Shown here: positions 1-64,000 of the stretch, piece by piece
Layout: each line of letters starts with the position of its first letter
How positions within the stretch are numbered: position 1 is the first letter of the stretch
Assembly (NCBI GenBank): GCA_963746845.1
Contig: CAVVCZ010000004.1
Coordinates: 448,001-512,000, forward strand
Direction of reading: 5' to 3'
From: an uncultured Chloroflexia bacterium
GTDB lineage: Bacteria > Chloroflexota > Limnocylindria > Limnocylindrales > CSP1-4
Length of the DNA stretch: 64,000 nt
Notes under the pieces: generated by a model
Database searches by the model: none
Told to the model about the DNA's origin: nothing
The model's input: only the letters and a program-made list of their open reading frames with translations
Made by a program: the position numbers and the translations under genes

Positions 1-702
1 GAGGATCCCGCCCCGGGCGACATTGAGGAGGATCGTGCCCGGCTTCATCCGGGCGATCTGGTCGCGTCCGATCAGCCCGCGCGTCGCGCGCGTCAGCGGC
101 ACGTGAACGGTGATGACGTCGGACCGCTCGACGAGGGTGTCGAACGGCACGAGCTCCACGCCGTGGAGAGCCGCCTGCTCGGCGGTCACGAACGGATCCG
201 AGGCGAGGACCACCATCTCCATCGCGACCGCCCGGACGGCGATCGCCTGGCCGATCTTGCCGAGCCCGACGATCCCGAGCGTCTTGCCGCGCAGCTCGAT
301 GCCCGTGAACTGTGTGCGCTTCCACTCGCCGCGCCGGACCGAGGCGTCCGCCGCGGCGACCCGGCGCGCAACGCCGGACAGCAACGCGAGCGTGTGCTCG
401 GCGGCCGCGATCGTGTTGCCGGTCGGGGCGTTGACGACCGTGATGCCGGCCGCGGTGGCGGCGTCGAGGTCGACGTTGTCGACGCCGACCCCGGCCCGGC
501 CGATGACCTGGAGCCGGCTCCCGGCGGCCGCGATCACGTCACGGTCGACCTGGACCTGGCTGCGGACGACGAGCGCGTCGTAGCCGGGCAGGATCGCGCA
601 CAGCTCGTCGCGGGCGATCCCGGGCCGCTCGTCGACCTCGTGATCGGCGCGGAGTCGGGCGATGCCCTCGGCCGCGATGGGCTCGACGACCAGGATCCTC
701 AC
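1..702 (-). CDS. serA: D-3-phosphoglycerate dehydrogenase (N-terminal part; gene runs off the window start)
   Basis: Not in the ORF track. The minus strand from GTG at 702 reads VRILVVEPIAAEGI...LVVRSQ...RAGVGVDNVD...NAPTGNTIAAAEHT...GKTLGIVGLGKIG...TVHVPLT...INVARG. The start overlaps the upstream stop (GTGA). Confidence 0.9.
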   Translation of the reverse strand, partial: MRILVVEPIAAEGIARLRADHEVDERPGIARDELCAILPGYDALVVRSQVQVDRDVIAAAGSRLQVIGRAGVGVDNVDLDAATAAGITVVNAPTGNTIAAAEHTLALLSGVARRVAAADASVRRGEWKRTQFTGIELRGKTLGIVGLGKIGQAIAVRAVAMEMVVLASDPFVTAEQAALHGVELVPFDTLVERSDVITVHVPLTRATRGLIGRDQIARMKPGTILLNVARGGIL

Positions 703-1919
703 GCGGGAACCGCGGCGGCCTCGGCGGAAACCCCGGCGTCCCTCTCGGCTCCCGCGACGTCGCGGGTCTGGACCGCGAGCGCGGCCGCCTGGGCTGCGGC
801 CACGGCCCGGCCGGGCTCGATCGGGCGCCCCTGCTCGAGCGAGACGCGCTCGAGGACCGCGATCGTGCCGAGGATCTCGTCGACCGTCACCGAGCCCAGG
901 TGGCCCAGACGGAAGATCTTCCCGGTGAGCTTGCCCTGGCCGCCCGCGAGCACGACGCCGTGGGCCTTGATCGCGCTGTTGAACGGCTTCCATTCGTGGC
1001 CGTCCGGCAGCTTCGCCGCCGTGACCGTCTTCGAGGCGACGGCGTCGTCGGCGAGGAGCTCGAAGCCGAGCGCCCGGAGGCCGGCCCGGGACGCGGCCGC
1101 ACAGGCCTCGTGACGGGCGAAGACGCCGTCCTTGCCCTCGGCCGCCATGAGCCTGAGGCCCTCGTCGACCTGGTAGACGACCGCGATCGCCGGGGTGAAC
1201 GGGGTCTGGCCCGCCGCCGCCGATTCGCGATGGGTCCGGAGGTCGAGATAGAAGCGCGGCATCCGCGCGGTCTCGGTCGCCGCCCAGCCGCGCTCCGAGG
1301 CCGCGATCATCGCCAGGCCCGGGGCCGCCATCCACGCCTTCTGCGAGCCCGTCACGACGACGTCGACACCCCATGCATCCATCTCGAACGGCACCGCGCC
1401 GAGGCCTGACACGCTGTCGACGAGGATCAGCGCGTCGGGCGCCTCCTCGCGGATCGCGGCCGCGAGCGTCCCGATCGGGTTCATCACGCCGGTCGATGTC
1501 TCGTTGTGGGTCAGGAGGACCGCCTTCGCGTCCGGCATCGTCCGGAGGCGCTCCCGGACCTCCTCGGCGGCCGCGGCGTAGCCCCACTCGGCGTCGAGCT
1601 TCGTGACCTCGGCCCCATAGATCGAGGCGATCTTCGCGAAGCGATCCCCGAAGCTACCGATCGATACCCCGAGGACGCGGTCGCCCGGCGAGAGCGTGTT
1701 CACGACGGCCGCCTCGAGGCCGCCCGAACCGGCGCACGTCAGCATCGCGACGTCGCTCGTCGTGCCGAAGAACGGCTTCATCCCGTCGAGGATCCGGGCG
1801 AGCATCGCGGCGAACTCCGGCCCGCGGTGGTTGATCATCTGGCGGCCGCCGGCCTCGCGGACGGACGGCGGGAGGGCGGTCGGTCCGGGGATTCGCAGGT
1901 TGGGCTCGAAGCGGTCCAC
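699..1919 (-). CDS. Class V PLP aminotransferase (alanine-glyoxylate / serine-pyruvate family; probable phosphoserine aminotransferase role)
   Basis: IPGPT, HRGPEF, HNETSTG, DSVSGLG, GSQKAW (PLP lysine), FRLGHLG. GTG at 1919 follows an AGGAG ribosome-binding site. Coupled to serA. Confidence 0.88.
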   Translation of the reverse strand: MDRFEPNLRIPGPTALPPSVREAGGRQMINHRGPEFAAMLARILDGMKPFFGTTSDVAMLTCAGSGGLEAAVVNTLSPGDRVLGVSIGSFGDRFAKIASIYGAEVTKLDAEWGYAAAAEEVRERLRTMPDAKAVLLTHNETSTGVMNPIGTLAAAIREEAPDALILVDSVSGLGAVPFEMDAWGVDVVVTGSQKAWMAAPGLAMIAASERGWAATETARMPRFYLDLRTHRESAAAGQTPFTPAIAVVYQVDEGLRLMAAEGKDGVFARHEACAAASRAGLRALGFELLADDAVASKTVTAAKLPDGHEWKPFNSAIKAHGVVLAGGQGKLTGKIFRLGHLGSVTVDEILGTIAVLERVSLEQGRPIEPGRAVAAAQAAALAVQTRDVAGAERDAGVSAEAAAVPA

Positions 1920-2026
1920 GGGGGTCTCCTGGCACTGGGCGCGGGGTGGCGCGCGGGAACGGCGACGGTGCCCCGATGGTCGCAGAAGCGTCGCGTTCGC
2001 GCCACCGCGGGCCGTCGCCCGCGCCC

Positions 2027-2054
2027 TTGACGGGCGGACGGGGCCCTCGACAAT
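2027..2054 (+). promoter_or_regulatory. Sigma70-type promoter (TTGACG-16-GACAAT), probably leaderless transcript
   Basis: TTGACG at 2027-2032, GACAAT at 2049-2054, ATG 7 nt downstream at 2062 with no SD sequence. Confidence 0.55.
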
Positions 2055-2061
2055 GGGCGCC

Positions 2062-2496
2062 ATGCCCACCAACGAGGAGGTCGCCCACGCCTACGCCGAG
2101 GCCGCCTCGCAGCTCGATCTCGACGAGATGGCCCGGCTGCGCCACCCGGAGTGGCAGGCTCGCTGGCCGCAGTCCGGAGAGCGCGTGATCGGCAGCGACA
2201 ACTACCGGCGGATCGTCGAGGCCTACCCGGGCGGCCACGCGGTCTCGGAGATCGAGCGGGTCGTGGGTGCCGAGGACCGCTGGGTGATCACCGCGGCGAA
2301 CACCGTGCAACAGATCGTCGGCAGCGGCGACTTCTGGTGGTCGGAGTGGCGGACGACGTATCCGGACGGTCGGCAGTACCACTGTGTCGAGCTCATCGAG
2401 CTGCGCGACCACCTGGTCTGGCGGGAGACGGTCTACTGGGCGGAGCCGTTCGCGGCGCCGGACTGGCGGTCGCGCTGGGTCGGGGGCGACGGCTGA
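2062..2496 (+). CDS. SnoaL-like / NTF2-family protein
   Basis: About 144 aa with the pattern HPEWQARWPQSGERVIG...YPDG...ELRD...RETVYWAEPFAAPDWR, typical of SnoaL-like proteins. Confidence 0.75.
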   Translation: MPTNEEVAHAYAEAASQLDLDEMARLRHPEWQARWPQSGERVIGSDNYRRIVEAYPGGHAVSEIERVVGAEDRWVITAANTVQQIVGSGDFWWSEWRTTYPDGRQYHCVELIELRDHLVWRETVYWAEPFAAPDWRSRWVGGDG

Positions 2497-2540
2497 TCTG
2501 ACCATCGGCGGTACGCTGTCCGTGGCCGAGTCCGTGTCCG

Positions 2541-3620
2541 ATGGGCGACTCGCGCCCGTCGCAGATCCCGCGCCTGGTTCGTCAACCCACGGTCCGCGCC
2601 CGAACGGAGCCGCCCATTCCCGTGCCATCCGACCTCGTCCGCGTCGAGCCGACCCCGCCGCGGTTCCGCCATCGCCTGGTGCCCCACAGCGCGAAGGGGT
2701 GGTTTGCCATCCTGCTCGCCCTGGCCCTGACGGCGGGCGCCCTCGGGATGGGGGCCGTGGCGGTCAACGCGTTCGGCGTGGGCTCCCTGTTCGAGCGCCT
2801 CCAGTCGAAGATCGAGCGGATGGTGGCGGGCCCGCCACCGGATCGCGCCACGCTGCCGACGGTCGAGGACAGCGAGCCACCGGACGACACCCCGGAGCCG
2901 AGCCCGAGCGACACCCCCGAGCCGTCGACGCCCGGGCCGAGCGCCCGTCCCGGCGCGAGTCACACGCCCGCCCCGACCCCGAAGCCGACCCCGACCCCCG
3001 TCCCCCGCGTGGCCGTCGACGTCGACATCGTCGCGAAGCACGGACCGGAGTTCGCCCACGAGCTGCGTGACGACTGGTGCTCACCGGCCGGCGTCACCAC
3101 CGCGCTCGCGATCCTCGGCCTCGGCGCCCCGACGGACGCCCGCCAGAAGGAGATCGCGTCGCGCGTCCGCGAGTGGGAGAGCTACGCCGACAGCCACAAC
3201 GGCGAGTGGGGCCCGGCGGCGATGGCCCTCGCCCTCGACGCGTACGGCGCGCCGGGCTACCAGGTCGTCGCGTACCAGACCCAGGCACGGGCCCTGCGTG
3301 GGGCCGCGAAGGCGATCCTGACGACGAACTCGCCGGCGCTGCTGCTCGCGTGGCGCGGCGCCCATACCTGGGTGATGACGGGGTTCCAGGCCGACGCGGA
3401 TCCCCGGGTGTTCAACGACGCGAAGATCACCGGGACCTACATCGACGACCCGTGGTACCCGTGGGTCTCGTCGATCTGGGGCGCGTCCGATCCGCCGGGC
3501 ACGTTCCAGGACAAGGCGGAGATGGTCCGCAACTTCCTGCCGTGGAAGCGGCCGGAGGGCCACTACGCCGATCGCGACGGCAAGTTCATCGTCCTCATCC
3601 CGACGGTCCGGCGGGGCTGA
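2541..3620 (+). CDS. Membrane-anchored protein with a Pro/Thr/Ser linker and a C39-like (papain-fold) cysteine peptidase domain
   Basis: N-terminal hydrophobic helix, then a PEPSPS/PTPKPTPTP linker, then WCSPAG...AHTWVMTGF...IDDPW (Cys-His-Asp order of C39-like peptidases). Confidence 0.6.
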   Translation: MGDSRPSQIPRLVRQPTVRARTEPPIPVPSDLVRVEPTPPRFRHRLVPHSAKGWFAILLALALTAGALGMGAVAVNAFGVGSLFERLQSKIERMVAGPPPDRATLPTVEDSEPPDDTPEPSPSDTPEPSTPGPSARPGASHTPAPTPKPTPTPVPRVAVDVDIVAKHGPEFAHELRDDWCSPAGVTTALAILGLGAPTDARQKEIASRVREWESYADSHNGEWGPAAMALALDAYGAPGYQVVAYQTQARALRGAAKAILTTNSPALLLAWRGAHTWVMTGFQADADPRVFNDAKITGTYIDDPWYPWVSSIWGASDPPGTFQDKAEMVRNFLPWKRPEGHYADRDGKFIVLIPTVRRG

Positions 3621-4989
3621 CCGTCGCGACGGCGACCACCGGCGCCGGGAAGCGCCGGAGGCGAACCAGGACGAAGATCGCGAGCAGGCCCGCCTTGACG
3701 CCCGTGCCGGCGGCGTAGGCCAGCGGGATCGAGGCGATCCCGACGGTCGGTGCCAGCGACGTCGCGAGCACGACGATGACGGCGAAGCCGGCGAACGAGG
3801 CCGTGACCTGGAGCACCGTGTTATGGCTCGCGTACAGGGCACGTGACAACGGGTAGGCCAGGCTGTCCAGAGGCACGGAGATCGCGAAGAGGGCCAGCAC
3901 GAAGGCGGTCCGATCGACGTCGGACGGCAGGAACGCCCCGCCTCCGTGGACGCGCTCGATCACCGGACGGGCGAGCAGCGCGAGGAGCACGCCGGACACG
4001 GCGGTGAGCGCCGCGATCGTGACGACGTTCCGGCGGAGGATCGACCGGAATGCCCCGCGATCGCCCTCGTTCCAGGCGGCCGACAGCGCCGGAAAGACCG
4101 CGAGCGAGAACGCCGATCCGATCAGGCTGACCGGAACGACCTGGTAGTCCGCCGCGTAGTTGTACGACGTCAGCGCGCCGACCCCGATGCCTGTCGCCAC
4201 ACGGGTGAAGACCGTGACCGTGAGCGGATCGATCGGGGCGCTGAGCATCCGCGGGATCATCAGCCGGAGGAACTCGCGGAACTCCGGCAGGTGGATGTCC
4301 AGCCGCGGACGCGGCCGGAACGTGGTCCGGAGCACGCCGATCAGCCGAACCAGGAGATGGGCGGCCGCGCCGCAGACGGCCCCGATCGCCGTCCCGGTCA
4401 CTCCGAGCGTGTCGCCGAGGAGGACCGTCCCGAGGATCGCGCCGCCCGTGTACATCAGCGGCGCGAGGGCGTACGCGAAGAACCGTCGATTGGCGACGAG
4501 CACCTCGCCGAGGACGAACGAGGCGGCGAAGAACAGCTGCGCGATGCACGACAGCCGGAACAGGCTGACGTAGAGCTCACGGGTCGGCCCGTCGAACGAG
4601 GGGGCGACCCACTCGACCGTCGTTGGCGCGACGATCGCGAGGATCAGCGAGAACACGGCGATCGCGAGGACGGCCATGGTCAGGACCGTCTGGCCGAACC
4701 GGTCCGCGGCCGACGGGTTCCGTTGGGCGAGGCCCGTGAAGATCGGGACGAACGGAGCCGCGAGCCCGGCGGCGACGACGACGTCGAACACGACCTCCGG
4801 GATCCGGAAGGCGGCGATGTAGGCCTCGAACTCGGCCGACGCGCCGTACTGGGCGGACTGGACGCGGTTCCTGATGAGCCCAAGCCCGAAGAAGGCGAAC
4901 ATCAGGACCGAGAGGGTGATCGCCCCGCGCGGGAACACGCGGTACACGAGGACTCTGGAGCGGTCCGCGAGGACGCGGATGCGGGTCAT
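3595..4989 (-). CDS. murJ: Lipid II flippase MurJ/MviN
   Basis: Polytopic membrane protein with GLIRNRV, AFRIPE, FVPIF, YA..YQVVPVSLIG, VFPALS and RALYASHNT motifs. Probable ATG at 4989. Confidence 0.85.
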   Translation of the reverse strand: MTRIRVLADRSRVLVYRVFPRGAITLSVLMFAFFGLGLIRNRVQSAQYGASAEFEAYIAAFRIPEVVFDVVVAAGLAAPFVPIFTGLAQRNPSAADRFGQTVLTMAVLAIAVFSLILAIVAPTTVEWVAPSFDGPTRELYVSLFRLSCIAQLFFAASFVLGEVLVANRRFFAYALAPLMYTGGAILGTVLLGDTLGVTGTAIGAVCGAAAHLLVRLIGVLRTTFRPRPRLDIHLPEFREFLRLMIPRMLSAPIDPLTVTVFTRVATGIGVGALTSYNYAADYQVVPVSLIGSAFSLAVFPALSAAWNEGDRGAFRSILRRNVVTIAALTAVSGVLLALLARPVIERVHGGGAFLPSDVDRTAFVLALFAISVPLDSLAYPLSRALYASHNTVLQVTASFAGFAVIVVLATSLAPTVGIASIPLAYAAGTGVKAGLLAIFVLVRLRRFPAPVVAVATVSPAGPSG

Positions 4990-5106
4990 CGGGGCGCGCC
5001 GGTCGTCGTAGGCATCCATCCTCCCGGGCGATCGTACGGCGGAGGGACGCATCCGAGCCGGGCCCTGCGACGCGCAGCCCTGGGCTCGGCATCTCGTGCA
5101 ACGGGC

Positions 5107-5137
5107 TTGCAATTTCTTGCGCAACGTTGCGTAGAAT
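5107..5137 (+). promoter_or_regulatory. LacI-type operator (CGCAACGTTGCG, 5120-5131) next to the TAGAAT -10 element of the regulator gene
   Basis: Perfect 12-bp palindrome with central CG plus flanking CTTGCA/CTTGCG motifs. TAGAAT at 5132-5137 lies 6 nt before the ATG. Confidence 0.65.
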
Positions 5138-5143
5138 GCTCGC

Positions 5144-6154
5144 ATGACACGACGACTCGCGGATGTGGCACGGAAGGTCGGCGTCTCGGAGGCGACCGTG
5201 AGTCGCGTCCTGAACGAGAAACCCGGCGTGTCCGAGGAGACCCGGAACCGGATCCTGACCGCCCTCGATGTCATGGGGTACGAGCGGCCGACGAAGCTGC
5301 GCGGCGAGCGAGCGCGGCTCGTCGGCCTCGTCCTTCCGGAGCTCCAGAACCCGATCTTTCCGGCCTTTGCCGAGGTCGTCGGGAGCGCGCTTGCGCAACA
5401 GGGCTACACCCCCGTCCTGTGCACGCAGACGGCCGGTGGCGTGACCGAGGCCGACTACGTCGAGCTGCTGCTCCAGCAGCAGGTGTCGGGGGTCGTCTTC
5501 GCGGGCGGGCTCTACACCCAGGCCGATGCGCCGCACGATCACTACCGGCGCCTCGCGTCGCGCAAGCTGCCGACCGTCCTCGTCAACGCACCGATCGCCG
5601 GTCTCGGGTTCGCGACCGTGTCCTGTGACGACGGCAAGGCCGCGGAGCAGGCAGTCACCCACCTGCTGTCGCTCGGCCACACGAAGATCGGCCTGCTCCT
5701 CGGGCCGCGCGACCATGTGCCGTCGCAGCGCAAGCTGGCTGCGGCCGTGAAGGTCGCGAACGCCGCCGGCCTGCCGATCCCATCGGAGCGGATCGCCCAC
5801 TCGCTGTACTCCCTCGAGGCGGCGCAGGCGTCGGCGGTCCGGCTGATCCGTGCCGGCGTGACGGGGATCGTCTGTGCGAGCGACCCGATGGCGCTCGGCG
5901 CGATCCGTGCCGTGCGCCGCGCCGGCCTGGACGTCCCGGCCGACGTGTCGGTCGTGGGCTTCGATGACTCCGCGCTGATGAGCAGCACGGACCCGCCGCT
6001 GACGACCGTTCGCCAGCCGATCGACGCGATGGGCCGGCTCGTGATCGAGCTCCTCGTGGCCCAGATCGCCGGAGTCGCAGTCGCCCACGACGAGATGCTC
6101 TTCGAGCCGGAGCTCGTCGTCCGTTCCTCGACCGGGCCCGCTCCCACCGCCTGA
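5144..6154 (+). CDS. LacI-family transcriptional regulator
   Basis: LADVARKVGVSEATVSRVLN helix-turn-helix; SVVGFDD and PPLTTVRQP sugar-binding domain motifs. Confidence 0.95.
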   Translation: MTRRLADVARKVGVSEATVSRVLNEKPGVSEETRNRILTALDVMGYERPTKLRGERARLVGLVLPELQNPIFPAFAEVVGSALAQQGYTPVLCTQTAGGVTEADYVELLLQQQVSGVVFAGGLYTQADAPHDHYRRLASRKLPTVLVNAPIAGLGFATVSCDDGKAAEQAVTHLLSLGHTKIGLLLGPRDHVPSQRKLAAAVKVANAAGLPIPSERIAHSLYSLEAAQASAVRLIRAGVTGIVCASDPMALGAIRAVRRAGLDVPADVSVVGFDDSALMSSTDPPLTTVRQPIDAMGRLVIELLVAQIAGVAVAHDEMLFEPELVVRSSTGPAPTA

Positions 6155-6207
6155 GCCCCGGCAGGCGCCCGCGCTCGCCCGGTCCCGCGCCGGTGTGCGA
6201 TTCCTCT

Positions 6208-6252
6208 GTTGTCAAGTTCTTGCATTGTTTTGTCGTGTCTGTTACGTTGCGC
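6208..6252 (+). promoter_or_regulatory. AT-rich promoter/operator region of the GH13-ABC operon
   Basis: AAGTTCTTGCA and GTTACGTTGCG match the AATTTCTTGCG and GCAACGTTGCG motifs upstream of the lacI gene. Confidence 0.5.
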
Positions 6253-6300
6253 GACGTCGTCGCCCGGCATGCCGGGCTTCGGTCGGGCAGTGAGGGCCAC

Positions 6301-8016
6301 GTGACCGCCATCGAGCGACCGGATCTTCGAACGGACTCCCACGCCGGGCCGGTCGGGGCCGCCCGCGACTCGGCCGACCCGCGCTGGTGGCAGACCGCGG
6401 TGATCTACGAGATCTATCCGCGCAGCTTCGCCGACGGCAATGGCGACGGGACGGGAGACCTCGCGGGCGTCCGGTCGCGGCTCCCGTATCTCCGGGACCT
6501 CGGCGTCGACGCGATCTGGTTCACGCCGTGGTACGTCTCGCCCCTGTGCGACGGCGGGTACGACGTCGCCGACTACCGGGCGATCGATCCGGCGTTCGGG
6601 ACGCTCGCCGAAGCCGAGGCGCTGATCGCCGAGGCCGGCACGTTCGGGATCCGGACGATCGTCGACGTCGTCCCGAACCACGTCTCGAGCCGCCACCCAT
6701 GGTTCGAGGCGGCCCTCGCCTCGGCCCCGGGTTCGGTTGAACGATCGCGCTTCTGGTTCCATCCCGGCCGCGGAGCCGACGGGGCCGTGATGCCGACCGA
6801 CTGGGTCTCGAACTTCGGCGGCCCGACCTGGACCCGAACGACGGATCCCGACGGACGGCCGGGCGAGTGGTACCTCCACCTGTTCTCGGCGGACCAGCCC
6901 GACCTGAACTGGAACCACCCCGACGTGCGGGCGGAGTTCGAGGACGTGCTTGCCTTCTGGTTCGATCGCGGCGCCGCCGGGATCCGGATCGACTCGGCGG
7001 CCCTCCTGATCAAGGACGCGGAGCTGCCTGAGGTCCCCCCGGAGCCCGGGCCGGGCCAGCATCCGAACACCGATCGCGATGAGCTCCATGACGTGTACCG
7101 GAGCTGGCGTCGCGTCGCCGACCGCTATGACGATCCGAAGGCCCTCGTCGGGGAGCTGTGGCTCCCGGATGTCGAGCGGTTCGTCCGGTACCTCCGACCC
7201 GACGAGCTCCACACGGCGTTCAACTTCGACTTCCTCGGCCGGCCGTGGGACGCCGCGGCGCTTCGCTCGTCGATCGACATGACGCTGGCGGCACACGCGC
7301 CAGTCGATGCCCCGGCGACGTGGCTCCTCTCGAACCACGACGTCACCCGGCCCGTGACGCGTTATGGCCGGGCCGATTCGTCGTTCGCGTTCCTCGCGAA
7401 GCGGCAGGGCACCCCCACCGACGTCGCCCTCGGGCGGCGTCGGGCCCGCGCCGCCGCGCTGCTCGTCGCGGCCCTCCCCGGCTCGCTCTACATCTACCAG
7501 GGCGACGAGCTGGGACTCGACGAGGTCGAGGACCTGCCGCGCGACCGGCTCCAGGACCCGATGCACTTCCGGTCGGGCGGGGTCGATCCCGGCCGGGACG
7601 GTTGCCGGGTGCCGTTGCCGTGGTCCGGCTCGGCCGCCCCATTCGGCTTCAGCCCACCGGACGCGACCGGCGAGCCGTGGCTCCCGCAACCCGGTCGGTG
7701 GGCCGACCTGACCGTCGAGGCCGAGGCCTCGGACGCGTCCTCGATGCTCTCGTTGTACCGTTCGGCCCTCCGCCTCCGGCGGACCGATCGCGACCTGCGG
7801 ACCGAAGCCCTCGAGTGGCTGCCGTCCGCCCCCGATGTCCTCGCCTTCCTGCGCGGCAGCGGACTGGTCGTGATCGCGAATCTCGGCTCCACGCCTGTTG
7901 CCGCGCCGCGCGGCGGCGAGCTGCTGCTCGCGAGTCAGGACCTCGTCGACGGGTGCCTCCCGGTCGACGCCACCGGCTGGTGGCGGCTCGCGGGTGGCGG
8001 CGGGGACGAGCCGTGA
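6301..8016 (+). CDS. GH13 alpha-glucosidase / alpha-amylase family glycoside hydrolase
   Basis: YEIYPRSFADGNGDG, DGGYDVADY, DVVPNH, QPDLNW, GIRID (nucleophile), GELW, SNHD, YQGDELG, RDGCRVP. GTG at 6301. Confidence 0.93.
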   Translation: MTAIERPDLRTDSHAGPVGAARDSADPRWWQTAVIYEIYPRSFADGNGDGTGDLAGVRSRLPYLRDLGVDAIWFTPWYVSPLCDGGYDVADYRAIDPAFGTLAEAEALIAEAGTFGIRTIVDVVPNHVSSRHPWFEAALASAPGSVERSRFWFHPGRGADGAVMPTDWVSNFGGPTWTRTTDPDGRPGEWYLHLFSADQPDLNWNHPDVRAEFEDVLAFWFDRGAAGIRIDSAALLIKDAELPEVPPEPGPGQHPNTDRDELHDVYRSWRRVADRYDDPKALVGELWLPDVERFVRYLRPDELHTAFNFDFLGRPWDAAALRSSIDMTLAAHAPVDAPATWLLSNHDVTRPVTRYGRADSSFAFLAKRQGTPTDVALGRRRARAAALLVAALPGSLYIYQGDELGLDEVEDLPRDRLQDPMHFRSGGVDPGRDGCRVPLPWSGSAAPFGFSPPDATGEPWLPQPGRWADLTVEAEASDASSMLSLYRSALRLRRTDRDLRTEALEWLPSAPDVLAFLRGSGLVVIANLGSTPVAAPRGGELLLASQDLVDGCLPVDATGWWRLAGGGGDEP

Positions 8017-8098
8017 CCCGGGGCGGGGGAGCGATGCGGATGGGGTGAGGATCCCGGCGATGGTGATCGGCATGAGACGTGAGAGAGGAGAAAACGTG

Positions 8099-9541
8099 AT
8101 GTCGAGGAGGAGTCCGCAGCGACTGGGCAACCTGTCGCTCGTCGCGCTGGCCGTCGTCGGTCTCGCGGCAGCAGCCTGCAACTCGGCGACGACCCCGTCG
8201 CCGAGCGCAGCGCAGTCGAGTCAGGCCGCGGCACCCAGCGCCGCGCCGTCGGCGGCCGCGCAGCACGATCCGGTGACGATCTCGGTCGGCGTCCTGCGGC
8301 CGGGCGCCACGCAGGAGGCCGTCGACGCCCTGAACCTGCAGATCAGCGAGTTCGAAGCCAAGTACCCGTGGATCACGGTCCAGCCTGAGGAGTACAACTG
8401 GACCGCACCGACGTTCACCGCGGCCCTGGCCGCCGGAACGCTGCCGACCGTGTTCACGATCCCGTTCACCGACGGGAAGGGCCTGATCGCGCAGCACCAG
8501 ATCGTCAACATCGACGAGCGCGTCCGTGCGCTGGGCTACGCCGACAAGTTCAACCCGAACGTCATCGTCAACGGCCAAGACAAGGACGGAAAGATCTGGG
8601 CTGTGCCGACCGCCGCGTACGGCATGTCCCTGACCTACAACCGGACCCTGTTCAAGCAGGCCGGTCTCGATCCCGACAAGCCGCCGACGACCTGGGACGA
8701 GGTCCGTGCCGCGGCCAGGACCATCGCCGAGAAGACGGGCGTCGCCGGCTACGCCGAGATGGCCACCGAGAATACCGGCGGCTGGCAGCTGACGACCTCC
8801 ACGTACGCCCTCGGCGGCCGGATGGAGACCGTCGAAGCCGACGGCAAGGTCACCGCCACCCTCAACAACCCGCAGACCAAGGCAGCCCTCGAGCGGCTCA
8901 AGGCGATGCGCTGGGAGGACAACTCGATGGGGTCGACCTTCGACCTCGCCTGGGGCACGATCAACCAGGCCTTCGCGGCCGGCCAGGTCGGGATGTTCAC
9001 GGGCGGCTCCGACCTGTACACCGCCATGGTCCAGAACAACAGCCTGAAGCCGGACGACTACGGCGTGACGATCATCCCGCTCGACAGCAGCCCGGACGCC
9101 GGCGTGCTCGGCGGCGGCACGCTCGCCGCCGTCAACGTCGTGACGAAGGACGACGAGCGGGATGCGGCCGTCAACTGGATCGACTTCTATTACATGCAGA
9201 AGCTGCTGACCCAGGAAGGCGCCGTGGCCGACGCCCAGGCGCTCAAGGCCAACAACCAGCCGGTCGGCGTCCCGTCGCTGCCGATCTTCGACAAGGCGAC
9301 GTACGACGCCTCGCAGCAGTGGATCAAGGACTACATCAACGTCCCCACCAATCAGATGACCCCGTTCACCTCGAAGATCTTCGACCAGAAGATCGTGACC
9401 GAGCCGACGGCCCATACCCAGGAGCTCTACGCGGCCCTCGACCCCGTCGTGCAGGCCGTCCTCACCGACAAGAACGCGGACGTCGACGCGCTCCTCACCA
9501 AGGCCAACACCGACGTCCAGGCGATCCTCGACAAGGGCTGA
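8099..9541 (+). CDS. Carbohydrate ABC transporter substrate-binding lipoprotein
   Basis: AGGAG RBS, lipobox-like LAAAAC, YNRTLFKQAGLDP and PPTTWDE motifs. Confidence 0.9.
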   Translation: MSRRSPQRLGNLSLVALAVVGLAAAACNSATTPSPSAAQSSQAAAPSAAPSAAAQHDPVTISVGVLRPGATQEAVDALNLQISEFEAKYPWITVQPEEYNWTAPTFTAALAAGTLPTVFTIPFTDGKGLIAQHQIVNIDERVRALGYADKFNPNVIVNGQDKDGKIWAVPTAAYGMSLTYNRTLFKQAGLDPDKPPTTWDEVRAAARTIAEKTGVAGYAEMATENTGGWQLTTSTYALGGRMETVEADGKVTATLNNPQTKAALERLKAMRWEDNSMGSTFDLAWGTINQAFAAGQVGMFTGGSDLYTAMVQNNSLKPDDYGVTIIPLDSSPDAGVLGGGTLAAVNVVTKDDERDAAVNWIDFYYMQKLLTQEGAVADAQALKANNQPVGVPSLPIFDKATYDASQQWIKDYINVPTNQMTPFTSKIFDQKIVTEPTAHTQELYAALDPVVQAVLTDKNADVDALLTKANTDVQAILDKG

Positions 9542-9560
9542 TCGCTCCTCCTGACGAGTC

Positions 9561-9585
9561 CGGGCCCCGGCACCGCCGGGGCCCG
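9561..9585 (+). terminator. GC-rich stem-loop after the binding-protein gene (terminator or mRNA stabiliser)
   Basis: CGGGCCCCGG-caccg-CCGGGGCCCG, a perfect 10-bp stem with no U-tract. Confidence 0.55.
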
Positions 9586-9674
9586 CTCGTTACCCGGCCC
9601 CGCCCTCGGCCGGGCACTGGCATCCTTGGGGGCCGGCGCCCGTCCAGCTCGGCACAACACCCGACCAGGAGTCC

Positions 9675-10631
9675 ATGGGCTCGTATACCGAGGCCGTCCC
9701 GGCCACCGAACCGGCCGCCCGCGTCACGCGCCGTCGCGGCGCCCGTCTCCGGCTGACCCGCGACGGCCTGAGCACGTTCGCGTTCCTGCTGCCGCTCCTG
9801 GTCGTGTTCGGGCTGTTCGCCTGGTTCCCGATCCTGCGGGCCGTCGTCATGAGCCTGCAGGAGACGAATCTCGTGTCGACGCCGACGTTCGTCGGCATCG
9901 AGAACTTCGGCCGCGTCCTGGCGGACCCCCAGTTCGGGATCGCGGTCGCGAACACGGCCTGGTTCGCGCTCCTCGCGTTGATCTTCGGGTTCCCAGTCCC
10001 GATCATCCTCGCCGTCCTGATGAGCGAGGTCCGACGCGGCCGGGGCCTCTACAGCGCGCTGGCCTACCTGCCGGTCGTCATCCCGCCGGTCGTGTCGGTC
10101 CTCCTCTGGCGGTTCTTCTACAACGCCTCCGCGAACGGCGTGTTCAACACGGTGCTCGGCTGGTTCGGGGCAGGCCCGTTGCCGTGGCTGCAGAGCTCCG
10201 CCAGCGCGATGCCGTCGATCGTCATCGAAGCGACGTGGGCGAATGCCGGGGCCACGGTGATCATCTACCTCGCGGCGCTCGTCTCGGTCCCGCCGGAGCT
10301 GTACGACGCGGCCGACGTCGACGGCGCGTCGATCTGGCAGAAGATCCGGCACGTCACGCTGCCGCACCTGCGCACCGTGCTGATCCTGACCCTGATCCTC
10401 CAGCTGATCGCGACGGCCCAGCTCTTCACCGAGCCGCTCCTGTTCACGGCCGGCGGCCCGAACAACGCGACACTGACCGTCCTGCTCCTCATCTACCGCT
10501 ACGCGTTCCAGAACAGCCTCGGCGGCGACTACGGCATGGCGGCGGCGCTGAGCCTGATGCTCGCCGGGTTCCTCGCGATCTTCACCGCCGGCTATTACTG
10601 GCTGACCCGGTCGTGGAGCACGAGCTCGTGA
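9675..10631 (+). CDS. Carbohydrate ABC transporter permease (MalF-like)
   Basis: Multiple TM helices; EAA-type loop ELYDAADVDGAS; TAGGPNNAT. Confidence 0.92.
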   Translation: MGSYTEAVPATEPAARVTRRRGARLRLTRDGLSTFAFLLPLLVVFGLFAWFPILRAVVMSLQETNLVSTPTFVGIENFGRVLADPQFGIAVANTAWFALLALIFGFPVPIILAVLMSEVRRGRGLYSALAYLPVVIPPVVSVLLWRFFYNASANGVFNTVLGWFGAGPLPWLQSSASAMPSIVIEATWANAGATVIIYLAALVSVPPELYDAADVDGASIWQKIRHVTLPHLRTVLILTLILQLIATAQLFTEPLLFTAGGPNNATLTVLLLIYRYAFQNSLGGDYGMAAALSLMLAGFLAIFTAGYYWLTRSWSTSS

Positions 10632-11554
10632 GGCCGTTCAGGTCGCGACACGCAGCGACGGGCGATCAGACCGGTTCGACCGAGCGCGGGATCATCTCCG
10701 GCGCGGACTGGCGCCAGCGACGGGTCCGCTGGCCGGTCCGGTTCCTCCACGTGCTCACGCTGGCGTTCCTGCTCGTCGTGGGCCTCGGCCCGCTCCTCTG
10801 GATGATCAAGTCGTCGATCACGCCGACCCAGGACACTCTGCGCTACCCGATGGCCCTCTGGCCGAACGGGTTCGACATCGGCCAGCTCGCCACCGCCTGG
10901 TCGCGGACCCACATCGATCGGTACCTGTGGAACACGGTCGTCATCGCGTTCGGATCGTGGGCGAGCCAGCTGTTCGTCGCCACGACTGCGGGCTTCGCCC
11001 TGTCCGTCCTGCGCCCGCGGTTCGGCCGGCTCCTGACCGGGCTCGTGATCGCGACGCTCTTCGTCCCACCGATCGTTCTGCTCGTGCCGCTCTACCTGAC
11101 CATCGTCGACGTGCCGCTCGTCCATGCCCGGATGATCGACAGCTACTGGGCGATCTGGCTGCCGGCCGCGGCGAGCGCGGTGAACGTGGTGCTGATCAAG
11201 CGCTTCTTCGACAACCTGCCCCGCGAGATCTTCGAGGCGGCCCGGGTCGACGGCGCGGGTCCGTTCCGGTTGTTCTGGTCGATCGTCCTGCCGATGTCAC
11301 GGCCGATCCTCGGTGTGGTCTCCGTGTTCGCCGTGATCGCGACCTGGAAGGACTACCTGTGGCCGTTGCTCGTGATCCGGAACCCCAACCTCCAGCCGCT
11401 GTCCGTTCGACTCCCGACGCTCCAGCCGACCACGGACCTGGGGGTGTTCATCGCGGCCCTCACGATCTCGAGCCTGATCCCGATCGTCCTCTTCCTGGTG
11501 TTCCAGCGTCTGTTCCTGAACGGCGGCGCGCTGAGCGGGGCGATCAAGGGCTGA
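10628..11554 (+). CDS. Carbohydrate ABC transporter permease (MalG-like)
   Basis: GTG at 10628 overlaps the previous stop; EIFEAARVDGAG, WKDYLWP, C-terminal GAIKG. Confidence 0.92.
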   Translation: MRPFRSRHAATGDQTGSTERGIISGADWRQRRVRWPVRFLHVLTLAFLLVVGLGPLLWMIKSSITPTQDTLRYPMALWPNGFDIGQLATAWSRTHIDRYLWNTVVIAFGSWASQLFVATTAGFALSVLRPRFGRLLTGLVIATLFVPPIVLLVPLYLTIVDVPLVHARMIDSYWAIWLPAAASAVNVVLIKRFFDNLPREIFEAARVDGAGPFRLFWSIVLPMSRPILGVVSVFAVIATWKDYLWPLLVIRNPNLQPLSVRLPTLQPTTDLGVFIAALTISSLIPIVLFLVFQRLFLNGGALSGAIKG

Positions 11555-11687
11555 CCGGACGGGGACACCCCACCCCGACGACACCGGGCAGGCACCATCG
11601 CGCCCCGTCGCGGCGGCGCCGACAATCGCCTGCATTCCGTCGTTGCCCGACCGAACGACAGCGCCACCAGCCCTGGGGGATGCCTCG

Positions 11688-12536
11688 ATGCGACACACCG
11701 CTAGCCTCACCGTCGTGTTCGTGATTGCGGCCACGCTGCTCGCGGCGTGCAACACCGCCGCCTCGCCATCGTCCGGATCGTCCCTGACCGGGCGGACGTG
11801 GGCCCTGAACGCGATCACCGGCAAGACGCCGGCGTACCAGGGCGTCCTCCCGGCGGTCACCCAGCCGGACTACACGATCACCTTCGCGACCGACGGCACG
11901 TACTCCGGCACCGCGGGTTGCAACCAGATCGCCGGCACGTACAAGACCAGCGGCAACACGCTGACGATCACCGCCGGCGCTTCGACGCTCGCCTTCTGCC
12001 CGGACGATGACTTCGGCAGCCTCTTCGTCCACGCACTGACCCAGGCCGCCACCTACGCCGTGGCGAACGACACGCTGACGATCACCACATCCGATGGCGG
12101 CACGATGACCTTCGGCCCGCCACCGGTCGTCCCGTCCAGCGCCCAGTCCAGTGCGATCGCGTCGTCGGCGCCCGCCGGCAGCCCGCCGGCCGACCTGATC
12201 GGCAAGACCTGGAAGCTCACGGCGATCACCGAGACCGTCCCCGCGTTCCAGGGGGTCGTGCCGGCCGCGGACCAGGCGAACTACACCATCGAGTTTGCCG
12301 CCGACGGGACGTTCGCGGCCAAGGCCGACTGCAACCAGGTTGCCGGGACCTACGCCGTCGGGACCGGCGGAGCGATCACGATCACGCCCGGACCGTCGAC
12401 CATGGCGGCGTGCCCGCCAGGCTCGATGGGTGACCTGTTCGTGATCGGCCTGGGCGAGGCGGCCAGCTATGCGATCGCCGGCGACCAGCTGACGCTGACG
12501 CTCGGGAGCGGTGGGACGCTGGTCTTCAGCTCCTGA
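11688..12536 (+). CDS. Lipoprotein with two tandem META (HslJ-like) domains
   Basis: Lipobox LLAAC and two similar units (L.G.TW.L.AIT...F..DGT.....CNQ.AGTY...ST.A.CP...LT.T...GGT). Confidence 0.8.
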   Translation: MRHTASLTVVFVIAATLLAACNTAASPSSGSSLTGRTWALNAITGKTPAYQGVLPAVTQPDYTITFATDGTYSGTAGCNQIAGTYKTSGNTLTITAGASTLAFCPDDDFGSLFVHALTQAATYAVANDTLTITTSDGGTMTFGPPPVVPSSAQSSAIASSAPAGSPPADLIGKTWKLTAITETVPAFQGVVPAADQANYTIEFAADGTFAAKADCNQVAGTYAVGTGGAITITPGPSTMAACPPGSMGDLFVIGLGEAASYAIAGDQLTLTLGSGGTLVFSS

Positions 12537-12605
12537 CCGGAAAGGATCGGACCCCGATCCGGTAGTCTCGACAACCGCGTCGCCATGGAGGAGGGTCCGA
12601 GTCCG

Positions 12606-13409
12606 ATGACCGCCCAGGTTCCCGTGCTCCGGGAGCACGGCAATGCCTACAACATCTTCATCCTCGTCCTGACCCTGGCTTCGCTCGCGATCATGGTCCT
12701 GCTGGTCCTGCCGATCCCGCAGGTCGAGCGGGACCTCCTGACCGTCTACGACAACCTCATCTGCGTGATCTTCCTCGCCGACTTCGGCTTCAACCTGGCG
12801 GGGTCGAAGCCGAGGCGGGCGTACTTCATCGGTGCCCGCGGCTGGCTCGATCTGCTCGGGTCGATCCCCAGCTTCGGGTTCCTCCGGTTCACCGCCCTCT
12901 TCCGGCTGGCGCGGCTGAGCCGGCTGGCACGGATCGGCCGCCTGATGGGTGGCCAGAACCGCAAGCAGCTCGTCGACGACGTCCTCCAGAACCGCGGGCA
13001 GTACGCCACGTTCATCACGATCCTGTCGGCGGGGCTCGTCCTCGTCGCGGCCAGCGTGCTCGTCCTCGCGTTTGAGGAAGGGGCGCCCGACGGCAACATC
13101 AAGACCGGCGGCGACGCACTGTGGTGGGGCGTCGTGACGATCACGACCGTCGGCTACGGCGATCGATTCCCGGTCACGCTCCTGGGTCGTCTCACCGGAT
13201 TCTCCGTGATGATCGCGGGCGTCGGCATCATCGGCGCGTTGGCCAGCATCCTGGCAAGCCTGCTGGTGTCACCGACGGCGGCGGAGGAGGACGCGGACGA
13301 GGATCCGGCTCCCGGCGCGCTCCCGAGCGACGCGATCCTCGCCAAGCTGACCGACCTCCAGGGCCAGGTCGCGGCACTCCGCGCCGAGGTGGCGGCCGGC
13401 CGGACCTGA
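12606..13409 (+). CDS. Six-TM voltage-gated potassium channel-like protein
   Basis: S4-like RLARLSRLARIGR segment and TTVGYGD selectivity filter. Confidence 0.88.
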   Translation: MTAQVPVLREHGNAYNIFILVLTLASLAIMVLLVLPIPQVERDLLTVYDNLICVIFLADFGFNLAGSKPRRAYFIGARGWLDLLGSIPSFGFLRFTALFRLARLSRLARIGRLMGGQNRKQLVDDVLQNRGQYATFITILSAGLVLVAASVLVLAFEEGAPDGNIKTGGDALWWGVVTITTVGYGDRFPVTLLGRLTGFSVMIAGVGIIGALASILASLLVSPTAAEEDADEDPAPGALPSDAILAKLTDLQGQVAALRAEVAAGRT

Positions 13410-13467
13410 CGAATCGCGCCACCGGGCGGCTGGTGGCGCATCCTGTGCTCTCGCCCCGTTCGAGGAG

Positions 13468-14280
13468 ATGGATGTGAGAGTCGCGGGCAAGGTCGTGGTG
13501 GTGACGGGCGCCGGCAGCGGGATCGGCCGCGCGGTCGCGCTCGAGGCGCTGATCCGCGGGGCGCGCGTGGCCGCCGTCGATCGCAACCCGGAGACGCTCG
13601 AGGAGACCGCGACGCTTGCCGTCGCCGGCGGCCGGCTCTCGACCCATGTGCTGGACATCACGGACAAGTCGGCCGTTGCCGGGCTCCCCGCCGACGTCGC
13701 GGCGCGCCACGGGGCCGTCGACGGCCTCATCCACTGTGCCGGCATCATCCAGCCGTTCGTGAGGCTGAAGGACCTCGACGACGCGGCGATCGACCGGGTT
13801 TTCGCGGTCAACTGGTGGGGCACCCTGCACCTGACCAGGACGTTCCTGCCCGTCCTCCTCGACCGGCCCGAGGGTCACATCGTCAACGTGTCGAGCATGG
13901 GCGGCTTCCTGCCGGTGCCCGGGCAGACGATCTACGGGGCGTCGAAGGCGGCCGTCAAGCTCCTGACCGAAGGCCTCCACGCCGAATGCCGCGGCACGCG
14001 CGTCCATGTCACCGTCGTGTTCCCGGGCGCGGTGGCGACGAACATCACGACCAACTCGGGCGTCGACATCCCGCTCACCGGCATCGACGTCGAGGCCCAG
14101 ATGCGACGGACGACGTCGCCCGCGAAGGCCGCGCAGATCATCCTCACCGGCATGGAGAAGGACGCCTACCGCGTGATGGTCGGCCGGGACGCGACGATGA
14201 TGGACGCGCTCTACCGGCTGAGCCCGAGGCGGGCGTCCGCGTTCATCGCGAACCAGATGAAGGACCTGCTCGGCAGCTGA
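13468..14280 (+). CDS. Short-chain dehydrogenase/reductase (SDR)
   Basis: TGAGSGIG, NVSS and YGASK motifs. Confidence 0.92.
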   Translation: MDVRVAGKVVVVTGAGSGIGRAVALEALIRGARVAAVDRNPETLEETATLAVAGGRLSTHVLDITDKSAVAGLPADVAARHGAVDGLIHCAGIIQPFVRLKDLDDAAIDRVFAVNWWGTLHLTRTFLPVLLDRPEGHIVNVSSMGGFLPVPGQTIYGASKAAVKLLTEGLHAECRGTRVHVTVVFPGAVATNITTNSGVDIPLTGIDVEAQMRRTTSPAKAAQIILTGMEKDAYRVMVGRDATMMDALYRLSPRRASAFIANQMKDLLGS

Positions 14281-14327
14281 CTCGATCGCCCGACGCCGTG
14301 GCGATCAGGCTCTCGGAGCCGTTCGGG

Positions 14328-15692
14328 CTAGCCGGCGATCCGGATGACCTTCTTGTTCACGAACTCATCGGCCGCCAGCAGACCCAGCTCACGAGCCGTA
14401 CCGCTGCTCTTGACGCCGCCGAACGGCAGTTCGGGACTGTCGGCCAGCACCAGATTGATGTAGACCATGCCCGCCTCGATTCGATCGGCGACCCGGGCCG
14501 CCTGTTCCGGATCATTGCTGAACACGTACGAACCCAGCCCGAAGCCGGTGTCATTGGCCAGCGTGACCGCTGCGTCCTCGTCGGCCACCCGGTAGACGAC
14601 TCCGACTGGTCCGAAGAACTCCTCCCGATAGGCCTCCATGTCGGGCGTCACGCCGATCAGCACGGTCGGCGGAACGTACGCACCGTCCCGGGAGCCGCCC
14701 GTCACGACGGTCGCGCCCTGCGCCACCGCCCGATCGACCTGGTCCTGTAGCCGTGTCGCCGCGGCGACGGACGACAGCGGCCCGAGCACCGTCTCCTCGA
14801 CCAGCGGGTCACCCACCGGCGCCGCGGCCATTGCTGCGGTGAACCCGGTCAGGAACGCCTCGTACAACTCGTCCACCACGATGAATCGCTTGGCGCCGTT
14901 GCAGGACTGGCCGGTGTTGTCCAGCCGTGCCGCGGTCGCCGCCGCCACCACCGCGTCAAGATCATCGGTGGCCAGCACGAGGAACGGATCCGAGCCGCCG
15001 AGCTCCAGGGCCACCTTCTTCAGGTGCCGCCCGGCCACCTCGGCGACCGCCGCCCCGGCCCGCTGCGAGCCGGTCACCGATACGCCCTGGATCCGCGGAT
15101 CGGCGATGATCGTCGCGGCCTGCTCAGTGCTGACGTAGACGTTGAGGTAGGCGCCCTCCGGCAGCCCGGCGTCGCGATAGATCGCCTCGATGGCCGCGGC
15201 CGACTCCGGGCACTGCGATGCATGCTTCAAGACGATGGCATTGCCGAGGACCAGGTTCGGCGCCGCGAACCTGGCCACCTGGTAGTAGGGAAAGTTCCAG
15301 GGCATGATCCCGAGGAGCACGCCCAGCGGGCTGCGCCGGATCACGGCGGTGCCCTGGCCCAGGATGGTGAGCGGCTGATCGGCGGTGATCACGTCCGCCT
15401 GATCCGCGTAGTACTCGGTGATGTCGGCGGCGAAGTCGACCTCGCCGAGCGCGCCGGCTTTCACCTTGCCCATCTCCCGGACGATGATGGCGGCCAGCTC
15501 CGCCCGACGTTCCCGATGCAGCTGGGCCGCCCGGCGGACGATCCCGGCCCGCTCGGCGACCGGGAGCTTCCGCCAGGTCTCGAACCCCGCTTCGGCCGCG
15601 GCAAGTGCCCCTTCGACCTGGGCATCGGTGAAGGTGTCGTAGCGGGCCACGGTCTCCCCGGTGGCCGGGTTCACGACGGCGTACTCGCTCAT
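14328..15692 (-). CDS. NAD(P)-dependent succinate-semialdehyde dehydrogenase family aldehyde dehydrogenase
   Basis: IMPWNFPYYQ, LKHAS, LELGGSDP, NTGQSC, EEFFGP and PFGGVKSSG motifs. Confidence 0.88.
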   Translation of the reverse strand: MSEYAVVNPATGETVARYDTFTDAQVEGALAAAEAGFETWRKLPVAERAGIVRRAAQLHRERRAELAAIIVREMGKVKAGALGEVDFAADITEYYADQADVITADQPLTILGQGTAVIRRSPLGVLLGIMPWNFPYYQVARFAAPNLVLGNAIVLKHASQCPESAAAIEAIYRDAGLPEGAYLNVYVSTEQAATIIADPRIQGVSVTGSQRAGAAVAEVAGRHLKKVALELGGSDPFLVLATDDLDAVVAAATAARLDNTGQSCNGAKRFIVVDELYEAFLTGFTAAMAAAPVGDPLVEETVLGPLSSVAAATRLQDQVDRAVAQGATVVTGGSRDGAYVPPTVLIGVTPDMEAYREEFFGPVGVVYRVADEDAAVTLANDTGFGLGSYVFSNDPEQAARVADRIEAGMVYINLVLADSPELPFGGVKSSGTARELGLLAADEFVNKKVIRIAG

Positions 15693-15734
15693 GATCGTTC
15701 CTTTCGCCGCTGAGCCCAGCGGCCGGGCGCGACG

Positions 15735-16379
15735 CTAGCTGTCGAACGGCGCCTGCGCGATCTCCTCGAGCAGGCCCGTGGCGACCATCTCCGCGGCCGG
15801 GCAGGTCGGCTTGCGCGACGCCTGGTCGACGATGCGGGCGGTGAACTCCCGCTTGAAGTCGACCCGGGGATACGCGGCAAGCAATCCGGCGATGATCGCG
15901 GGTTGAACGTCGGCGAAGCGGTGGCCGGTCACGTCGGTGCCGGCCGAGTCCCAGAGCAGCACGACCTCGGACGCGGTATCTGGCGGCAGGTTCTCGTCAT
16001 TGTGCAGCGCGATCACGTCGTGGATCGCTCGGGCGCGCGCCTCCGGTTCCCCGGCCTCGCGCACGAGCCGCTCCGCGGCGATCGCGCCGTCGACCTCGTA
16101 GCAGCCGCCGATGTCGTACGCCGGAATCAGGCCGATGTCGTGGAGCATCGCGGACACGTAGAGGATCTCGGGATCGAACTGGAGCCGGTCGTGCCGCGCC
16201 AGCTCGACGGCCCAGGCATAGACCCGGACCGAGTGGTTCACGAGGAAGGGTGCCGTAACGTCCGCGATGAGCTCCCGGGCTCGCCGCGCGAGCGCGGAAT
16301 CCGGAAGGGGCATCCCGAGCTCGATGAGTGCCTCGTCCATCATCTGATCCGCCGGTTGGCCACCGAGCTTCGCCGCCAC
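15735..16379 (-). CDS. HD-domain protein (cyanamide hydratase-like family)
   Basis: NHSVRVYAWA, MLHDIGL, EVDGAIAA, IALH and AYPR..FK motifs. Alternative start ATG at 16343. Confidence 0.75.
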   Translation of the reverse strand: MAAKLGGQPADQMMDEALIELGMPLPDSALARRARELIADVTAPFLVNHSVRVYAWAVELARHDRLQFDPEILYVSAMLHDIGLIPAYDIGGCYEVDGAIAAERLVREAGEPEARARAIHDVIALHNDENLPPDTASEVVLLWDSAGTDVTGHRFADVQPAIIAGLLAAYPRVDFKREFTARIVDQASRKPTCPAAEMVATGLLEEIAQAPFDS

Positions 16380-16406
16380 GGTTGCAGGCGACCGTGACGA
16401 TCCCTC

Positions 16407-16425
16407 GTGACATGCCGCGTGTCAC
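16407..16425. promoter_or_regulatory. GTGACA-N7-TGTCAC palindrome (copy 1)
   Basis: GTGACAtgccgcgTGTCAC at the rarA stop, upstream of the HD gene. On the minus strand it is followed after 10 nt by CACGGT. Confidence 0.55.
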
Positions 16426-17933
16426 GTCCCGTCGGACGCGTCCTTCTTCTGCGTGTCGGCGATCCGCTTGCGGTTCTCCTCGCGCGGACGCAATCCATCG
16501 CTCATCGACGCCATCGGCCTGTCCGTTCGCTGCTTCCGTAGAGGGCGTTCCTTGCGGGCCGCCTCGCGTGCGGCCATCCGCGCCGCGATCGTCGCCTCGT
16601 AACCCTGATCGCCCGGGACGTAATAGCGACCACCGACCAACTCGTCGGGGAGGTACTGCTGTTCGATGTCGTCACCCTCGAAGTCGTGCGGGAACTTGTA
16701 GCCCACCCCGATGCCGTGCGCCTTCATCCGACGATCACCCGCCGAGCGGAGGTGGTTCGGAACGGGGAGCGACCCGTGTTTGAGGACGTCCGCCATCGCT
16801 GCGCCGTACGCGCGGCCGATGGAGTCGGACTTGGGAGACGACGAAAGATGGACCGTCGCCTGGGCGAGGGCGAACTGGGCTTCCGGCAGCCCGACGTGGT
16901 CGAGCGCCTGCGCGGCCGCGACGGCGACCTGGAGCGCCCGCGGGTCGGCATTCCCGACGTCCTCGGACGCGCTGATGATCAGCCGCCGGGCGATGAACCG
17001 GGGATCCTCGCCGGCCGCGATCATCGCCGCGAGCCAGTACAGCGCGGCATCCGGGTCGTTGCCGCGCAGGCTCTTGATGAACGCCGACACCGTGTCGTAG
17101 TGACCGTCCCCGGCGCGGTCGTAGGCGAGGATCCGTTGCTGGGCGGCCGCCTCGACATCCTCCAGTCGCGGCGAGACCCGCCCGTCGGAGTCGCGGACCC
17201 CCTCGGCCTCGGCCAGCGCGACCGCCCCCTCGAGCACGTTCATCGCGGTCCGTGCATCCCCGCCCGAGAGCGAGATCAGGTGGTCGAACGCCGCCGGCTC
17301 CAGCGCGATGCCGCCGTCCGGCCCGAGACCGCCCGCGAGCCCGCGCTCCGGGTCCTCCAGGGCGCGGCGCACCACCGTTGCGACGTCGTCGTCGGACAGC
17401 GTGTCGAGCCGCCAGACCCGCATCCGCGAGAGGAGGGCGGCATTCACCTCGAAGTACGGGTTCTCGGTCGTCGCCCCGATCAATGTGACCGTCCCGTCCT
17501 CGACGTGGGGGAGGAGCGCATCCTGCTGGGCTTTGTTGAACCGATGGATCTCGTCGAGGAAGAGGACCGTCCGCTCCCGGTTCAGCGCGAGGCGATCCTG
17601 GGACTCGGCGATCGTCGCCCGGACGTCGGCGACGCCGCTCATCACCGCCGAGAGGGTCACGAAGTGCGCACCGACCTCCTGGGCGAGGAGCCGGGCGAGG
17701 CTCGTCTTGCCGGTACCCGGCGGGCCCCACAGGAGCGTCGAGGAGAGGTGACCCCGGGCGACGCTGCGACGAAGCGGGCCGCGCTCGCCGACGAGGTGCT
17801 CCTGGCCGACGAATTCCGCGAGGGTCCGCGGGCGCATCCGGGCGGCGAGCGGCTGTCGCTCGGGCGGGGGCTGGAAGAGGCTCTCCGGCCGCGCGCCGCC
17901 GGAGCGGGCGGCGGGGGGACGTCGGGTCGGCAC
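16422..17933 (-). CDS. rarA: Replication-associated recombination protein A (RarA/MgsA AAA+ ATPase)
   Basis: PLAARMRP, WGPPGTGKTS, DEIHRFNKAQQD, GATTENP, SAFIKSLRGNDPDAALYW and ASEDVGNADP motifs. Confidence 0.95.
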   Translation of the reverse strand: MPTRRPPAARSGGARPESLFQPPPERQPLAARMRPRTLAEFVGQEHLVGERGPLRRSVARGHLSSTLLWGPPGTGKTSLARLLAQEVGAHFVTLSAVMSGVADVRATIAESQDRLALNRERTVLFLDEIHRFNKAQQDALLPHVEDGTVTLIGATTENPYFEVNAALLSRMRVWRLDTLSDDDVATVVRRALEDPERGLAGGLGPDGGIALEPAAFDHLISLSGGDARTAMNVLEGAVALAEAEGVRDSDGRVSPRLEDVEAAAQQRILAYDRAGDGHYDTVSAFIKSLRGNDPDAALYWLAAMIAAGEDPRFIARRLIISASEDVGNADPRALQVAVAAAQALDHVGLPEAQFALAQATVHLSSSPKSDSIGRAYGAAMADVLKHGSLPVPNHLRSAGDRRMKAHGIGVGYKFPHDFEGDDIEQQYLPDELVGGRYYVPGDQGYEATIAARMAAREAARKERPLRKQRTDRPMASMSDGLRPREENRKRIADTQKKDASDGT

Positions 17934-17985
17934 TGGGCGATGGTACGCGGGTCCGGCCGGGCGAAGCGACCGTCCGCGTCCGGCC

Positions 17986-19848
17986 TCAGGCCACCCGGTC
18001 CTGCGGGGTCCAGAGACGGCTCGGGCTCAGCTCGCCGAGACCCCGGCCGTCGCCCGGCAGCGGCGCATCGGGCACGGACTCGATCGCGTCGACGAACGCG
18101 GAGACGAGCCGCGGGTCGAGCTGGGAGCCGGCCGCGTCCTCGAGGCGGTGGAGGCTCTCGGCGATCGGCAACGCCTTGCGGTAGGGCCGCGACGTGGTCA
18201 TCGCCGAGAACGCGTCCGCGACGGCGAGCAGCCGGGCGATCAGCGGGATCCCCTCGCCGTTCAGGCCGTGGAGGTAGCCCGAGCCGTCCCACCGCTCGTG
18301 GTGATGGCGGATCCCGGCCCGGACCTCGTCGAGGTTCGGCAGGTCGCGGACGATCGCGTCACCGAGCGCGACGTGCTGCTTCACGATCGCGTACTCGTCG
18401 GCGGTGAGCGCCGCGGGCTTGCGGAGGATCGTGTCCGGGATGCCGATCTTGCCGACGTCGTGGAGGAGGCCGGCGATCGCCAGGGTTCGACGGAGCTCGG
18501 GGTCGATCCCGATCTGATCGGCCAGGAACAGCGCGTAGCGGGCGACGTCCTCGGAGTGCCGCTTCGTGTAGCGGTCCTTCGTGTCGACGGCCGTCACGAG
18601 CCCGACGAGGACGTCGAAGCTGGTCTTCTCGGACGGTGCCATCTCGGTCGGGTCGCTCCGGGCGACCCGGATCCGGTTGCCGCCGCTCGCTTTCGCCTCG
18701 CCGAGGGTCACGGTCGCGAGGGACAGGAGCTCGGTGGCGGCCTCGCCGTCGACCGGCGCGAAACAGATCCCGGCGCTGACGGTGAGCGGCAGCCGCTCGG
18801 ACGAGCCGAACTGGAGGTGGAGATCGGCGAGCCGGTTGCCGAGCCGCTCGATCGCGGGCTCGAGATCGTGGATGCACTCGGGCGGGGCGATGACGATCAG
18901 CTCGTCCGGGCCGTAGCGCCCGAGGACCGAGGCGTCCGACAGCTCGTGCCGGAGAGCGTTGGCGACCTGGCGCAGCGCGGTGTCGCCCGCCGTGTGGCCA
19001 TGGGTGTCGTTCAGGAGGCGGAAGTTGTCGATGTCGACGAGCGCGACCCCGATCGCCCCACCGTCGCGCCGGACCTCCTCGAGCATCCGGGCAAGGATCG
19101 CGACCGCGGTCCCGTGGTTGTACATGCCGGTGAGCGCGTCGCGCTTCTGCGCCTCGAGCAGCTCGTCGGTCTGGCGGGCGAGCCGGCCCTGGGCGGCCCG
19201 GAAGATCAGGTGGAGCAGGACGAGGAGGATGATCGCGGCGGTCGTCGTGATGATCAGGACGTCCCGCCGACCGGAGTCGGCGGCCGCAAGGACCGGCGCG
19301 GCGTCGCGATAGATCTCGAAGACCGCCTCGACCTTTCCGGCCGGGTCGACGATCGGCAGGTACTCCTCGAGGAGGGTCGCACCGGGCGGGGCGCCGACGG
19401 TGCCGGCGTCGTTCTCGTCCGGGCGCTCGAGCGTGGCCACGGACCGGCCGGAGTCGATCGCCTCCGCGAGCTCGTCGTTCTCCGCGTCGCTCGCGCCCTC
19501 GAGCGTCTTGCGGTCGCTGAACAGGATCGAGCCGTTGGTCGAGTGGATCTTCAGCTGGAGGATGCCGTCGCCGAACGTCACGAGGTCGGCGAGATCCGCG
19601 CGGATGTTCTGCGAGCGTTCGAGGCTCGGTTCGGACCCGGAGAGGTCCGCCGGGGTCAGCAGCCGCGCGGCGAACGACCGGACGAGCGAGCGGTCGGCGG
19701 TGATCGTCGCGTCGACCGCGGCGTTCGAGACGTGCTCGCCGACGATCACGTCGAGCGCACCGGCGGTGACGATGACGAGGCCGAGCCCGGCGGCGTAGAC
19801 GATCACGAGCAACGCGCGCCGCCGCGGGTGGAACCGGGCGCGGCTCAT
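17986..19848 (-). CDS. Membrane sensor with a degenerate GGDEF domain and an HD-GYP phosphodiesterase domain
   Basis: Two TM helices around an extracytoplasmic domain; DALTG and DIDNF..NDTHGH..GD; RYGPDEL in place of GGDEF; HSEDV, LLHDVGKIG, HHERWDGSGYL and RPYRK. Confidence 0.88.
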   Translation of the reverse strand: MSRARFHPRRRALLVIVYAAGLGLVIVTAGALDVIVGEHVSNAAVDATITADRSLVRSFAARLLTPADLSGSEPSLERSQNIRADLADLVTFGDGILQLKIHSTNGSILFSDRKTLEGASDAENDELAEAIDSGRSVATLERPDENDAGTVGAPPGATLLEEYLPIVDPAGKVEAVFEIYRDAAPVLAAADSGRRDVLIITTTAAIILLVLLHLIFRAAQGRLARQTDELLEAQKRDALTGMYNHGTAVAILARMLEEVRRDGGAIGVALVDIDNFRLLNDTHGHTAGDTALRQVANALRHELSDASVLGRYGPDELIVIAPPECIHDLEPAIERLGNRLADLHLQFGSSERLPLTVSAGICFAPVDGEAATELLSLATVTLGEAKASGGNRIRVARSDPTEMAPSEKTSFDVLVGLVTAVDTKDRYTKRHSEDVARYALFLADQIGIDPELRRTLAIAGLLHDVGKIGIPDTILRKPAALTADEYAIVKQHVALGDAIVRDLPNLDEVRAGIRHHHERWDGSGYLHGLNGEGIPLIARLLAVADAFSAMTTSRPYRKALPIAESLHRLEDAAGSQLDPRLVSAFVDAIESVPDAPLPGDGRGLGELSPSRLWTPQDRVA

Positions 19849-19993
19849 GACGGTCGACGCGGGGCGCAAGGCAGCACGATGGGCGGGAACCTACCGAGGC
19901 CGGTGCGAGGTGTCGATGGGACCTTCGGGGGACCGGGTTCGCCGACCGGCGGGCCCCACGACCGCGCTGGGGGCGCGGGTCAGATGCTCGCGA

Positions 19994-20377
19994 TCAGAGC
20001 GTGAACAGGTGGAGGCCGTTCACGAGGACGTCGAGGACGGCCAGGATCGCGATCAGGAAGCCGCCGACGACGGCGATGCGGCGCACGTCACGCTGGACGT
20101 AGCGGTACTCCTCCTGCGCACGCGCCGCCAGCGGCACCGACGAGTACGAAACGCCGGCGGTCGCTTCGGCGTCCGCCTTGCGGCCTCGCTCTCGGGCGTC
20201 CCGGGCCGCAGTCGCCGCCTTCTCCTCCGCGACGATCTCGGCCTCGATCTCCGCCGCCCGCGCCTCTTCCTCGGGCGTGACGGACGTGACCGGCGTGGCG
20301 GTCTCGGGCCGTGAAGCCGTCCGCTGGAGCGGTCGTCGCTGGCCGGGCCGGGCGGCGACGCGGGAGCGTTTGGCCAT
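19994..20377 (-). CDS. Hypothetical small protein with a C-terminal TM helix
   Basis: MAKRSR... with a basic N-terminus, a charged helix, EYRYVQRDVRRI and a hydrophobic tail. GGAG and TATCCT elements lie upstream. Confidence 0.7.
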   Translation of the reverse strand: MAKRSRVAARPGQRRPLQRTASRPETATPVTSVTPEEEARAAEIEAEIVAEEKAATAARDARERGRKADAEATAGVSYSSVPLAARAQEEYRYVQRDVRRIAVVGGFLIAILAVLDVLVNGLHLFTL

Positions 20378-20551
20378 GGGTCGGGTGATTCTCCGTCGAT
20401 CGATGGCGTGGATCGCGCGGAGGATAGCATCCGGACCCCGGCGGACCGGCCTGGTGATCGGACGATGAGGGCCGTTTGCTAGACTCGGGCGGCCCGCTCG
20501 TTCCAGCGTCGACCGCTCCGGGAGGACTCGGCCATCGACCTCAATGCCGCC

Positions 20552-21085
20552 GTGGAGCCGATCGTCGGAGTGGCGATCGTCGGCCTCGTCATGGCCGCGA
20601 TCGTGCTCCTTGTCCTGGTCGTGTTCCTCGCCCGGCAGACCGGTCAGCTCCGGCGCCGGCTCGACGGGCTGACCCGCGGTTCGGACGGCAAGAGCCTGGA
20701 CGCCGTCCTCGACGCCCACCTCGACAAGGTCTACGCCGTCGCCGCGGAGCTCGACGAGCTGTCCGCCCGGTCGGCCGTCCTGGAGGCCGTCGGCCGGCGC
20801 TCGATCCAGCGCGTCGGGCTCGTCCGCTTCAACCCGTTCGAGGACACGGGCGGGAACCAGAGCTTCGCGCTCGCGCTCATCGACGCCAAGGGCGACGGGT
20901 TCGTGATCAGCAGCCTGCACTCGCGGACCGGGACGCGGGTCTACGCGAAGTCGATCAGCGACGGGCGCTCGGACGGCGCGCTGTCCGACGAGGAGCGAGA
21001 GGCCCTCCGATCGGCGCTCGTCGGCCCGGCCGGTGCCGGCTCCGACGCGGGACGAGGCCGCGAACGCGTGGCCGGACCGGTCTGA
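20552..21085 (+). CDS. DUF4446-like membrane-anchored protein
   Basis: TM helix, coiled coil, then VGLVRFNPFEDTGGNQSFALAL..GFVISSLHSR..TRVYAK..LSDEE. The real start may be ATC at 20534. Confidence 0.75.
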   Translation: MEPIVGVAIVGLVMAAIVLLVLVVFLARQTGQLRRRLDGLTRGSDGKSLDAVLDAHLDKVYAVAAELDELSARSAVLEAVGRRSIQRVGLVRFNPFEDTGGNQSFALALIDAKGDGFVISSLHSRTGTRVYAKSISDGRSDGALSDEEREALRSALVGPAGAGSDAGRGRERVAGPV

Positions 21086-21116
21086 CAGCCAAGGTGTCAC
21101 GGGGTCGGGCGATGCT
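21082..21116 (+). promoter_or_regulatory. TGACA-N7-TGTCAC palindrome (copy 2) plus -10-like GATGCT
   Basis: cTGACAgccaaggTGTCAC (21082-21100), 10 nt, GATGCT (21111-21116), 6 nt, ATG at 21123. Confidence 0.6.
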
Positions 21117-21122
21117 GCGGTC

Positions 21123-24100
21123 ATGGCTCCCGATCCCATCTCTCTTCGCGAGGCCGTGAGTCGGTCGCGCGCGCGGCGCGAGCCCGTGCCGCTCGAGCAG
21201 ATCCCGATGTGGGACGGCTTCGTCGCCGATCCGCCGGACATCGGCGACGGTGACCCGCCCGCGGGCCTGGACGCGCTGCTCGGCGGGCTGAACCCGGATC
21301 AGCTCCGGGCGGTGACCCACGGCGACGGGCCGCTGCTCGTGGTCGCGGGGGCCGGCACGGGCAAGACCCAGGTGATCACGCGCCGCATCGCCTGGCTGAT
21401 CGCGACCCGGCGGGCACGGCCGTCGGAGATCCTCGCGCTCACCTTCACGGAGAAGTCGGCCGCGGAGATGCAGACGCGGGTCGACCAGCTCGTGCCGTAC
21501 GGGTACACGGACACGACGATCGGCACGTTCCACGCCTTCGGCGATCGGCTGATCCGCGAGTACGCGCTCGAGCTCGGGCTGCCCTCGGATGTCCGCGTGC
21601 TCAGCCGCGCCGAGGCCGTGATCTTCCTCCACGAGCACCTCTTCGCGTTCGAGTTGGACGAATACCGGCCACTCGGCGACCCGACCCGGTTCCTGGGGGC
21701 GCTCGCGGGGTTGTTCAGCCGGTCCAAGGACGAGGACGTCTCGCCCGAGGCCTACCGCGTCTGGGCGGAGGGTCTCGCGACGGCCGCGGTGGCGGACCCC
21801 GACGATGCCGCGCTTGCCCAGCGCGCCCGCCAGCAGGTCGAGCTGGCGGCGGCCTACGCCCGGTACCAGGAGCTGCTCATCGCCAACGGCTGCATCGACT
21901 TCGGCGACCAGGTCGCGCTTGCGCTCCGGCTCGTGCGCGAGTCCCCGGCGGCCCGCGCGGAGGTCCAGGCGCGGTTCCGGCACATCCTCGTCGACGAGTT
22001 CCAGGACACGAACCGGTCCCAGTCGGAGCTCGTCGCGATCGTCGCGGAGCCACACCGGAACCTCACGGTCGTCGGCGACGACGACCAGTCGATCTACCGG
22101 TTCCGGGGTGCCGCGATCAGCAACATCCTCGGGTTCCAGGAGCGCTACCCGTCGTCACGGACGATCGTCCTGCGGCGGAACTATCGATCCCGACCGGGGA
22201 TCCTGGACGCCGCAGGGCGACTGATCCGGTTCAACGACCCGGATCGGCTCGAGGCACGCGCGGGCATCGTCAAGGGACTCGTCCCCGAGCGGGGGATCGA
22301 CCCGGCCGGACGTCCCGTCCGCCACGAGTCGCATCCATCCGGGAGCGACGAGGCGGATCGGATCGCGCGGGAGATCGCCGAGCGCATCCGCGACGGGGCG
22401 CGGCCGCGCGACATCGCGGTCCTCGTCCGGGCGAACGGCCACGCCGAGTCGATCCTGCGGAGCCTCGAGACGGCCGGTGTCCCGTGGCGGTTCTCGGGCT
22501 CGGCGGGTCTGTACGCCCGGCCGGAGGTCCGCCGGCTGCTCGCCTTCCTGCGGGCGATCGCGGACCTCGGGTCGTCGGTCGACGTCTACGCGATCGCGAC
22601 CGGCGAGCCCTACGCGCTCGGTGGTCCGGACCTGACGACGATCGTCACCAGCGCCCGCCGACGGAACCGGACGGTCTGGGAGGTGTTCGAGGAGCTCGAC
22701 CGGCAACCCGGCATCCTTCGGCTCGATCCGGAGACACGGGCGTCCGTGAAGCGGCTCGTCGAGGACCTGCGCGAGCTGTCGGCGCTGGCGCACGAGCGTC
22801 CGTCCGGCGAGGTCCTCTATGCATTCCTTCGGCGGACCGGCACGATCGCCCGTCTCGCGGCCGAGTCGACGGCCGGTGCGGAGGAGGCCCTCCGGAACAT
22901 TGCCCGGTTCTTCGAGATCGTCCGGGCCCAGTCGGGCCTCCTCGCGGACGACCGTCCGACCTTCCTGGCCCGGCACCTCCAGACGCTGATCGAGGCCGGC
23001 GACGACCCGGCGACGGCGGACCTCGACCCGGACGCGGACGCGGTCGCGGTCCTCACGGTCCACAAGGCGAAGGGGCTCGAGTTCCCGTTCGTGTACCTGC
23101 CCGGGCTCGTCGCGGGTCGCTTCCCGACGCCGAACCGGCGCGAGTCGCTGGCGATGCCGCCGGAGCTCGTCGGCGAGCCGTCGACGAGTGACGAAGAGGT
23201 CCAGCTGCGCGAGGAGCGACGGCTCTTCTACGTGGCGATGACCCGAGCCCGCGACGAGCTCGTCCTGTCCCATGCGGCGGACTACGGCGGGATCGGGACC
23301 CGGCGCGTCTCGCCGTTCGTCCTCGAGGCGCTGGACCTGACGCCGGCGGCGGTCGAGCCGAAGATCCGGGCCGCGACCGCGATGGACCGGATCGGTGCGA
23401 TCGGCGAAAGGCAACCGCAGCCAACGACGGCCCCTCGCGGACCGGTGACGGAGCCCCTTACGCTGTCGTTCTCGGCGATCGACGACTACCTCAGCTGCCC
23501 GCTGAAGTACAAGCTCGGGCACGTGGTCCGGGTGCCGGTCCCGCCCCACCACGCGATGATCTACGGGTCCGCCCTCCACCGCGCCGTCCAGGAGTTCCAC
23601 CGATGGCACGCCCGTGGCGACGTGATGAGCGACGACGAGCTCGCCGCGTCGTTCGAGGCCGCGTGGACGAACGAGGGCTTCCTGTCGCGGGATCATGAGG
23701 AGGCTCGCCTTGCGGCGGGTCGCGCGACGCTGCGCCGCTTCCGGGCCGCCCAGCTGGAGCCCGGGGCCGTCATCCCCGCCTACGTCGAGCGCGAGTTCTC
23801 CTTCTCGCTCGACGGCGACCGGATCCGCGGCCGATGGGACCGGGTCGACATCGAGCCCGCCGATCCCGCGGGTGCGCCGGACGACGGCCCGGACAGCCCG
23901 CCCCCGCACGCCGACACGGTGGCGCCGACGCTCGAGCTGACCGGACGGGAGCGGGTCACGATCACCGACTACAAGACGAGCGACGTGCGCGAGGTGACCC
24001 GGGCTCGTCAACGGGCGAAGGACTCGCTCCAGCTCCAGATCTACGCGATGGCGTACGAGGCGATGACCGGGCGTCTCCCGGACGCCGTCCAGCTCCACTT

Positions 24101-24281
24101 CCTCGACACGGGCGTCGTCGGCCGGGCCGAGGTCGATCCGCGGCGCCTTGCGAAGGGCCGCGAGCGGATCGCCGTTGCGGCCGCCGGGATGCGTGCCCGG
24201 GACTACACGGCGAAGCCGAGCCCGACGACCTGTGGCTACTGCCCGTTCCGGGCGATCTGCCCGTCGAGCGTCGCGACGTGA
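21123..24281 (+). CDS. UvrD/REP-family SF1 helicase fused to a C-terminal PD-(D/E)XK (RecB/Cas4-like) nuclease with four Cys (AdnAB/AddAB-like subunit)
   Basis: AGAGTGKT, LTFT, DEFQD, VGDDDQSIYRFRGA, NYRS, TVHKAKGLEF, EERRLFYVAMTRA; nuclease GRWDRVD..DYKT..QLQIY; YLSCP plus CGYCPFRAIC. Confidence 0.92.
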   Translation: MAPDPISLREAVSRSRARREPVPLEQIPMWDGFVADPPDIGDGDPPAGLDALLGGLNPDQLRAVTHGDGPLLVVAGAGTGKTQVITRRIAWLIATRRARPSEILALTFTEKSAAEMQTRVDQLVPYGYTDTTIGTFHAFGDRLIREYALELGLPSDVRVLSRAEAVIFLHEHLFAFELDEYRPLGDPTRFLGALAGLFSRSKDEDVSPEAYRVWAEGLATAAVADPDDAALAQRARQQVELAAAYARYQELLIANGCIDFGDQVALALRLVRESPAARAEVQARFRHILVDEFQDTNRSQSELVAIVAEPHRNLTVVGDDDQSIYRFRGAAISNILGFQERYPSSRTIVLRRNYRSRPGILDAAGRLIRFNDPDRLEARAGIVKGLVPERGIDPAGRPVRHESHPSGSDEADRIAREIAERIRDGARPRDIAVLVRANGHAESILRSLETAGVPWRFSGSAGLYARPEVRRLLAFLRAIADLGSSVDVYAIATGEPYALGGPDLTTIVTSARRRNRTVWEVFEELDRQPGILRLDPETRASVKRLVEDLRELSALAHERPSGEVLYAFLRRTGTIARLAAESTAGAEEALRNIARFFEIVRAQSGLLADDRPTFLARHLQTLIEAGDDPATADLDPDADAVAVLTVHKAKGLEFPFVYLPGLVAGRFPTPNRRESLAMPPELVGEPSTSDEEVQLREERRLFYVAMTRARDELVLSHAADYGGIGTRRVSPFVLEALDLTPAAVEPKIRAATAMDRIGAIGERQPQPTTAPRGPVTEPLTLSFSAIDDYLSCPLKYKLGHVVRVPVPPHHAMIYGSALHRAVQEFHRWHARGDVMSDDELAASFEAAWTNEGFLSRDHEEARLAAGRATLRRFRAAQLEPGAVIPAYVEREFSFSLDGDRIRGRWDRVDIEPADPAGAPDDGPDSPPPHADTVAPTLELTGRERVTITDYKTSDVREVTRARQRAKDSLQLQIYAMAYEAMTGRLPDAVQLHFLDTGVVGRAEVDPRRLAKGRERIAVAAAGMRARDYTAKPSPTTCGYCPFRAICPSSVAT

Positions 24282-25105
24282 CCGAGCGTCTCGACGGCAT
24301 CTCGGCGATCACGTTCGACTTCGGCAACACCCTCGTCCCGGTCGGCCGGGAGGCCCTGCATCGCGTGGTCGAGCTGACGGCGGACGGGATCGTCCGGGTC
24401 CAGCCGGACATCGACCGCGGGGCGTTCCTGGCGGTGTGGGCCGAGGAGCGCGAGCGGCAGTTCCGGGAGAACGTCCCGCAGTTCCGCGAGGTCGACCTGG
24501 CGGAGCGCCTCGTCCGGGTCTTCGCCCGGCTGCGCGGGATGGACCCGCCCGGCCCCGACGAGGCCTGGGACCAGGCGCGAGCCGCCACGTTCTCGGAGCC
24601 CGCCGATGTCGACCGGGCCATCGAGGCCTACAGCCTGGCCTTCGTCGACGGCCTGCCGGCGGCGGCCGGCGTCGATGATCTCCTCGTCCGCCTCGCATCG
24701 GAGGGCCGGACGCTTGCGATCCTCTCGAACTGGCCCCTCGCGGCCACGATCGATCGCTACGCCGAGGCGCGCGGCTGGATGGACTCGCTGCGGGCGATCG
24801 TGGTCAGCCAGCGTGTCGGAGTGATCAAGCCGCATCCGGCGATCTTCGCGGCCGCGAGCGAGGCGATCGGGGCGCCGCCGCCGACATCGATCCTGCACGT
24901 CGGTGACGACTGGGCCGCCGATGTCGCCGGCGCGTCGGCGGCGGGCTGGCGGACGGCCTGGATCGTCGATCGGCCAGCGGACTCGCCGCTGCCGTCGAGC
25001 GTCCCGGACGGGGCCGTCCGGGCAGACCTCGAGCTGGCCGCGGCCTCCGAGCTGGGGCAATGGCTCGGTCCGCGAGCGCCGGACGGAGCGGTCGCCACGG
25101 GATAG
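24278..25105 (+). CDS. HAD-family hydrolase
   Basis: FDFGNTL, LSN, KPHPAIF and HVGDDWAADV.GA motifs. GTG start overlaps the helicase stop. Confidence 0.85.
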   Translation: MTERLDGISAITFDFGNTLVPVGREALHRVVELTADGIVRVQPDIDRGAFLAVWAEERERQFRENVPQFREVDLAERLVRVFARLRGMDPPGPDEAWDQARAATFSEPADVDRAIEAYSLAFVDGLPAAAGVDDLLVRLASEGRTLAILSNWPLAATIDRYAEARGWMDSLRAIVVSQRVGVIKPHPAIFAAASEAIGAPPPTSILHVGDDWAADVAGASAAGWRTAWIVDRPADSPLPSSVPDGAVRADLELAAASELGQWLGPRAPDGAVATG

Positions 25106-25210
25106 GGCATTCACCCGATTGGGTGGAGTGGTGACCGGGTGGGACGATGCGCCGCCGACGCCTGGGCGCGGAGGACGACAGCCTCTCGGGCACTGGAGGA
25201 CCGATCGTCG

Positions 25211-25645
25211 ATGAGCGGCGACGAGCCGCACGGAGAGGCCGCGGACGGTGTGCCGTCCGGGGGCACGCCGCAGCCGACCGTGCTCGTCGTCGACGACGAC
25301 CCGGCCGTTCGCGCCTGGGCCGAAGGCGTCCTCGTCGAAGCCGGTATTGGCGTCGCCACCGCGGCGTCCGGACGCGACGCCCTCCGCCTGGTCGCGGACG
25401 GCCGCGTCCACCCGAGCGTCCTGCTGACGGACATCGAGCTGCCGGGCATGACCGGCGTCGAGCTCGCCGCCCGCCTCGCGGCGATGCGGCCCGGCCTGCG
25501 GGTCGTGATGATGACCGGCGACCCGGCCCGAGCGGACGAGGCCCGGATCCACTCGACGCTCGTCGCCACCGTCCTGCTGAAGCCGATGCGCGGTCCCGAG
25601 CTGATCGCCGCCGTCCGGCCGGACGCCACGGCACCGGTCGGCTGA
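25211..25645 (+). CDS. Stand-alone response regulator receiver protein
   Basis: VLVVDDD, LLTDIELPGMTGVEL, MMTG and LLKP motifs with no output domain. GGAGG RBS. Confidence 0.85.
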   Translation: MSGDEPHGEAADGVPSGGTPQPTVLVVDDDPAVRAWAEGVLVEAGIGVATAASGRDALRLVADGRVHPSVLLTDIELPGMTGVELAARLAAMRPGLRVVMMTGDPARADEARIHSTLVATVLLKPMRGPELIAAVRPDATAPVG

Positions 25646-25683
25646 CCCGGGCGGACCGCTTCGACCCGTAGACTGCTCCGCGC

Positions 25684-26058
25684 ATGGAAGCGCGCGACCG
25701 CCTGACGAACCTCGCGTTCTTCGCGGCGGCCGGCGTCGTCTGGATCCTCGTCGCCCTCGTGATCACGAACCGGGACCCGAAGGTGGACCCCGCCGCCGGG
25801 TTCGTCGGCGCCCTGCTGATCGGGCTGGCGCTCGGTCTCACGACCGTGCCACTCTTCTGGCTCGCCGTGTTCGGCCGTCACCGACGGATCGCCTATCGCG
25901 GCGACTGGACGCGCGCGTTCCGACGCGGCGTGTGGGTGGCGATCGTCGCGACCGTGTTCGTCATCCTCCGGCTGCAAGGGGTGTTCCAGCCGCCGATCGC
26001 CCTGTTCATCCTCGCGCTCGTGATCCTCGCCGAGGCCACACTGTCGGTCGAGCGCTGA
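25684..26058 (+). CDS. Hypothetical four-TM membrane protein
   Basis: 124 aa with four hydrophobic segments and an RAFRRG loop. Confidence 0.7.
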   Translation: MEARDRLTNLAFFAAAGVVWILVALVITNRDPKVDPAAGFVGALLIGLALGLTTVPLFWLAVFGRHRRIAYRGDWTRAFRRGVWVAIVATVFVILRLQGVFQPPIALFILALVILAEATLSVER

Positions 26059-26112
26059 CCTGCCCGCGGCCCCGACCGACCCCACCAGCTCCGGACCCTG
26101 ACAGGAGGCCCA

Positions 26113-27336
26113 GTGACGTCATCCATCGATCTCGCGAGCCTCGAGCCCGCCGGACCGCACGCCGAGGCGAAGCGTCGAATCGCGGCCGCCGTCCTCGCCG
26201 CCGCCGATGAGGTCGTCGGCCTGTCCCACCGGATCCACGCCAACCCGGAGCCCGCGTTCGAGGAGCGCCAGGCCGCGACGTGGATCGCGGAGTCGCTGCG
26301 CGGACATGGCTTCGTCGTGAAGCACCCGGCCGGCTCGCTGGCGACGGCGATCCGCGCGACGAAGGCCGGTGGACGCGGCGGCGACGGTCCGCGGATCGCG
26401 ATCCTGGCCGAGTACGACGCCCTGCCGGGACTCGGCCATGGCTGCGGCCACAACACGATGGCAGCAAGCGGCGTCGGCGCGGCGATCGCCCTCGCCAGCC
26501 TCGCCGGTGAGCTGCCGGGCGAGATCGTCTTCCTCGGGACGCCGGCCGAGGAACAGGGCAGTGGCAAGCAGATCATGATCGACGACGGCCTGTTCGCCGG
26601 CATTGACGCCGCCCTGATGTACCACCCGTGCGACCGGAGCCATGTCGCGTCGTTGCCGCTCGCCTCGGAGGACGTCAACGTCGTGTTCCACGGGCTCCAG
26701 GCGCACGCCGCGTCCGACCCGTGGCGCGGTCGGAACGCCCTCGACGCGATGATCCTGCTCTTCAGCTCGGTCGGGCTGTGGCGGCAGCAGCTCCACACGG
26801 ACGCGCGCGTCCACGGGATCATCCAGGAGGGCGGCACCGCGGCCAACATCATCCCGGACCGGACCCGAGCGTCGTTCATGTTGCGGAGCCCGGACCAGCG
26901 CTCGTACGAGGAGATGAAGACCCGGTTCCGGTCGCTGGTCGAGGCTGCGGCGCTCGCGACCGACACGACCTTCGATCTCACGTTCAGCGGCGGGTCGATG
27001 ACGATGAAGGCGAACCCGACGCTCGAGGCCCGCTGGGTCGAGAACGCGGCCGCCTACGGCGTCCTGGACCAGGGCCCCGATCCGAGCTCCGGGAGCACCG
27101 ATATGGGCAACGTCAGCTGGATCTGCCCGACGATCCATCCAGAGCTGTCGATCGCGCCCGAGGGCACGCCCGCCCACTCGGTCCTGTTCCGTGACGCGGC
27201 CGCGACGCCGGTCGCGGATCGGACGACGCTGCTGGCCGCGATCCTGGTCGCCCAGACCGCGTTCGAGCTGTTCGCGGACCCGGACCTGCTCGCGGCCGCG
27301 TGGCGGGACTTCCGCGCCGGGCCCGCCTCCCGCTGA
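26113..27336 (+). CDS. M20-family amidohydrolase / metallopeptidase
   Basis: IHANPE, AEYDALPGLGHGCGHN, GTPAEE, HAA..PW.G.NALDA and GSTDMGNVS motifs. Confidence 0.9.
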   Translation: MTSSIDLASLEPAGPHAEAKRRIAAAVLAAADEVVGLSHRIHANPEPAFEERQAATWIAESLRGHGFVVKHPAGSLATAIRATKAGGRGGDGPRIAILAEYDALPGLGHGCGHNTMAASGVGAAIALASLAGELPGEIVFLGTPAEEQGSGKQIMIDDGLFAGIDAALMYHPCDRSHVASLPLASEDVNVVFHGLQAHAASDPWRGRNALDAMILLFSSVGLWRQQLHTDARVHGIIQEGGTAANIIPDRTRASFMLRSPDQRSYEEMKTRFRSLVEAAALATDTTFDLTFSGGSMTMKANPTLEARWVENAAAYGVLDQGPDPSSGSTDMGNVSWICPTIHPELSIAPEGTPAHSVLFRDAAATPVADRTTLLAAILVAQTAFELFADPDLLAAAWRDFRAGPASR

Positions 27337-27390
27337 GGCCGGCCGATCGCCCCAGGCGTCGGGCGGGCCCGTGTCGGGGCCGTGCCCCGG

Positions 27391-28698
27391 TCAGGGCTTC
27401 GCGGTCGCCGAGATCCGGTACACGGCTCCGCCGCCGAGGTCGGTGACGTACAGCTCGCCGGCCTCGTCCCGGCCGAACGAGCTGATCGTGATCTTCGGGC
27501 TCGTGCCGGCGTCCTTGAGGAGCCGGGGCGCGGTCGGCGTGGACGCCGTCGCGGAGACCGCCCAGATCCGGCCCGAGCAGAAGTCCCCGAAGAGGTAGCC
27601 GCCGACGAGCACCGGCGACGCCGATCCGCGATAGACGTATCCGCCGGTCACGGAGCAGTTGTCCGTGCCGCTGACCGAGTGGCCGTAGACCGCGAGTGGC
27701 ACCTGCTTGCCGCTCGTGGAGCAGCCGCTCGATGGCTTGAAGCAGGCCCGGCCCTCCATCACGGACCAGCCGTAGTTCGCCGCCCGGCCGGCCGGCGTGC
27801 TGCCCGAGACCAGCGACCGGTCGATCTCCTCCCAGCGATTCTGACCGACGTCGCCGATCCAGAGCGCCTTCGTGGCCGGATCGAACGACCAGCGCCACGG
27901 GTTCCGGAGACCCCGCGACCAGATCAGGTCGTTCCCGGTCCGGCCGACGTACGGGTTGTTGTCGGGGACGGTGTAGTGCCGGGTCCGCGTCCCGTGATGG
28001 ACGTCGATCCGGAGCATCTTGCCGAGCAGGGAGTTGACGTTCTGGGCCCGGTTCCCCGGGTCGCCGCCGCTGCCGCCGTCGCCCATCCCGATGTACAGGT
28101 AGCCGTCCGGCCCGAACTCGATGTTCCCGCCGTTGTGGTTCGCGTACGGCTGGCCGATCGTGAGGATCCGGACGCCAGACGACCGATCGGCGACGTTCGG
28201 GTTCGACCCGATCGTGTACCGGCTGATCGCGGTGTTGCCGCTGCGGTCCGTGAAGTTCACGTAGATGTACGGCGCCGCCGGGAACTGCGGATCGAACGTG
28301 AGCCCGAGCAGCCCGCGCTCGCCACCGGTCGAGATGGCACCGCGCAGGTCGAGCAGCGGGGTCGCGAGGACGGACCCGCCCTGGATCACCCGAATCCGCC
28401 CGGCCTGCTCGACGACGAACAGGCGACCGCTGCCGTCATGGGCGTTCGTCACGAGCAGAGGCGAGACGAAGCCGCTCCTGACCAGCGTGAGCGACAGCGC
28501 GACCTTCGTCGGATCGAAGGCGTCGGATGTGGAGGGGACCGCGGTCGCCGGCTGGCGGGTGGAGACCGGGTCGAGGGCGCCCGTGAGCGGCGACCTCGAC
28601 ATGCTCGTGGCGTGCACGGCCGTCAGGACGAGCGACGCGAGGACCGCGGCGATCGAGACGGCGAGGACGGACGGAAGGAGGCGGCTGGACGTTCGCAT
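27391..28698 (-). CDS. Secreted PQQ-dependent sugar dehydrogenase (glucose/sorbosone dehydrogenase beta-propeller family)
   Basis: Signal peptide; ERGLLGL, NHNGG..FGPDGYLYIGMGDGG, LLGKMLRID, GLRNPWR, NYGW and SSFG.DEAGELY motifs. Confidence 0.88.
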   Translation of the reverse strand: MRTSSRLLPSVLAVSIAAVLASLVLTAVHATSMSRSPLTGALDPVSTRQPATAVPSTSDAFDPTKVALSLTLVRSGFVSPLLVTNAHDGSGRLFVVEQAGRIRVIQGGSVLATPLLDLRGAISTGGERGLLGLTFDPQFPAAPYIYVNFTDRSGNTAISRYTIGSNPNVADRSSGVRILTIGQPYANHNGGNIEFGPDGYLYIGMGDGGSGGDPGNRAQNVNSLLGKMLRIDVHHGTRTRHYTVPDNNPYVGRTGNDLIWSRGLRNPWRWSFDPATKALWIGDVGQNRWEEIDRSLVSGSTPAGRAANYGWSVMEGRACFKPSSGCSTSGKQVPLAVYGHSVSGTDNCSVTGGYVYRGSASPVLVGGYLFGDFCSGRIWAVSATASTPTAPRLLKDAGTSPKITISSFGRDEAGELYVTDLGGGAVYRISATAKP

Positions 28699-28917
28699 CG
28701 GGGGCGTCCTCCGGCGGGGGGTCGGGCCGGCTGGGGGTGCCGCCCGGTCGGGCGCATGGTCCCACGACACGGCGTCCGGCGCCCGCGAGGCCGGTGCTAG
28801 GATGGCCGAGGCGCGCCCCGCTGGACGCTCGTGGCGAACCGGCGGCGCCCCGTGCGAGGCGACGGCGAACGGGCCGCATCCCCTGGGAGCGGCGTGCCGG
28901 CGTCTCCGGAGGTGCAT

Positions 28918-30015
28918 GTGGCCGAGCGCCCGGACGCCCCCCGACCGGATCAGGGCGACCCCACGGACGGACCGTCCGACGTCGACTTTGCCCGGCTGAA
29001 CGGCTGGGACCGCGACTGGGAGGTCTTCACCGACTACGACCTGCCGACCTACGTCGGCCCGACGACGTTCATGAACCTGCCCTGGATCACGGATCCCGCG
29101 GAGCTCCGGGCACGGAACGTGGACGTCGCGATCATCGGCGCCCCGTTCGACGACGCCGTGAGCCACCGGCCCGGCGCCCGGTTCGGCCCCCGGGCGATCC
29201 GCGAGGCCCAGTACACGACCGGCTCGATCCACTCCCTGCAGCTCGGGAACGAGCCGTTCGAGGTCCTCACGGTCGTCGACGCCGGTGACGCGAACATCGT
29301 CCCGTCCTGGATCGAGCGCGCCCACGCGCTGATCCACCGCAAGGTCCGCGAGGTCGCGAGCACCGGGGCGATCCCGATCGTCCTCGGGGGCGACCACTCG
29401 ATCACCTGGCCGAGCGCGACCGCGGTCGCCGAGGTCCGCCGTCCCGGCTCGATCGGGATCGTCCACTTCGACGCCCACGCGGACACGGCCAACGACGACT
29501 GGGGCGTCCTCGCCGGGCACGGGACGCCGATGCGGCGTCTGATCGAGTCCGGAGCGGTCGATGGCCGAAACTTCGTCCAGGTCGGGCTGCGCGGCTACTG
29601 GCCGCCGGTCGAGACGTTCCGCTGGATGCAGGAGCACGGCCTGCGCTACCACTTCATGACCGAGGTCGAGGAGCGCGGAGCCGAGGCCGTCATTGACGAC
29701 GCGATCGCGGAAGCCCTCGATGGCCCGGATTCGATCTATCTCAGCATCGACATCGACGTCGTCGATCCCGGGCTGGCGCCGGGCACGGGAACGCCGGAGC
29801 CGGGTGGCTTCCTCAGCCGCGAGCTGCTCCGGGCGATCCGGCGGATCGTGGGCCGCGTCGAGCTCGCCGGGATGGACATCGTCGAGGTCTCGCCGCCGTA
29901 CGACCACGCGGAGACGACGTCGATGATCGCGAACCGCTGCGCGCTCGAGGCCATCAGCGCGCTCGCGGCCAAGCGACAGGCCGGCGCGTCCGTCCGCTGG
30001 GAGGGGCATGCCTGA
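28918..30015 (+). CDS. speB: Agmatinase-like ureohydrolase
   Basis: RPGARFGPRAIR, GGDHS, DAHAD, HGTP, DIDVVDP..APGTGTPEPGG and EVSPPYD motifs. GGAGGTG RBS before GTG at 28918. The exact substrate is not certain. Confidence 0.8.
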   Translation: MAERPDAPRPDQGDPTDGPSDVDFARLNGWDRDWEVFTDYDLPTYVGPTTFMNLPWITDPAELRARNVDVAIIGAPFDDAVSHRPGARFGPRAIREAQYTTGSIHSLQLGNEPFEVLTVVDAGDANIVPSWIERAHALIHRKVREVASTGAIPIVLGGDHSITWPSATAVAEVRRPGSIGIVHFDAHADTANDDWGVLAGHGTPMRRLIESGAVDGRNFVQVGLRGYWPPVETFRWMQEHGLRYHFMTEVEERGAEAVIDDAIAEALDGPDSIYLSIDIDVVDPGLAPGTGTPEPGGFLSRELLRAIRRIVGRVELAGMDIVEVSPPYDHAETTSMIANRCALEAISALAAKRQAGASVRWEGHA

Positions 30016-30793
30016 GCCGACGGCCGAGGCCCGCGCCCTGGCCCGCCTGTACGACCTCGACCTCCTCGAGGACCCGGGCGACCTCGACCTCTACCTGGCC
30101 CTGGCCCAGCGGACCGGCGGGCCGATCCTCGAGCTCGGGGGAGGCACGGGCCGGCTCGCGGTCCCCCTCGCCGAGGCCGGCCACGACGTGACGCTGGTCG
30201 ACCTGGACCCGGCGATGCTCGAACGGGCCGCCCGCCGCGTCGCGGCGATGCCCGCGACCGGGAGCGGCCGGATCGAGCTCGTCGAGGGGGACCTGCTCGA
30301 CCTCCGGCTCGACGGCGGAGCGACGTTCGCGCTCGCCTTCATCGCCCTGAACACGCTGTTCCTGCTCGCGACGCGCGATCGGCAGCGGACCGCGCTGCGT
30401 CGGCTCGCGGAGCATCTCGCCCCGGGTGGTCTCGCGGTCGTCGACATCTGGCTGCCCGAGACCGACGATCTCGCCCGGTTCGACGGCCGGCTGATCCTCG
30501 AGTACGAGCGGGACGACCCCGAGACGGGTCTCCTCGTCACGAAGGTCGCGGCAGCGCGCCACGACGGGACGAGCGCCATCGTGGATCTGACATCCGTCTT
30601 CGAGGAGGGCCGGCCGGGCGAGCCGACGGTCCGCTGGGTCCGGCGCGACGCGCTCCGGCTCGTCGGCGCCGAGGAGCTGCGGGTGATGGCCGAGGACGCC
30701 GGGCTCACGATCGAGATCGTGGCCGGGAGCTACGACCTCGAGCCGCTCCGGCCGGGCAGCGATCGGGCCATCCTCGTCGCGCGGATGGGCTGA
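30008..30793 (+). CDS. Class I SAM-dependent methyltransferase
   Basis: ILELGGGTGR, VDLDPAML and HLAPGG motifs. Confidence 0.88.
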   Translation: MPEPTAEARALARLYDLDLLEDPGDLDLYLALAQRTGGPILELGGGTGRLAVPLAEAGHDVTLVDLDPAMLERAARRVAAMPATGSGRIELVEGDLLDLRLDGGATFALAFIALNTLFLLATRDRQRTALRRLAEHLAPGGLAVVDIWLPETDDLARFDGRLILEYERDDPETGLLVTKVAAARHDGTSAIVDLTSVFEEGRPGEPTVRWVRRDALRLVGAEELRVMAEDAGLTIEIVAGSYDLEPLRPGSDRAILVARMG

Positions 30794-30895
30794 TGGACAC
30801 CCCGGGACGGGTCCATCTCATCGTCGTGTGGGCCATTTCGCCCGGGACTTCCGGGTCCCATGCCCGGTCCGATCGGCTTGCTACACTCGGCACCG

Positions 30896-32056
30896 ATGCC
30901 ATCCAGTGACCAGACGCGCCTCCTCCTCGTCGAGGATGTTCCCCAGGTGGCGCAGTACATCCGCGGGCTGCTCAACGCCCAGAACAGCGTCAAGCTGCTG
31001 GACGTCCTGAGCGACGGCAGCAAGGTCCTGCCCCAGATCCAGCAGCTGCGGCCGGACATCGTCCTCGTCGACGCCCTGCTCCAGGGCCGGGTGAAGGGCC
31101 TCCAGCTCGCCCATCAGATCGCGGAGTCCGGCCTGGGCGTGCCGTGCATCGTCCTCACGGTGCCCCAGAACCCGGTCGAGGTCGACGCGGCGGCGGGCGT
31201 CCACGGCGTGCTGGCGATGCCGTTCTCCGGGTTCGACCTGATGAACCGGATCGCGTCGGTCCGGAAGGACTTCGCGAAGCTCTCGACGACCGGCTCGTCG
31301 CGGATCTACTCGGTGTTCGCTCCGAAGGGCGGCGTCGGGAAGACGACGATCGCGTTCAACCTCGCGGTCGCCCTGGCCCAGGCCGACCAGCGGACGGTCC
31401 TGATCGACGGCAGCCTCCAGTTCGGCGACCTGCGCGCGCTCCTGAAGGTCCCGAACGACGCGCCGTCCATCCTCGACCTGCCGACCGACCGAGTCCAGGA
31501 GTCGGACCTCGCCGACGTCCTGTGGCGCGACCCGTCGGGGATCGACATCCTGCTCGCCCCACCGCGCGTCGAGATGGCCGAGATGGTCACTCCGCGGGAC
31601 ATCGACAAGATCATGTCGCTGCTCCGCCGGGTTTACGGCTCGATCGTGATCGACATGTCGTCCGCGCTGAACGACATCAACCTCGCGTTCCTGGACCTGT
31701 CGGACACGATCGTCGAGATCGTCACCTACGACTCCACGACGATCCACAACACGATGGCCGTCGCCGATGCGTTCCGGATGATCGGCTACCCCGCGTCCAA
31801 GGTCCGCTACCTCGTCAATCGGTCCGACTCGTCGGGCGGGATCGAGCCGGGCGACCTCGAGGCCGCGCTTGGGCGCGTCCCGGAGCACCGCGTCGTCAGT
31901 GACGGGATGCTGGTGGTCACGTCGAACAACGAGGGCGTCCCGTTCGTGCTCGCCGACCCGTCCGCGCCGATCAGCGTCGACGTCAACCGGGTCGCCGGGG
32001 AGCTCCTGACCGCGAGCGGGATCGTCAGACCGGCGGCGACGGCCGGTCGGCGCTAG
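30896..32056 (+). CDS. Receiver domain plus MinD/ParA-type ATPase (CpaE/TadZ-like)
   Basis: LLLVED..PDIVLVD receiver domain, deviant Walker A PKGGVGKTT, IDGSLQFGD, LVNR and NEGVPFV motifs. Confidence 0.85.
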   Translation: MPSSDQTRLLLVEDVPQVAQYIRGLLNAQNSVKLLDVLSDGSKVLPQIQQLRPDIVLVDALLQGRVKGLQLAHQIAESGLGVPCIVLTVPQNPVEVDAAAGVHGVLAMPFSGFDLMNRIASVRKDFAKLSTTGSSRIYSVFAPKGGVGKTTIAFNLAVALAQADQRTVLIDGSLQFGDLRALLKVPNDAPSILDLPTDRVQESDLADVLWRDPSGIDILLAPPRVEMAEMVTPRDIDKIMSLLRRVYGSIVIDMSSALNDINLAFLDLSDTIVEIVTYDSTTIHNTMAVADAFRMIGYPASKVRYLVNRSDSSGGIEPGDLEAALGRVPEHRVVSDGMLVVTSNNEGVPFVLADPSAPISVDVNRVAGELLTASGIVRPAATAGRR

Positions 32057-32065
32057 CGGGCGAGT

Positions 32066-32959
32066 GTGACGGATCCGCGGCCGATCGGGGTCTTCGACTC
32101 GGGCGTCGGCGGGCTCACCGTCCTCCGCGAGATCCTTCGGCGGACCCCGAACGAGTCCACGATCTACCTGGGTGACAACCTCCGCGCGCCCTACGGCGTG
32201 CGCCCGGACGACGAGGTTCGCTCGTTCTCGATCGAGGCCCTCGACGAGCTGGCGGCCCGGGACGTCAAGGCGATCGTCGTGGCCTGCAACACCTCGACGG
32301 CGGTCGCGCTCGGCGATTTCCGGCGGCGGTACGACCTGCCGATCCTCGGCGTCGTCCGCCCCGGGGCGGTGACGGCGGCACTGACGACACGGAACCGGCG
32401 AGTCGGGGTCATCGCGACCCCGGCGACGGTCCGCTCGCACGCCTACTTCAACGCGATCAAGGACGAGAACCCCGCGGTCGAGGTGTACGAGCACGCCACG
32501 CCCGCGTTCGTGCCCCTGGTCGAGGCAGGCCGGCTCGGGGGCGAGGTCGTCGAGCGCATCGTCACCGAATCCCTCGCGGCGCTCCTCGGCGAGCGCGACG
32601 CGGCCGGGGAGTTCGTGTTCCCGCTCCCGCCCTCGGCGCGGATCGACACGCTGCTCCTCGGGTGCACCCACTATCCGCTGCTCAGCGAGGTGATCTCGGG
32701 CGTCGCCGGCGAGGGCGTCGCGATCGTGGACTCCGCGACGGCGACGGCGTCAGCGCTCGTCGAGCTGCTGGCGATCAACGGCCTCGAGGCACCCGAGCCG
32801 GGGCCCGGCAGTGCGACCGGCGGCGGCGCGAACGTCGCCCCCGCGCATGTCCAGCTGACCACCGGCGACGTCGACGCGTTCCGGGTCGTGGCCGAACGGA
32901 TCTTCGGCGAGGCGTTCCCGGATGTGGCGTCCGTGGACGTCGCTGCGGTGCCCTCGTGA
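32066..32959 (+). CDS. murI: Glutamate racemase
   Basis: IGVFDSGVGGLTV, PYG, ACNTS and LGCTHYP (both catalytic Cys). Confidence 0.96.
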   Translation: MTDPRPIGVFDSGVGGLTVLREILRRTPNESTIYLGDNLRAPYGVRPDDEVRSFSIEALDELAARDVKAIVVACNTSTAVALGDFRRRYDLPILGVVRPGAVTAALTTRNRRVGVIATPATVRSHAYFNAIKDENPAVEVYEHATPAFVPLVEAGRLGGEVVERIVTESLAALLGERDAAGEFVFPLPPSARIDTLLLGCTHYPLLSEVISGVAGEGVAIVDSATATASALVELLAINGLEAPEPGPGSATGGGANVAPAHVQLTTGDVDAFRVVAERIFGEAFPDVASVDVAAVPS

Positions 32960-33021
32960 CGGCCCGTGCGTGACGGCTCAGCCGGGATGCCGCGCGTCAC
33001 TCGACGCCGGGACGTGACAGG

Positions 33022-34254
33022 ATGTCCGTCATGAGCCAGAACCAGCGATCCACCGGTTCCGCCCGTCCGGCCTGGCGCGACGACCGCGTCTGGCAGGCCG
33101 GGTTCCTCGTCGGCTCGGCGCTCGGTGCCGCGGCAACGGTGATCGGCCGGCGCGCCGAGCAGGCGGCCCGACAGGGCCTCGTCGACTGGCCCGCGGCCGA
33201 ACGCGTCGCGATCGGGCGCCTGCGGGCCACCCCCGGCACGCTGGCCCCGGCGGAGCTCCGCGCGACCGAGCCGTTGTACGCCGACGCCATGGGGCGGATC
33301 GTTCCGCGGCTCTCGGCCGCGCTGGGGACAGAGCTGCCGGGCGTGGTGGAACGATCGGCGGTCGTCGACCGGGCGGGCTGGGTCCACGCGAACATCGCCA
33401 CCTTCGCCCAGCTGATCGGCCAGCTCGAGACCGAGCTGCTCGATCAGGTGATGCCGGCCGGCGGCGGGCTCGCGAAGGCGACCATGGCCCTCGCCAACCG
33501 ATGGGTGACGACCCGCCAGCTGGGCTACCTGCTCGGCTTCATGGGCTCGAAGGTCCTCGGCCAGTACGACCTCGCCCTGCTGACCGCCGAGGCGACGCCC
33601 GGCAAGCTGCTCTTCGTCGAAGAGAACATCCGCCAGACCGCGAAGGTCCTCGACGTCCCGCTCGAGCCGTTCCGGACGTGGATCGCGTTGCACGAGACGA
33701 CCCACGCGTTCGAGTTCGAGGCCCATCCGTGGCTCCGCCCGTACCTCGCCGAGCGCCTGGAGCGGCAGCTTCGGCTGTTCGGCAAGGAGGCGAGCGGGCT
33801 CGGTCGCGAGGCGCTCCGGAGCCTGGGTCGCGCGATCCGCGGCGACAGTGACGGCGCCGAGCACTGGCTCGAGCGGCTGATGACGGACGAGCAGCGGACC
33901 CTCTTCCGCGAGACCCAGGCCGTGATGAGCCTGCTCGAGGGGTTCAGCGACTACGTGATGGACGAGGTCGGGCGTGACCTCGTGCCCGGGGTCGAACGGA
34001 TCAGCGCGAAGTTCCACGAGCGTCGCCAGGCGCGCAAGTCGCCGTTCGAGCGGGCGGTGATGCGGCTGACCGGCATGGACGTGAAGATGGAGCAGTACCG
34101 GAAGGGCGAGCAGTTCGTGTCGGCCATCGCCGCCGCGGGCGGTCCGCCCGCGTTGAACCTCCTGTGGTCCGGTCCCGACGCCCTGCCACGCCACGGCGAG
34201 ATCGACGACCCGGCTGCCTGGCTGCGACGGATGGGAGCCGCGGCGAGCGCGTGA
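33022..34254 (+). CDS. Zinc-dependent metalloprotease (zincin-like)
   Basis: VLGQYD, WIALHETTH (HExxH), MSLLEGFSDYVMD and K..QY..GE.F motifs. Alternative start at 33031. Confidence 0.85.
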   Translation: MSVMSQNQRSTGSARPAWRDDRVWQAGFLVGSALGAAATVIGRRAEQAARQGLVDWPAAERVAIGRLRATPGTLAPAELRATEPLYADAMGRIVPRLSAALGTELPGVVERSAVVDRAGWVHANIATFAQLIGQLETELLDQVMPAGGGLAKATMALANRWVTTRQLGYLLGFMGSKVLGQYDLALLTAEATPGKLLFVEENIRQTAKVLDVPLEPFRTWIALHETTHAFEFEAHPWLRPYLAERLERQLRLFGKEASGLGREALRSLGRAIRGDSDGAEHWLERLMTDEQRTLFRETQAVMSLLEGFSDYVMDEVGRDLVPGVERISAKFHERRQARKSPFERAVMRLTGMDVKMEQYRKGEQFVSAIAAAGGPPALNLLWSGPDALPRHGEIDDPAAWLRRMGAAASA

Positions 34255-35318
34255 CGACCGGTCAGCTCCGCCAGACCGCGGGACCCGGCTCCGGGGTCGG
34301 CGGCGCCCCACTGGCGATCGCGCTCTCGCCAATCCTGTCGGCGCGCTATCGGGCCCAGGACCTCGAACGGATCCGCGCGGCCGCGCCCGGTGCGCGGATC
34401 GTGACCTTGTCGCGCGAGGGCCTGACCGACGAGCCGGTCGACGACGTCGAGGTCCTCCTCCGCGGCTGGCTGTCCTCGGACGCATTCGACCGGCTGCTGG
34501 CCCGGGCGCCGCGCCTGACCTGGGTCCATTCGGCCTCGGCCGGGGTCGAGCGGGCGCTCACGCCCGCTGCCCGCGAGCGCGACCTTGTGATCACGAATGC
34601 CCGCGGCGTGTTCTCGCGGCCGATCGCCGAGTACGTCCTGATGATGATCCTGGCCGTCAGCCGACGGCTTCCCGGTCTCCTGGAGCTTCAGCGCGAGCGG
34701 ACGTGGCAGCCGCTCGAGGGAGTCGAGCTGCGCGACGTGACGGTCGGCATCGTGGGCCTGGGGTCGATCGGCCGAGCGGTCGGGGCGCTGGCGACCGCGT
34801 TCGGCTGCCGGGTGGTGGCGGTTCGGCGGCGGTCCGACGAAGGAGCCGCGGCATCCGTCGCTGACGGCGAGCCCCGCGCGTTCGGCGAGGTGATGCTGGA
34901 CCGGGTCGGTGGACCCGAGCTCCTGCCGGAGCTGCTCGGCGAGTCCGACTTCGTCGTCCTCGCGGCGCCCTTGACGGCGGCGACCCAGAACATGATCGAT
35001 GCGACCGCCCTCGCCTCGATGAAGCCGGGCGCCTGGCTGATCAACATCGCCCGCGGCGCGCTCATCGACGATCGGGCGCTGCTCAACGCCTTGCGCGACG
35101 GCCAGATCGGCGGCGCCGTCCTGGACACCTTCCGCGACGAGCCGCTTCCGCCGACGTCGCCGTTCTACGATCTGCCGAACGTGATCGTGACGCCCCACAC
35201 GTCGTGGTCGAGTGGTCGTGTGCTGGACCGCAGCGTCGAGCTGTTCTGCGACAACCTCCGCCGGTTCGCGACCGGCGAACCGCTGCTGAACGTCGTCGAT
35301 CCGACCGCGGGGTACTGA
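34251..35318 (+). CDS. D-2-hydroxyacid dehydrogenase
   Basis: SAGVE, GIVGLGSIG, INIARG, LDTF..EPLP and TPHTSW motifs. GTG overlaps the previous stop. Confidence 0.9.
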   Translation: MTTGQLRQTAGPGSGVGGAPLAIALSPILSARYRAQDLERIRAAAPGARIVTLSREGLTDEPVDDVEVLLRGWLSSDAFDRLLARAPRLTWVHSASAGVERALTPAARERDLVITNARGVFSRPIAEYVLMMILAVSRRLPGLLELQRERTWQPLEGVELRDVTVGIVGLGSIGRAVGALATAFGCRVVAVRRRSDEGAAASVADGEPRAFGEVMLDRVGGPELLPELLGESDFVVLAAPLTAATQNMIDATALASMKPGAWLINIARGALIDDRALLNALRDGQIGGAVLDTFRDEPLPPTSPFYDLPNVIVTPHTSWSSGRVLDRSVELFCDNLRRFATGEPLLNVVDPTAGY

Positions 35319-35422
35319 CCGGGCGACCTGCGGTTCGCGACCACGTCTCGGCCTCGTCGCTGTCCCGTCGGATCGTCCGATTGCGCACGCCGCCGGAAAC
35401 CACTCCCCGTCCTCGCCGGTCC

Positions 35423-35503
35423 GTCCGAGTTCGGAGTCCGGAAACGGACAATCGGGTCTCGGGCGTTCCGCCGTTCGGTCCGACCTCGGAGTCCGATGTC
35501 GGA
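35423..35503. repeat. Three copies of the palindrome gTCCGA-NN-TCGGA in an intergenic region
   Basis: TCCGAgtTCGGA at 35424-35435, TCCGAccTCGGA at 35479-35490 and TCCGAtgTCGGA at 35492-35503. Confidence 0.7.
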
Positions 35504-35625
35504 TGATCCGTCGGAGAACCAGGGTAATCTCGCGCGGCGTTCGATCTCGGACCATCGGAACGGCGAGCGGGCCGCGGAGGCTCCCACAACCGCCGGACCG
35601 CCGGGGAGACCGGTAGGATCGCTCG

Positions 35626-36729
35626 ATGCAGATCGCGATCGTCGGGCTGGCCGGGGCGGGCAAGACCACCGTCTTCAACACGCTGACCCGGGGCCATGCC
35701 GACACCGGGGGCTTCGGCGGGATGGAACTCCACGTCGGCGTCGTCAAGGTCCCCGATGAGCGCCTCGACCGGCTCGCCGCGATCTTCAAGCCGAAGAAGA
35801 TCGTCCAGGCGGACGTCACGTACGTCGACCTGCCCGCGCCGCCCGCGTCGACGGAGGGTCACGTCGGGACGGAGGACCTGCCCGCGGAGCACCTCGCGCG
35901 GCTGCGGGACTCGGATGCGCTCCTCCACGTCGTCCGCGCGTTCGAGGATCCGTCGAACCCGCACCCGGAGGGCTCGGTCGACCCGGCCCGCGACCTCGAC
36001 CGGCTGGACACCGAGTTCCTCCTCGCCGACCTGGCCCTCGTCGATCGCCGGCTCGAGCGGCTGAAGACGTCCGGCCGCCACGGCACGCCCGCCGAGCGGG
36101 AGTCGAACGAGCGCGAGGAGGCCGTCCTCGTCCGTCTCGACGCCTCGCTCCAGGCGGGCTCGCCGATCCGGGACGTCGCCCTCGAGCCGGAGGAGGAGAA
36201 GGCGATCCGCGGCTTCCGGTTCCTGACCCAGAAGCCCGTGCTCGTTCTCCTGAACATCGGCGAGGGCGAGATCGCCGCGGCCCCGACCCGGGTCGCGACG
36301 CTCGCGGCCGACTACGGGCACGACAGCACGCTCGTCGATGCGCTGTCCGCCCGGATCGAGATGGAGCTCGGCGAGCTGGAGCCGGACGAGGCCGCGGTGT
36401 TCTCGGAGGAGCTCGGGATCGCGGAGTCCGGCCTCGACCGGGTGATCGCCCTCAGCTACCGCCTGCTCGGGCTGATCTCGTTCCTGACCGCCGGCCCGGA
36501 CGAGGTCCGCGCCTGGCCGATCCGCGACGGCTCCAACGCCGTCGACGCCGCGGGTGCCATCCACACGGATCTCGCGAAGGGCTTCATCCGGGCGGAGACG
36601 GTCGCGTACGACGACCTGCTCACGCTCGGTTCGATGGCCGAGGCGAAGAAGGCCGGCAAGCTCCGCTCGGAGGGAAAGACCTACCGGGTCCGTGACGGCG
36701 ACGTCGTCGAGATCCTGTTCAGCCGGTAG
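35626..36729 (+). CDS. ychF: Redox-regulated ribosome-binding ATPase YchF
   Basis: IVGL...GKTTVFN.LT, VPDERLDRL, HVVRAF, LTQKP, AAGAIHTDLAKGFIRAE and EGKTY.V.DGDV (TGS domain). Confidence 0.92.
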   Translation: MQIAIVGLAGAGKTTVFNTLTRGHADTGGFGGMELHVGVVKVPDERLDRLAAIFKPKKIVQADVTYVDLPAPPASTEGHVGTEDLPAEHLARLRDSDALLHVVRAFEDPSNPHPEGSVDPARDLDRLDTEFLLADLALVDRRLERLKTSGRHGTPAERESNEREEAVLVRLDASLQAGSPIRDVALEPEEEKAIRGFRFLTQKPVLVLLNIGEGEIAAAPTRVATLAADYGHDSTLVDALSARIEMELGELEPDEAAVFSEELGIAESGLDRVIALSYRLLGLISFLTAGPDEVRAWPIRDGSNAVDAAGAIHTDLAKGFIRAETVAYDDLLTLGSMAEAKKAGKLRSEGKTYRVRDGDVVEILFSR

Positions 36730-36741
36730 GCCCGCAGGCAG

Positions 36742-36762
36742 GCCATCCGAGTTGCGGATGGC
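36742..36762. terminator. Stem-loop between convergent genes
   Basis: GCCATCCG-agttg-CGGATGGC. Confidence 0.5.
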
Positions 36763-36789
36763 ACACTGCCACCGCGGCGAGCAGGGCGG

Positions 36790-37158
36790 TCAGTTCGTGC
36801 GGCCGCCCTCGCCGTCGGGGTCGAACTCCGCGACCACCGACCGGAAGTCGGCGTCCCGCTCGTCGTCGAAGTCGTCGTCCTCCGGGCCGATGTCCGCGAG
36901 GAAGTTCTCGCTCTCCACGGTCGAGACGTTGACCGCGGCGGAGAGCCGCTCGTCCGAGATGAAGATGAAGCCATGCTCGCGTTCGAGCTCGACGGCGATC
37001 GCCTCGATCAGCGTATCGTCCTCGTAGGACTCCTGGATGCGCCGGCGGATCTGCTGGACGAGCTCGAAGAAGTCGTCCGGATCCATCTCGTCGTCGCGCG
37101 CGAGAAGGACGTCGGAAAAGACCTCTTCGTCGCCCTCGTGCAGTTCGTAGAAGTTCAA
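36790..37158 (-). CDS. Hypothetical, very acidic small protein
   Basis: TTG at 37158 preceded by GGAG; 122 aa reading NFYELHEGDEEVFSDVLL...IEAIAVELEREHGF..., with GC-typical codon usage. Confidence 0.7.
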   Translation of the reverse strand: MNFYELHEGDEEVFSDVLLARDDEMDPDDFFELVQQIRRRIQESYEDDTLIEAIAVELEREHGFIFISDERLSAAVNVSTVESENFLADIGPEDDDFDDERDADFRSVVAEFDPDGEGGRTN

Positions 37159-37255
37159 ACGCCGGCTCCGGTCGGGGGAGGGATGGGATGGACGGTCAGT
37201 ATCGCATGCAGCCTCCCGCCCCTGACATGACGCTCTCCGACGAACCGACGCCCGG

Positions 37256-38248
37256 ATGACGGAGCCCGCCGGGACCCCGACCGTCGTCGTCGTCGGAGCC
37301 GCGGCACGGGACCTCGTCGGCGACGATCCACGCGGGTGGCGGCTCGGGGGCGGGGTCTCGTACTCCGCGCTGACGACGGCCAATCTCGGTCTGGCGACCG
37401 GCGCCGTGATCGGCGTCGACGACGAGGCGGCGTCGTCCGCCGAGATCGAGATGCTCCGGGAGGCCGGCGTCGACGTCCGGCTCGTGCGGCTGGACCGCGG
37501 CCCGGTCTTCGTGAACATCGAGCGGCCGGAGGGCCGCCTCCAGCTGTGCGAGGAACGGTCCGATCCCGTCCCGGTCGAGTCCGTCCCGGCGGCCTGGCGC
37601 GACGCGCCTGGCTGGATCCTCGCGCCGGTCGCGGCCGAGCTGCCGCCGGACTGGGCAGACCTGCCGCCTCCCGGCGCGTACGTCGCGCTCGGCTGGCAGG
37701 GGCTGCTCCGCGAGCTCGTTCCGGGCGAGCCGACGCATCACGTCGAGCCGCATCGCGATCCGATCGTCCTGCGAGCGAACCTCGTCGGTCTGTCCCGGGA
37801 CGACGTCGAGCGCGACACCACCCTGGCCGACCTCTATCGGATGGTCGGGCACGGCAACCTGCTGGCCGTCACCCACGGCGACCAGGGTGGGCTGATCGTC
37901 CACGGGACGCATCGCGACGAGCATGGCGAGAGCGTCCTCGAGCTCCGCCACTACCCGTCGATCCTGAGTCACGCCCCGGTCGACCCGACCGGTGCGGGCG
38001 ACGTGTTCCTCGCCGCCCTCGCCGCGGCCCGGATCGAGCCACGGCTCGTCGGGGGCCGGATCGCCCAGGGCCTCGACCTGCTGCTGGCCGCGGCAGCCGC
38101 GTCGCTCGTTCTCGAGGGCCCGGGGCTGCACGGCGTCCCGACCCGAACCGCGGTTCGCGGGCGGATGGCGGACGGGCTGGGGCGGGCGGTGGCGGCGCCC
38201 GCGATCATGGCGGCTCCCCCCACGAACGGAGCCGGCCCGGCCGACTGA
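37256..38248 (+). CDS. PfkB/ribokinase-family carbohydrate kinase
   Basis: N-terminal LGGGVSY, VTHGDQG and the C-terminal signature VDPTGAGDVF. Confidence 0.85.
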   Translation: MTEPAGTPTVVVVGAAARDLVGDDPRGWRLGGGVSYSALTTANLGLATGAVIGVDDEAASSAEIEMLREAGVDVRLVRLDRGPVFVNIERPEGRLQLCEERSDPVPVESVPAAWRDAPGWILAPVAAELPPDWADLPPPGAYVALGWQGLLRELVPGEPTHHVEPHRDPIVLRANLVGLSRDDVERDTTLADLYRMVGHGNLLAVTHGDQGGLIVHGTHRDEHGESVLELRHYPSILSHAPVDPTGAGDVFLAALAAARIEPRLVGGRIAQGLDLLLAAAAASLVLEGPGLHGVPTRTAVRGRMADGLGRAVAAPAIMAAPPTNGAGPAD

Positions 38249-38251
38249 GCG

Positions 38252-39301
38252 TCAGCCGGTGGGGCCCGGTCCGGTGGAGCCGCGCACCTCGAGATGAACG
38301 GGCAGCACGAGCCGGGGAGCGGGCGCGGCGTCGGCGCTCGATCCGTTCCCGGTCGCGACGCCGGCCAGCCGTTCGGTGAGCGTCGCGACCGCCCATCGGC
38401 CCATCTCCGCGGTCTCCTGCCGGATCGTCGTCAGGGCCGGCTCGGCGTAGGCCGCGAAGGCGACGTCGTCGAAGCCCACGATGCTGAGGTCGTCCGGGAC
38501 GTGCAGGCCGTGCCGCCGGATCGCCCGGAGCGCCCCGATCGCCATCAGGTCGTTGTACGCGATGACCGCCGTGGGACGGCTCCGCCCGCCCGCGGACAGG
38601 ATCTCGTCCATCGCGACCTCGCCGCCGGGGACCGTCGGCGCCCCGCTCCCGATCATCGGACCGGCGGCGCGCGGGTCGACGCCCGCCGCCTCGAGCTCGT
38701 CCCGGACGCCCGCCAGCCGCTCCGGTGCGTCCAGGTTCCGGGGCGGGGGCATCAGGTAGCCGAACCGGCGATGTCCGAGGTCGAGCAGGTGGCGCGCGGC
38801 GGCTCGACCACCCGCGTGGTTGTCGGAGGCAACCGAGGGGAGATCGACGTTCGAGGCGTTGGTGTTGACGAGGACGACCGGCAGCGGCGCGCTCGCCAGC
38901 CACTCGCGCTGGCGCATGCCGATCGTGCTCGCCGCGATGATCAACCCGTCGACCCGCCGCTCCACGAGGATGTCGAGGTAGGAGGCCTCGCGCTCCGGAT
39001 CCTCGTCGGCATTGCACAGCAGGATCGCGTAGCCCTCGGCGTTCGCGGCGTCCTCCACGGCGCGGACGAGCTGCGGGAAGTACGGGTTCTCGATGTCGGT
39101 GACGATCAGGCCGAGCGTCAGCGTCGCCCGCCGCTTCAGCGAGCGAGCGACGAGGGACGGCCGGAAGTCGAGCTCCCGGGCGGCGACGAGGACACGCTCG
39201 CGCGTCTCCGGCCGTGCCCGGCCCACCCCCGACAGCACGCGACTGACGGTCGCCGTCGAGACGCCCGCCTGGCGGGCAACGTCGGCGATCGTCGTGGCCA
39301 T
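38252..39301 (-). CDS. LacI-family regulator of the inositol cluster
   Basis: TIADVARQAGVSTATVSRVL, NDLMAIG, SIVGFDD and PALTTIRQ motifs. Last gene of the iolD operon. Confidence 0.93.
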   Translation of the reverse strand: MATTIADVARQAGVSTATVSRVLSGVGRARPETRERVLVAARELDFRPSLVARSLKRRATLTLGLIVTDIENPYFPQLVRAVEDAANAEGYAILLCNADEDPEREASYLDILVERRVDGLIIAASTIGMRQREWLASAPLPVVLVNTNASNVDLPSVASDNHAGGRAAARHLLDLGHRRFGYLMPPPRNLDAPERLAGVRDELEAAGVDPRAAGPMIGSGAPTVPGGEVAMDEILSAGGRSRPTAVIAYNDLMAIGALRAIRRHGLHVPDDLSIVGFDDVAFAAYAEPALTTIRQETAEMGRWAVATLTERLAGVATGNGSSADAAPAPRLVLPVHLEVRGSTGPGPTG

Positions 39302-39309
39302 CGAAGGCC

Positions 39310-40230
39310 TCAGGGGTGCCCGGTCTCGTCGACGATGGGCACGGTATCGGGATCCGTCCCGATCGGGACGGCCGGGATGTCCTCGCCGGCGGCCTCGCGC
39401 TGGGCGAGCACCTTCAGGTCCGCCTGGAGCTCCTCGAGCTCGGAGCCGCCGCCCATCAGGGCATGGAGCTGCTCCGCGTTGAGCTCGCCCCGGCGGTAGG
39501 TGCCGCCCGATCGGCCGCGGGTGAGGATCGTGAACGAATCGCCGATCGGCAGCGCGTGCTGGACGTTGTGGGTGATGAAGATCACGCCGAGGCCCTTGTT
39601 CCGGGCCGCGATCGCGTGGCGCAGGACGATCGCCGATTCCTTGACCCCGAGCGCCGACGTGGGCTCGTCGAGGATCAGGACGCGGGCGCCGAAGTACTCC
39701 GCCCGGGCGATCGCCAGCGTCTGACGCTCGCCGCCGGACAGCGTCCCGACGAGCTGCTCGGTGTCGCGGACGTCGATCCCGATGTTGTGCATCTCCTCGC
39801 GCGCGATCGTCGCCGCCTTGGCGGCATCGAACCGGCGGAGCGGACCCCAGCCGATCGTCGGCTCGTTGCCGAGGAAGAAGTTCCGGCTGATGCTCATCAA
39901 CGGCATGACCGACAGGTCCTGGTAGACCGTCGCGATCCCCGCGTCGAGCGCGTCGCGCGGCGAGCTGAACGTCACCGGGTTGCCGTCGACGGCGAGCGTC
40001 CCGTCGTCGGGCGGATGGACGCCCGAGAGCGTCTTGATCAGGGTCGACTTGCCCGCGCCGTTGTCCCCGAGCAGGCAGGTGACCTGGCCCGAGCGGACCT
40101 CGATCGACACGCCCTCCAGGGCGACGACCGCCCCGAAGTACTTCGAGATGTTGCGGGCCTCGAGGAGGGGCGGATCCTGGGATCCGCCGGGATCGGGGGT
40201 ACCGGCCGGTGCGGCCGAGGTCATCGTCAT
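39310..40230 (-). CDS. Sugar (inositol) ABC transporter ATP-binding protein
   Basis: [30 protein letters not shown] and ITHN motifs. AAGGAGG RBS. Confidence 0.92.
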
Positions 40231-40241
40231 CACGGGCCTCC

Positions 40242-41321
40242 TTACCGCAGCCCGGCGAACCGGCGCCGGATGAAGTTGTTGAGCACGACCGCCGTGAGGA
40301 GCAGGGTCCCCGTGGCGATCTTGTTCCAGTCGGCGTTGATGCTCGCGAACACGATCCCGATCTGGGCCATGCCGAGCGCCAGCGCGCCCAGCGCCGTGCC
40401 GACGACCGAGCCGTACCCGCCGGTCAGCAGACAGCCGCCGATGACGGCCGTCGTGATGGCCGTCAGCTCGAGGCCGCCACCGCGCAGGATGTCGGCCGAG
40501 CTGAACCGCATCGACTGGATCGCGGCGAGGATCGAGGCGGACAGTGCGGTGAGCGCGAACAGGGTGATCTTCACCCGCGCCACCGGGACCCCGAGGTTGC
40601 GGGCCGCGGCCGGTGAGCCGCCGACGCCGGCGATCCAGTTGCCGAACTTGCGGCGGCCGAGGATGTAGGCGCCGATGGCCGCGATGACGACCCACCACAC
40701 GATCGACACCTGGAAGTCGACCGTCTGCCCGTCGATCACGAACGAGTACTTCCAGTTGAAGAGGCCGGCGAGCGGGTCGGCCGCGATCCGGGCCGGGTCG
40801 ATCGGGATGTAGGTGATGTTCGTCACGATCGAGGTCATGACCGACGACAGGCCGGCGATGATGAACAGCGTGGCCAGCGTGACGATGAACGACGGGAGGC
40901 CGGTCCGGACCACGATGAACCCGTTGACCGCGCCGAGGGCGGTGGCGGCGGCCATCGCGATCAGGATCGACAGCCAGATCGGGAGCCCCCAGATCGTCGA
41001 GCAGATCCCGATGAGGATCCCGGCGAAGCCGACCATCGAGCCGACCGACAGGTCGAACTCGCCGGCGATCATCAGGAGCGCGACGGCCGTTCCCACGACG
41101 CCGGCCTGGGCCGCGACGTCGAGGTAGCCGAGCGTGCCCTGGATGCTGTAGAAGGCGTTCGTCCCGCGGGCGACCGAGAGAACGAGGAACACCAGCCAGA
41201 CGAACACGACGATGACGAGCGCGCCGGCGGCCGGTCGCGCCAGGAGCCGTTGGGCGAGGGAGACGCGGCGGAGTCGCTCGGGGGCGGGTGCAGGGCCGGC
41301 GTCGGCGGTGGTGGTCGCCAT
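40242..41321 (-). CDS. Sugar (inositol) ABC transporter permease
   Basis: [27 protein letters not shown] and [13 protein letters not shown] motifs. Confidence 0.92.
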
Positions 41322-41345
41322 CGAAGCCTCCGGAGTGGCGAGTGG

Positions 41346-41378
41346 GGGAGGGACCGGGCCCGCGGCCCGGCCCCTCCC
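41346..41378 (-). terminator. Long stem-loop after the binding-protein gene
   Basis: GGGAGGGACCGGGCC-cgc-GGCCCGGCCCCTCCC, a 15-bp stem with one G-U pair on the minus-strand transcript. Confidence 0.55.
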
Positions 41379-41413
41379 GAGGCGTCGGTCGCCCGACGCC
41401 CATGAGCGTCAGG

Positions 41414-42421
41414 TCAGCGCAGCCCCTTCGCCGCGAGGGCGATGACGTTGGCCGCGTTGTCCTTGGTGACGAAGCCCGGGCCGGTCATGATCAGGCCGGT
41501 CCCGTCGCCCGTCGGCAGGTTCCCCGTCTCTGCGTAGTTCGTGAGGATCACGATCGGCAGATAGCCCTGGAGGAACTGCTGCTGGTCGATGGCGAAGTCC
41601 ATCTTGCCGTCCTTGATCGCCGTCAGGACGTCGGCGCTCAGGTCGAAGGTCGCGAGATGGATCTGCTTGCCGGACGCCGCGACGGCCGCGAGGGCTGGCC
41701 CCGCCACCGACGGTCCCAGGGTCAGGATCCCGTCGATCGTCGGATCGGCCTGGATCGCGGCAGCGATCGCGGCCTGCATGCCGGCCGGATCGGAGATCTT
41801 GCCGGTCAGGATCTTGTCCTTGCCGTCGATGCCGAGCGCCTGGAAGAAGCCGTTGCAGCGCAGGGTCAGCGCCTGGTTGCCGACCTCCTGGTTGAAGCAA
41901 CGCGGGTTCTTCACGCCCGCGTCCTTGAACCGCTGTCCGGCGCCGATTCCCGCCTGGAGCTCGGTCTGCCCGACGTGGGCGAGGATCCCGAGGCTCTTGA
42001 ACACGTCGGAGCCCGAGTTCATCGAGACGACGGGGATGCCGGCCGCCACGGCCTTCTTGATCGACGGGCTCAGCGCGTCGGCGTTCGGGATCGAGACGAC
42101 GAGGCCGGTCGGCTTCTTCGCGACGGCCGCGTCGATCAGGGCGGACATGCCGGGCATGTCGCTTTCCGCGCCCGGTGCGCTGTAGTTCGCGGTGACACCC
42201 ATGTCGGCCGCGCCGGCCTTGACGCCGTTGCGGACGACGCCCCAGAACCCGTCCTGGGCCTGGCCGTGGGTCACGATCTCGATCTTGATGTCGCCGCGCT
42301 TCACGAGCGCGCCGTCGGGTCCCTTCGCCGTGCCACCGCCGGACGGCGAGGCCGTCGCGTTGCAGGCGGACAGGACGATGGCGAAGCCCGCGACCAGTCC
42401 GAGCACCTTGCGTGTGTGCAT
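41414..42421 (-). CDS. Sugar (inositol) ABC transporter substrate-binding lipoprotein
   Basis: Lipobox [34 protein letters not shown] and [10 protein letters not shown] motifs. Confidence 0.9.
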
Positions 42422-42570
42422 GCCGTTCGCTCCTCCATGGAATTGACCTTGGGCGGTCGATCGGTCCACGACCGATCACTCCGCGATCTCCGTCCTCCTT
42501 GTCACTGCGTCCGGATCGTCCATCGACCCGTCGACGCCGGCACCTCCTTTCACCGACCGGAACCGGTCGA

Positions 42571-43572
42571 TCAGCTGTCCGGGATCTCCTCGACACGCAC
42601 CGGTCGGTGCTCGTGGAGCGAACGGGTGGCGGCCTCCGCGATCCGGATGGCCTGGACGCCGTCGCGCGCCGTGCACGGGCTCGGCAGCTCGCCGCGGGCC
42701 ACGCGCACGAACGTCGCGAGCTCCTCGGCGTAGGCGTCCCCGAACCGGTCCATGAACTGGGCCCACGGCGGACCCGCGGGCGGCGGGACGCCCGGCTCGA
42801 CGGAGCGCATCGGGGTCCGCGGGCCGAGGCCGACGCTGACCGAGTCGCCCGAGCCGAACAGCTCCGCGCGGATGTCGTAGCCGAGCGGGTCATGGCGCGC
42901 CGACGTCAGGACGCCGAGCACGCCGTCGTCCATGCGGAGCGTCGCGACGCCGGTGTCGACGTCGCCGTACTTGGCGAACACGGGGAAGCCACGGACGCCG
43001 CCGTCGGCGTAGACCTCGACGACCTCGTGGCCGGTCAGCCACCGGATGACGTCGAAGTCGTGGATGCTGAAATCCCGGAACAGGCCGCCGGACTGTGGGA
43101 TGTACGACTCGTGGGGCGGCGCGGGATCGTGGCCGGCGAGGCGGTAGGCGTAGAGCGTCCCGAGCGCACCGGTCTCGACGAGCCGGCGGGCCTCGCGGTA
43201 GCCGGCGTCGAAACGGCGCTGGAACCCGAGCTGGAACCGGATCCCCGCGTCCTCGACCGTTCGGGCGACCGCGATGGAGGCCGCGACGTCGAGCGCCAGC
43301 GGCTTCTCGCAGAACGTCGGGAGCCCGCGTCGCGCCGACATCGTGATCAGTGCTGCATGGGCGGACGTCGCGGCCGCGATGACGACAGCGTCCGCCCCGT
43401 CCAGGGCCGCGTCGACGCTCGGAGCCGCGGTCGCACCGACGGTCGCGGCCGCATCCGCTGCGGAGCTCGGCACCTCGTCCGCGATGATCAGGGCATCCAC
43501 GCCGCGCGTCTTCGACAACAGCCCCGCGTGGAACCGACCGATCCGGCCCGCGCCGATCAGGGCGATCTTCAT
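42571..43572 (-). CDS. iolG: Inositol 2-dehydrogenase (Gfo/Idh/MocA family)
   Basis: IGAGRIG, FCEKP, GFQRRFD, SGGLFRD..IHDFD and GYDIRAE motifs, in iol gene context. Confidence 0.85.
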   Translation of the reverse strand: MKIALIGAGRIGRFHAGLLSKTRGVDALIIADEVPSSAADAAATVGATAAPSVDAALDGADAVVIAAATSAHAALITMSARRGLPTFCEKPLALDVAASIAVARTVEDAGIRFQLGFQRRFDAGYREARRLVETGALGTLYAYRLAGHDPAPPHESYIPQSGGLFRDFSIHDFDVIRWLTGHEVVEVYADGGVRGFPVFAKYGDVDTGVATLRMDDGVLGVLTSARHDPLGYDIRAELFGSGDSVSVGLGPRTPMRSVEPGVPPPAGPPWAQFMDRFGDAYAEELATFVRVARGELPSPCTARDGVQAIRIAEAATRSLHEHRPVRVEEIPDS

Positions 43573-44582
43573 GCGATGTGCCCCGCGTCATCCGCGACGG
43601 ACCCGGGGCGACCGGAGACGCGTCGCAGCGCCGCGCCGAGCACCCGCCGGCCGATCGCCGCGCTCTCCGCCGGTGGCGGCCAGCCGCTGTCCTGCTCGAC
43701 CATCAGCCAGCCGTCGTAGGACCGCTCGGCCAGGACGCCGAGGATCCCGTCCAGGTCGAGGAGGCCCGCGCCGAGCTCCGTGAAGAGGCGTGCCCGGATC
43801 CCCGCCGCGAACCCCGCCACCCGGCCGCTCCGCAGCCCGGCGAGGACCTCCGGATCGACGTCCTTCAGATGGACGTGCTCGACGCGCGGGCCGTACCGGC
43901 GGAGGGCCGCCACCGGATCTCCGCCGCCGACGATGTAGTGCCCGACGTCGAGGCAGAACGGCAGGACGTCGGCCGCGATGGAGCCCGCCAGGCGATCCAC
44001 CTCCTCGGGGGTCTCGACGTACGTCCCGGCGTGGGGATGGAACGCGAGCCGCGCCCCGGCGCGGCGCGTCTCGTCGGAGATCGCCGCGAGGAGATCCACG
44101 GTCCGCGCCCAGCCGTCGTCGGTCAGCCGCGGGGCGGCCGCGTCACGGGCGTGACCGGCGAACGGGTCCCGCTCGGGGCTGCCGTCGAACGCGATGCACA
44201 GCACCTCGCCGCCGCCGTCGACCAGCAGCCGGATGCGCTCGCGGACCCCCTCGAGCGAGCCCGCGACCGGACCGGCGGGAGTGGCTCCGAACCACGCATA
44301 GACCTCCGCGAGGCGGAGGCCGCGGGCCGCGAGGATCCCGCGCAGCGCGTCGCCCTCCGGGAACCCGAGGCCGAGCTGGGTCCCGTCGTAGCCGGTCCGG
44401 GCGATGTCGTCGAGGACGACCTCCGCGGTGGCGTTCAGGCGGAGCTCGGGCACGTCCACGTTGTTCCAGAGGATCGGGACCGTGCCGATCGGGGCGTGGG
44501 CGAGCGGCCCAGCCACGGCGAGTCGTCGGCGCAGCCGCTCGGCCTGCTCGACGAGGGCGGGCGGTGGCGAGGCGACGGTCAT
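43569..44582 (-). CDS. iolE: Myo-inosose-2 dehydratase-like TIM-barrel protein
   Basis: PILWNNVD, G...G.GFP, FHPHAGTYVET..E, CLDVGH, HVHLKD, FTELG.G and WLMVEQD motifs. Coupled to iolD and iolG. Confidence 0.82.
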   Translation of the reverse strand: MTVASPPPALVEQAERLRRRLAVAGPLAHAPIGTVPILWNNVDVPELRLNATAEVVLDDIARTGYDGTQLGLGFPEGDALRGILAARGLRLAEVYAWFGATPAGPVAGSLEGVRERIRLLVDGGGEVLCIAFDGSPERDPFAGHARDAAAPRLTDDGWARTVDLLAAISDETRRAGARLAFHPHAGTYVETPEEVDRLAGSIAADVLPFCLDVGHYIVGGGDPVAALRRYGPRVEHVHLKDVDPEVLAGLRSGRVAGFAAGIRARLFTELGAGLLDLDGILGVLAERSYDGWLMVEQDSGWPPPAESAAIGRRVLGAALRRVSGRPGSVADDAGHIA

Positions 44583-46399
44583 CGGTGCTGTTCCTCCGCG
44601 CGGCCCTCGAGCCAGCGCGCATGCTGCTCCGGGTGGTTCGGCGGGCTCGGGGCGTCCCACCAGCCGGTCTTGTCCGGACCGGCCCGCTCCAGATCACGAT
44701 CGACCTTCACGTGGACGAGGGAGGGCCCTCCGGACGCGAGCGCCCGTCCCACCGCCGGCCCGACCTCGTCGGGATGGGCCGCGGTCTCGCTGTGCAGGCC
44801 GAACGCCGCCCCGATCGCCCGGAAGTCGGGGGAGTAGACCGAGCCGTCCGGGGTCAGGAAGTCGGTCCAGGCCGTCCGGCCGAAGAAGCTCTGCTGGCCG
44901 CCCTTGATGCTGATCCAGCCGGAGTTGTCGAGGACGACCGTGCAGACCGGGGCGCCGGCGAGAACGGCGGCCTGGAGCTCCTGCATCGTCTGGAGGAAGT
45001 CCCCGTCGCCGCAGACCGCGAGGACCTGTCGCTCGGGCTTCGCGAGCTGGGCGCCGATCGCGGCCGGCAGCGTGAACCCCATCGTCGAGAACCCGCCGGA
45101 CGTGAGGTGGGTCCGCGGCTGGCGGGTGACCCAGCGCTGTTTGACCATGCCCTGCGGGAGGCCGGCCCCGGTCACGACGATCGCGTCATCGCGCGTCGCG
45201 CCCTGGACCTCGCGGACCGCGCGGGCCATTGACATCGGCACCGCGTCCGATCCGGACTTGCCCTCGACCAGCTCGTACCACTCGCCCTTGAGCCGCTGGA
45301 TCTCGTCGTAGTACGGCGTGTCGCGGTAGACGTCCGGACCGCCGCCCGGACCGAGGGCCGTCAGCAGGTCCAGGAGGGCCGCCTTCGCGTCGCCGACCAG
45401 GGCCACGTCGACCGGGTAGTTCTTGCCGATCTCGCGCGGGTCGATGTCCACCTGGATCAGGCGCGACGGCGGGATCGCGAACGTCACGCCCTTGCGGTAC
45501 GAGGAGGCCGACCAGTCGGTGAAGCGGTTGCCGACCGAGACGACGACGTCCGCCGATGCCGCCAGCCGGTTGCCGCAGGTCGAGGCCGTGTCGCCGATCG
45601 TCTGGGCGGACAGCTCATGAGTCTCGTCGATCGCGCCCTTGCCGTTCCAGGTCGTGACGACCGGGGCGCCGAGCCGCTCGGCCAGCGCGACCACCTCGTC
45701 CCACGCCTCGGCGAGGATCGCCCCGCCGCCCGCGACGATGACCGGGCGGGCCGCCTCGCGGAGGCGGGCCGCGGCGCGCTCGACGTCGTCGGACGCCGGC
45801 CGGACCCGGCCCCGCGCCCGGCGCGACGAGGGCACCGGCAGCTGGACGTCGGCGGCCTCCGCCTGGACGTCCATCGGCAGGTCGAGCAGGACCGGGCCGG
45901 GCCGTCCGCTCGTCATGGCGTTCCAGGCGCGGTGGAGGACGAAGGGCAGGTCGTCGACGCGGGACGGCTGCCACCACTCCTTCACGAGCGGCTCGAACAC
46001 GCGCGGGTTGTCGGCGTGGTGGCGGCGCTCCAGCTCCTGGAACAGCCCGTGGCCGCGCATGTACGTGTGGGGCGAGCCCGTCGCGAGGGCGACGGCCGTC
46101 GAATCGACGTACGCCGTGCCCATCCCGATCACCGTGTTCATCGCGCCGGGCCCGATGCTCGTGAACGCGAGGATCGGCTGGCCCGTGGCGCGATACCAGC
46201 CGTCGGCGAGGTGCACGGCCGATTGCTCGTGCATGACCTGGACGGTCCGGATCGCGTCGCGTCGATCGAGGAGGGCGTCGGTGATCGCCCAGGAGCCGTG
46301 ACCCGGGATCCCGGCGACGAGCGGCACGCCCTCGTTGACGAGGTGCTCGACGAGGATCTGGGCGCCGGTCAGCCGGGTCCGCGTCGTGGGATCGCTCAA
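44579..46399 (-). CDS. iolD: Thiamine-diphosphate-dependent trihydroxycyclohexane-dione acylhydrolase (IolD-like)
   Basis: GIPGHG, HEQSAVH.AD, TSIGPGA.N, GFSTMGF and GDGDF..LDNSGW.SI motifs. TTG start; iol context. Confidence 0.8.
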   Translation of the reverse strand: MSDPTTRTRLTGAQILVEHLVNEGVPLVAGIPGHGSWAITDALLDRRDAIRTVQVMHEQSAVHLADGWYRATGQPILAFTSIGPGAMNTVIGMGTAYVDSTAVALATGSPHTYMRGHGLFQELERRHHADNPRVFEPLVKEWWQPSRVDDLPFVLHRAWNAMTSGRPGPVLLDLPMDVQAEAADVQLPVPSSRRARGRVRPASDDVERAAARLREAARPVIVAGGGAILAEAWDEVVALAERLGAPVVTTWNGKGAIDETHELSAQTIGDTASTCGNRLAASADVVVSVGNRFTDWSASSYRKGVTFAIPPSRLIQVDIDPREIGKNYPVDVALVGDAKAALLDLLTALGPGGGPDVYRDTPYYDEIQRLKGEWYELVEGKSGSDAVPMSMARAVREVQGATRDDAIVVTGAGLPQGMVKQRWVTRQPRTHLTSGGFSTMGFTLPAAIGAQLAKPERQVLAVCGDGDFLQTMQELQAAVLAGAPVCTVVLDNSGWISIKGGQQSFFGRTAWTDFLTPDGSVYSPDFRAIGAAFGLHSETAAHPDEVGPAVGRALASGGPSLVHVKVDRDLERAGPDKTGWWDAPSPPNHPEQHARWLEGRAEEQHR

Positions 46400-46419
46400 C
46401 AGGTCCCCTTGCGATACGA

Positions 46420-46433
46420 TGTAATCGTTTACA
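46420..46433. promoter_or_regulatory. LacI-type operator TGTAATCGTTTACA
   Basis: Near-perfect 14-bp AT-rich palindrome with central CG, between the iolD promoter and start codon. Confidence 0.72.
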
Positions 46434-46446
46434 CGCGCGGATCGAG

Positions 46447-46475
46447 AGCGTAGGCACCTCGTTGCCGCATGTCAA
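46447..46475 (-). promoter_or_regulatory. Sigma70-type promoter of the iolD operon (TTGACA-17-TACGCT)
   Basis: Minus-strand TTGACA at 46475-46470, a 17-nt spacer and TACGCT at 46452-46447. Confidence 0.75.
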
Positions 46476-46638
46476 CGGTCGTGTTGCGACCCGGAGCCGA
46501 CGCAGCGTACGCGTCGCGTGGGGCGTCGTCGATGCCAGCGCGTTGGTCTCCGCACGGGCGTCGCGGTAAGGTGTCGACGATGCAGCCGGTCGTCGGTGCG
46601 GGCGGCGGGCATGCGACGAAAGGGCAGGGGTCGAGACG

Positions 46639-48192
46639 ATGACGCAGGTGGCCGAGCCGGGGCGCGCCCGGGCCGAGACGCAGGGAGGCCCGACCCTCGG
46701 GGCCGTCCATCACTGGATCGGCGGGGCGATCGTGGAGGGCACGTCCGGGCGTCGCGGTCCGGTCTACGACCCGGCGACAGGCCGGATCGCCCGTGAGGTC
46801 GACTTCGCGACCGTCGACGAGGTCGGAGCGGCGGTCGCCGCCGCCAGGGCCGCCTTCCCGGCGTGGCGGGCCACGTCGCTGTCGAAGCGGACCGAGATCC
46901 TGTTCCGCATCCGCAATCTCGTCGAGACCCATCGGCGCGAGCTCGCTGCGCACCTGACCGCGGAGCACGGCAAGGTGCCGTCCGACGCGCTCGGCGAGAT
47001 CGCCCGCGGCCTCGAGAACCTCGAGTTCGCCTGCGGGATCCCGAATCTCTTGAAGGGCGGCTTCACGGAGCAGGCCTCGACCGGCGTCGACGTCTTCCAG
47101 ATCCGCCAGCCGCTCGGCGTCGTCGCCGGAATCACGCCGTTCAACTTCCCGGCGATGGTCCCGATGTGGATGTTCGGCAACGCGATCGCCTGCGGCAACA
47201 CGTTCGTCCTGAAGCCGTCCGAGAAGGACCCGTCCGCATCGATGTTCCTCGCCGAGCTCCTCCACGAGGCCGGCGTCCCGGATGGCGTGTTCAACGTCGT
47301 CCACGGCGACAAGGTCGCGGTCGACGCGATCCTCGAGCACCCGGACATCTCGGCGGTGTCGTTCGTCGGCTCGACCCCGATCGCCCGGTACATCTACGAG
47401 ACCGGCACGAAGAACGGGAAGCGGGTCCAGGCCCTCGGCGGGGCGAAGAACCACATGATCGTCCTGCCGGACGCCGACATCGACATGGCCGCCGATGCCG
47501 CGGTCTCCGCGGGCTACGGCTCGGCGGGCGAGCGCTGCATGGCGATCGCGACGGTCGTCGCGGTGGGCGCGGTCGCCGACCCGCTGGTCGACGCGATCAA
47601 GGCCCGGCTCCCGAAGATCAAGGTGGGTCCGGGGAGCGATCCCGAGGCCGAGATGGGCCCGCTGGTCACGCGCCAGCACCGCGACAAGGTCGCGTCCTAC
47701 CTCGAGTCGGGCCCCGCCCAGGGTGCCACGCTCGTCGCCGACGGCCGCGACCACCCGCTGTACGACGAGTCCGAGGGCGGCTTCTTCCTCGGTGTCTCGC
47801 TGATCGACCACGTGACGACGGACATGGACGCGTACCGCGACGAGATCTTCGGCCCGGTGCTGACGGTCGTTCGCGTCGACACCTATGAGGAGGCCGTCCA
47901 CCTCGTCAACGACAACCCGTACGGGAACGGCACCGCGATCTTCACGCGGGATGGCGGTGCCGCCCGCCAGTTCCAGTTCGAGGCCAACGCGGGGATGGTC
48001 GGGATCAACGTCCCGATCCCGGTTCCGGTCGCCTACTACAGCTTCGGCGGCTGGAAGCACTCGCTCTTCGGCGACCTGCACATGTACGGCCCCGAGGGGA
48101 TCCAGTTCTACACGCGGGCGAAGATCGTGACCCAGCGCTGGCCGGACCCGGGGACCTCGAAGATCGACCTCGGGTTCCCGCGGACGCGCTGA
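46639..48192 (+). CDS. iolA: CoA-acylating (methyl)malonate-semialdehyde dehydrogenase
   Basis: ITPFNFPAMVPMW, LKPSEKDP, SFVGSTP, GGAKNH, GSAGERCMA and GINVPIPVP motifs. Confidence 0.93.
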   Translation: MTQVAEPGRARAETQGGPTLGAVHHWIGGAIVEGTSGRRGPVYDPATGRIAREVDFATVDEVGAAVAAARAAFPAWRATSLSKRTEILFRIRNLVETHRRELAAHLTAEHGKVPSDALGEIARGLENLEFACGIPNLLKGGFTEQASTGVDVFQIRQPLGVVAGITPFNFPAMVPMWMFGNAIACGNTFVLKPSEKDPSASMFLAELLHEAGVPDGVFNVVHGDKVAVDAILEHPDISAVSFVGSTPIARYIYETGTKNGKRVQALGGAKNHMIVLPDADIDMAADAAVSAGYGSAGERCMAIATVVAVGAVADPLVDAIKARLPKIKVGPGSDPEAEMGPLVTRQHRDKVASYLESGPAQGATLVADGRDHPLYDESEGGFFLGVSLIDHVTTDMDAYRDEIFGPVLTVVRVDTYEEAVHLVNDNPYGNGTAIFTRDGGAARQFQFEANAGMVGINVPIPVPVAYYSFGGWKHSLFGDLHMYGPEGIQFYTRAKIVTQRWPDPGTSKIDLGFPRTR

Positions 48193-48315
48193 TGGTCGAC
48201 TCGCTCGCCGGGCGCAACGGCGACGACCTCATCGTCAGCCTCGACTTGATCGAGATCAACGAGGCATTCGCCGCGCGTGGCGATGGCCATCGAGCGGGTC
48301 GGGGCGGCCGCGTGA
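48192..48315 (+). pseudogene. Collapsed remnant of an acetyl-CoA acetyltransferase (thiolase) gene
   Basis: ATG overlaps the iolA stop. It reads MVDSLAGRNGDDLIVS joined to LDLIEINEAFAA (thiolase NEAF motif), then in a shifted frame VAMAIERVGAAA-stop (thiolase-like C-terminus). Confidence 0.7.
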
Positions 48316-48328
48316 TGGGACCCGGCCG

Positions 48329-49444
48329 ATGACCCTCACCCGGATGCCCGCGCCACCGCTCGCCGACACGCCGCTCGGGCGGACGATCGCGACCACCCCC
48401 ACCGACATCTGGAACGATTCGTGCGCGATCGACGAACTCACCTACGCGATCTCGTTCGGGGCGGTCGGCGCGACCGCCAATCCGACGATCGTCACCGACG
48501 TCTGGAAGGCGGAGCCGACGCGCTGGCGCGACCGCGTGCGGCAGCTCACGGCCGAGCGGCGGGACGCGAGCGAGGTCGACCTCGCCTGGACCATCGTCGA
48601 CGAGATGTCCGTGCGGGCGGCGCCGCTGCTGACCCCGGCCTTCGAGGCCACCGAAGGGCGCCAGGGCCGCCTGTCCACGCAGACCGACCCGACCAACCAT
48701 CGGTCGCCCGAGCGGATGCTCGCCCAGGGGCTGCATTTCACCGGGCTCGCACCGAACATCATCGTCAAGTTCCCGGCGACCGCCGCGGGCCTCGTGGCGA
48801 TGGAAGAGGCGACCGCCAACGGCGTGAGCGTCAACACGACGGTCTGCTTCTCGGTCGCCCAGGCGGTCGCAGCGGCCGAGGCGATCGACCGGGGTCTCCG
48901 GCGGCGCGAGGCGGCCGGGGAGTCGACCGCATCCATGGGCCCGGTCGTCACGATCATGATGGGAAGGATCGAGGACTGGCTCCGGATCCAGACGGAGCGA
49001 GACGGCATCGTCGCCGACCCGACGGCCGTCCCGTGGTCCGGCGTCGCGGTGTTCAAGCGCGCCTACGGGATCTTCCGCGAGCGCGGGTTCCGTGCCCGGC
49101 TCCTCGGGGCGGCGATCCGGCACCACCTGCACTGGTCGGAGCTGATCGGCGGCGACGTCGTCATCACGATGCCCGCCGCCTGGCAGCGCCGGTTCAATGC
49201 GTCCACGATCGAGGTCCGGCCCCGGATGGACGATCCGGTCGACGCCGGGATCGTGGAGGGGCTTGCCGCCCACTACCCGGATTTCGTCCGCGCGTATGAG
49301 CCGGACGGGCTGACCGTCGCGGAGTTCGATTCCTTCCCACCCACGGCACGGACGCTCCGGGCGTTCATCGCCTCGTACCACGAGCTCCTCCACCAGGTGA
49401 CCGACGCGATGATCCCGAACCCCGACCTTCGCCCCGGGTCCTGA
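48329..49444 (+). CDS. Transaldolase-family protein (non-canonical active-site residues)
   Basis: WNDS, GATANPTI, GRLSTQ, NIIVKFPAT (Schiff-base Lys), NTTVCFS.AQA and MMGRIEDW motifs. Confidence 0.85.
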   Translation: MTLTRMPAPPLADTPLGRTIATTPTDIWNDSCAIDELTYAISFGAVGATANPTIVTDVWKAEPTRWRDRVRQLTAERRDASEVDLAWTIVDEMSVRAAPLLTPAFEATEGRQGRLSTQTDPTNHRSPERMLAQGLHFTGLAPNIIVKFPATAAGLVAMEEATANGVSVNTTVCFSVAQAVAAAEAIDRGLRRREAAGESTASMGPVVTIMMGRIEDWLRIQTERDGIVADPTAVPWSGVAVFKRAYGIFRERGFRARLLGAAIRHHLHWSELIGGDVVITMPAAWQRRFNASTIEVRPRMDDPVDAGIVEGLAAHYPDFVRAYEPDGLTVAEFDSFPPTARTLRAFIASYHELLHQVTDAMIPNPDLRPGS

Positions 49445-49447
49445 GCC

Positions 49448-50374
49448 GTGGCCGAGCCCGAGATTCCGGCCCGCGCTCTGCCGAGCGACCTCCCATCCGA
49501 CGACCTCCTCCTGCGTCCCGACGCCTCCGGCGAGGTCGCGTTCGACGCCGAACGGGCCGGCTGGCGGTATCTGTCGCTCGAGGTGCGAGTCGTGCCGGCC
49601 GGCGGCCTCCGCATCGCCGGTTCGCCGGGTCAGGAGACGTGCGTCGTCGTCCAGTCCGGCCACGACGTCTCGCTGGCCGATCCCGACGGCGGGCGGTGGG
49701 CGCTCCCGGGGCGCGAGACCGTGTTCTCGGATCTCCCGTCCGCGCTGTGGCTGCCCGACGGCCGCGAGCTGACGGTGACCGAGGGCCGCCCGTCGGAGCG
49801 GCCGGCGACGATCGTCGTCGCGCGTGCGCCGCGATCCGGCCGCGACGGGGTCGCCGCGGAGCCGATCCCGATCGCGCCGGCCGACGTCGCGGTCGAGACC
49901 CGCGGCGCCGGCAACGCGACGCGTCAGATCGCGCACATCGTCACGCCGTCGTTCCCGGCCGACCGCCTCGAGGTCGTCGAGGTCTACACGCCGTCGGGGA
50001 ACTGGTCGAGCTGGCCCCCGCACAAGCACGACATCGACGCGATGCCCGGCGAGGCGGTCCTCGAGGAGATCTACCACTACCGGTTCCGACGTCCTGCGGC
50101 GTGGGCCGTCCAGCGCGTCTACCGCGCCGACCGCTCGCGCGACGCGATCTTCGAGGTGCACGACGGCGACGTGGTGCTCGTCACCGACGGCTATCACCCG
50201 TTCGCGGCGGCGCACGGCGACGACGCCTACTACCTCAACGCCCTGGCCGGCGACCGGCGGACGATGGCCTGCTCGTTCGACCCGGATCTCGACTGGGTGC
50301 GCGAGACGTGGTCCGCGATGGCGACCGACCCGCGCGTGCCGCTCGTCCCGCCGGCGGCCGTCCCCGTCGCCTGA
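49448..50374 (+). CDS. iolB: 5-deoxy-glucuronate isomerase
   Basis: RGAGNATR, EVYTPSGNWSSWPPHKHD, LEEIYHY, GYHP and YYLNALAG motifs. Confidence 0.95.
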   Translation: MAEPEIPARALPSDLPSDDLLLRPDASGEVAFDAERAGWRYLSLEVRVVPAGGLRIAGSPGQETCVVVQSGHDVSLADPDGGRWALPGRETVFSDLPSALWLPDGRELTVTEGRPSERPATIVVARAPRSGRDGVAAEPIPIAPADVAVETRGAGNATRQIAHIVTPSFPADRLEVVEVYTPSGNWSSWPPHKHDIDAMPGEAVLEEIYHYRFRRPAAWAVQRVYRADRSRDAIFEVHDGDVVLVTDGYHPFAAAHGDDAYYLNALAGDRRTMACSFDPDLDWVRETWSAMATDPRVPLVPPAAVPVA

Positions 50375-51747
50375 GCCCGCCGCCGCAGGCGATCCACGCG
50401 GGCGGTCAGGCTCCGCTCCGTGAGCGGATCGCCCATGCCGAGCCGCCGCCGGGCCTCGGCCAGCGCGACCGCTCGCCGGGTCGCCTCGAGCGCACCGACC
50501 GGATCGGCCAGGCGGTGCTCGCGCAGCTTCGCGATCTCGATCCAGGCGTGGATGGCGACGGCCCCGCCCCGGCCCGTCAGCTCGTGCCACGCGCCGATGG
50601 CGTCGTCGTAGCGGCCCATCCGTCGGAGGAGCCGCGCCCGCTCGATCCCGACGCGCTCCGGTGTCCAGGGCGAGTCCAGGCGGCCCTCGACGGTCCGCGA
50701 CCACGACGCCGGTCGGCGGTGGCTGCCGATGTCCGCGACCCGGTGTGGATGCCACCATGGCCGGCGCGGGTCGTCGTCGCCGTCCGCCTCGACGGGCGCG
50801 TCTCCGCCGAACGGCGACAGCACGGGCTCCGGCGGGCGGCCCGGATCCAGCGCGGCGTCAAGGCACGCCAGGGCGTCCTCGAGCCGGCGGTCCCGGGCGA
50901 ACGCACGGGCGAGGCCGGCGAGGTCGCCGCGCGGCGCGGACGGGCGCACGCTCGCGTCGGCGTAGTCGATGTCGATCCGGCCGAGCAGCCGGGCGAGCGA
51001 GCGCACGTCCTCCCGGTTGTGGCGGACGACCTCCATCAAGGGCTCGGCGGGGGCGCCGCGGAGGAAGTCGAGGAACCGGCCCGGGATCTGCCAGCCCTCG
51101 ACGTCGCCGTGGCGGTGGGTGCCGAGCAGCTCCGTCTCGACCGTTCGGAGCCGTGCGTCGGTCATCCGGTGCCGGAACACCCGCCGCACGAACGGCAGCA
51201 GGTCCAGGTGGCCGGCGAGCGGCGGTGGTGCGGCCCGCGTCATCCGGTAGCGAGCGGTGAGCAGCGGCCAATCGAATCCCCGGCCGTTGTACGTCACGAG
51301 CCAGGCCTCGGGCGGCAGGTGGCGGGCCACGCGGGCGAGAAGCCCGGCCTCCGCGGGGTGGTCCGGCAGCAGCAGCTGGACCTGGCGGAACCGGTCGTCC
51401 TCCCACCACCCGAGCCCCACGAGGAACGCGACCGTGCCGGACGCCGTCGCGAGGCCGGTGGTCTCGGTGTCGAGGCAGACGAGCGGCACGTCCGGCGGCG
51501 GCAGGCCCGGGAGCCCGGCGAGCCGCTCGCGGTCCAACGGGAGGATCACGGTCGCGGGCTCGCATCGGACGACGGGACCGGCCGGGTCGAGCAGGAGCTC
51601 CCCGTCGACCGCCGCGGCCAGGCGCCGGCCGAGCTCGATCGAGCCGTGGCCGACCCCGCCATCGCCGCGATCGCCGGGCTCTCGTCCGGCCGCTGCGAGC
51701 GTCGCGCGGTAGTTCGCCAGCCGGCGTTCGAGCGTCGCCCCGCTCAT
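50230..51747 (-). CDS. RNase H-like (DnaQ/YprB-type) exonuclease with TPR-like C-terminus, MrfB-like
   Basis: LDTETTGL..GTVAFLVG, TYNGRGFDWP, HLDLL, HNREDV and EIAKLREH motifs. ATG overlaps the helicase stop. Confidence 0.85.
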   Translation of the reverse strand: MSGATLERRLANYRATLAAAGREPGDRGDGGVGHGSIELGRRLAAAVDGELLLDPAGPVVRCEPATVILPLDRERLAGLPGLPPPDVPLVCLDTETTGLATASGTVAFLVGLGWWEDDRFRQVQLLLPDHPAEAGLLARVARHLPPEAWLVTYNGRGFDWPLLTARYRMTRAAPPPLAGHLDLLPFVRRVFRHRMTDARLRTVETELLGTHRHGDVEGWQIPGRFLDFLRGAPAEPLMEVVRHNREDVRSLARLLGRIDIDYADASVRPSAPRGDLAGLARAFARDRRLEDALACLDAALDPGRPPEPVLSPFGGDAPVEADGDDDPRRPWWHPHRVADIGSHRRPASWSRTVEGRLDSPWTPERVGIERARLLRRMGRYDDAIGAWHELTGRGGAVAIHAWIEIAKLREHRLADPVGALEATRRAVALAEARRRLGMGDPLTERSLTARVDRLRRRAQATGTAAGGTSGTRGSVAIADHVSRTQSRSGSNEQAIVRRSPARALR

Positions 51748-54071
51748 CGGGCCGCCGCGACCGCGGCCTCCGGCTCGGCGAGGGTGTCGGTGCGCGGTCG
51801 GAGCTGGTCGAGCAGACGGAGCGCCAGGGCCCGCGCATCGACGTCCGGCTCCAGGCGCGGACCCGTGCACGCGGGACAGCCGCTCTCGCAGTCACAGCCG
51901 CGGATGAGGTCGGCGGCCGCCGAGATGAGCTCGTCGTGGCGATCCCACAGCCGCGGGCTCAGCCCGATCCCGCCCGGCACCGCCTCGTACAGGTAGATCG
52001 TCGGCGCCTCGTGGTGGGGCGACCGGACCTGGGTCACGAGCCCGAGGTCCCGCGGGTCGACCATCAGGAGCACCGCGGCGACCGTCTGGATCGCCCGCCC
52101 GGCGCCCATGAGCGCGATGTCCAGCTCGTTCCGCCGCCAGCCGCCGGCCGCGCCCTCGGCGGTGAGCCAGTAGGCGGTTGTCTGGAGCTCCAGCTCGGGC
52201 AGGTCGATCGGGCCCCAGCCGACGTTCTCGTCCGTCCCGAACTTCAGCTTCTTGAAGAGGGTCACGAGGCTGGCGACCATCACCTCACCGTGGACCCGCC
52301 GGCCGCCCGGCGCCTGCGCCTCGCCGAACACGTCGAGCGGCTTCAGGGTCACCGCCCGGTTGGCGTACGTGTAGTGGTCGGCGTCGATCCGGTGGACGTA
52401 GGCCTTGCGCTCGCCCCACTCGAGCCGGTCCACGTAGTACTGGACCGACTCGTGCATGTAGATCGCCCGCTCGTGGACGAGGACCTGGGCCGAGAACAGG
52501 TCGACCTCGCCGAGGACCCGCGGCCGGTCCGGCGTCGTGTCGATGATCACGACGTTCTCCGGGGCCGCGCTCCGGAGCGACACCTCCGACGCGGGGAAGT
52601 TCTCGGAGCTCCAGTACCAGCGCCCGTCGTCCGCTTGGCGGACGTGCCCGGACTCTGCGACGAATGCGAGCAGCTCATCCGCGGCAGCGGGACCGAAGAC
52701 CTCGCCCGGCTCGAACGGCAGCTCGAACGTCGCGCAGCGGAGGTGGGCGATCAGGACGTGGAGGTTGTCCGGGTCCAGCCGGGCCTCCTCGGATCGGCCG
52801 TCCAGCAGGAACTCCGGGTGGTGGACGACGTACCGGTCGACCGGTGCTCCGGACGACACGAGGATCGCGACGCTTGTCGCCCCGCGCCGGCCGGCCCGGC
52901 CGATCTGCTGCCACGTGGCCGCGACGGACCCCGGGTAGCCGGCGAGGATCGACACGTCCAGGCGGCCGATGTCCACGCCGAGCTCGAGCGCGTTCGTCGC
53001 GACGACCCCGAGGATCTCGCCGTCGCGAAGCCCGCGCTCGATCGAGCGCCGCTCGAGCGGGAGATAGCCGCCGCGGTAGCCGCGGACGCGCGAGCGCGGA
53101 CCGAGGTCCTGACGCAGCGCCTCGCGGAGCGTCGACAGCATGATCTCGACGGCCGTGCGGCTCCGTCCGAACACGACCGTCTGGCGGCCCGCCCGGAGGA
53201 ACGGGATCGCCCAGCGATGGGCGACCGTCATCGACGACCCGCGTGCCCCGGTCGCGCGATCCGTGAGCGGCGGCTCCACGAGCAGGACGTGCCGCTCGCC
53301 GCTCGGAGCGCCGTTGCGGTCGACGAGCATCGGCGTCCGGCCGGTCAGCGTCGAGGCGAGCTCGGCCGGGTTCGCGATCGTCGCGGAGCAGCACACGATC
53401 ACCGGCCGGCTGCCGTAGTGGGCGCACAGCCGCAGGAGGCGCCGGATCACGTTGGCCACGTGGCTCCCGAACACCCCACGGTAGGTGTGGAGCTCGTCGA
53501 TGACGATGACCCGGAGCTGCTCGAACAGCTGGAACCACTTCGTGTGATGGGGGAGGATCGCCGAGTGGAGCATGTCCGGGTTCGTCACGACGACTTGCCC
53601 GGCGCCGCGGATCGCCGAGCGGATCGGGGCCGGCGTGTCCCCGTCGTACGTGGCGGCCGAGACGGTCAGGCCGGCGGCCCGCGACAGCTCGCCGAGCTCG
53701 GCGACCTGGTCCTGGCCCAGCGCCTTCGTCGGGAAGAGGAACAACGCGCGGGCGGCCGGGTCGTCGGCGATCGACTGCAGGACCGGCAGCGCGTAGCACA
53801 GCGTCTTGCCGGACGCGGTCGGGGTGACGACGACGACGTCGTTCCCGGCCCGAACGGCCTCGATCGCCTCCGCCTGGTGCGTGTACAGCCGTTCGATCCC
53901 GCGACTCGCGAGGCCGGTCCGGATCCCCGGATCGAGCCAGTCCGGGAAGTCCCGCCACGACGCGACTCTCGCCGGCAGGACGGCGTGATGGGTCACGCCA
54001 TCGGCCATCGACGGGTCCTCGAGCAACCGATCGAGGACGACGTCCGTCGCGGCCGGCGCATAGGTTCGCAT
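51744..54071 (-). CDS. DEAD/DEAH-box helicase with C-terminal DUF1998 zinc domain (MrfA/YprA/SftH/Hrq1 family)
   Basis: LYTHQ, TPTASGKT, PTKAL.QDQ, YDGDT, DELHTYRG.FGSH, SAT, TNALELG.DIG, QQIGRAGR and CDCESGCPAC motifs. ATG at 54071. Confidence 0.92.
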   Translation of the reverse strand: MRTYAPAATDVVLDRLLEDPSMADGVTHHAVLPARVASWRDFPDWLDPGIRTGLASRGIERLYTHQAEAIEAVRAGNDVVVVTPTASGKTLCYALPVLQSIADDPAARALFLFPTKALGQDQVAELGELSRAAGLTVSAATYDGDTPAPIRSAIRGAGQVVVTNPDMLHSAILPHHTKWFQLFEQLRVIVIDELHTYRGVFGSHVANVIRRLLRLCAHYGSRPVIVCCSATIANPAELASTLTGRTPMLVDRNGAPSGERHVLLVEPPLTDRATGARGSSMTVAHRWAIPFLRAGRQTVVFGRSRTAVEIMLSTLREALRQDLGPRSRVRGYRGGYLPLERRSIERGLRDGEILGVVATNALELGVDIGRLDVSILAGYPGSVAATWQQIGRAGRRGATSVAILVSSGAPVDRYVVHHPEFLLDGRSEEARLDPDNLHVLIAHLRCATFELPFEPGEVFGPAAADELLAFVAESGHVRQADDGRWYWSSENFPASEVSLRSAAPENVVIIDTTPDRPRVLGEVDLFSAQVLVHERAIYMHESVQYYVDRLEWGERKAYVHRIDADHYTYANRAVTLKPLDVFGEAQAPGGRRVHGEVMVASLVTLFKKLKFGTDENVGWGPIDLPELELQTTAYWLTAEGAAGGWRRNELDIALMGAGRAIQTVAAVLLMVDPRDLGLVTQVRSPHHEAPTIYLYEAVPGGIGLSPRLWDRHDELISAAADLIRGCDCESGCPACTGPRLEPDVDARALALRLLDQLRPRTDTLAEPEAAVAAAR

Positions 54072-54082
54072 GGGCGACCTCG

Positions 54083-54104
54083 AAATCGAACAGGCGTGCG
54101 ATTT
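54083..54104. promoter_or_regulatory. LexA-like SOS box
   Basis: AAATCGAAC-AGGC-GTGCGATTT: one mismatch from GAAC-N4-GTTC with extended palindromic arms, between TATGCT (-10) and the helicase RBS. Confidence 0.7.
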
Positions 54105-54136
54105 ACGGGAGCATAGCAGGAGGCTCCGCGACGCTT

Positions 54137-54155
54137 GTGACAGGTTGGCTGTCAC
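54137..54155. promoter_or_regulatory. GTGACA-N7-TGTCAC palindrome (copy 3)
   Basis: GTGACAggttggcTGTCAC. Its reverse complement GTGACAGCCAACCTGTCAC nearly matches copy 2. Confidence 0.62.
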
Positions 54156-54167
54156 GACGGCGTCGAG

Positions 54168-54743
54168 TTGACACGTCAGCTGCGGGCAGCTACGCTCCCC
54201 GGAACCGTGGACGACCCGAGCGCGCCCCAGCGCCCCTTGCGCCGCCGCCGCCCCGAGGCACCCGTCGAGGCCGACGAGATCGTGCCCGCCGGCGGGGCGA
54301 CGGACGACACCGACGAGACGCCGGCCGGCCGGGTCGACCTGACCGGCCTGTCGATCGCCGGGATCACTCGACGCCGCGTGGGCTGGGTGTCGGCCGGCCT
54401 CGTCGCCGTCTGGATCGTCGTCCTGTTCGCCCGTCAGGTCGGCGACGCCCAGGCCGCCAGCACCCAGGCCGCCCAGCTCGCGACGGACAACGCCGCCCTG
54501 TCCGACGAGGTCGATGCCCTCCAGAAGGAGCTCGACCTGATCGTCGAGCCCCAGTACGTCGGCCTGGAGGCGCGCGCCCATCGCTTCGGCAGCCCGCGCG
54601 AGATCCCGTTCGCCCTGGATCCTTCGGTGGCGGCGCCCGTCGACGGCGCGCCCGGCTCGGCGTCGGTGCGTCTCGGAGCCACGACGGATCGCCAGACCCC
54701 GCTCGAGTCCTGGCTCTCGCTCCTGTTCGGCCCGTCCGGCTGA
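54168..54743 (+). CDS. Septum formation initiator (FtsB/DivIC-like) protein
   Basis: Single TM helix, a coiled coil (QLATDNAALSDEVDALQKEL) and PQYVGLEARAHRFGSPRE, resembling the FtsB E..AR..LG...PGE motif. The start is uncertain (TTG 54168 or GTG 54207). Confidence 0.68.
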   Translation: MTRQLRAATLPGTVDDPSAPQRPLRRRRPEAPVEADEIVPAGGATDDTDETPAGRVDLTGLSIAGITRRRVGWVSAGLVAVWIVVLFARQVGDAQAASTQAAQLATDNAALSDEVDALQKELDLIVEPQYVGLEARAHRFGSPREIPFALDPSVAAPVDGAPGSASVRLGATTDRQTPLESWLSLLFGPSG

Positions 54744-54818
54744 CGGCGCCTCACCGAGGGAGTGGTCGCCGGCACGCGCCGTCTCGTTGGGGCAACGGCG
54801 CGCACCGGCGATGGATGG

Positions 54819-57272
54819 TCAGGCGACGTTGGCCTCGCTGACCGGGGTGAGGTGGCGGGTGACCGCCGTGCCGGCCGGACGCGACCGGCGAATCGGCGTC
54901 GCGATGGTCGTGGCCGTCGGCGCGATCGCGTCGGGGGCCATCGGCCGGGCGAAGAAGTAGCCCTGTCCGTACGTGCAGCCGAGGGCGCGCATCCGGTCCG
55001 CCTGCTCGGCGTCCTCGATGCCCTCGGCGACCGTGGTGATCCGGAGCGACTCGCTCATCGCGACGATCGCCCCGGCGAGCGCCGCGGACTTCGCATCCGT
55101 GCCCGGCGTCTGGACGAACTCGGAGGCGATCTTCAGCGTGTCGACCGGGAACTGGCGCAGGTGGCTCAGCGAGAAGTAGCCGGTCCCGAAGTCGTCGATC
55201 ACGACGTGGACGCCGAGCTGGCGGAGCGACTCGAGCGTCGCGATGGTCGCCGGCGTCGCCTTCAGGAGCGCGGTCTCGGTGATCTCGAGGCGGAGCCGAT
55301 GCGGATCGAGCTGGGCGGCGGCGAGCGTCGAGGCGACGGACTCCACGAAGTCGACCTGCTGGATCTCGCGGGCGGACACGTTCACACACAGGAACAGCGG
55401 CTCGGCCGACACGTCCGGTGACCAGGCCATCGCCTGGCGGCAGGCCTCGCGCAGGACCCAGCGCCCGATCGGCAGGATCGCGCCGTTCTCCTCGGCGATC
55501 TCGATGAAGTCGCCCGGCGGGACGATGCCGCGCTCGGGGTGGTCCCAGCGGACGAGGGCCTCGACGCCGGCCATCGTGCCGGTCGCGAGCGAGACGATCG
55601 GCTGGTAGACGACCCGCAGCTGGCCGAGCTCGACCGCGGTCTGGAGCTGGGCACCGAGCTCGTGGCGTTCGCGGATCGCGGCGTGCATTCCCGGGTCGAA
55701 CATCGCGAACCCGGCCTTGCCGTTCGCCTTCGCCAGGTACATGGCAACGTCCGCGTTGCGGACCAGGTCGGCCGCGCTCTCGGTGCCGTCGACGGCGCTC
55801 GCGATGCCGATGCTCGCGGTGACCGAGACGTGGTGGCCCTCGATGAGGTACGGCGCGCGCAGCTCGCGGACGAGCCGCTCGGCCATGGCCGTCGAGCGCT
55901 TCAGGTCCGGTGTGTCCTCGGTGAGGATCGCGAACTCGTCGCCGCCGAGGCGGGCCACGAGGTCGTCCTCGCGGACAGAGCCGGAGATCCGCTCGATCAC
56001 GGCAACCAGGAGGGCGTCGCCGGCCGCGTGTCCCAGCGTGTCGTTGACGACCTTGAAGTCGTCGAGGTCGATGAACAGGACGGTGCTGAGGGACGGCCGG
56101 TTGGCCCGGCCGCGCGGCGCGACGAGCACGCGCTCGAGGCTCGACTGGAACATTCGGCGGTTCGCGGCCCCGGTCAGCGAGTCGCGCTCGGCGAGGTCCT
56201 GCACGTTGCGGAGCAGCACGGCGTTGCGCAGGTTGAGGGCGGCGATCGCGCCGAGCTGGCCGAGGTTCGCCGCGAGCCTCCGCGAGATGCCGGGCAGGAC
56301 GCGGCCTCCCAGCTCGACGACGATCGCGCCGACCGGCTCGCCGTCCGCGATCATCGGTGAGACGAGGACCCGGCGAGCCTCCGGCAGCATGCCGGTCAGC
56401 ACCGGGTTCGCGGCCTTGTCGAGCCGTCCATAGGCGATCGGCTCGCGTCGTTCCCAGGCGGCGGTGACGACACGATCCGGCGTCTCGGCGACGGTCGGGA
56501 CCGTGGCGACGCCGTGCGACGCAAGGACGACGGCGCGCCCGTCGCTGGCGCCGAGGACGACGCCGCGGCGGAAGCCGAAGCGCTCGACGACGCCCTCGAG
56601 GACGATCCGCGCCTGGTGGACGGGATCGGCGACGTCGTCCAGCTGGGCGCCGAGATCGACCAGGGTCTCCATGTCCGCGCGACGAAGTCGGAGCTCGCGC
56701 TCGTTCAACGCCGAGAAGGCGCAGGTGGCGAGGGCGAACAACCAGAAGCTCGTGACGTTCAGAACGGGCATCCGCTCGAACTCGATCCCCTGGCCCGGGA
56801 CGACATCCACGGGCGGGACGAGGAGCGCGGCCTGGGCGTACAGGACGACGAACAGCAGGAGCGAGTGCCAGAGCGCGATCTTCAGCCCGGTCCGGTACGA
56901 GCAGAGGAGCGAGACGCCGACGAGGTGGAGGAACACGAGGAACCGGAGCGGGCTCTGCGTGCCACCCGTCGCGTACATCGCGAAGGCCAGGAAGATGCCG
57001 TCCACGAGGAGCATCACGCTCAGGACCATGAAGCCGCGCGAGCCGATCGCCCGGCGCAGCCACTCGCCCGCGATCGAGAAGGCGACGAAAGCGACGCTGA
57101 GCTCGACCATCGCGAGGAAGGGGATGCCGAGCAGCTCGGGCCGGACCGCCGCCCAGGCGATGACGACCGCGGCGATCGCGAGGCGGAGCGCGAGGAGCTG
57201 GGTCATCCGCTCGCTGAGGGCGGAGAACTCGCTGCCCTCGTGGGCCGCGAGCGTCGCCCGGGTCGTCGTCAT
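54819..57272 (-). CDS. Membrane-bound GAF-like / GGDEF / EAL diguanylate cyclase-phosphodiesterase
   Basis: About six N-terminal TM helices, a GAF-like segment, DSLTG, DLDDFK.VND.LGH..GD, RLGGDEF, EALVRW, EITE, DDFGTG and VAEGIE motifs. Confidence 0.92.
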
Positions 57273-58705
57273 CCGTGGTCCTCGTCGGCGTACGGCAGGA
57301 CCGTATCGGCGGCGGTCATCGGAGCGGACCGGAGCTTCGGATCACCGCCGTCGACCCGCGACTGGACGACGAGGAAGAGGAGCACCGCGAGCATCAGGGC
57401 CAGGGGGAAGCCGAACGTCACCACCACGGCCGCTGCGGCAGCGGGCTGGACGGTCGGGCCGATCCGGTCGGCGACGCTGCGGACGAACACGCCGACGAAC
57501 TCGATCGGGTTCTTCGGCCGTGCGGCGAGGGGCACGAGCGGCTGGACCGTCGTCGTGAGCGTGGTGTTGTCGGAGCCGGAGCCGTGACCGGTCGAGCCGC
57601 CGGTGCCGGCGGAGCCACCGGTGCCGGACGACCCGCCGGATCCGGTCGGGTCGTCCGGGCCACCGAGGCTGCCGACCGGCGGGAGGAGCCCGGCCAGCGG
57701 GTTCGCGGCATTGACCTCGGGCTCGCTGTCGGGGACGTCCGACGAGGACGGTTCCGGGCTCGCGCTCGGCGCGGGCGACGGCTCGTCGGACGCCGACGGC
57801 GTCGGGGCCGGGGTCGATGACGGCACGAGATTGGGCGCCGGCGTTGGCACCGGTTTGGGTGTCGGCGTTGGTGTCGGCGTGGGCGTGGGCGTCGGCGTGG
57901 GCGTCGGCGTCGGCGTGGGCGTGGGCGTGGGCGTGGGCGTCGGCGTTGGCGTTGGCGTGGGCGTCGGCGTCGGCGTCGGCGTTGGCGTGGGCGTCGGCGT
58001 CGGCGTCGGGGTAGGAGTGGGAGTGGGCGTCGGTGTGGGCGTCGGCGTCGGCGTGGGCGTGGGCGTCGGCGTCGGCGTAGGAGTGGGAGTCGGCGTCGGA
58101 GTGGGAGTCGGCGTGGGCGTCGGCGTCGGTGTGGGCGTCGGCGTCGGGGTCGGGGTCGGCGTGGGCGTCGGCGTCGGGGTCGGGGTCGGCGTGGGAGTCG
58201 GCGTCGGGGTCGGCGTCGGCGACGTCCCCGAGATCGTTCGATGCACGACGTCGACACGCTCGCCGATCGACGGGAACGAGCCCGAGTGCCAGTCGAGGGC
58301 GTCCGCGTCGAAGCCCAGGATCCGGTCCTCGCCGGCGTTGTCCGCGACGTAGCTGACGGAGCACTCGCCGCCCCCGTCGGTGTGGCAGCTCATGTCCGGG
58401 CTGAAGATCGATCCGCCCGGATCGTTGTCGCTGCCGCCGAGGAAGAAGAACAGGATCGTGTGACCGGACGGATCGGGATTGCCATCCTCGTCGTGGATCG
58501 ACGCGTGGAGGACGACCGTGTCGCCCTGCGCCGTCGTGCCGTCCTCGGGTGTGACGTCGAGGCCGGGTTGGCCCGAGGCGGCCAGGGCCGTGATCCCGGT
58601 CATGGGGACCGCCATCGGCAGGATCATGGATGCCACGAGGGCGAGACCGGACAGGACCGCGATCCCGGAGGCGCGGCGGCGGATCGTTCGTGTCGAGCGG
58701 TCCAC
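57269..58705 (-). CDS. Secreted, C-terminally membrane-anchored protein with an Ig-like head and a very long Pro-Thr stalk
   Basis: GGAGGTG RBS plus GTG, signal peptide, about 120-aa beta-rich domain with a Cys pair, P(TP)60, S/G-rich spacer, TM helix and [11 protein letters not shown] tail. Its stop overlaps the next ATG. Confidence 0.85.
57857..58219 (-). repeat. 363-nt hexamer tandem repeat encoding P(TP)60
   Basis: Degenerate (ACNCCN)n array with synonymous variation only. Confidence 0.95.
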
Positions 58706-59103
58706 GGGTCACCTCCCTCGCTGGTGCCCAGTCCCGGCGAGTGAGCGTAGCCCCGGTGGCTCCGTCGGCCGTGACACCCGATTGGCGGTCGAGCGCACGA
58801 ACCGTATGGGGCGCACCGAACACGACCGAGAGACGAAGTAGTACCCGGGCCGCGACGCCCGCCGTAGGCCGGTGCACCGGTGCCACGGTGCATCCGCGCA
58901 CGTCCCACGCGGACGGGGGGTCGAACGTCCTGTCGCGTGGCCGGTCGGGGGCGATGGTGGGCGGTCCGGGTCCATCGCCGGCCGCGGACGTCGAGTCGAT
59001 CCCGCATCGTCGCCGACCCGATCCACAGGGCGAGGCGACCCCACCGGACCGCCGACCAGCCCGTATCGTGGGCACCGAGGAACGATGGAGGAGGGGCCCG
59101 CGC

Positions 59104-61443
59104 GTGACCGAACGCACCGATTCCGGCGGCACGGAGCAGCCATCGGCACGTCCGTGGATCCGCGCCGACGGCTGGGCGAAGGCCACCGGGCAGGCGCGCT
59201 ACACCGCGGACCTCGCATCTCCCGGTCTCGTCCACGCCCGTCTGCTGCTCGCCGGGCGGGCCCATGCGCGGATCCGCCGGCTCGACACGACCCGGGCCCG
59301 CACGCTCCGCGGCGTCGTCGCCGTCCTGACCGCGGCTGACGTCCCCGATCGTCGCTACGGCTCGTTCGACTTCGTCCTCGATCGGACCCTGTTCGCCCGC
59401 GACGTCGTCCGGTTCGAGGGAGAGGTCGTCGCGGCGGTCGCGGCCCTCACGCCCGAGATCGCGTCGTCGGCACTCGAGGCGATCGAGGTCGACTACGAGG
59501 ACCTGGCGCCGATCCTCGACGTCGAGGCAGCGCTCGAGCCCGGGTCCGCCCTGGTCCACGAGGCGGTTGCGACGTATGCCCACGACCCGGAGATCGCCCC
59601 GGCCGGGAACCTCGCCAGCCGCTCCACGGTGGTCAAGGGGGATGCCGCGGCCGCCCTCGAGACGTCGCCGATCGTCGTGCGCGAGCGGTACGTCGCCGAC
59701 ATGGCCCACCCCGTCCCGATCGAGCCGCACAGCGTCACCGCGGAGTGGGCGGGCGACCGGGTCACGATCCATTCGAGCACCCAGGTCCCGTTCACCGCCC
59801 GGAAGATGACCGCCGAGGTCCTCGAGATCCCCGAGCAGTCGGTGCGGGTCGTCGTCACCCATCTCGGCGGGGGGTTCGGCGGCAAGTGCGACTTCCACTT
59901 CGAAGCGCATGTCGCCGCTCTTGCCCGCGCGGCCCGCCGGCCGGTCCGCCTCGTCCTGACCCGACGCGAGGAGTTCGTCGCACCGGACAAGGTCACCCAC
60001 GGGATGGTCGTCGACGTCACGACGGGCCTCTCGGAGGACGGCACGATCCTCGCACGGACCGCGCGGATCATCCTCGATTCCGGCGCCTATGCCAGCGACA
60101 CCCCGGTCCTCGGCCAGGTCGCGGCGATGATGGTCGCCGGCCCGTACCGGATCCCGCACGTCGACATCGAGGCGCTGTGCGTCTACACGAACCGGACGCC
60201 GTCCGGCTCCGTCCGCGCGCCGACCGGCCCGCAGGCGTGCTGGGCGATCGAGGGGCACCACGACGTTCTTGCCGCGCGGGTCGGCCTCGATCCGGTCGAA
60301 TTCCGGCGGCGGAATCTCGTCCGGGACGGCGACGAGGGCCCGACCCGGCAACGACACGAGGGCAACGGGGCGATCGAGACCCTCGAGCTGGCGGTCGAGC
60401 GCGCCCACGCCGCCGGGCCGCTCGGCCCGAACGAAGCGATCGGGGTCGCCTCGGGCTGGTGGTTCAGCGCGCCGGGACCATCCGGCGCGTTCGTCCGGAT
60501 CGAGTCGGACGGCAGCGGCCGGATCGTCACCGGCGCCCAGGAGAACGGGACTGGCGCGGTGATGGGTCTTGCGATCCTCGCGGCGGAGGAGCTGGGCATG
60601 CGTCCGGAGCAGTTCGCGATCACCTGCCAGGACACGGACACCGGCCCATACGACGGCGGCAGCTCCGGCAGCCAGACGACGTTCAACAATGGGCGTGCGG
60701 TCGTCGAGGCCGCCGTCGAGGTCCGCCGGCAGTTCCTGGAGCTGGCCGCCGCGGCACTCGAGGCGAGCGTCGACGACCTCGAGCTGGCCGACGGCTCCGT
60801 CGGCGTGAAGGGCAGCCCCGACCGCAAGGTCACGATCGCACAGCTCGCGTCGACCGCCCATGACGGCGCGCTGCTCCTCGCCCGCGGCTCCGGGATGCCG
60901 CCACCGTCGCCGGACTGCGACGTCTCGGGCTGCGTCGGCCGCCTGGGGTTCGAGTCGTTCGCCGCGCCGACGTACTTCTGCCATGCGGTGCGGGTCACGG
61001 TCGACCGGGCGACCGGGATCACCCGGACGACGAAGGTCGTCGCCGCCACGGACGTCGGTCGCGTGATCAACGGGACCGGAGCCCTTGGCCAGGTCACCGG
61101 CGGTGTCGTGATGGCGCTCGGCAACGCGACGCTCGAGGGGACGACGTACGGCGACGACGGCCGGCAGCGGAACCCGTCGCTGCTCGACTACAAGCTGCTC
61201 ACCAGCGCCGACGCGCCCGAGATCGAGGCGATCTTCGTCGAGAACCCGGCGTCGGACGGTGGACCCCGCGGATTGAAGGGCGTCGGCGAGCCACCGATCG
61301 TCCCGACCGCGGGCGCCGTGGGGAACGCCATCGCCGCCGCCACCGGCGCGAGGGTCCGGCACCTGCCGATGACACCGGAACGCGTCTGGCGGGCGATCGC
61401 CGGCGCGGACGACGGCGTCGCGGTGGCGGGATCCGCCCGATGA
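59104..61443 (+). CDS. Xanthine dehydrogenase-family molybdopterin-binding large subunit
   Basis: KATGQARYTADL, PIEPH, STQVP, LGGGFGGK, DVGRVIN, GQVTGG, LLDYK and KGVGEPP motifs. Confidence 0.92.
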   Translation: MTERTDSGGTEQPSARPWIRADGWAKATGQARYTADLASPGLVHARLLLAGRAHARIRRLDTTRARTLRGVVAVLTAADVPDRRYGSFDFVLDRTLFARDVVRFEGEVVAAVAALTPEIASSALEAIEVDYEDLAPILDVEAALEPGSALVHEAVATYAHDPEIAPAGNLASRSTVVKGDAAAALETSPIVVRERYVADMAHPVPIEPHSVTAEWAGDRVTIHSSTQVPFTARKMTAEVLEIPEQSVRVVVTHLGGGFGGKCDFHFEAHVAALARAARRPVRLVLTRREEFVAPDKVTHGMVVDVTTGLSEDGTILARTARIILDSGAYASDTPVLGQVAAMMVAGPYRIPHVDIEALCVYTNRTPSGSVRAPTGPQACWAIEGHHDVLAARVGLDPVEFRRRNLVRDGDEGPTRQRHEGNGAIETLELAVERAHAAGPLGPNEAIGVASGWWFSAPGPSGAFVRIESDGSGRIVTGAQENGTGAVMGLAILAAEELGMRPEQFAITCQDTDTGPYDGGSSGSQTTFNNGRAVVEAAVEVRRQFLELAAAALEASVDDLELADGSVGVKGSPDRKVTIAQLASTAHDGALLLARGSGMPPPSPDCDVSGCVGRLGFESFAAPTYFCHAVRVTVDRATGITRTTKVVAATDVGRVINGTGALGQVTGGVVMALGNATLEGTTYGDDGRQRNPSLLDYKLLTSADAPEIEAIFVENPASDGGPRGLKGVGEPPIVPTAGAVGNAIAAATGARVRHLPMTPERVWRAIAGADDGVAVAGSAR

Positions 61444-62369
61444 CGAGTCGGTTCGCCGCTCCGACGCGTCTGGGCGACGCCCTGGCCCTGCTGGCCGCCG
61501 ATCCCGCAGCCCGGCCGGTCGCCGGCGGGACCGACCTGGTGGTCGCCGCGCGCCAGGGCCGGCGGACACTGCCCGAGGCGATCGTCGCCGTCGACCGGGT
61601 CGAGGAGCTCGCCGGCGCGGGGGTCGGCTCCGACGATGGGGCGCTCGTCCTCGGGGCGCTGACGACGCACGCCTGGCTGGCCGGGTCGCCCGATGTCCGA
61701 TCCCGATGGTCCGCGCTCGCCGACGCGGCCGCGATCATCGGATCGCCGGCGACCCGGGCGATGGGCACGATCGGCGGCAACCTGATGAACGCGTCCCCGG
61801 CTGCCGACACGACGGGTCCGCTCGTCGTGCTGGATGCGGTTGCGTCGCTCCGGTCGGCAGATGGCGGCGCCCGGGTGGTGCCGGTGTCCGCTCTCGCGGC
61901 CGGACCCGGACGGACCGTCGCCACGGCGACGGAGCTGCTGACCCACGTCCATGTCCCGGGCGGGGGCCCCGGGAGCGGCAGCGCCTACATCCGGCTCGAG
62001 TTCCGACGGGCGATGGAGATCGCCGTCGTCGGGGCGGCCGTGTGGGTCACGATCGCCGGCGACGGGACGATTGCCGCTGCCCGGGTGGCCCTGACGGCGG
62101 TCGCCCCGACGGTCATCCGCTCGCCCGGTGCGGAAGCGGCCCTCGCGGGCGCGCGCGCGAGCATCGATGCCGGTGAAGCCGGTCGGGCCGCAGGCGCCGC
62201 CGCCCCGCGCGATGCCGCGCCGATCGACGACGTCCGGGCGAGCGCCGACTACCGGCGGGCGATGCTCGACGTCGTCGTCCGGCGAACGGTCGCCGCCGCG
62301 ATCGCCCGCGCCCGGGGCGAGGACATTCCGGTCCCGGCCTCGCGCTGGGCCTTCGGCCAGGAGTCCTGA
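61440..62369 (+). CDS. Xanthine dehydrogenase-family FAD-binding medium subunit
   Basis: AGGTDL, IGSPATRAMGTIGGNLMNASPAAD and PIDDVRASADYR motifs. Confidence 0.92.
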   Translation: MTSRFAAPTRLGDALALLAADPAARPVAGGTDLVVAARQGRRTLPEAIVAVDRVEELAGAGVGSDDGALVLGALTTHAWLAGSPDVRSRWSALADAAAIIGSPATRAMGTIGGNLMNASPAADTTGPLVVLDAVASLRSADGGARVVPVSALAAGPGRTVATATELLTHVHVPGGGPGSGSAYIRLEFRRAMEIAVVGAAVWVTIAGDGTIAAARVALTAVAPTVIRSPGAEAALAGARASIDAGEAGRAAGAAAPRDAAPIDDVRASADYRRAMLDVVVRRTVAAAIARARGEDIPVPASRWAFGQES

Positions 62370-62373
62370 GGTG

Positions 62374-62850
62374 ATGGAGCCGCTCCAGCTGACGGTCGAC
62401 GGCGTCGAGCTGTCCGCGTCCGTCGACCCCGGCCGAACGCTGCTCCGGGTCCTCCGCGACGACCTGGGTCTGACCGGGACGAAGGAGGGCTGCGACGACT
62501 CCGAATGCGGCGCCTGCATGGTCCTCGTCGACGGCCGGCCGGTGAACTCCTGCTCCTACCTCGCGCTCCAGGCGGCCGGCCGATCGATCACGACGGTCGC
62601 CGGCCTCGCCGGCGCCGATGGCGAGCTCCATCCGCTCCAGCGCGCGTTCCTCGAGGGGGGCGGCATCCAGTGCGGGTTCTGCACGCCCGGGATGCTGATC
62701 TCGGCCGCGGCGCTGCTCGCGACCGACGCGGACCCCTCGGAGGAGGCGATCCGCGACGCCCTGGCCGGCAACCTGTGCCGGTGCACGGGCTACCAGCCGA
62801 TCATCCGCGCCGTCCGGCAGGCCGCGGCGGACCTGCGAGCCCGGCCCTGA
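62374..62850 (+). CDS. Xanthine dehydrogenase-family [2Fe-2S] small subunit
   Basis: [25 protein letters not shown] and GNLCRCTGY motifs. Confidence 0.93.
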
Positions 62851-62851
62851 C

Positions 62852-64000
62852 TCAACGCCAGTCGGGGAAGCCGGAGCTGGCATTCGGGATCGAGAACGTC
62901 CCGGCCTGCGTCCCGTTGCGGTCGACGATCACGATCGCACCCGCCCGGGCGAAGGCGATGTACACGCTGTCCGGAGACCACGTGGGGTCGTTCGCGTTCT
63001 CGTCGCCGGACGCGATGATCTTGCCCTCCTTGCCGTCCGATCGCATCAGCCACAGCTCTTTCGGCGCCGTCTTGGTCGCGCGGCGCGTGGCGGCGATCCA
63101 GTTGCCGTCGGGCGACCACGAAGGGTCGTCGTAGATCCCTTGGTCGGAGGTCACGGGAACGACGTTCTTGCCATCGCTCGCCCGCATCGTGTAGATCCAC
63201 TGGCGTCCGGCCCGCCTCGAGGCGAACGCGATTCTGTCGCCCTGCGGCGACCAGCTCGGGTCCCAGTCGTCCACCACATTGGTGGTCAGTCGCTGCGGCA
63301 GGCCGGTCAGGTCCGCGATCGCCCGGCGATAGATCTCGAGGTTTCCGAAGGAGCGGTCGCTGGCAAAGGCGATCGTCAATCTGTCGGGTGACCAGGCCGG
63401 GTTCAGATCCTCGCTGTGATGCGTGAAATTCGGCATCGGCTTGCCGTCGCTCGTGACGATCGAGAGCCCTGTCGGCCCTCGGTAGACGACCTGCGTCCGA
63501 TCCGGGGACCAGGAGGGGTCCGTCTGGGTCCCGGTCCCGGACACGAGCGAGGTCGGGCTGGAACCGTCGGGTGGCGCGACCCACAGGTCCGCATCCCCCC
63601 CGACCACGGCGCCAAACACGATCCTCGTATCGGGCAGGATCGGCCCCACGACGACGGCCGACGAGCCGTTGCTCGCGGACGGCGCGGCCGGCGATCCCGA
63701 AGCCGCCGCCGCGCTGGACGACGCCACGGCGGTCGAGCCCGACGCGGCCGCGGCGCTGCTCGGCCGCAGGCTCGCGGTCGGCGACGCACAGTCGCGCCCG
63801 ACGCAGGTGAACGCAGCGAGACCGACGCCGGCGACCAGGGCGAACGCCGAACCAGCCAGACCGATGACGGCGATGCGCTTCCGCCTCGCGCGCCGCTCGG
63901 CCTCGGCCTGGGCGGCAGCAGCCGCCGCCGCAGCCGCGGCCTCCTCGTGCGCCTTCCGCTCCGCCGCGGCATCCGCCTCGGCCTTCGCCCGCGCCTGACG
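62852..64000 (-). CDS. Membrane protein with an extracytoplasmic TolB-like PD40 beta-propeller (N-terminus lies beyond the window)
   Basis: The frame is open to position 64000: Ala/Glu/Arg-rich helix, TM segment, Ser/Ala linker, then five P.WSP repeats. Confidence 0.82.
   Translation of the reverse strand, partial: RQARAKAEADAAAERKAHEEAAAAAAAAAAQAEAERRARRKRIAVIGLAGSAFALVAGVGLAAFTCVGRDCASPTASLRPSSAAAASGSTAVASSSAAAASGSPAAPSASNGSSAVVVGPILPDTRIVFGAVVGGDADLWVAPPDGSSPTSLVSGTGTQTDPSWSPDRTQVVYRGPTGLSIVTSDGKPMPNFTHHSEDLNPAWSPDRLTIAFASDRSFGNLEIYRRAIADLTGLPQRLTTNVVDDWDPSWSPQGDRIAFASRRAGRQWIYTMRASDGKNVVPVTSDQGIYDDPSWSPDGNWIAATRRATKTAPKELWLMRSDGKEGKIIASGDENANDPTWSPDSVYIAFARAGAIVIVDRNGTQAGTFSIPNASSGFPDWR

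Follow-up and report, generated by a model that had tools for sequence, protein, structure and literature searches.

A transaldolase-family gene between iolA and iolB in a soil Chloroflexota bacterium: a candidate kinase-free shortcut in inositol breakdown

The canonical myo-inositol pathway of Bacillus subtilis and Salmonella runs through IolG, IolE, IolD, IolB, IolC, IolJ and IolA. In its lower part, IolC phosphorylates 5-dehydro-2-deoxy-D-gluconate (DKG), and IolJ cleaves the phosphorylated product to DHAP and malonate semialdehyde, the substrate of IolA.

A different solution to a comparable step is found in the sulfo-TAL pathway of sulfoquinovose breakdown, in which one enzyme, the sulfofructose transaldolase (SftT or SF-TAL; PDB 8bc3), replaces the kinase and aldolase pair of a parallel pathway. 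As outlined for this system, the TAL_FSA enzyme acts on an unphosphorylated, anion-tailed fructose analogue and transfers a dihydroxyacetone unit to glyceraldehyde-3-phosphate (G3P) or E4P, while the released C3 aldehyde is oxidised by a co-encoded dehydrogenase (PMC7491151). Further described relatives are the long-type transaldolases of Corynebacterium glutamicum (PDB 3r5e) and Neisseria gonorrhoeae (3clm, 7bbx), which belong to pentose-phosphate metabolism, and the fructose-6-phosphate aldolase (FSA) of Escherichia coli (FsaA), a short enzyme of 220 aa that takes unphosphorylated dihydroxyacetone as donor and relies on Tyr131 (PMC13259622).

Here we analyse an inositol gene cluster of a soil Chloroflexota bacterium, located in a 64,000-nucleotide stretch of an assembled genome (the window). 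In outline the cluster shares with the canonical pathway an IolG-like and an IolE-like enzyme, a TPP enzyme, IolB, IolA, a LacI repressor and an ABC importer; unlike it, the cluster has neither IolC, IolJ nor DUF2090, lacks a recognised IolD and carries a TAL_FSA-family gene, hereafter TAL, between IolA and IolB.

An inositol cluster without IolC or IolJ

Pfam and NCBIfam scans of the window resolved a minus-strand iol operon and, divergent from it, a plus-strand group of three genes. The last gene of the operon encodes a LacI-family repressor (38252..39301; Pfam LacI and Peripla_BP_3/1), a regulator that 42 of 80 related Limnocylindria loci share. It is accompanied by the three components of a sugar ABC transporter: the ATPase (about 39310..40240; ABC_tran at residues 429-583 of a 697-aa open frame, with matches to sugar-type ATPase families of NCBIfam), the permease (40242..41321; BPD_transp_2, 117.5 bits) and the periplasmic sugar-binding protein (41414..42469; Peripla_BP_4, 132.7 bits). 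The open frame of the ATPase runs past the coordinates given, which are thus approximate. The operon further encodes an IolG-like inositol 2-dehydrogenase (42571..43572; GFO_IDH_MocA domains) and an IolE-like inosose dehydratase (43569..44660; AP_endonuc_2), whose best-matching families are TIGR04380 (308.9 bits, cut-off 355) and TIGR04379 (176.4 bits, cut-off 290), both scores lying under the curated cut-offs. Since the open frame of IolE overlaps the TPP gene, its true start probably lies downstream of the first start codon.

The gene in the position of iolD (44579..46399, minus strand) calls for more caution. The enzyme that it encodes reaches 295.4 bits against the IolD model TIGR04377 (cut-off 715), a score at which we reject a recognised IolD, and 375.9 bits against acetolactate synthase (cut-off 538); as both scores fall short, we class it as a divergent TPP enzyme, presumed to act as the ring-cleaving hydrolase. 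It is nevertheless the most IolD-like gene of the whole genome, in which no gene passes the IolD cut-off, and its subfamily adjoins TAL in 22 of the 80 related loci. Thus, of the cluster content listed in the earlier note for 38.2-50.4 kb, the LacI regulator, the ABC importer, IolG, IolE, IolA and IolB stand, while its "iolD" has to be renamed.

The three plus-strand genes comprise IolA, a CoA-acylating (methyl)malonate-semialdehyde dehydrogenase (MMSDH; 46639..48192; TIGR01722, 730.3 bits, cut-off 448.5), the TAL gene (48329..49444), which encodes a divergent TAL_FSA-family enzyme of 371 aa, and the 5-deoxy-glucuronate isomerase IolB (49448..50374; TIGR04378, 237.6 bits, cut-off 205). Reading of the junction confirmed the 3-nt spacing claimed earlier, as the TGA stop of TAL ends at 49444 and the GTG start of IolB begins at 49448. 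Between IolA and TAL lies a relic of a deleted thiolase gene (48231..48278, plus strand), in which 12 of 16 residues are identical to the thiolase of another locus, L015 (E 0.03 for a search confined to the window), where an intact gene with Thiolase_N and Thiolase_C domains occupies the corresponding position.

The divergent promoter region contains a near-palindromic predicted LacI-type operator, TGTAATCGTTTACA (46420..46433), which is the sole match in the window at ≤3 mismatches; none of 100 shuffles gave two matches. The earlier note had named an iolC or iolJ elsewhere under the same operator as a finding that would speak against a kinase-free pathway, but the assembled genome contains no second copy of this operator of the iolD-iolA gap at ≤2 mismatches to its symmetric form.

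Consistent with the earlier reading, neither a PfkB/IolC nor a class II aldolase gene was detected by the Pfam scan inside 38.2-50.4 kb. Searches of the whole genome extended this picture: the top score for IolC was 92 bits (cut-off 300) and belonged to a ribokinase-like gene, an absence that is not absolute because the genome is 92% complete. DUF2090 gave no match. For IolJ, the genome yielded none in the cluster and one weak class II aldolase-like gene outside it (PF01116, 51.2 bits, 470 aa, no NCBIfam name), located amid unrelated genes 60 kb before the start of the window, some 100 kb away from the iol cluster.

A proposed kinase-free route

With IolB above its cut-off and IolA well above, with IolC and DUF2090 not found in the genome and the cluster devoid of a class II aldolase, a gap remains in the lower pathway that TAL could fill. 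We consider it somewhat more probable than the sum of its rivals that this 371-aa protein is the missing enzyme, and that it cleaves unphosphorylated DKG and passes the dihydroxyacetone unit on to G3P. In the proposed sequence of events, IolG, IolE and the divergent TPP enzyme would open the inositol ring and IolB would make DKG; because the TPP enzyme falls short of a recognised IolD, the exact intermediate supplied to IolB and TAL is one that we infer. DKG would present itself to the enzyme as a ketose with a free dihydroxyacetone end, C3 and C4 configured as in fructose, and a carboxylate at the opposite end. Its keto group would form a Schiff base with K147 of TAL, upon which the C3-C4 bond would be cleaved and malonate semialdehyde released, to be converted by IolA to acetyl-CoA. 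The enzyme-bound dihydroxyacetone unit would then most likely be joined to G3P, giving fructose-6-phosphate, as in the sulfofructose transaldolase pathway. Neither the DKG kinase (IolC) nor the DKG-6-phosphate aldolase (IolJ or DUF2090) would be needed.

The logic would be identical to that of SF-TAL, with IolB in the role of the isomerase and IolA in that of the dehydrogenase on either side of TAL; the anion, though, would be a carboxylate and not a sulfonate, and the aldehyde released would be malonate semialdehyde. In sequence, the two enzymes are set apart. SF-TAL is short (about 226 aa) and close to Thermoplasma-type Tal, whereas TAL is of the long type, and we reject its membership in SftT, given that the match to 8bc3 (E 3.6e-6, 29.9 bits) covers residues 118-184 only. 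By analogy, TAL may work like SftT without being one.

A kinase could still act ahead of TAL if an unrecognised enzyme, such as the PfkB-like protein encoded at 37256-38248, phosphorylated DKG and TAL then cleaved DKG-6-phosphate to DHAP and malonate semialdehyde. This weak PfkB-like gene (38.6 bits) does adjoin the cluster, with synteny kept in 40 of the 80 related loci, and the genome holds three further PfkB kinases. It is, however, encoded on the opposite strand, convergent with LacI, and its occurrence follows taxonomy instead of TAL: 41 of the 44 genomes in the family to which the window belongs have it, with or without TAL, and it is missing from all 50 genomes of another family, of which 19 carry TAL; in several genomes it lies hundreds of kb from TAL. 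On this neighbouring kinase, which the earlier note had likewise named as potentially damaging, the result favours the kinase-free reading. Furthermore, the donors known for TAL_FSA enzymes carry a free hydroxyl at C1 and are not of the DHAP type. Phosphorylation before cleavage is, in our view, barely credible.

The active site of TAL

TAL clearly belongs to the TAL_FSA superfamily (PF00923, 128.4 bits against a gathering score of 27), and its AlphaFold model (pLDDT 95.1) has a Tal-like fold. The closest solved sequences (E 3.6e-19) and the closest folds (TM about 0.8) are those of the long-type transaldolases, with which it shares length class, barrel and the Schiff-base Lys, Asp, Asn and Thr. 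The lysine, K147, aligns with that of TalB (K132), FsaA (K85) and 3r5e and is nearly invariant among 31 members of the subfamily; D30, N51, T171 and both arginines aligned to R181 and R228 of TalB are retained as well. The differences are equally distinct: identity is 22-23%, Gln118 stands in the position of E96 of TalB, which we take to be the catalytic Glu of transaldolase, and Met210 takes the place of Phe in Tal and of Tyr in FSA (Val206 under a gapped alternative alignment). Our assumptions on the roles of the TalB residues agree with the mutant names in PDB titles. The active site therefore offers neither the transaldolase Glu nor the FSA Tyr as acid/base catalyst, which counts against the proposed cleavage. 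The subfamily has conserved C-terminal motifs of its own and forms a separate clade in our tree (starred), distinct from the long Tal, TalB and short Tal/FSA groups.

The domain and fold would also suit an ordinary pentose-phosphate transaldolase, recruited to the iol operon for triose and hexose phosphate flux and perhaps replacing the short canonical Tal of this genome, whose gene is split by a frameshift in the assembly. That frameshift may be an assembly error, and the canonical inositol pathway gives DHAP and requires no Tal. More directly, the transaldolase models score far under their cut-offs (NF002881, 102.1 against 367; TIGR00876, 75.9 against 233.75; TIGR00874, 44.2 against 396.2), as they do for TAL relatives of other phyla, which likewise fall under the curated cut-offs, and across the subfamily, a clade of its own, Gln stands in for the catalytic Glu almost without exception. 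All five inspected genomes from other lineages that have IolB-TAL-IolD clusters carry a canonical Tal in addition to TAL. By model scores and catalytic residue, TAL does not qualify as a housekeeping transaldolase (EC 2.2.1.2), and we regard this explanation as very improbable. The gene context of TAL is catabolic, in contrast to the pentose-phosphate role of the long-type enzymes.

A reaction of the FSA kind deserves more attention, as TAL might cleave DKG, hydrolyse the Schiff base and release free dihydroxyacetone for a dihydroxyacetone kinase. Q118, nearly invariant in the subfamily, corresponds to Gln59 of E. coli FSA (PMC13259622), which occupies the position of the transaldolase Glu, and two genes with Dak1 domains exist in the genome, although far from the cluster. 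Against such a release, the position of Tyr131, given as the proton shuttle of FSA in that same source (PMC13259622), is occupied by Met210, or by Val206 in the alternative alignment; both arginines of the phosphate site are retained, as would suit a phosphorylated acceptor; and long transaldolases, rather than FSA, are closest in sequence and fold. With 46.3 bits against the FSA model TIGR00875 (cut-off 245.95) and with Gln present but Tyr missing, identity as an FSA is rejected, and release of free dihydroxyacetone appears unlikely, though it deserves to be taken seriously.

Conserved neighbourhoods and distribution

Cleavage of DKG, a part of the reading that we prefer, also agrees with the company that TAL keeps. 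We compared two sets of neighbourhoods, the 80 related loci from Limnocylindria and 80 more distant, diverse loci. In 65 of the former, IolB directly adjoins TAL on the same strand, so that the arrangement is not due to chance, and iol core genes occur within the flanks in 78; genes for IolC, LacD-like and class II aldolases near TAL were found in none of these 80 loci. Among the diverse loci, iol core genes flank TAL in 39, and IolB (19/80), IolD (14/80) and IolA (9/80) adjoin it. The commonest neighbours are therefore the proposed maker of the substrate, the enzyme preceding it and the proposed user of the product. By their record titles, iol-flanked loci belong to Chloroflexota, Actinomycetota, Acidobacteriota, Myxococcota and Pseudomonadota. 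A fusion of an IolE-like barrel to a TAL is found in one metagenomic protein (P0135).

Not all loci conform to this pattern. Among the diverse loci for which at least 3 kb of sequence lie on either side of TAL, ten lack any iol-type neighbour. Nine of these ten were annotated along with two further loci, and the genes around them are for short-chain or zinc dehydrogenases, aminotransferases, lactonases, IolE-like barrels or unrelated proteins. The subfamily therefore has no fixed tie to a single substrate. Such loci could mean that TAL acts on another ketose of cyclitol or amino-cyclitol breakdown, with DKG left to an unrecognised pair of enzymes. In many Limnocylindria loci, moreover, TAL-IolB is followed by DegT and class III aminotransferases and GFO oxidoreductases, and within 8 kb of TAL, five of the 80 diverse loci encode either a true IolC (349-391 bits) or a bifunctional kinase/aldolase (954-958 bits). 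The direct contact with IolB in both sets, and with IolA in the diverse one, argues against a different ketose, as does the fact that no alternative consumer of DKG was seen in the cluster or the genome; we hold this explanation to be decidedly improbable.

Within the class, TAL and IolC are largely complementary. Among 151 genomes of the class, 84 bear IolB, of which 30 have TAL only, 40 IolC only, seven both and seven neither; with a threshold of at least 250 bits for IolC, the figures become 36, 40, one and seven. The pattern is structured by lineage, with IolC in one family and TAL in two, so that the genomes cannot be counted as independent. In a sister family of this class the canonical IolB-IolD-IolC-IolE-IolG cluster is found, and 15 of the 52 TAL-bearing genomes of the class have no IolB. 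Outside the class, none of the five genomes with IolB-TAL-IolD clusters, including that of the isolate Levilinea saccharolytica KIBI-1, has an IolC above the cut-off (best score 144.5 bits).

The earlier note had asked whether TAL co-occurs with the iol genes and excludes iolC and iolJ. The first part holds, since TAL lies beside IolB, IolD, IolE or IolA in Limnocylindria and across the five phyla; the second is a strong trend but no rule, given the five diverse loci with a kinase nearby and a congener of the bacterium (G107) that carries TAL together with a separate IolD / IolC-like / IolB locus.

Altogether, the TAL subfamily is distinct and widespread. On the checks that can be computed, which cover gene content, conserved neighbourhoods, phyletic pattern and active-site residues, the bypass of kinase and aldolase is supported, its predicted elements being the substrate, the product, the acceptor and the part that the TPP enzyme plays in opening the ring. 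A search of the literature found no paper on cleavage of DKG by a TAL, in line with the novelty suspected at the outset. As judged from sequence, TAL would thus represent a candidate for an undescribed shortcut in the textbook pathway of inositol breakdown.

The inositol cluster and its gene content

The window has a G+C content of 72%, is most closely related to MAGs of the Limnocylindrales (Chloroflexota) and belongs to a 3.56 Mb genome of 12 contigs that is 92% complete. Pfam and NCBIfam scans resolve the cluster into a divergent operon pair. The reverse strand encodes a TPP enzyme (44579-46399), IolE-like (43569-44660) and IolG-like (42571-43572) proteins, a sugar-binding protein (41414-42469), a permease (40242-41321), an ATPase (about 39310-40240) and a LacI repressor (38252-39301); the forward strand encodes IolA (46639-48192), a TAL_FSA-family protein of 371 residues, here called TAL (48329-49444), and IolB (49448-50374). 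IolA and IolB score above their curated cut-offs and TAL passes the Pfam threshold, while IolG and IolE are the best-matching families for their genes at scores below the curated cut-offs. The gene map agrees with the earlier note in placing TAL within the cluster, its stop codon 3 nt before the IolB start. The 240-bp gap between the operons holds a predicted near-palindromic LacI-type operator, TGTAATCGTTTACA; a scan of 46.3-50.7 kb found no promoters or terminators.

Between IolA and TAL, at 48231-48278, lies a 16-codon relic of a thiolase gene (..DLIEINEAFAA..). At the matching position, relatives such as locus L015 retain a complete thiolase gene of 1.2 kb, from which we infer that some of them couple the acetyl-CoA output of IolA to a thiolase. 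Two further reverse-strand genes follow IolB (50230-54581), one of the RNase_H_2 superfamily and one for a DEAD-box helicase carrying an MrfA zinc-binding domain. Most related loci share this synteny, and the two genes resemble a DNA repair pair of the MrfAB type that has no link to the iol genes.

The TPP enzyme had been labelled iolD, a name that does not hold: it reaches 295 bits against the IolD model (cut-off 715) and is slightly closer to acetolactate synthase, even though it is the best IolD-like gene of the whole genome. It forms a separate subfamily, about 31-34% identical to the canonical IolD of relatives, and stands in for that enzyme at 29 of 80 related loci, which may mean that the inositol pathway has undergone a second non-orthologous replacement here.

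The canonical route phosphorylates the IolB product, 5-dehydro-2-deoxy-D-gluconate (DKG), by the kinase IolC and then cleaves it by IolJ or a DUF2090 aldolase. Across the genome, the IolC model retrieves only three PfkB kinases, at 64-92 bits and thus below the cut-off of 300; the highest-scoring is ribokinase-like (265.7 vs 299.65), the other two are fructokinase-like, and none has iol genes around it. No DUF2090 match was found in the genome. Its sole class II aldolase-like gene (470 aa) scores 51 bits, in a family whose members cannot be separated from housekeeping Fba by score alone; it receives no NCBIfam name and lies 60 kb ahead of the window's start, some 100 kb away from the iol cluster, where genes for a choline-type kinase, an amino-acid permease and a membrane protein surround it. 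A second operator copy that would mark a distant iolC or iolJ, and so speak against the earlier note, was not found by a simple pattern search of the assembled genome at up to two mismatches. Altogether, the absence of kinase and aldolase is strongly suggested rather than proved, since the genome is only 92% complete.

A neighbouring gene (37256-38248), convergent with LacI, was likewise considered as the missing kinase. It has a weak PfkB match of 38.6 bits, confined to the C-terminal part, and no NCBIfam family. In the 151-genome class sample, the window's family has the PfkB-like gene in 41 of 44 members, regardless of TAL, and a second family, in which 19 of 50 genomes have TAL, has it in none; the distance between it and TAL reaches hundreds of kb in several genomes. 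It tracks taxonomy and not the pathway, and on its distribution and opposite strand it was rejected as the missing kinase.

Distribution of TAL and IolC among relatives

The closest 80 of 227 relatives found (70-89% identical, nearly all Limnocylindrales) bear out the expected association of the TAL subfamily with iol genes. IolB is the direct same-strand neighbour of TAL in 65 of these 80 loci, and iol core genes (IolB, IolD-type, IolE) stand within the flanks of 78; in none do the flanks hold IolC or an aldolase of the LacD-like or class II type. The order varies between TAL-IolB and IolB-TAL, and sometimes the pair stands alone. A second, more diverse set consists of 80 loci selected among 569 or more relatives, which were found via an alignment of distant members. 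Here iol core genes flank TAL in 39 of 80 loci, or in 28 of the 49 whose flanks reach 3 kb or more on each side, and TAL adjoins IolB in 19, canonical IolD in 14 and IolA in 9 of the 80. By record title, the iol-linked loci belong to Chloroflexota (21/37), Actinomycetota (5/10), Acidobacteriota (6/8), Myxococcota (3/3) and Pseudomonadota (2/4), with none among those of Planctomycetota (0/7), Spirochaetota (0/5), Bacillota (0/2) and Lentisphaerota (0/1). The isolate Levilinea saccharolytica KIBI-1 carries a typical cluster outside the class, IolB-TAL-IolD-IolG-IolA-IolE; none of five genomes with such outside clusters has an IolC above the cut-off (best 144.5 bits).

Aminotransferases of the DegT type and of class III, along with two GFO oxidoreductases, come after TAL-IolB in many Limnocylindria loci, for instance L039 (11086-17122) and L044 (12285-17099). 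This arrangement hints at amino-inositol breakdown.

The class was sampled with 151 genomes including that of the window, six of them unpublished (G087, G123, G067, G106, G091, G112). TAL is present at E <=1e-40 in 52 of these; by family, and leaving aside the window's genome, it occurs in 32/44 (f1), 0/6 (f2), 0/49 (f3), 19/50 (f4) and 0/1 (f5). IolB is found in 84 of the 151 genomes (f1 27/44, f3 41/49, f4 14/50), and IolC at E <=1e-50 in 49, of which 35 exceed the cut-off (f1 7/44, none above cut-off; f3 41/49; f4 0/50). The sister family f3 has a canonical cluster, IolB-IolD-IolC-IolE-IolG, with IolD at 925 and IolC at 385 bits. Among the 84 IolB genomes, 30 have TAL only, 40 IolC only, 7 both and 7 neither; if IolC is required to reach at least 250 bits, the counts become 36, 40, 1 and 7. 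This is a clear either/or pattern, which does not reflect many independent events, because it is largely one split between families.

The exclusion of IolC by the TAL subfamily is a marked tendency and not a strict swap. True IolC (349-391 bits) or a bifunctional IolC-aldolase (954-958 bits) lies within 8 kb of TAL in 5 of the 80 diverse loci, and the congener G107 carries, besides a TAL locus without IolB, a second locus (L182) where IolD (891 bits) and IolB accompany an IolC-like kinase (260 bits), a DegT aminotransferase and a split transketolase. L182, a cyclitol-type locus that also holds a GFO oxidoreductase, LacI, an IolE-like barrel and an EamA transporter, may represent a kinase/transketolase or amino-cyclitol variant. 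IolB was not found in 15 of the 52 TAL genomes, and ten long-flank loci of the diverse set have no iol-type neighbour; at nine of these ten and at two further loci, TAL is accompanied by short-chain or zinc dehydrogenases, aminotransferases, lactonases, IolE-like barrels or unrelated genes. Such neighbourhoods, together with the coexistence with IolC, indicate that the subfamily serves more than one pathway and that some bacteria keep both routes.

The TAL protein and its active site

TAL is far from meeting the NCBIfam transaldolase and FSA (fructose-6-phosphate aldolase) models (102 vs 367, 76 vs 234, 46 vs 246). Among solved proteins, its sequence is closest to long transaldolases from Corynebacterium and Neisseria (E 3.6e-19), to which its AlphaFold model (pLDDT 95.1), used for fold and strand register only, aligns with a TM of about 0.8 at 22-23% identity; the sulfofructose transaldolase structure 8bc3 and E. 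coli FSA match weakly. Searching 1.84 billion cluster representatives yielded 329 clusters at E <=1e-30, and a 5.8-billion-protein search gave 5208 matches at E <=0.001 among 8000 candidates scored; where these matches carry names, they are only "transaldolase (family protein)". In a tree of 76 proteins built by a quick method, a single starred clade unites the 67 subfamily members and sets them apart from TalB, short Tal/FSA and the long housekeeping Tals that the same genomes encode.

Alignments were read against the residue roles of the TalB active site, with which the mutant names in PDB titles agree. TAL retains the Schiff-base lysine K147 as well as D30, N51 and T171, and its R213 and R264 align with R181 and R228 of TalB. 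Gln118, nearly invariant across the subfamily, stands at the position of the transaldolase catalytic Glu, as in FSA, and Met210 at that of TalB Phe178 or FSA Tyr131 (FSA residues from the available text of PMC13259622). This set, with its kept lysine, fits neither known catalytic set.

One branch of the subfamily (P0150, P0186, P0207, P0218, P0228) lacks arginines at both phosphate-site-aligned positions, has TT(A/S)P for T(A/S)NP and may act on an uncharged substrate. Two metagenomic representatives could be real fusions or gene-calling artefacts: in P0135 (655 aa) an IolE-like AP_endonuc_2 barrel is joined to a TAL of the subfamily, and in P0124 a TAL is joined to part of an IolB domain. Apparent fusions in L110, L113 and L131 were rejected as over-extended frames in GC-rich DNA, since their N-terminal parts contain no Pfam domain; after this frame check P0135 is the only remaining candidate, perhaps together with P0124.

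A short canonical Tal gene also occurs in the genome outside the window (contig C6, about 402.3-403.0 kb, L012); a frameshift in the assembly splits it between its TTNP motif and the remaining protein, reflecting either a true pseudogene or a fault of the assembly. Canonical Tal is present in all five other TAL carriers examined.

A putative kinase-free route and its significance

Read from its keto end, DKG is a 5-deoxy-fructuronate with a free CH2OH-CO end and fructose-like 3S,4R configuration, and its carboxylate sits where F6P has its phosphate arm. TAL_FSA enzymes accept donors of this type; the IolC product, DKG 6-phosphate, is a DHAP-type donor that, to our knowledge, they do not accept. 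TAL would cut DKG at C3-C4, giving malonate semialdehyde, the IolA substrate, and enzyme-bound dihydroxyacetone. We favour a subsequent transfer of this unit to G3P, which by analogy would give F6P exactly as for sulfofructose, where such a transfer is established (available text of PMC7491151); the retained arginines, which would bind the anionic tails, suit both the donor carboxylate and the acceptor phosphate of G3P. The main alternative is that free dihydroxyacetone is released and then phosphorylated by a Dak1-type kinase, as Gln118 and the two Dak1-type kinases of the genome could indicate, although the FSA tyrosine is missing in TAL. Transfer to G3P, our preferred reading, would require no dedicated DKG kinase; the gain would lie in flexibility and not in energy, because the later splitting of F6P still costs one ATP.

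Comparative genomics, through neighbourhoods and the missing IolC, supports a kinase-free TAL route in inositol catabolism and backs the proposal of the earlier note that TAL replaces IolC and IolJ. We give an even chance to the full reading, in which a large TAL_FSA subfamily constitutes an undescribed lower branch of inositol breakdown in at least five phyla. Its catalytic set would be unlike that of transaldolase or FSA (Gln for Glu; Met for Phe/Tyr), one kinase-free enzyme would do the work of IolC and IolJ, half of the ring carbon would enter F6P and half acetyl-CoA, and relatives would treat other unphosphorylated ketoses from cyclitol or amino-cyclitol breakdown alike.

Inositol set free from phytate and lipids ranks among the main plant-derived carbon sources of soil and gut, and its bacterial breakdown is a textbook pathway used as a marker in genome surveys. 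A full-text search of mainly open-access literature found no paper tying a transaldolase to iol genes or DKG, and the available texts of PMC13311982, PMC9430895, PMC12482443 and PMC6741124 do not mention such a route; in these texts, PMC13311982 and PMC6741124 remark on missing iolJ only. As stated in its available text, the survey PMC9430895 defines a functional cluster as at least three of iolB, iolC, iolD and iolE together, a criterion that clusters without IolC, and here also without a recognisable IolD, can escape. If the TAL branch is real, it would provide a second natural case of a transaldolase standing in for kinase and aldolase, after sulfoquinovose, and would offer biocatalysis a new donor scope (a keto-uronic acid) and unexplained active-site chemistry. 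In that case, current counts of inositol users would also be too low for groups that are abundant in soil yet uncultured, namely Limnocylindria, Anaerolineae, Acidobacteriota and Acidimicrobiia.
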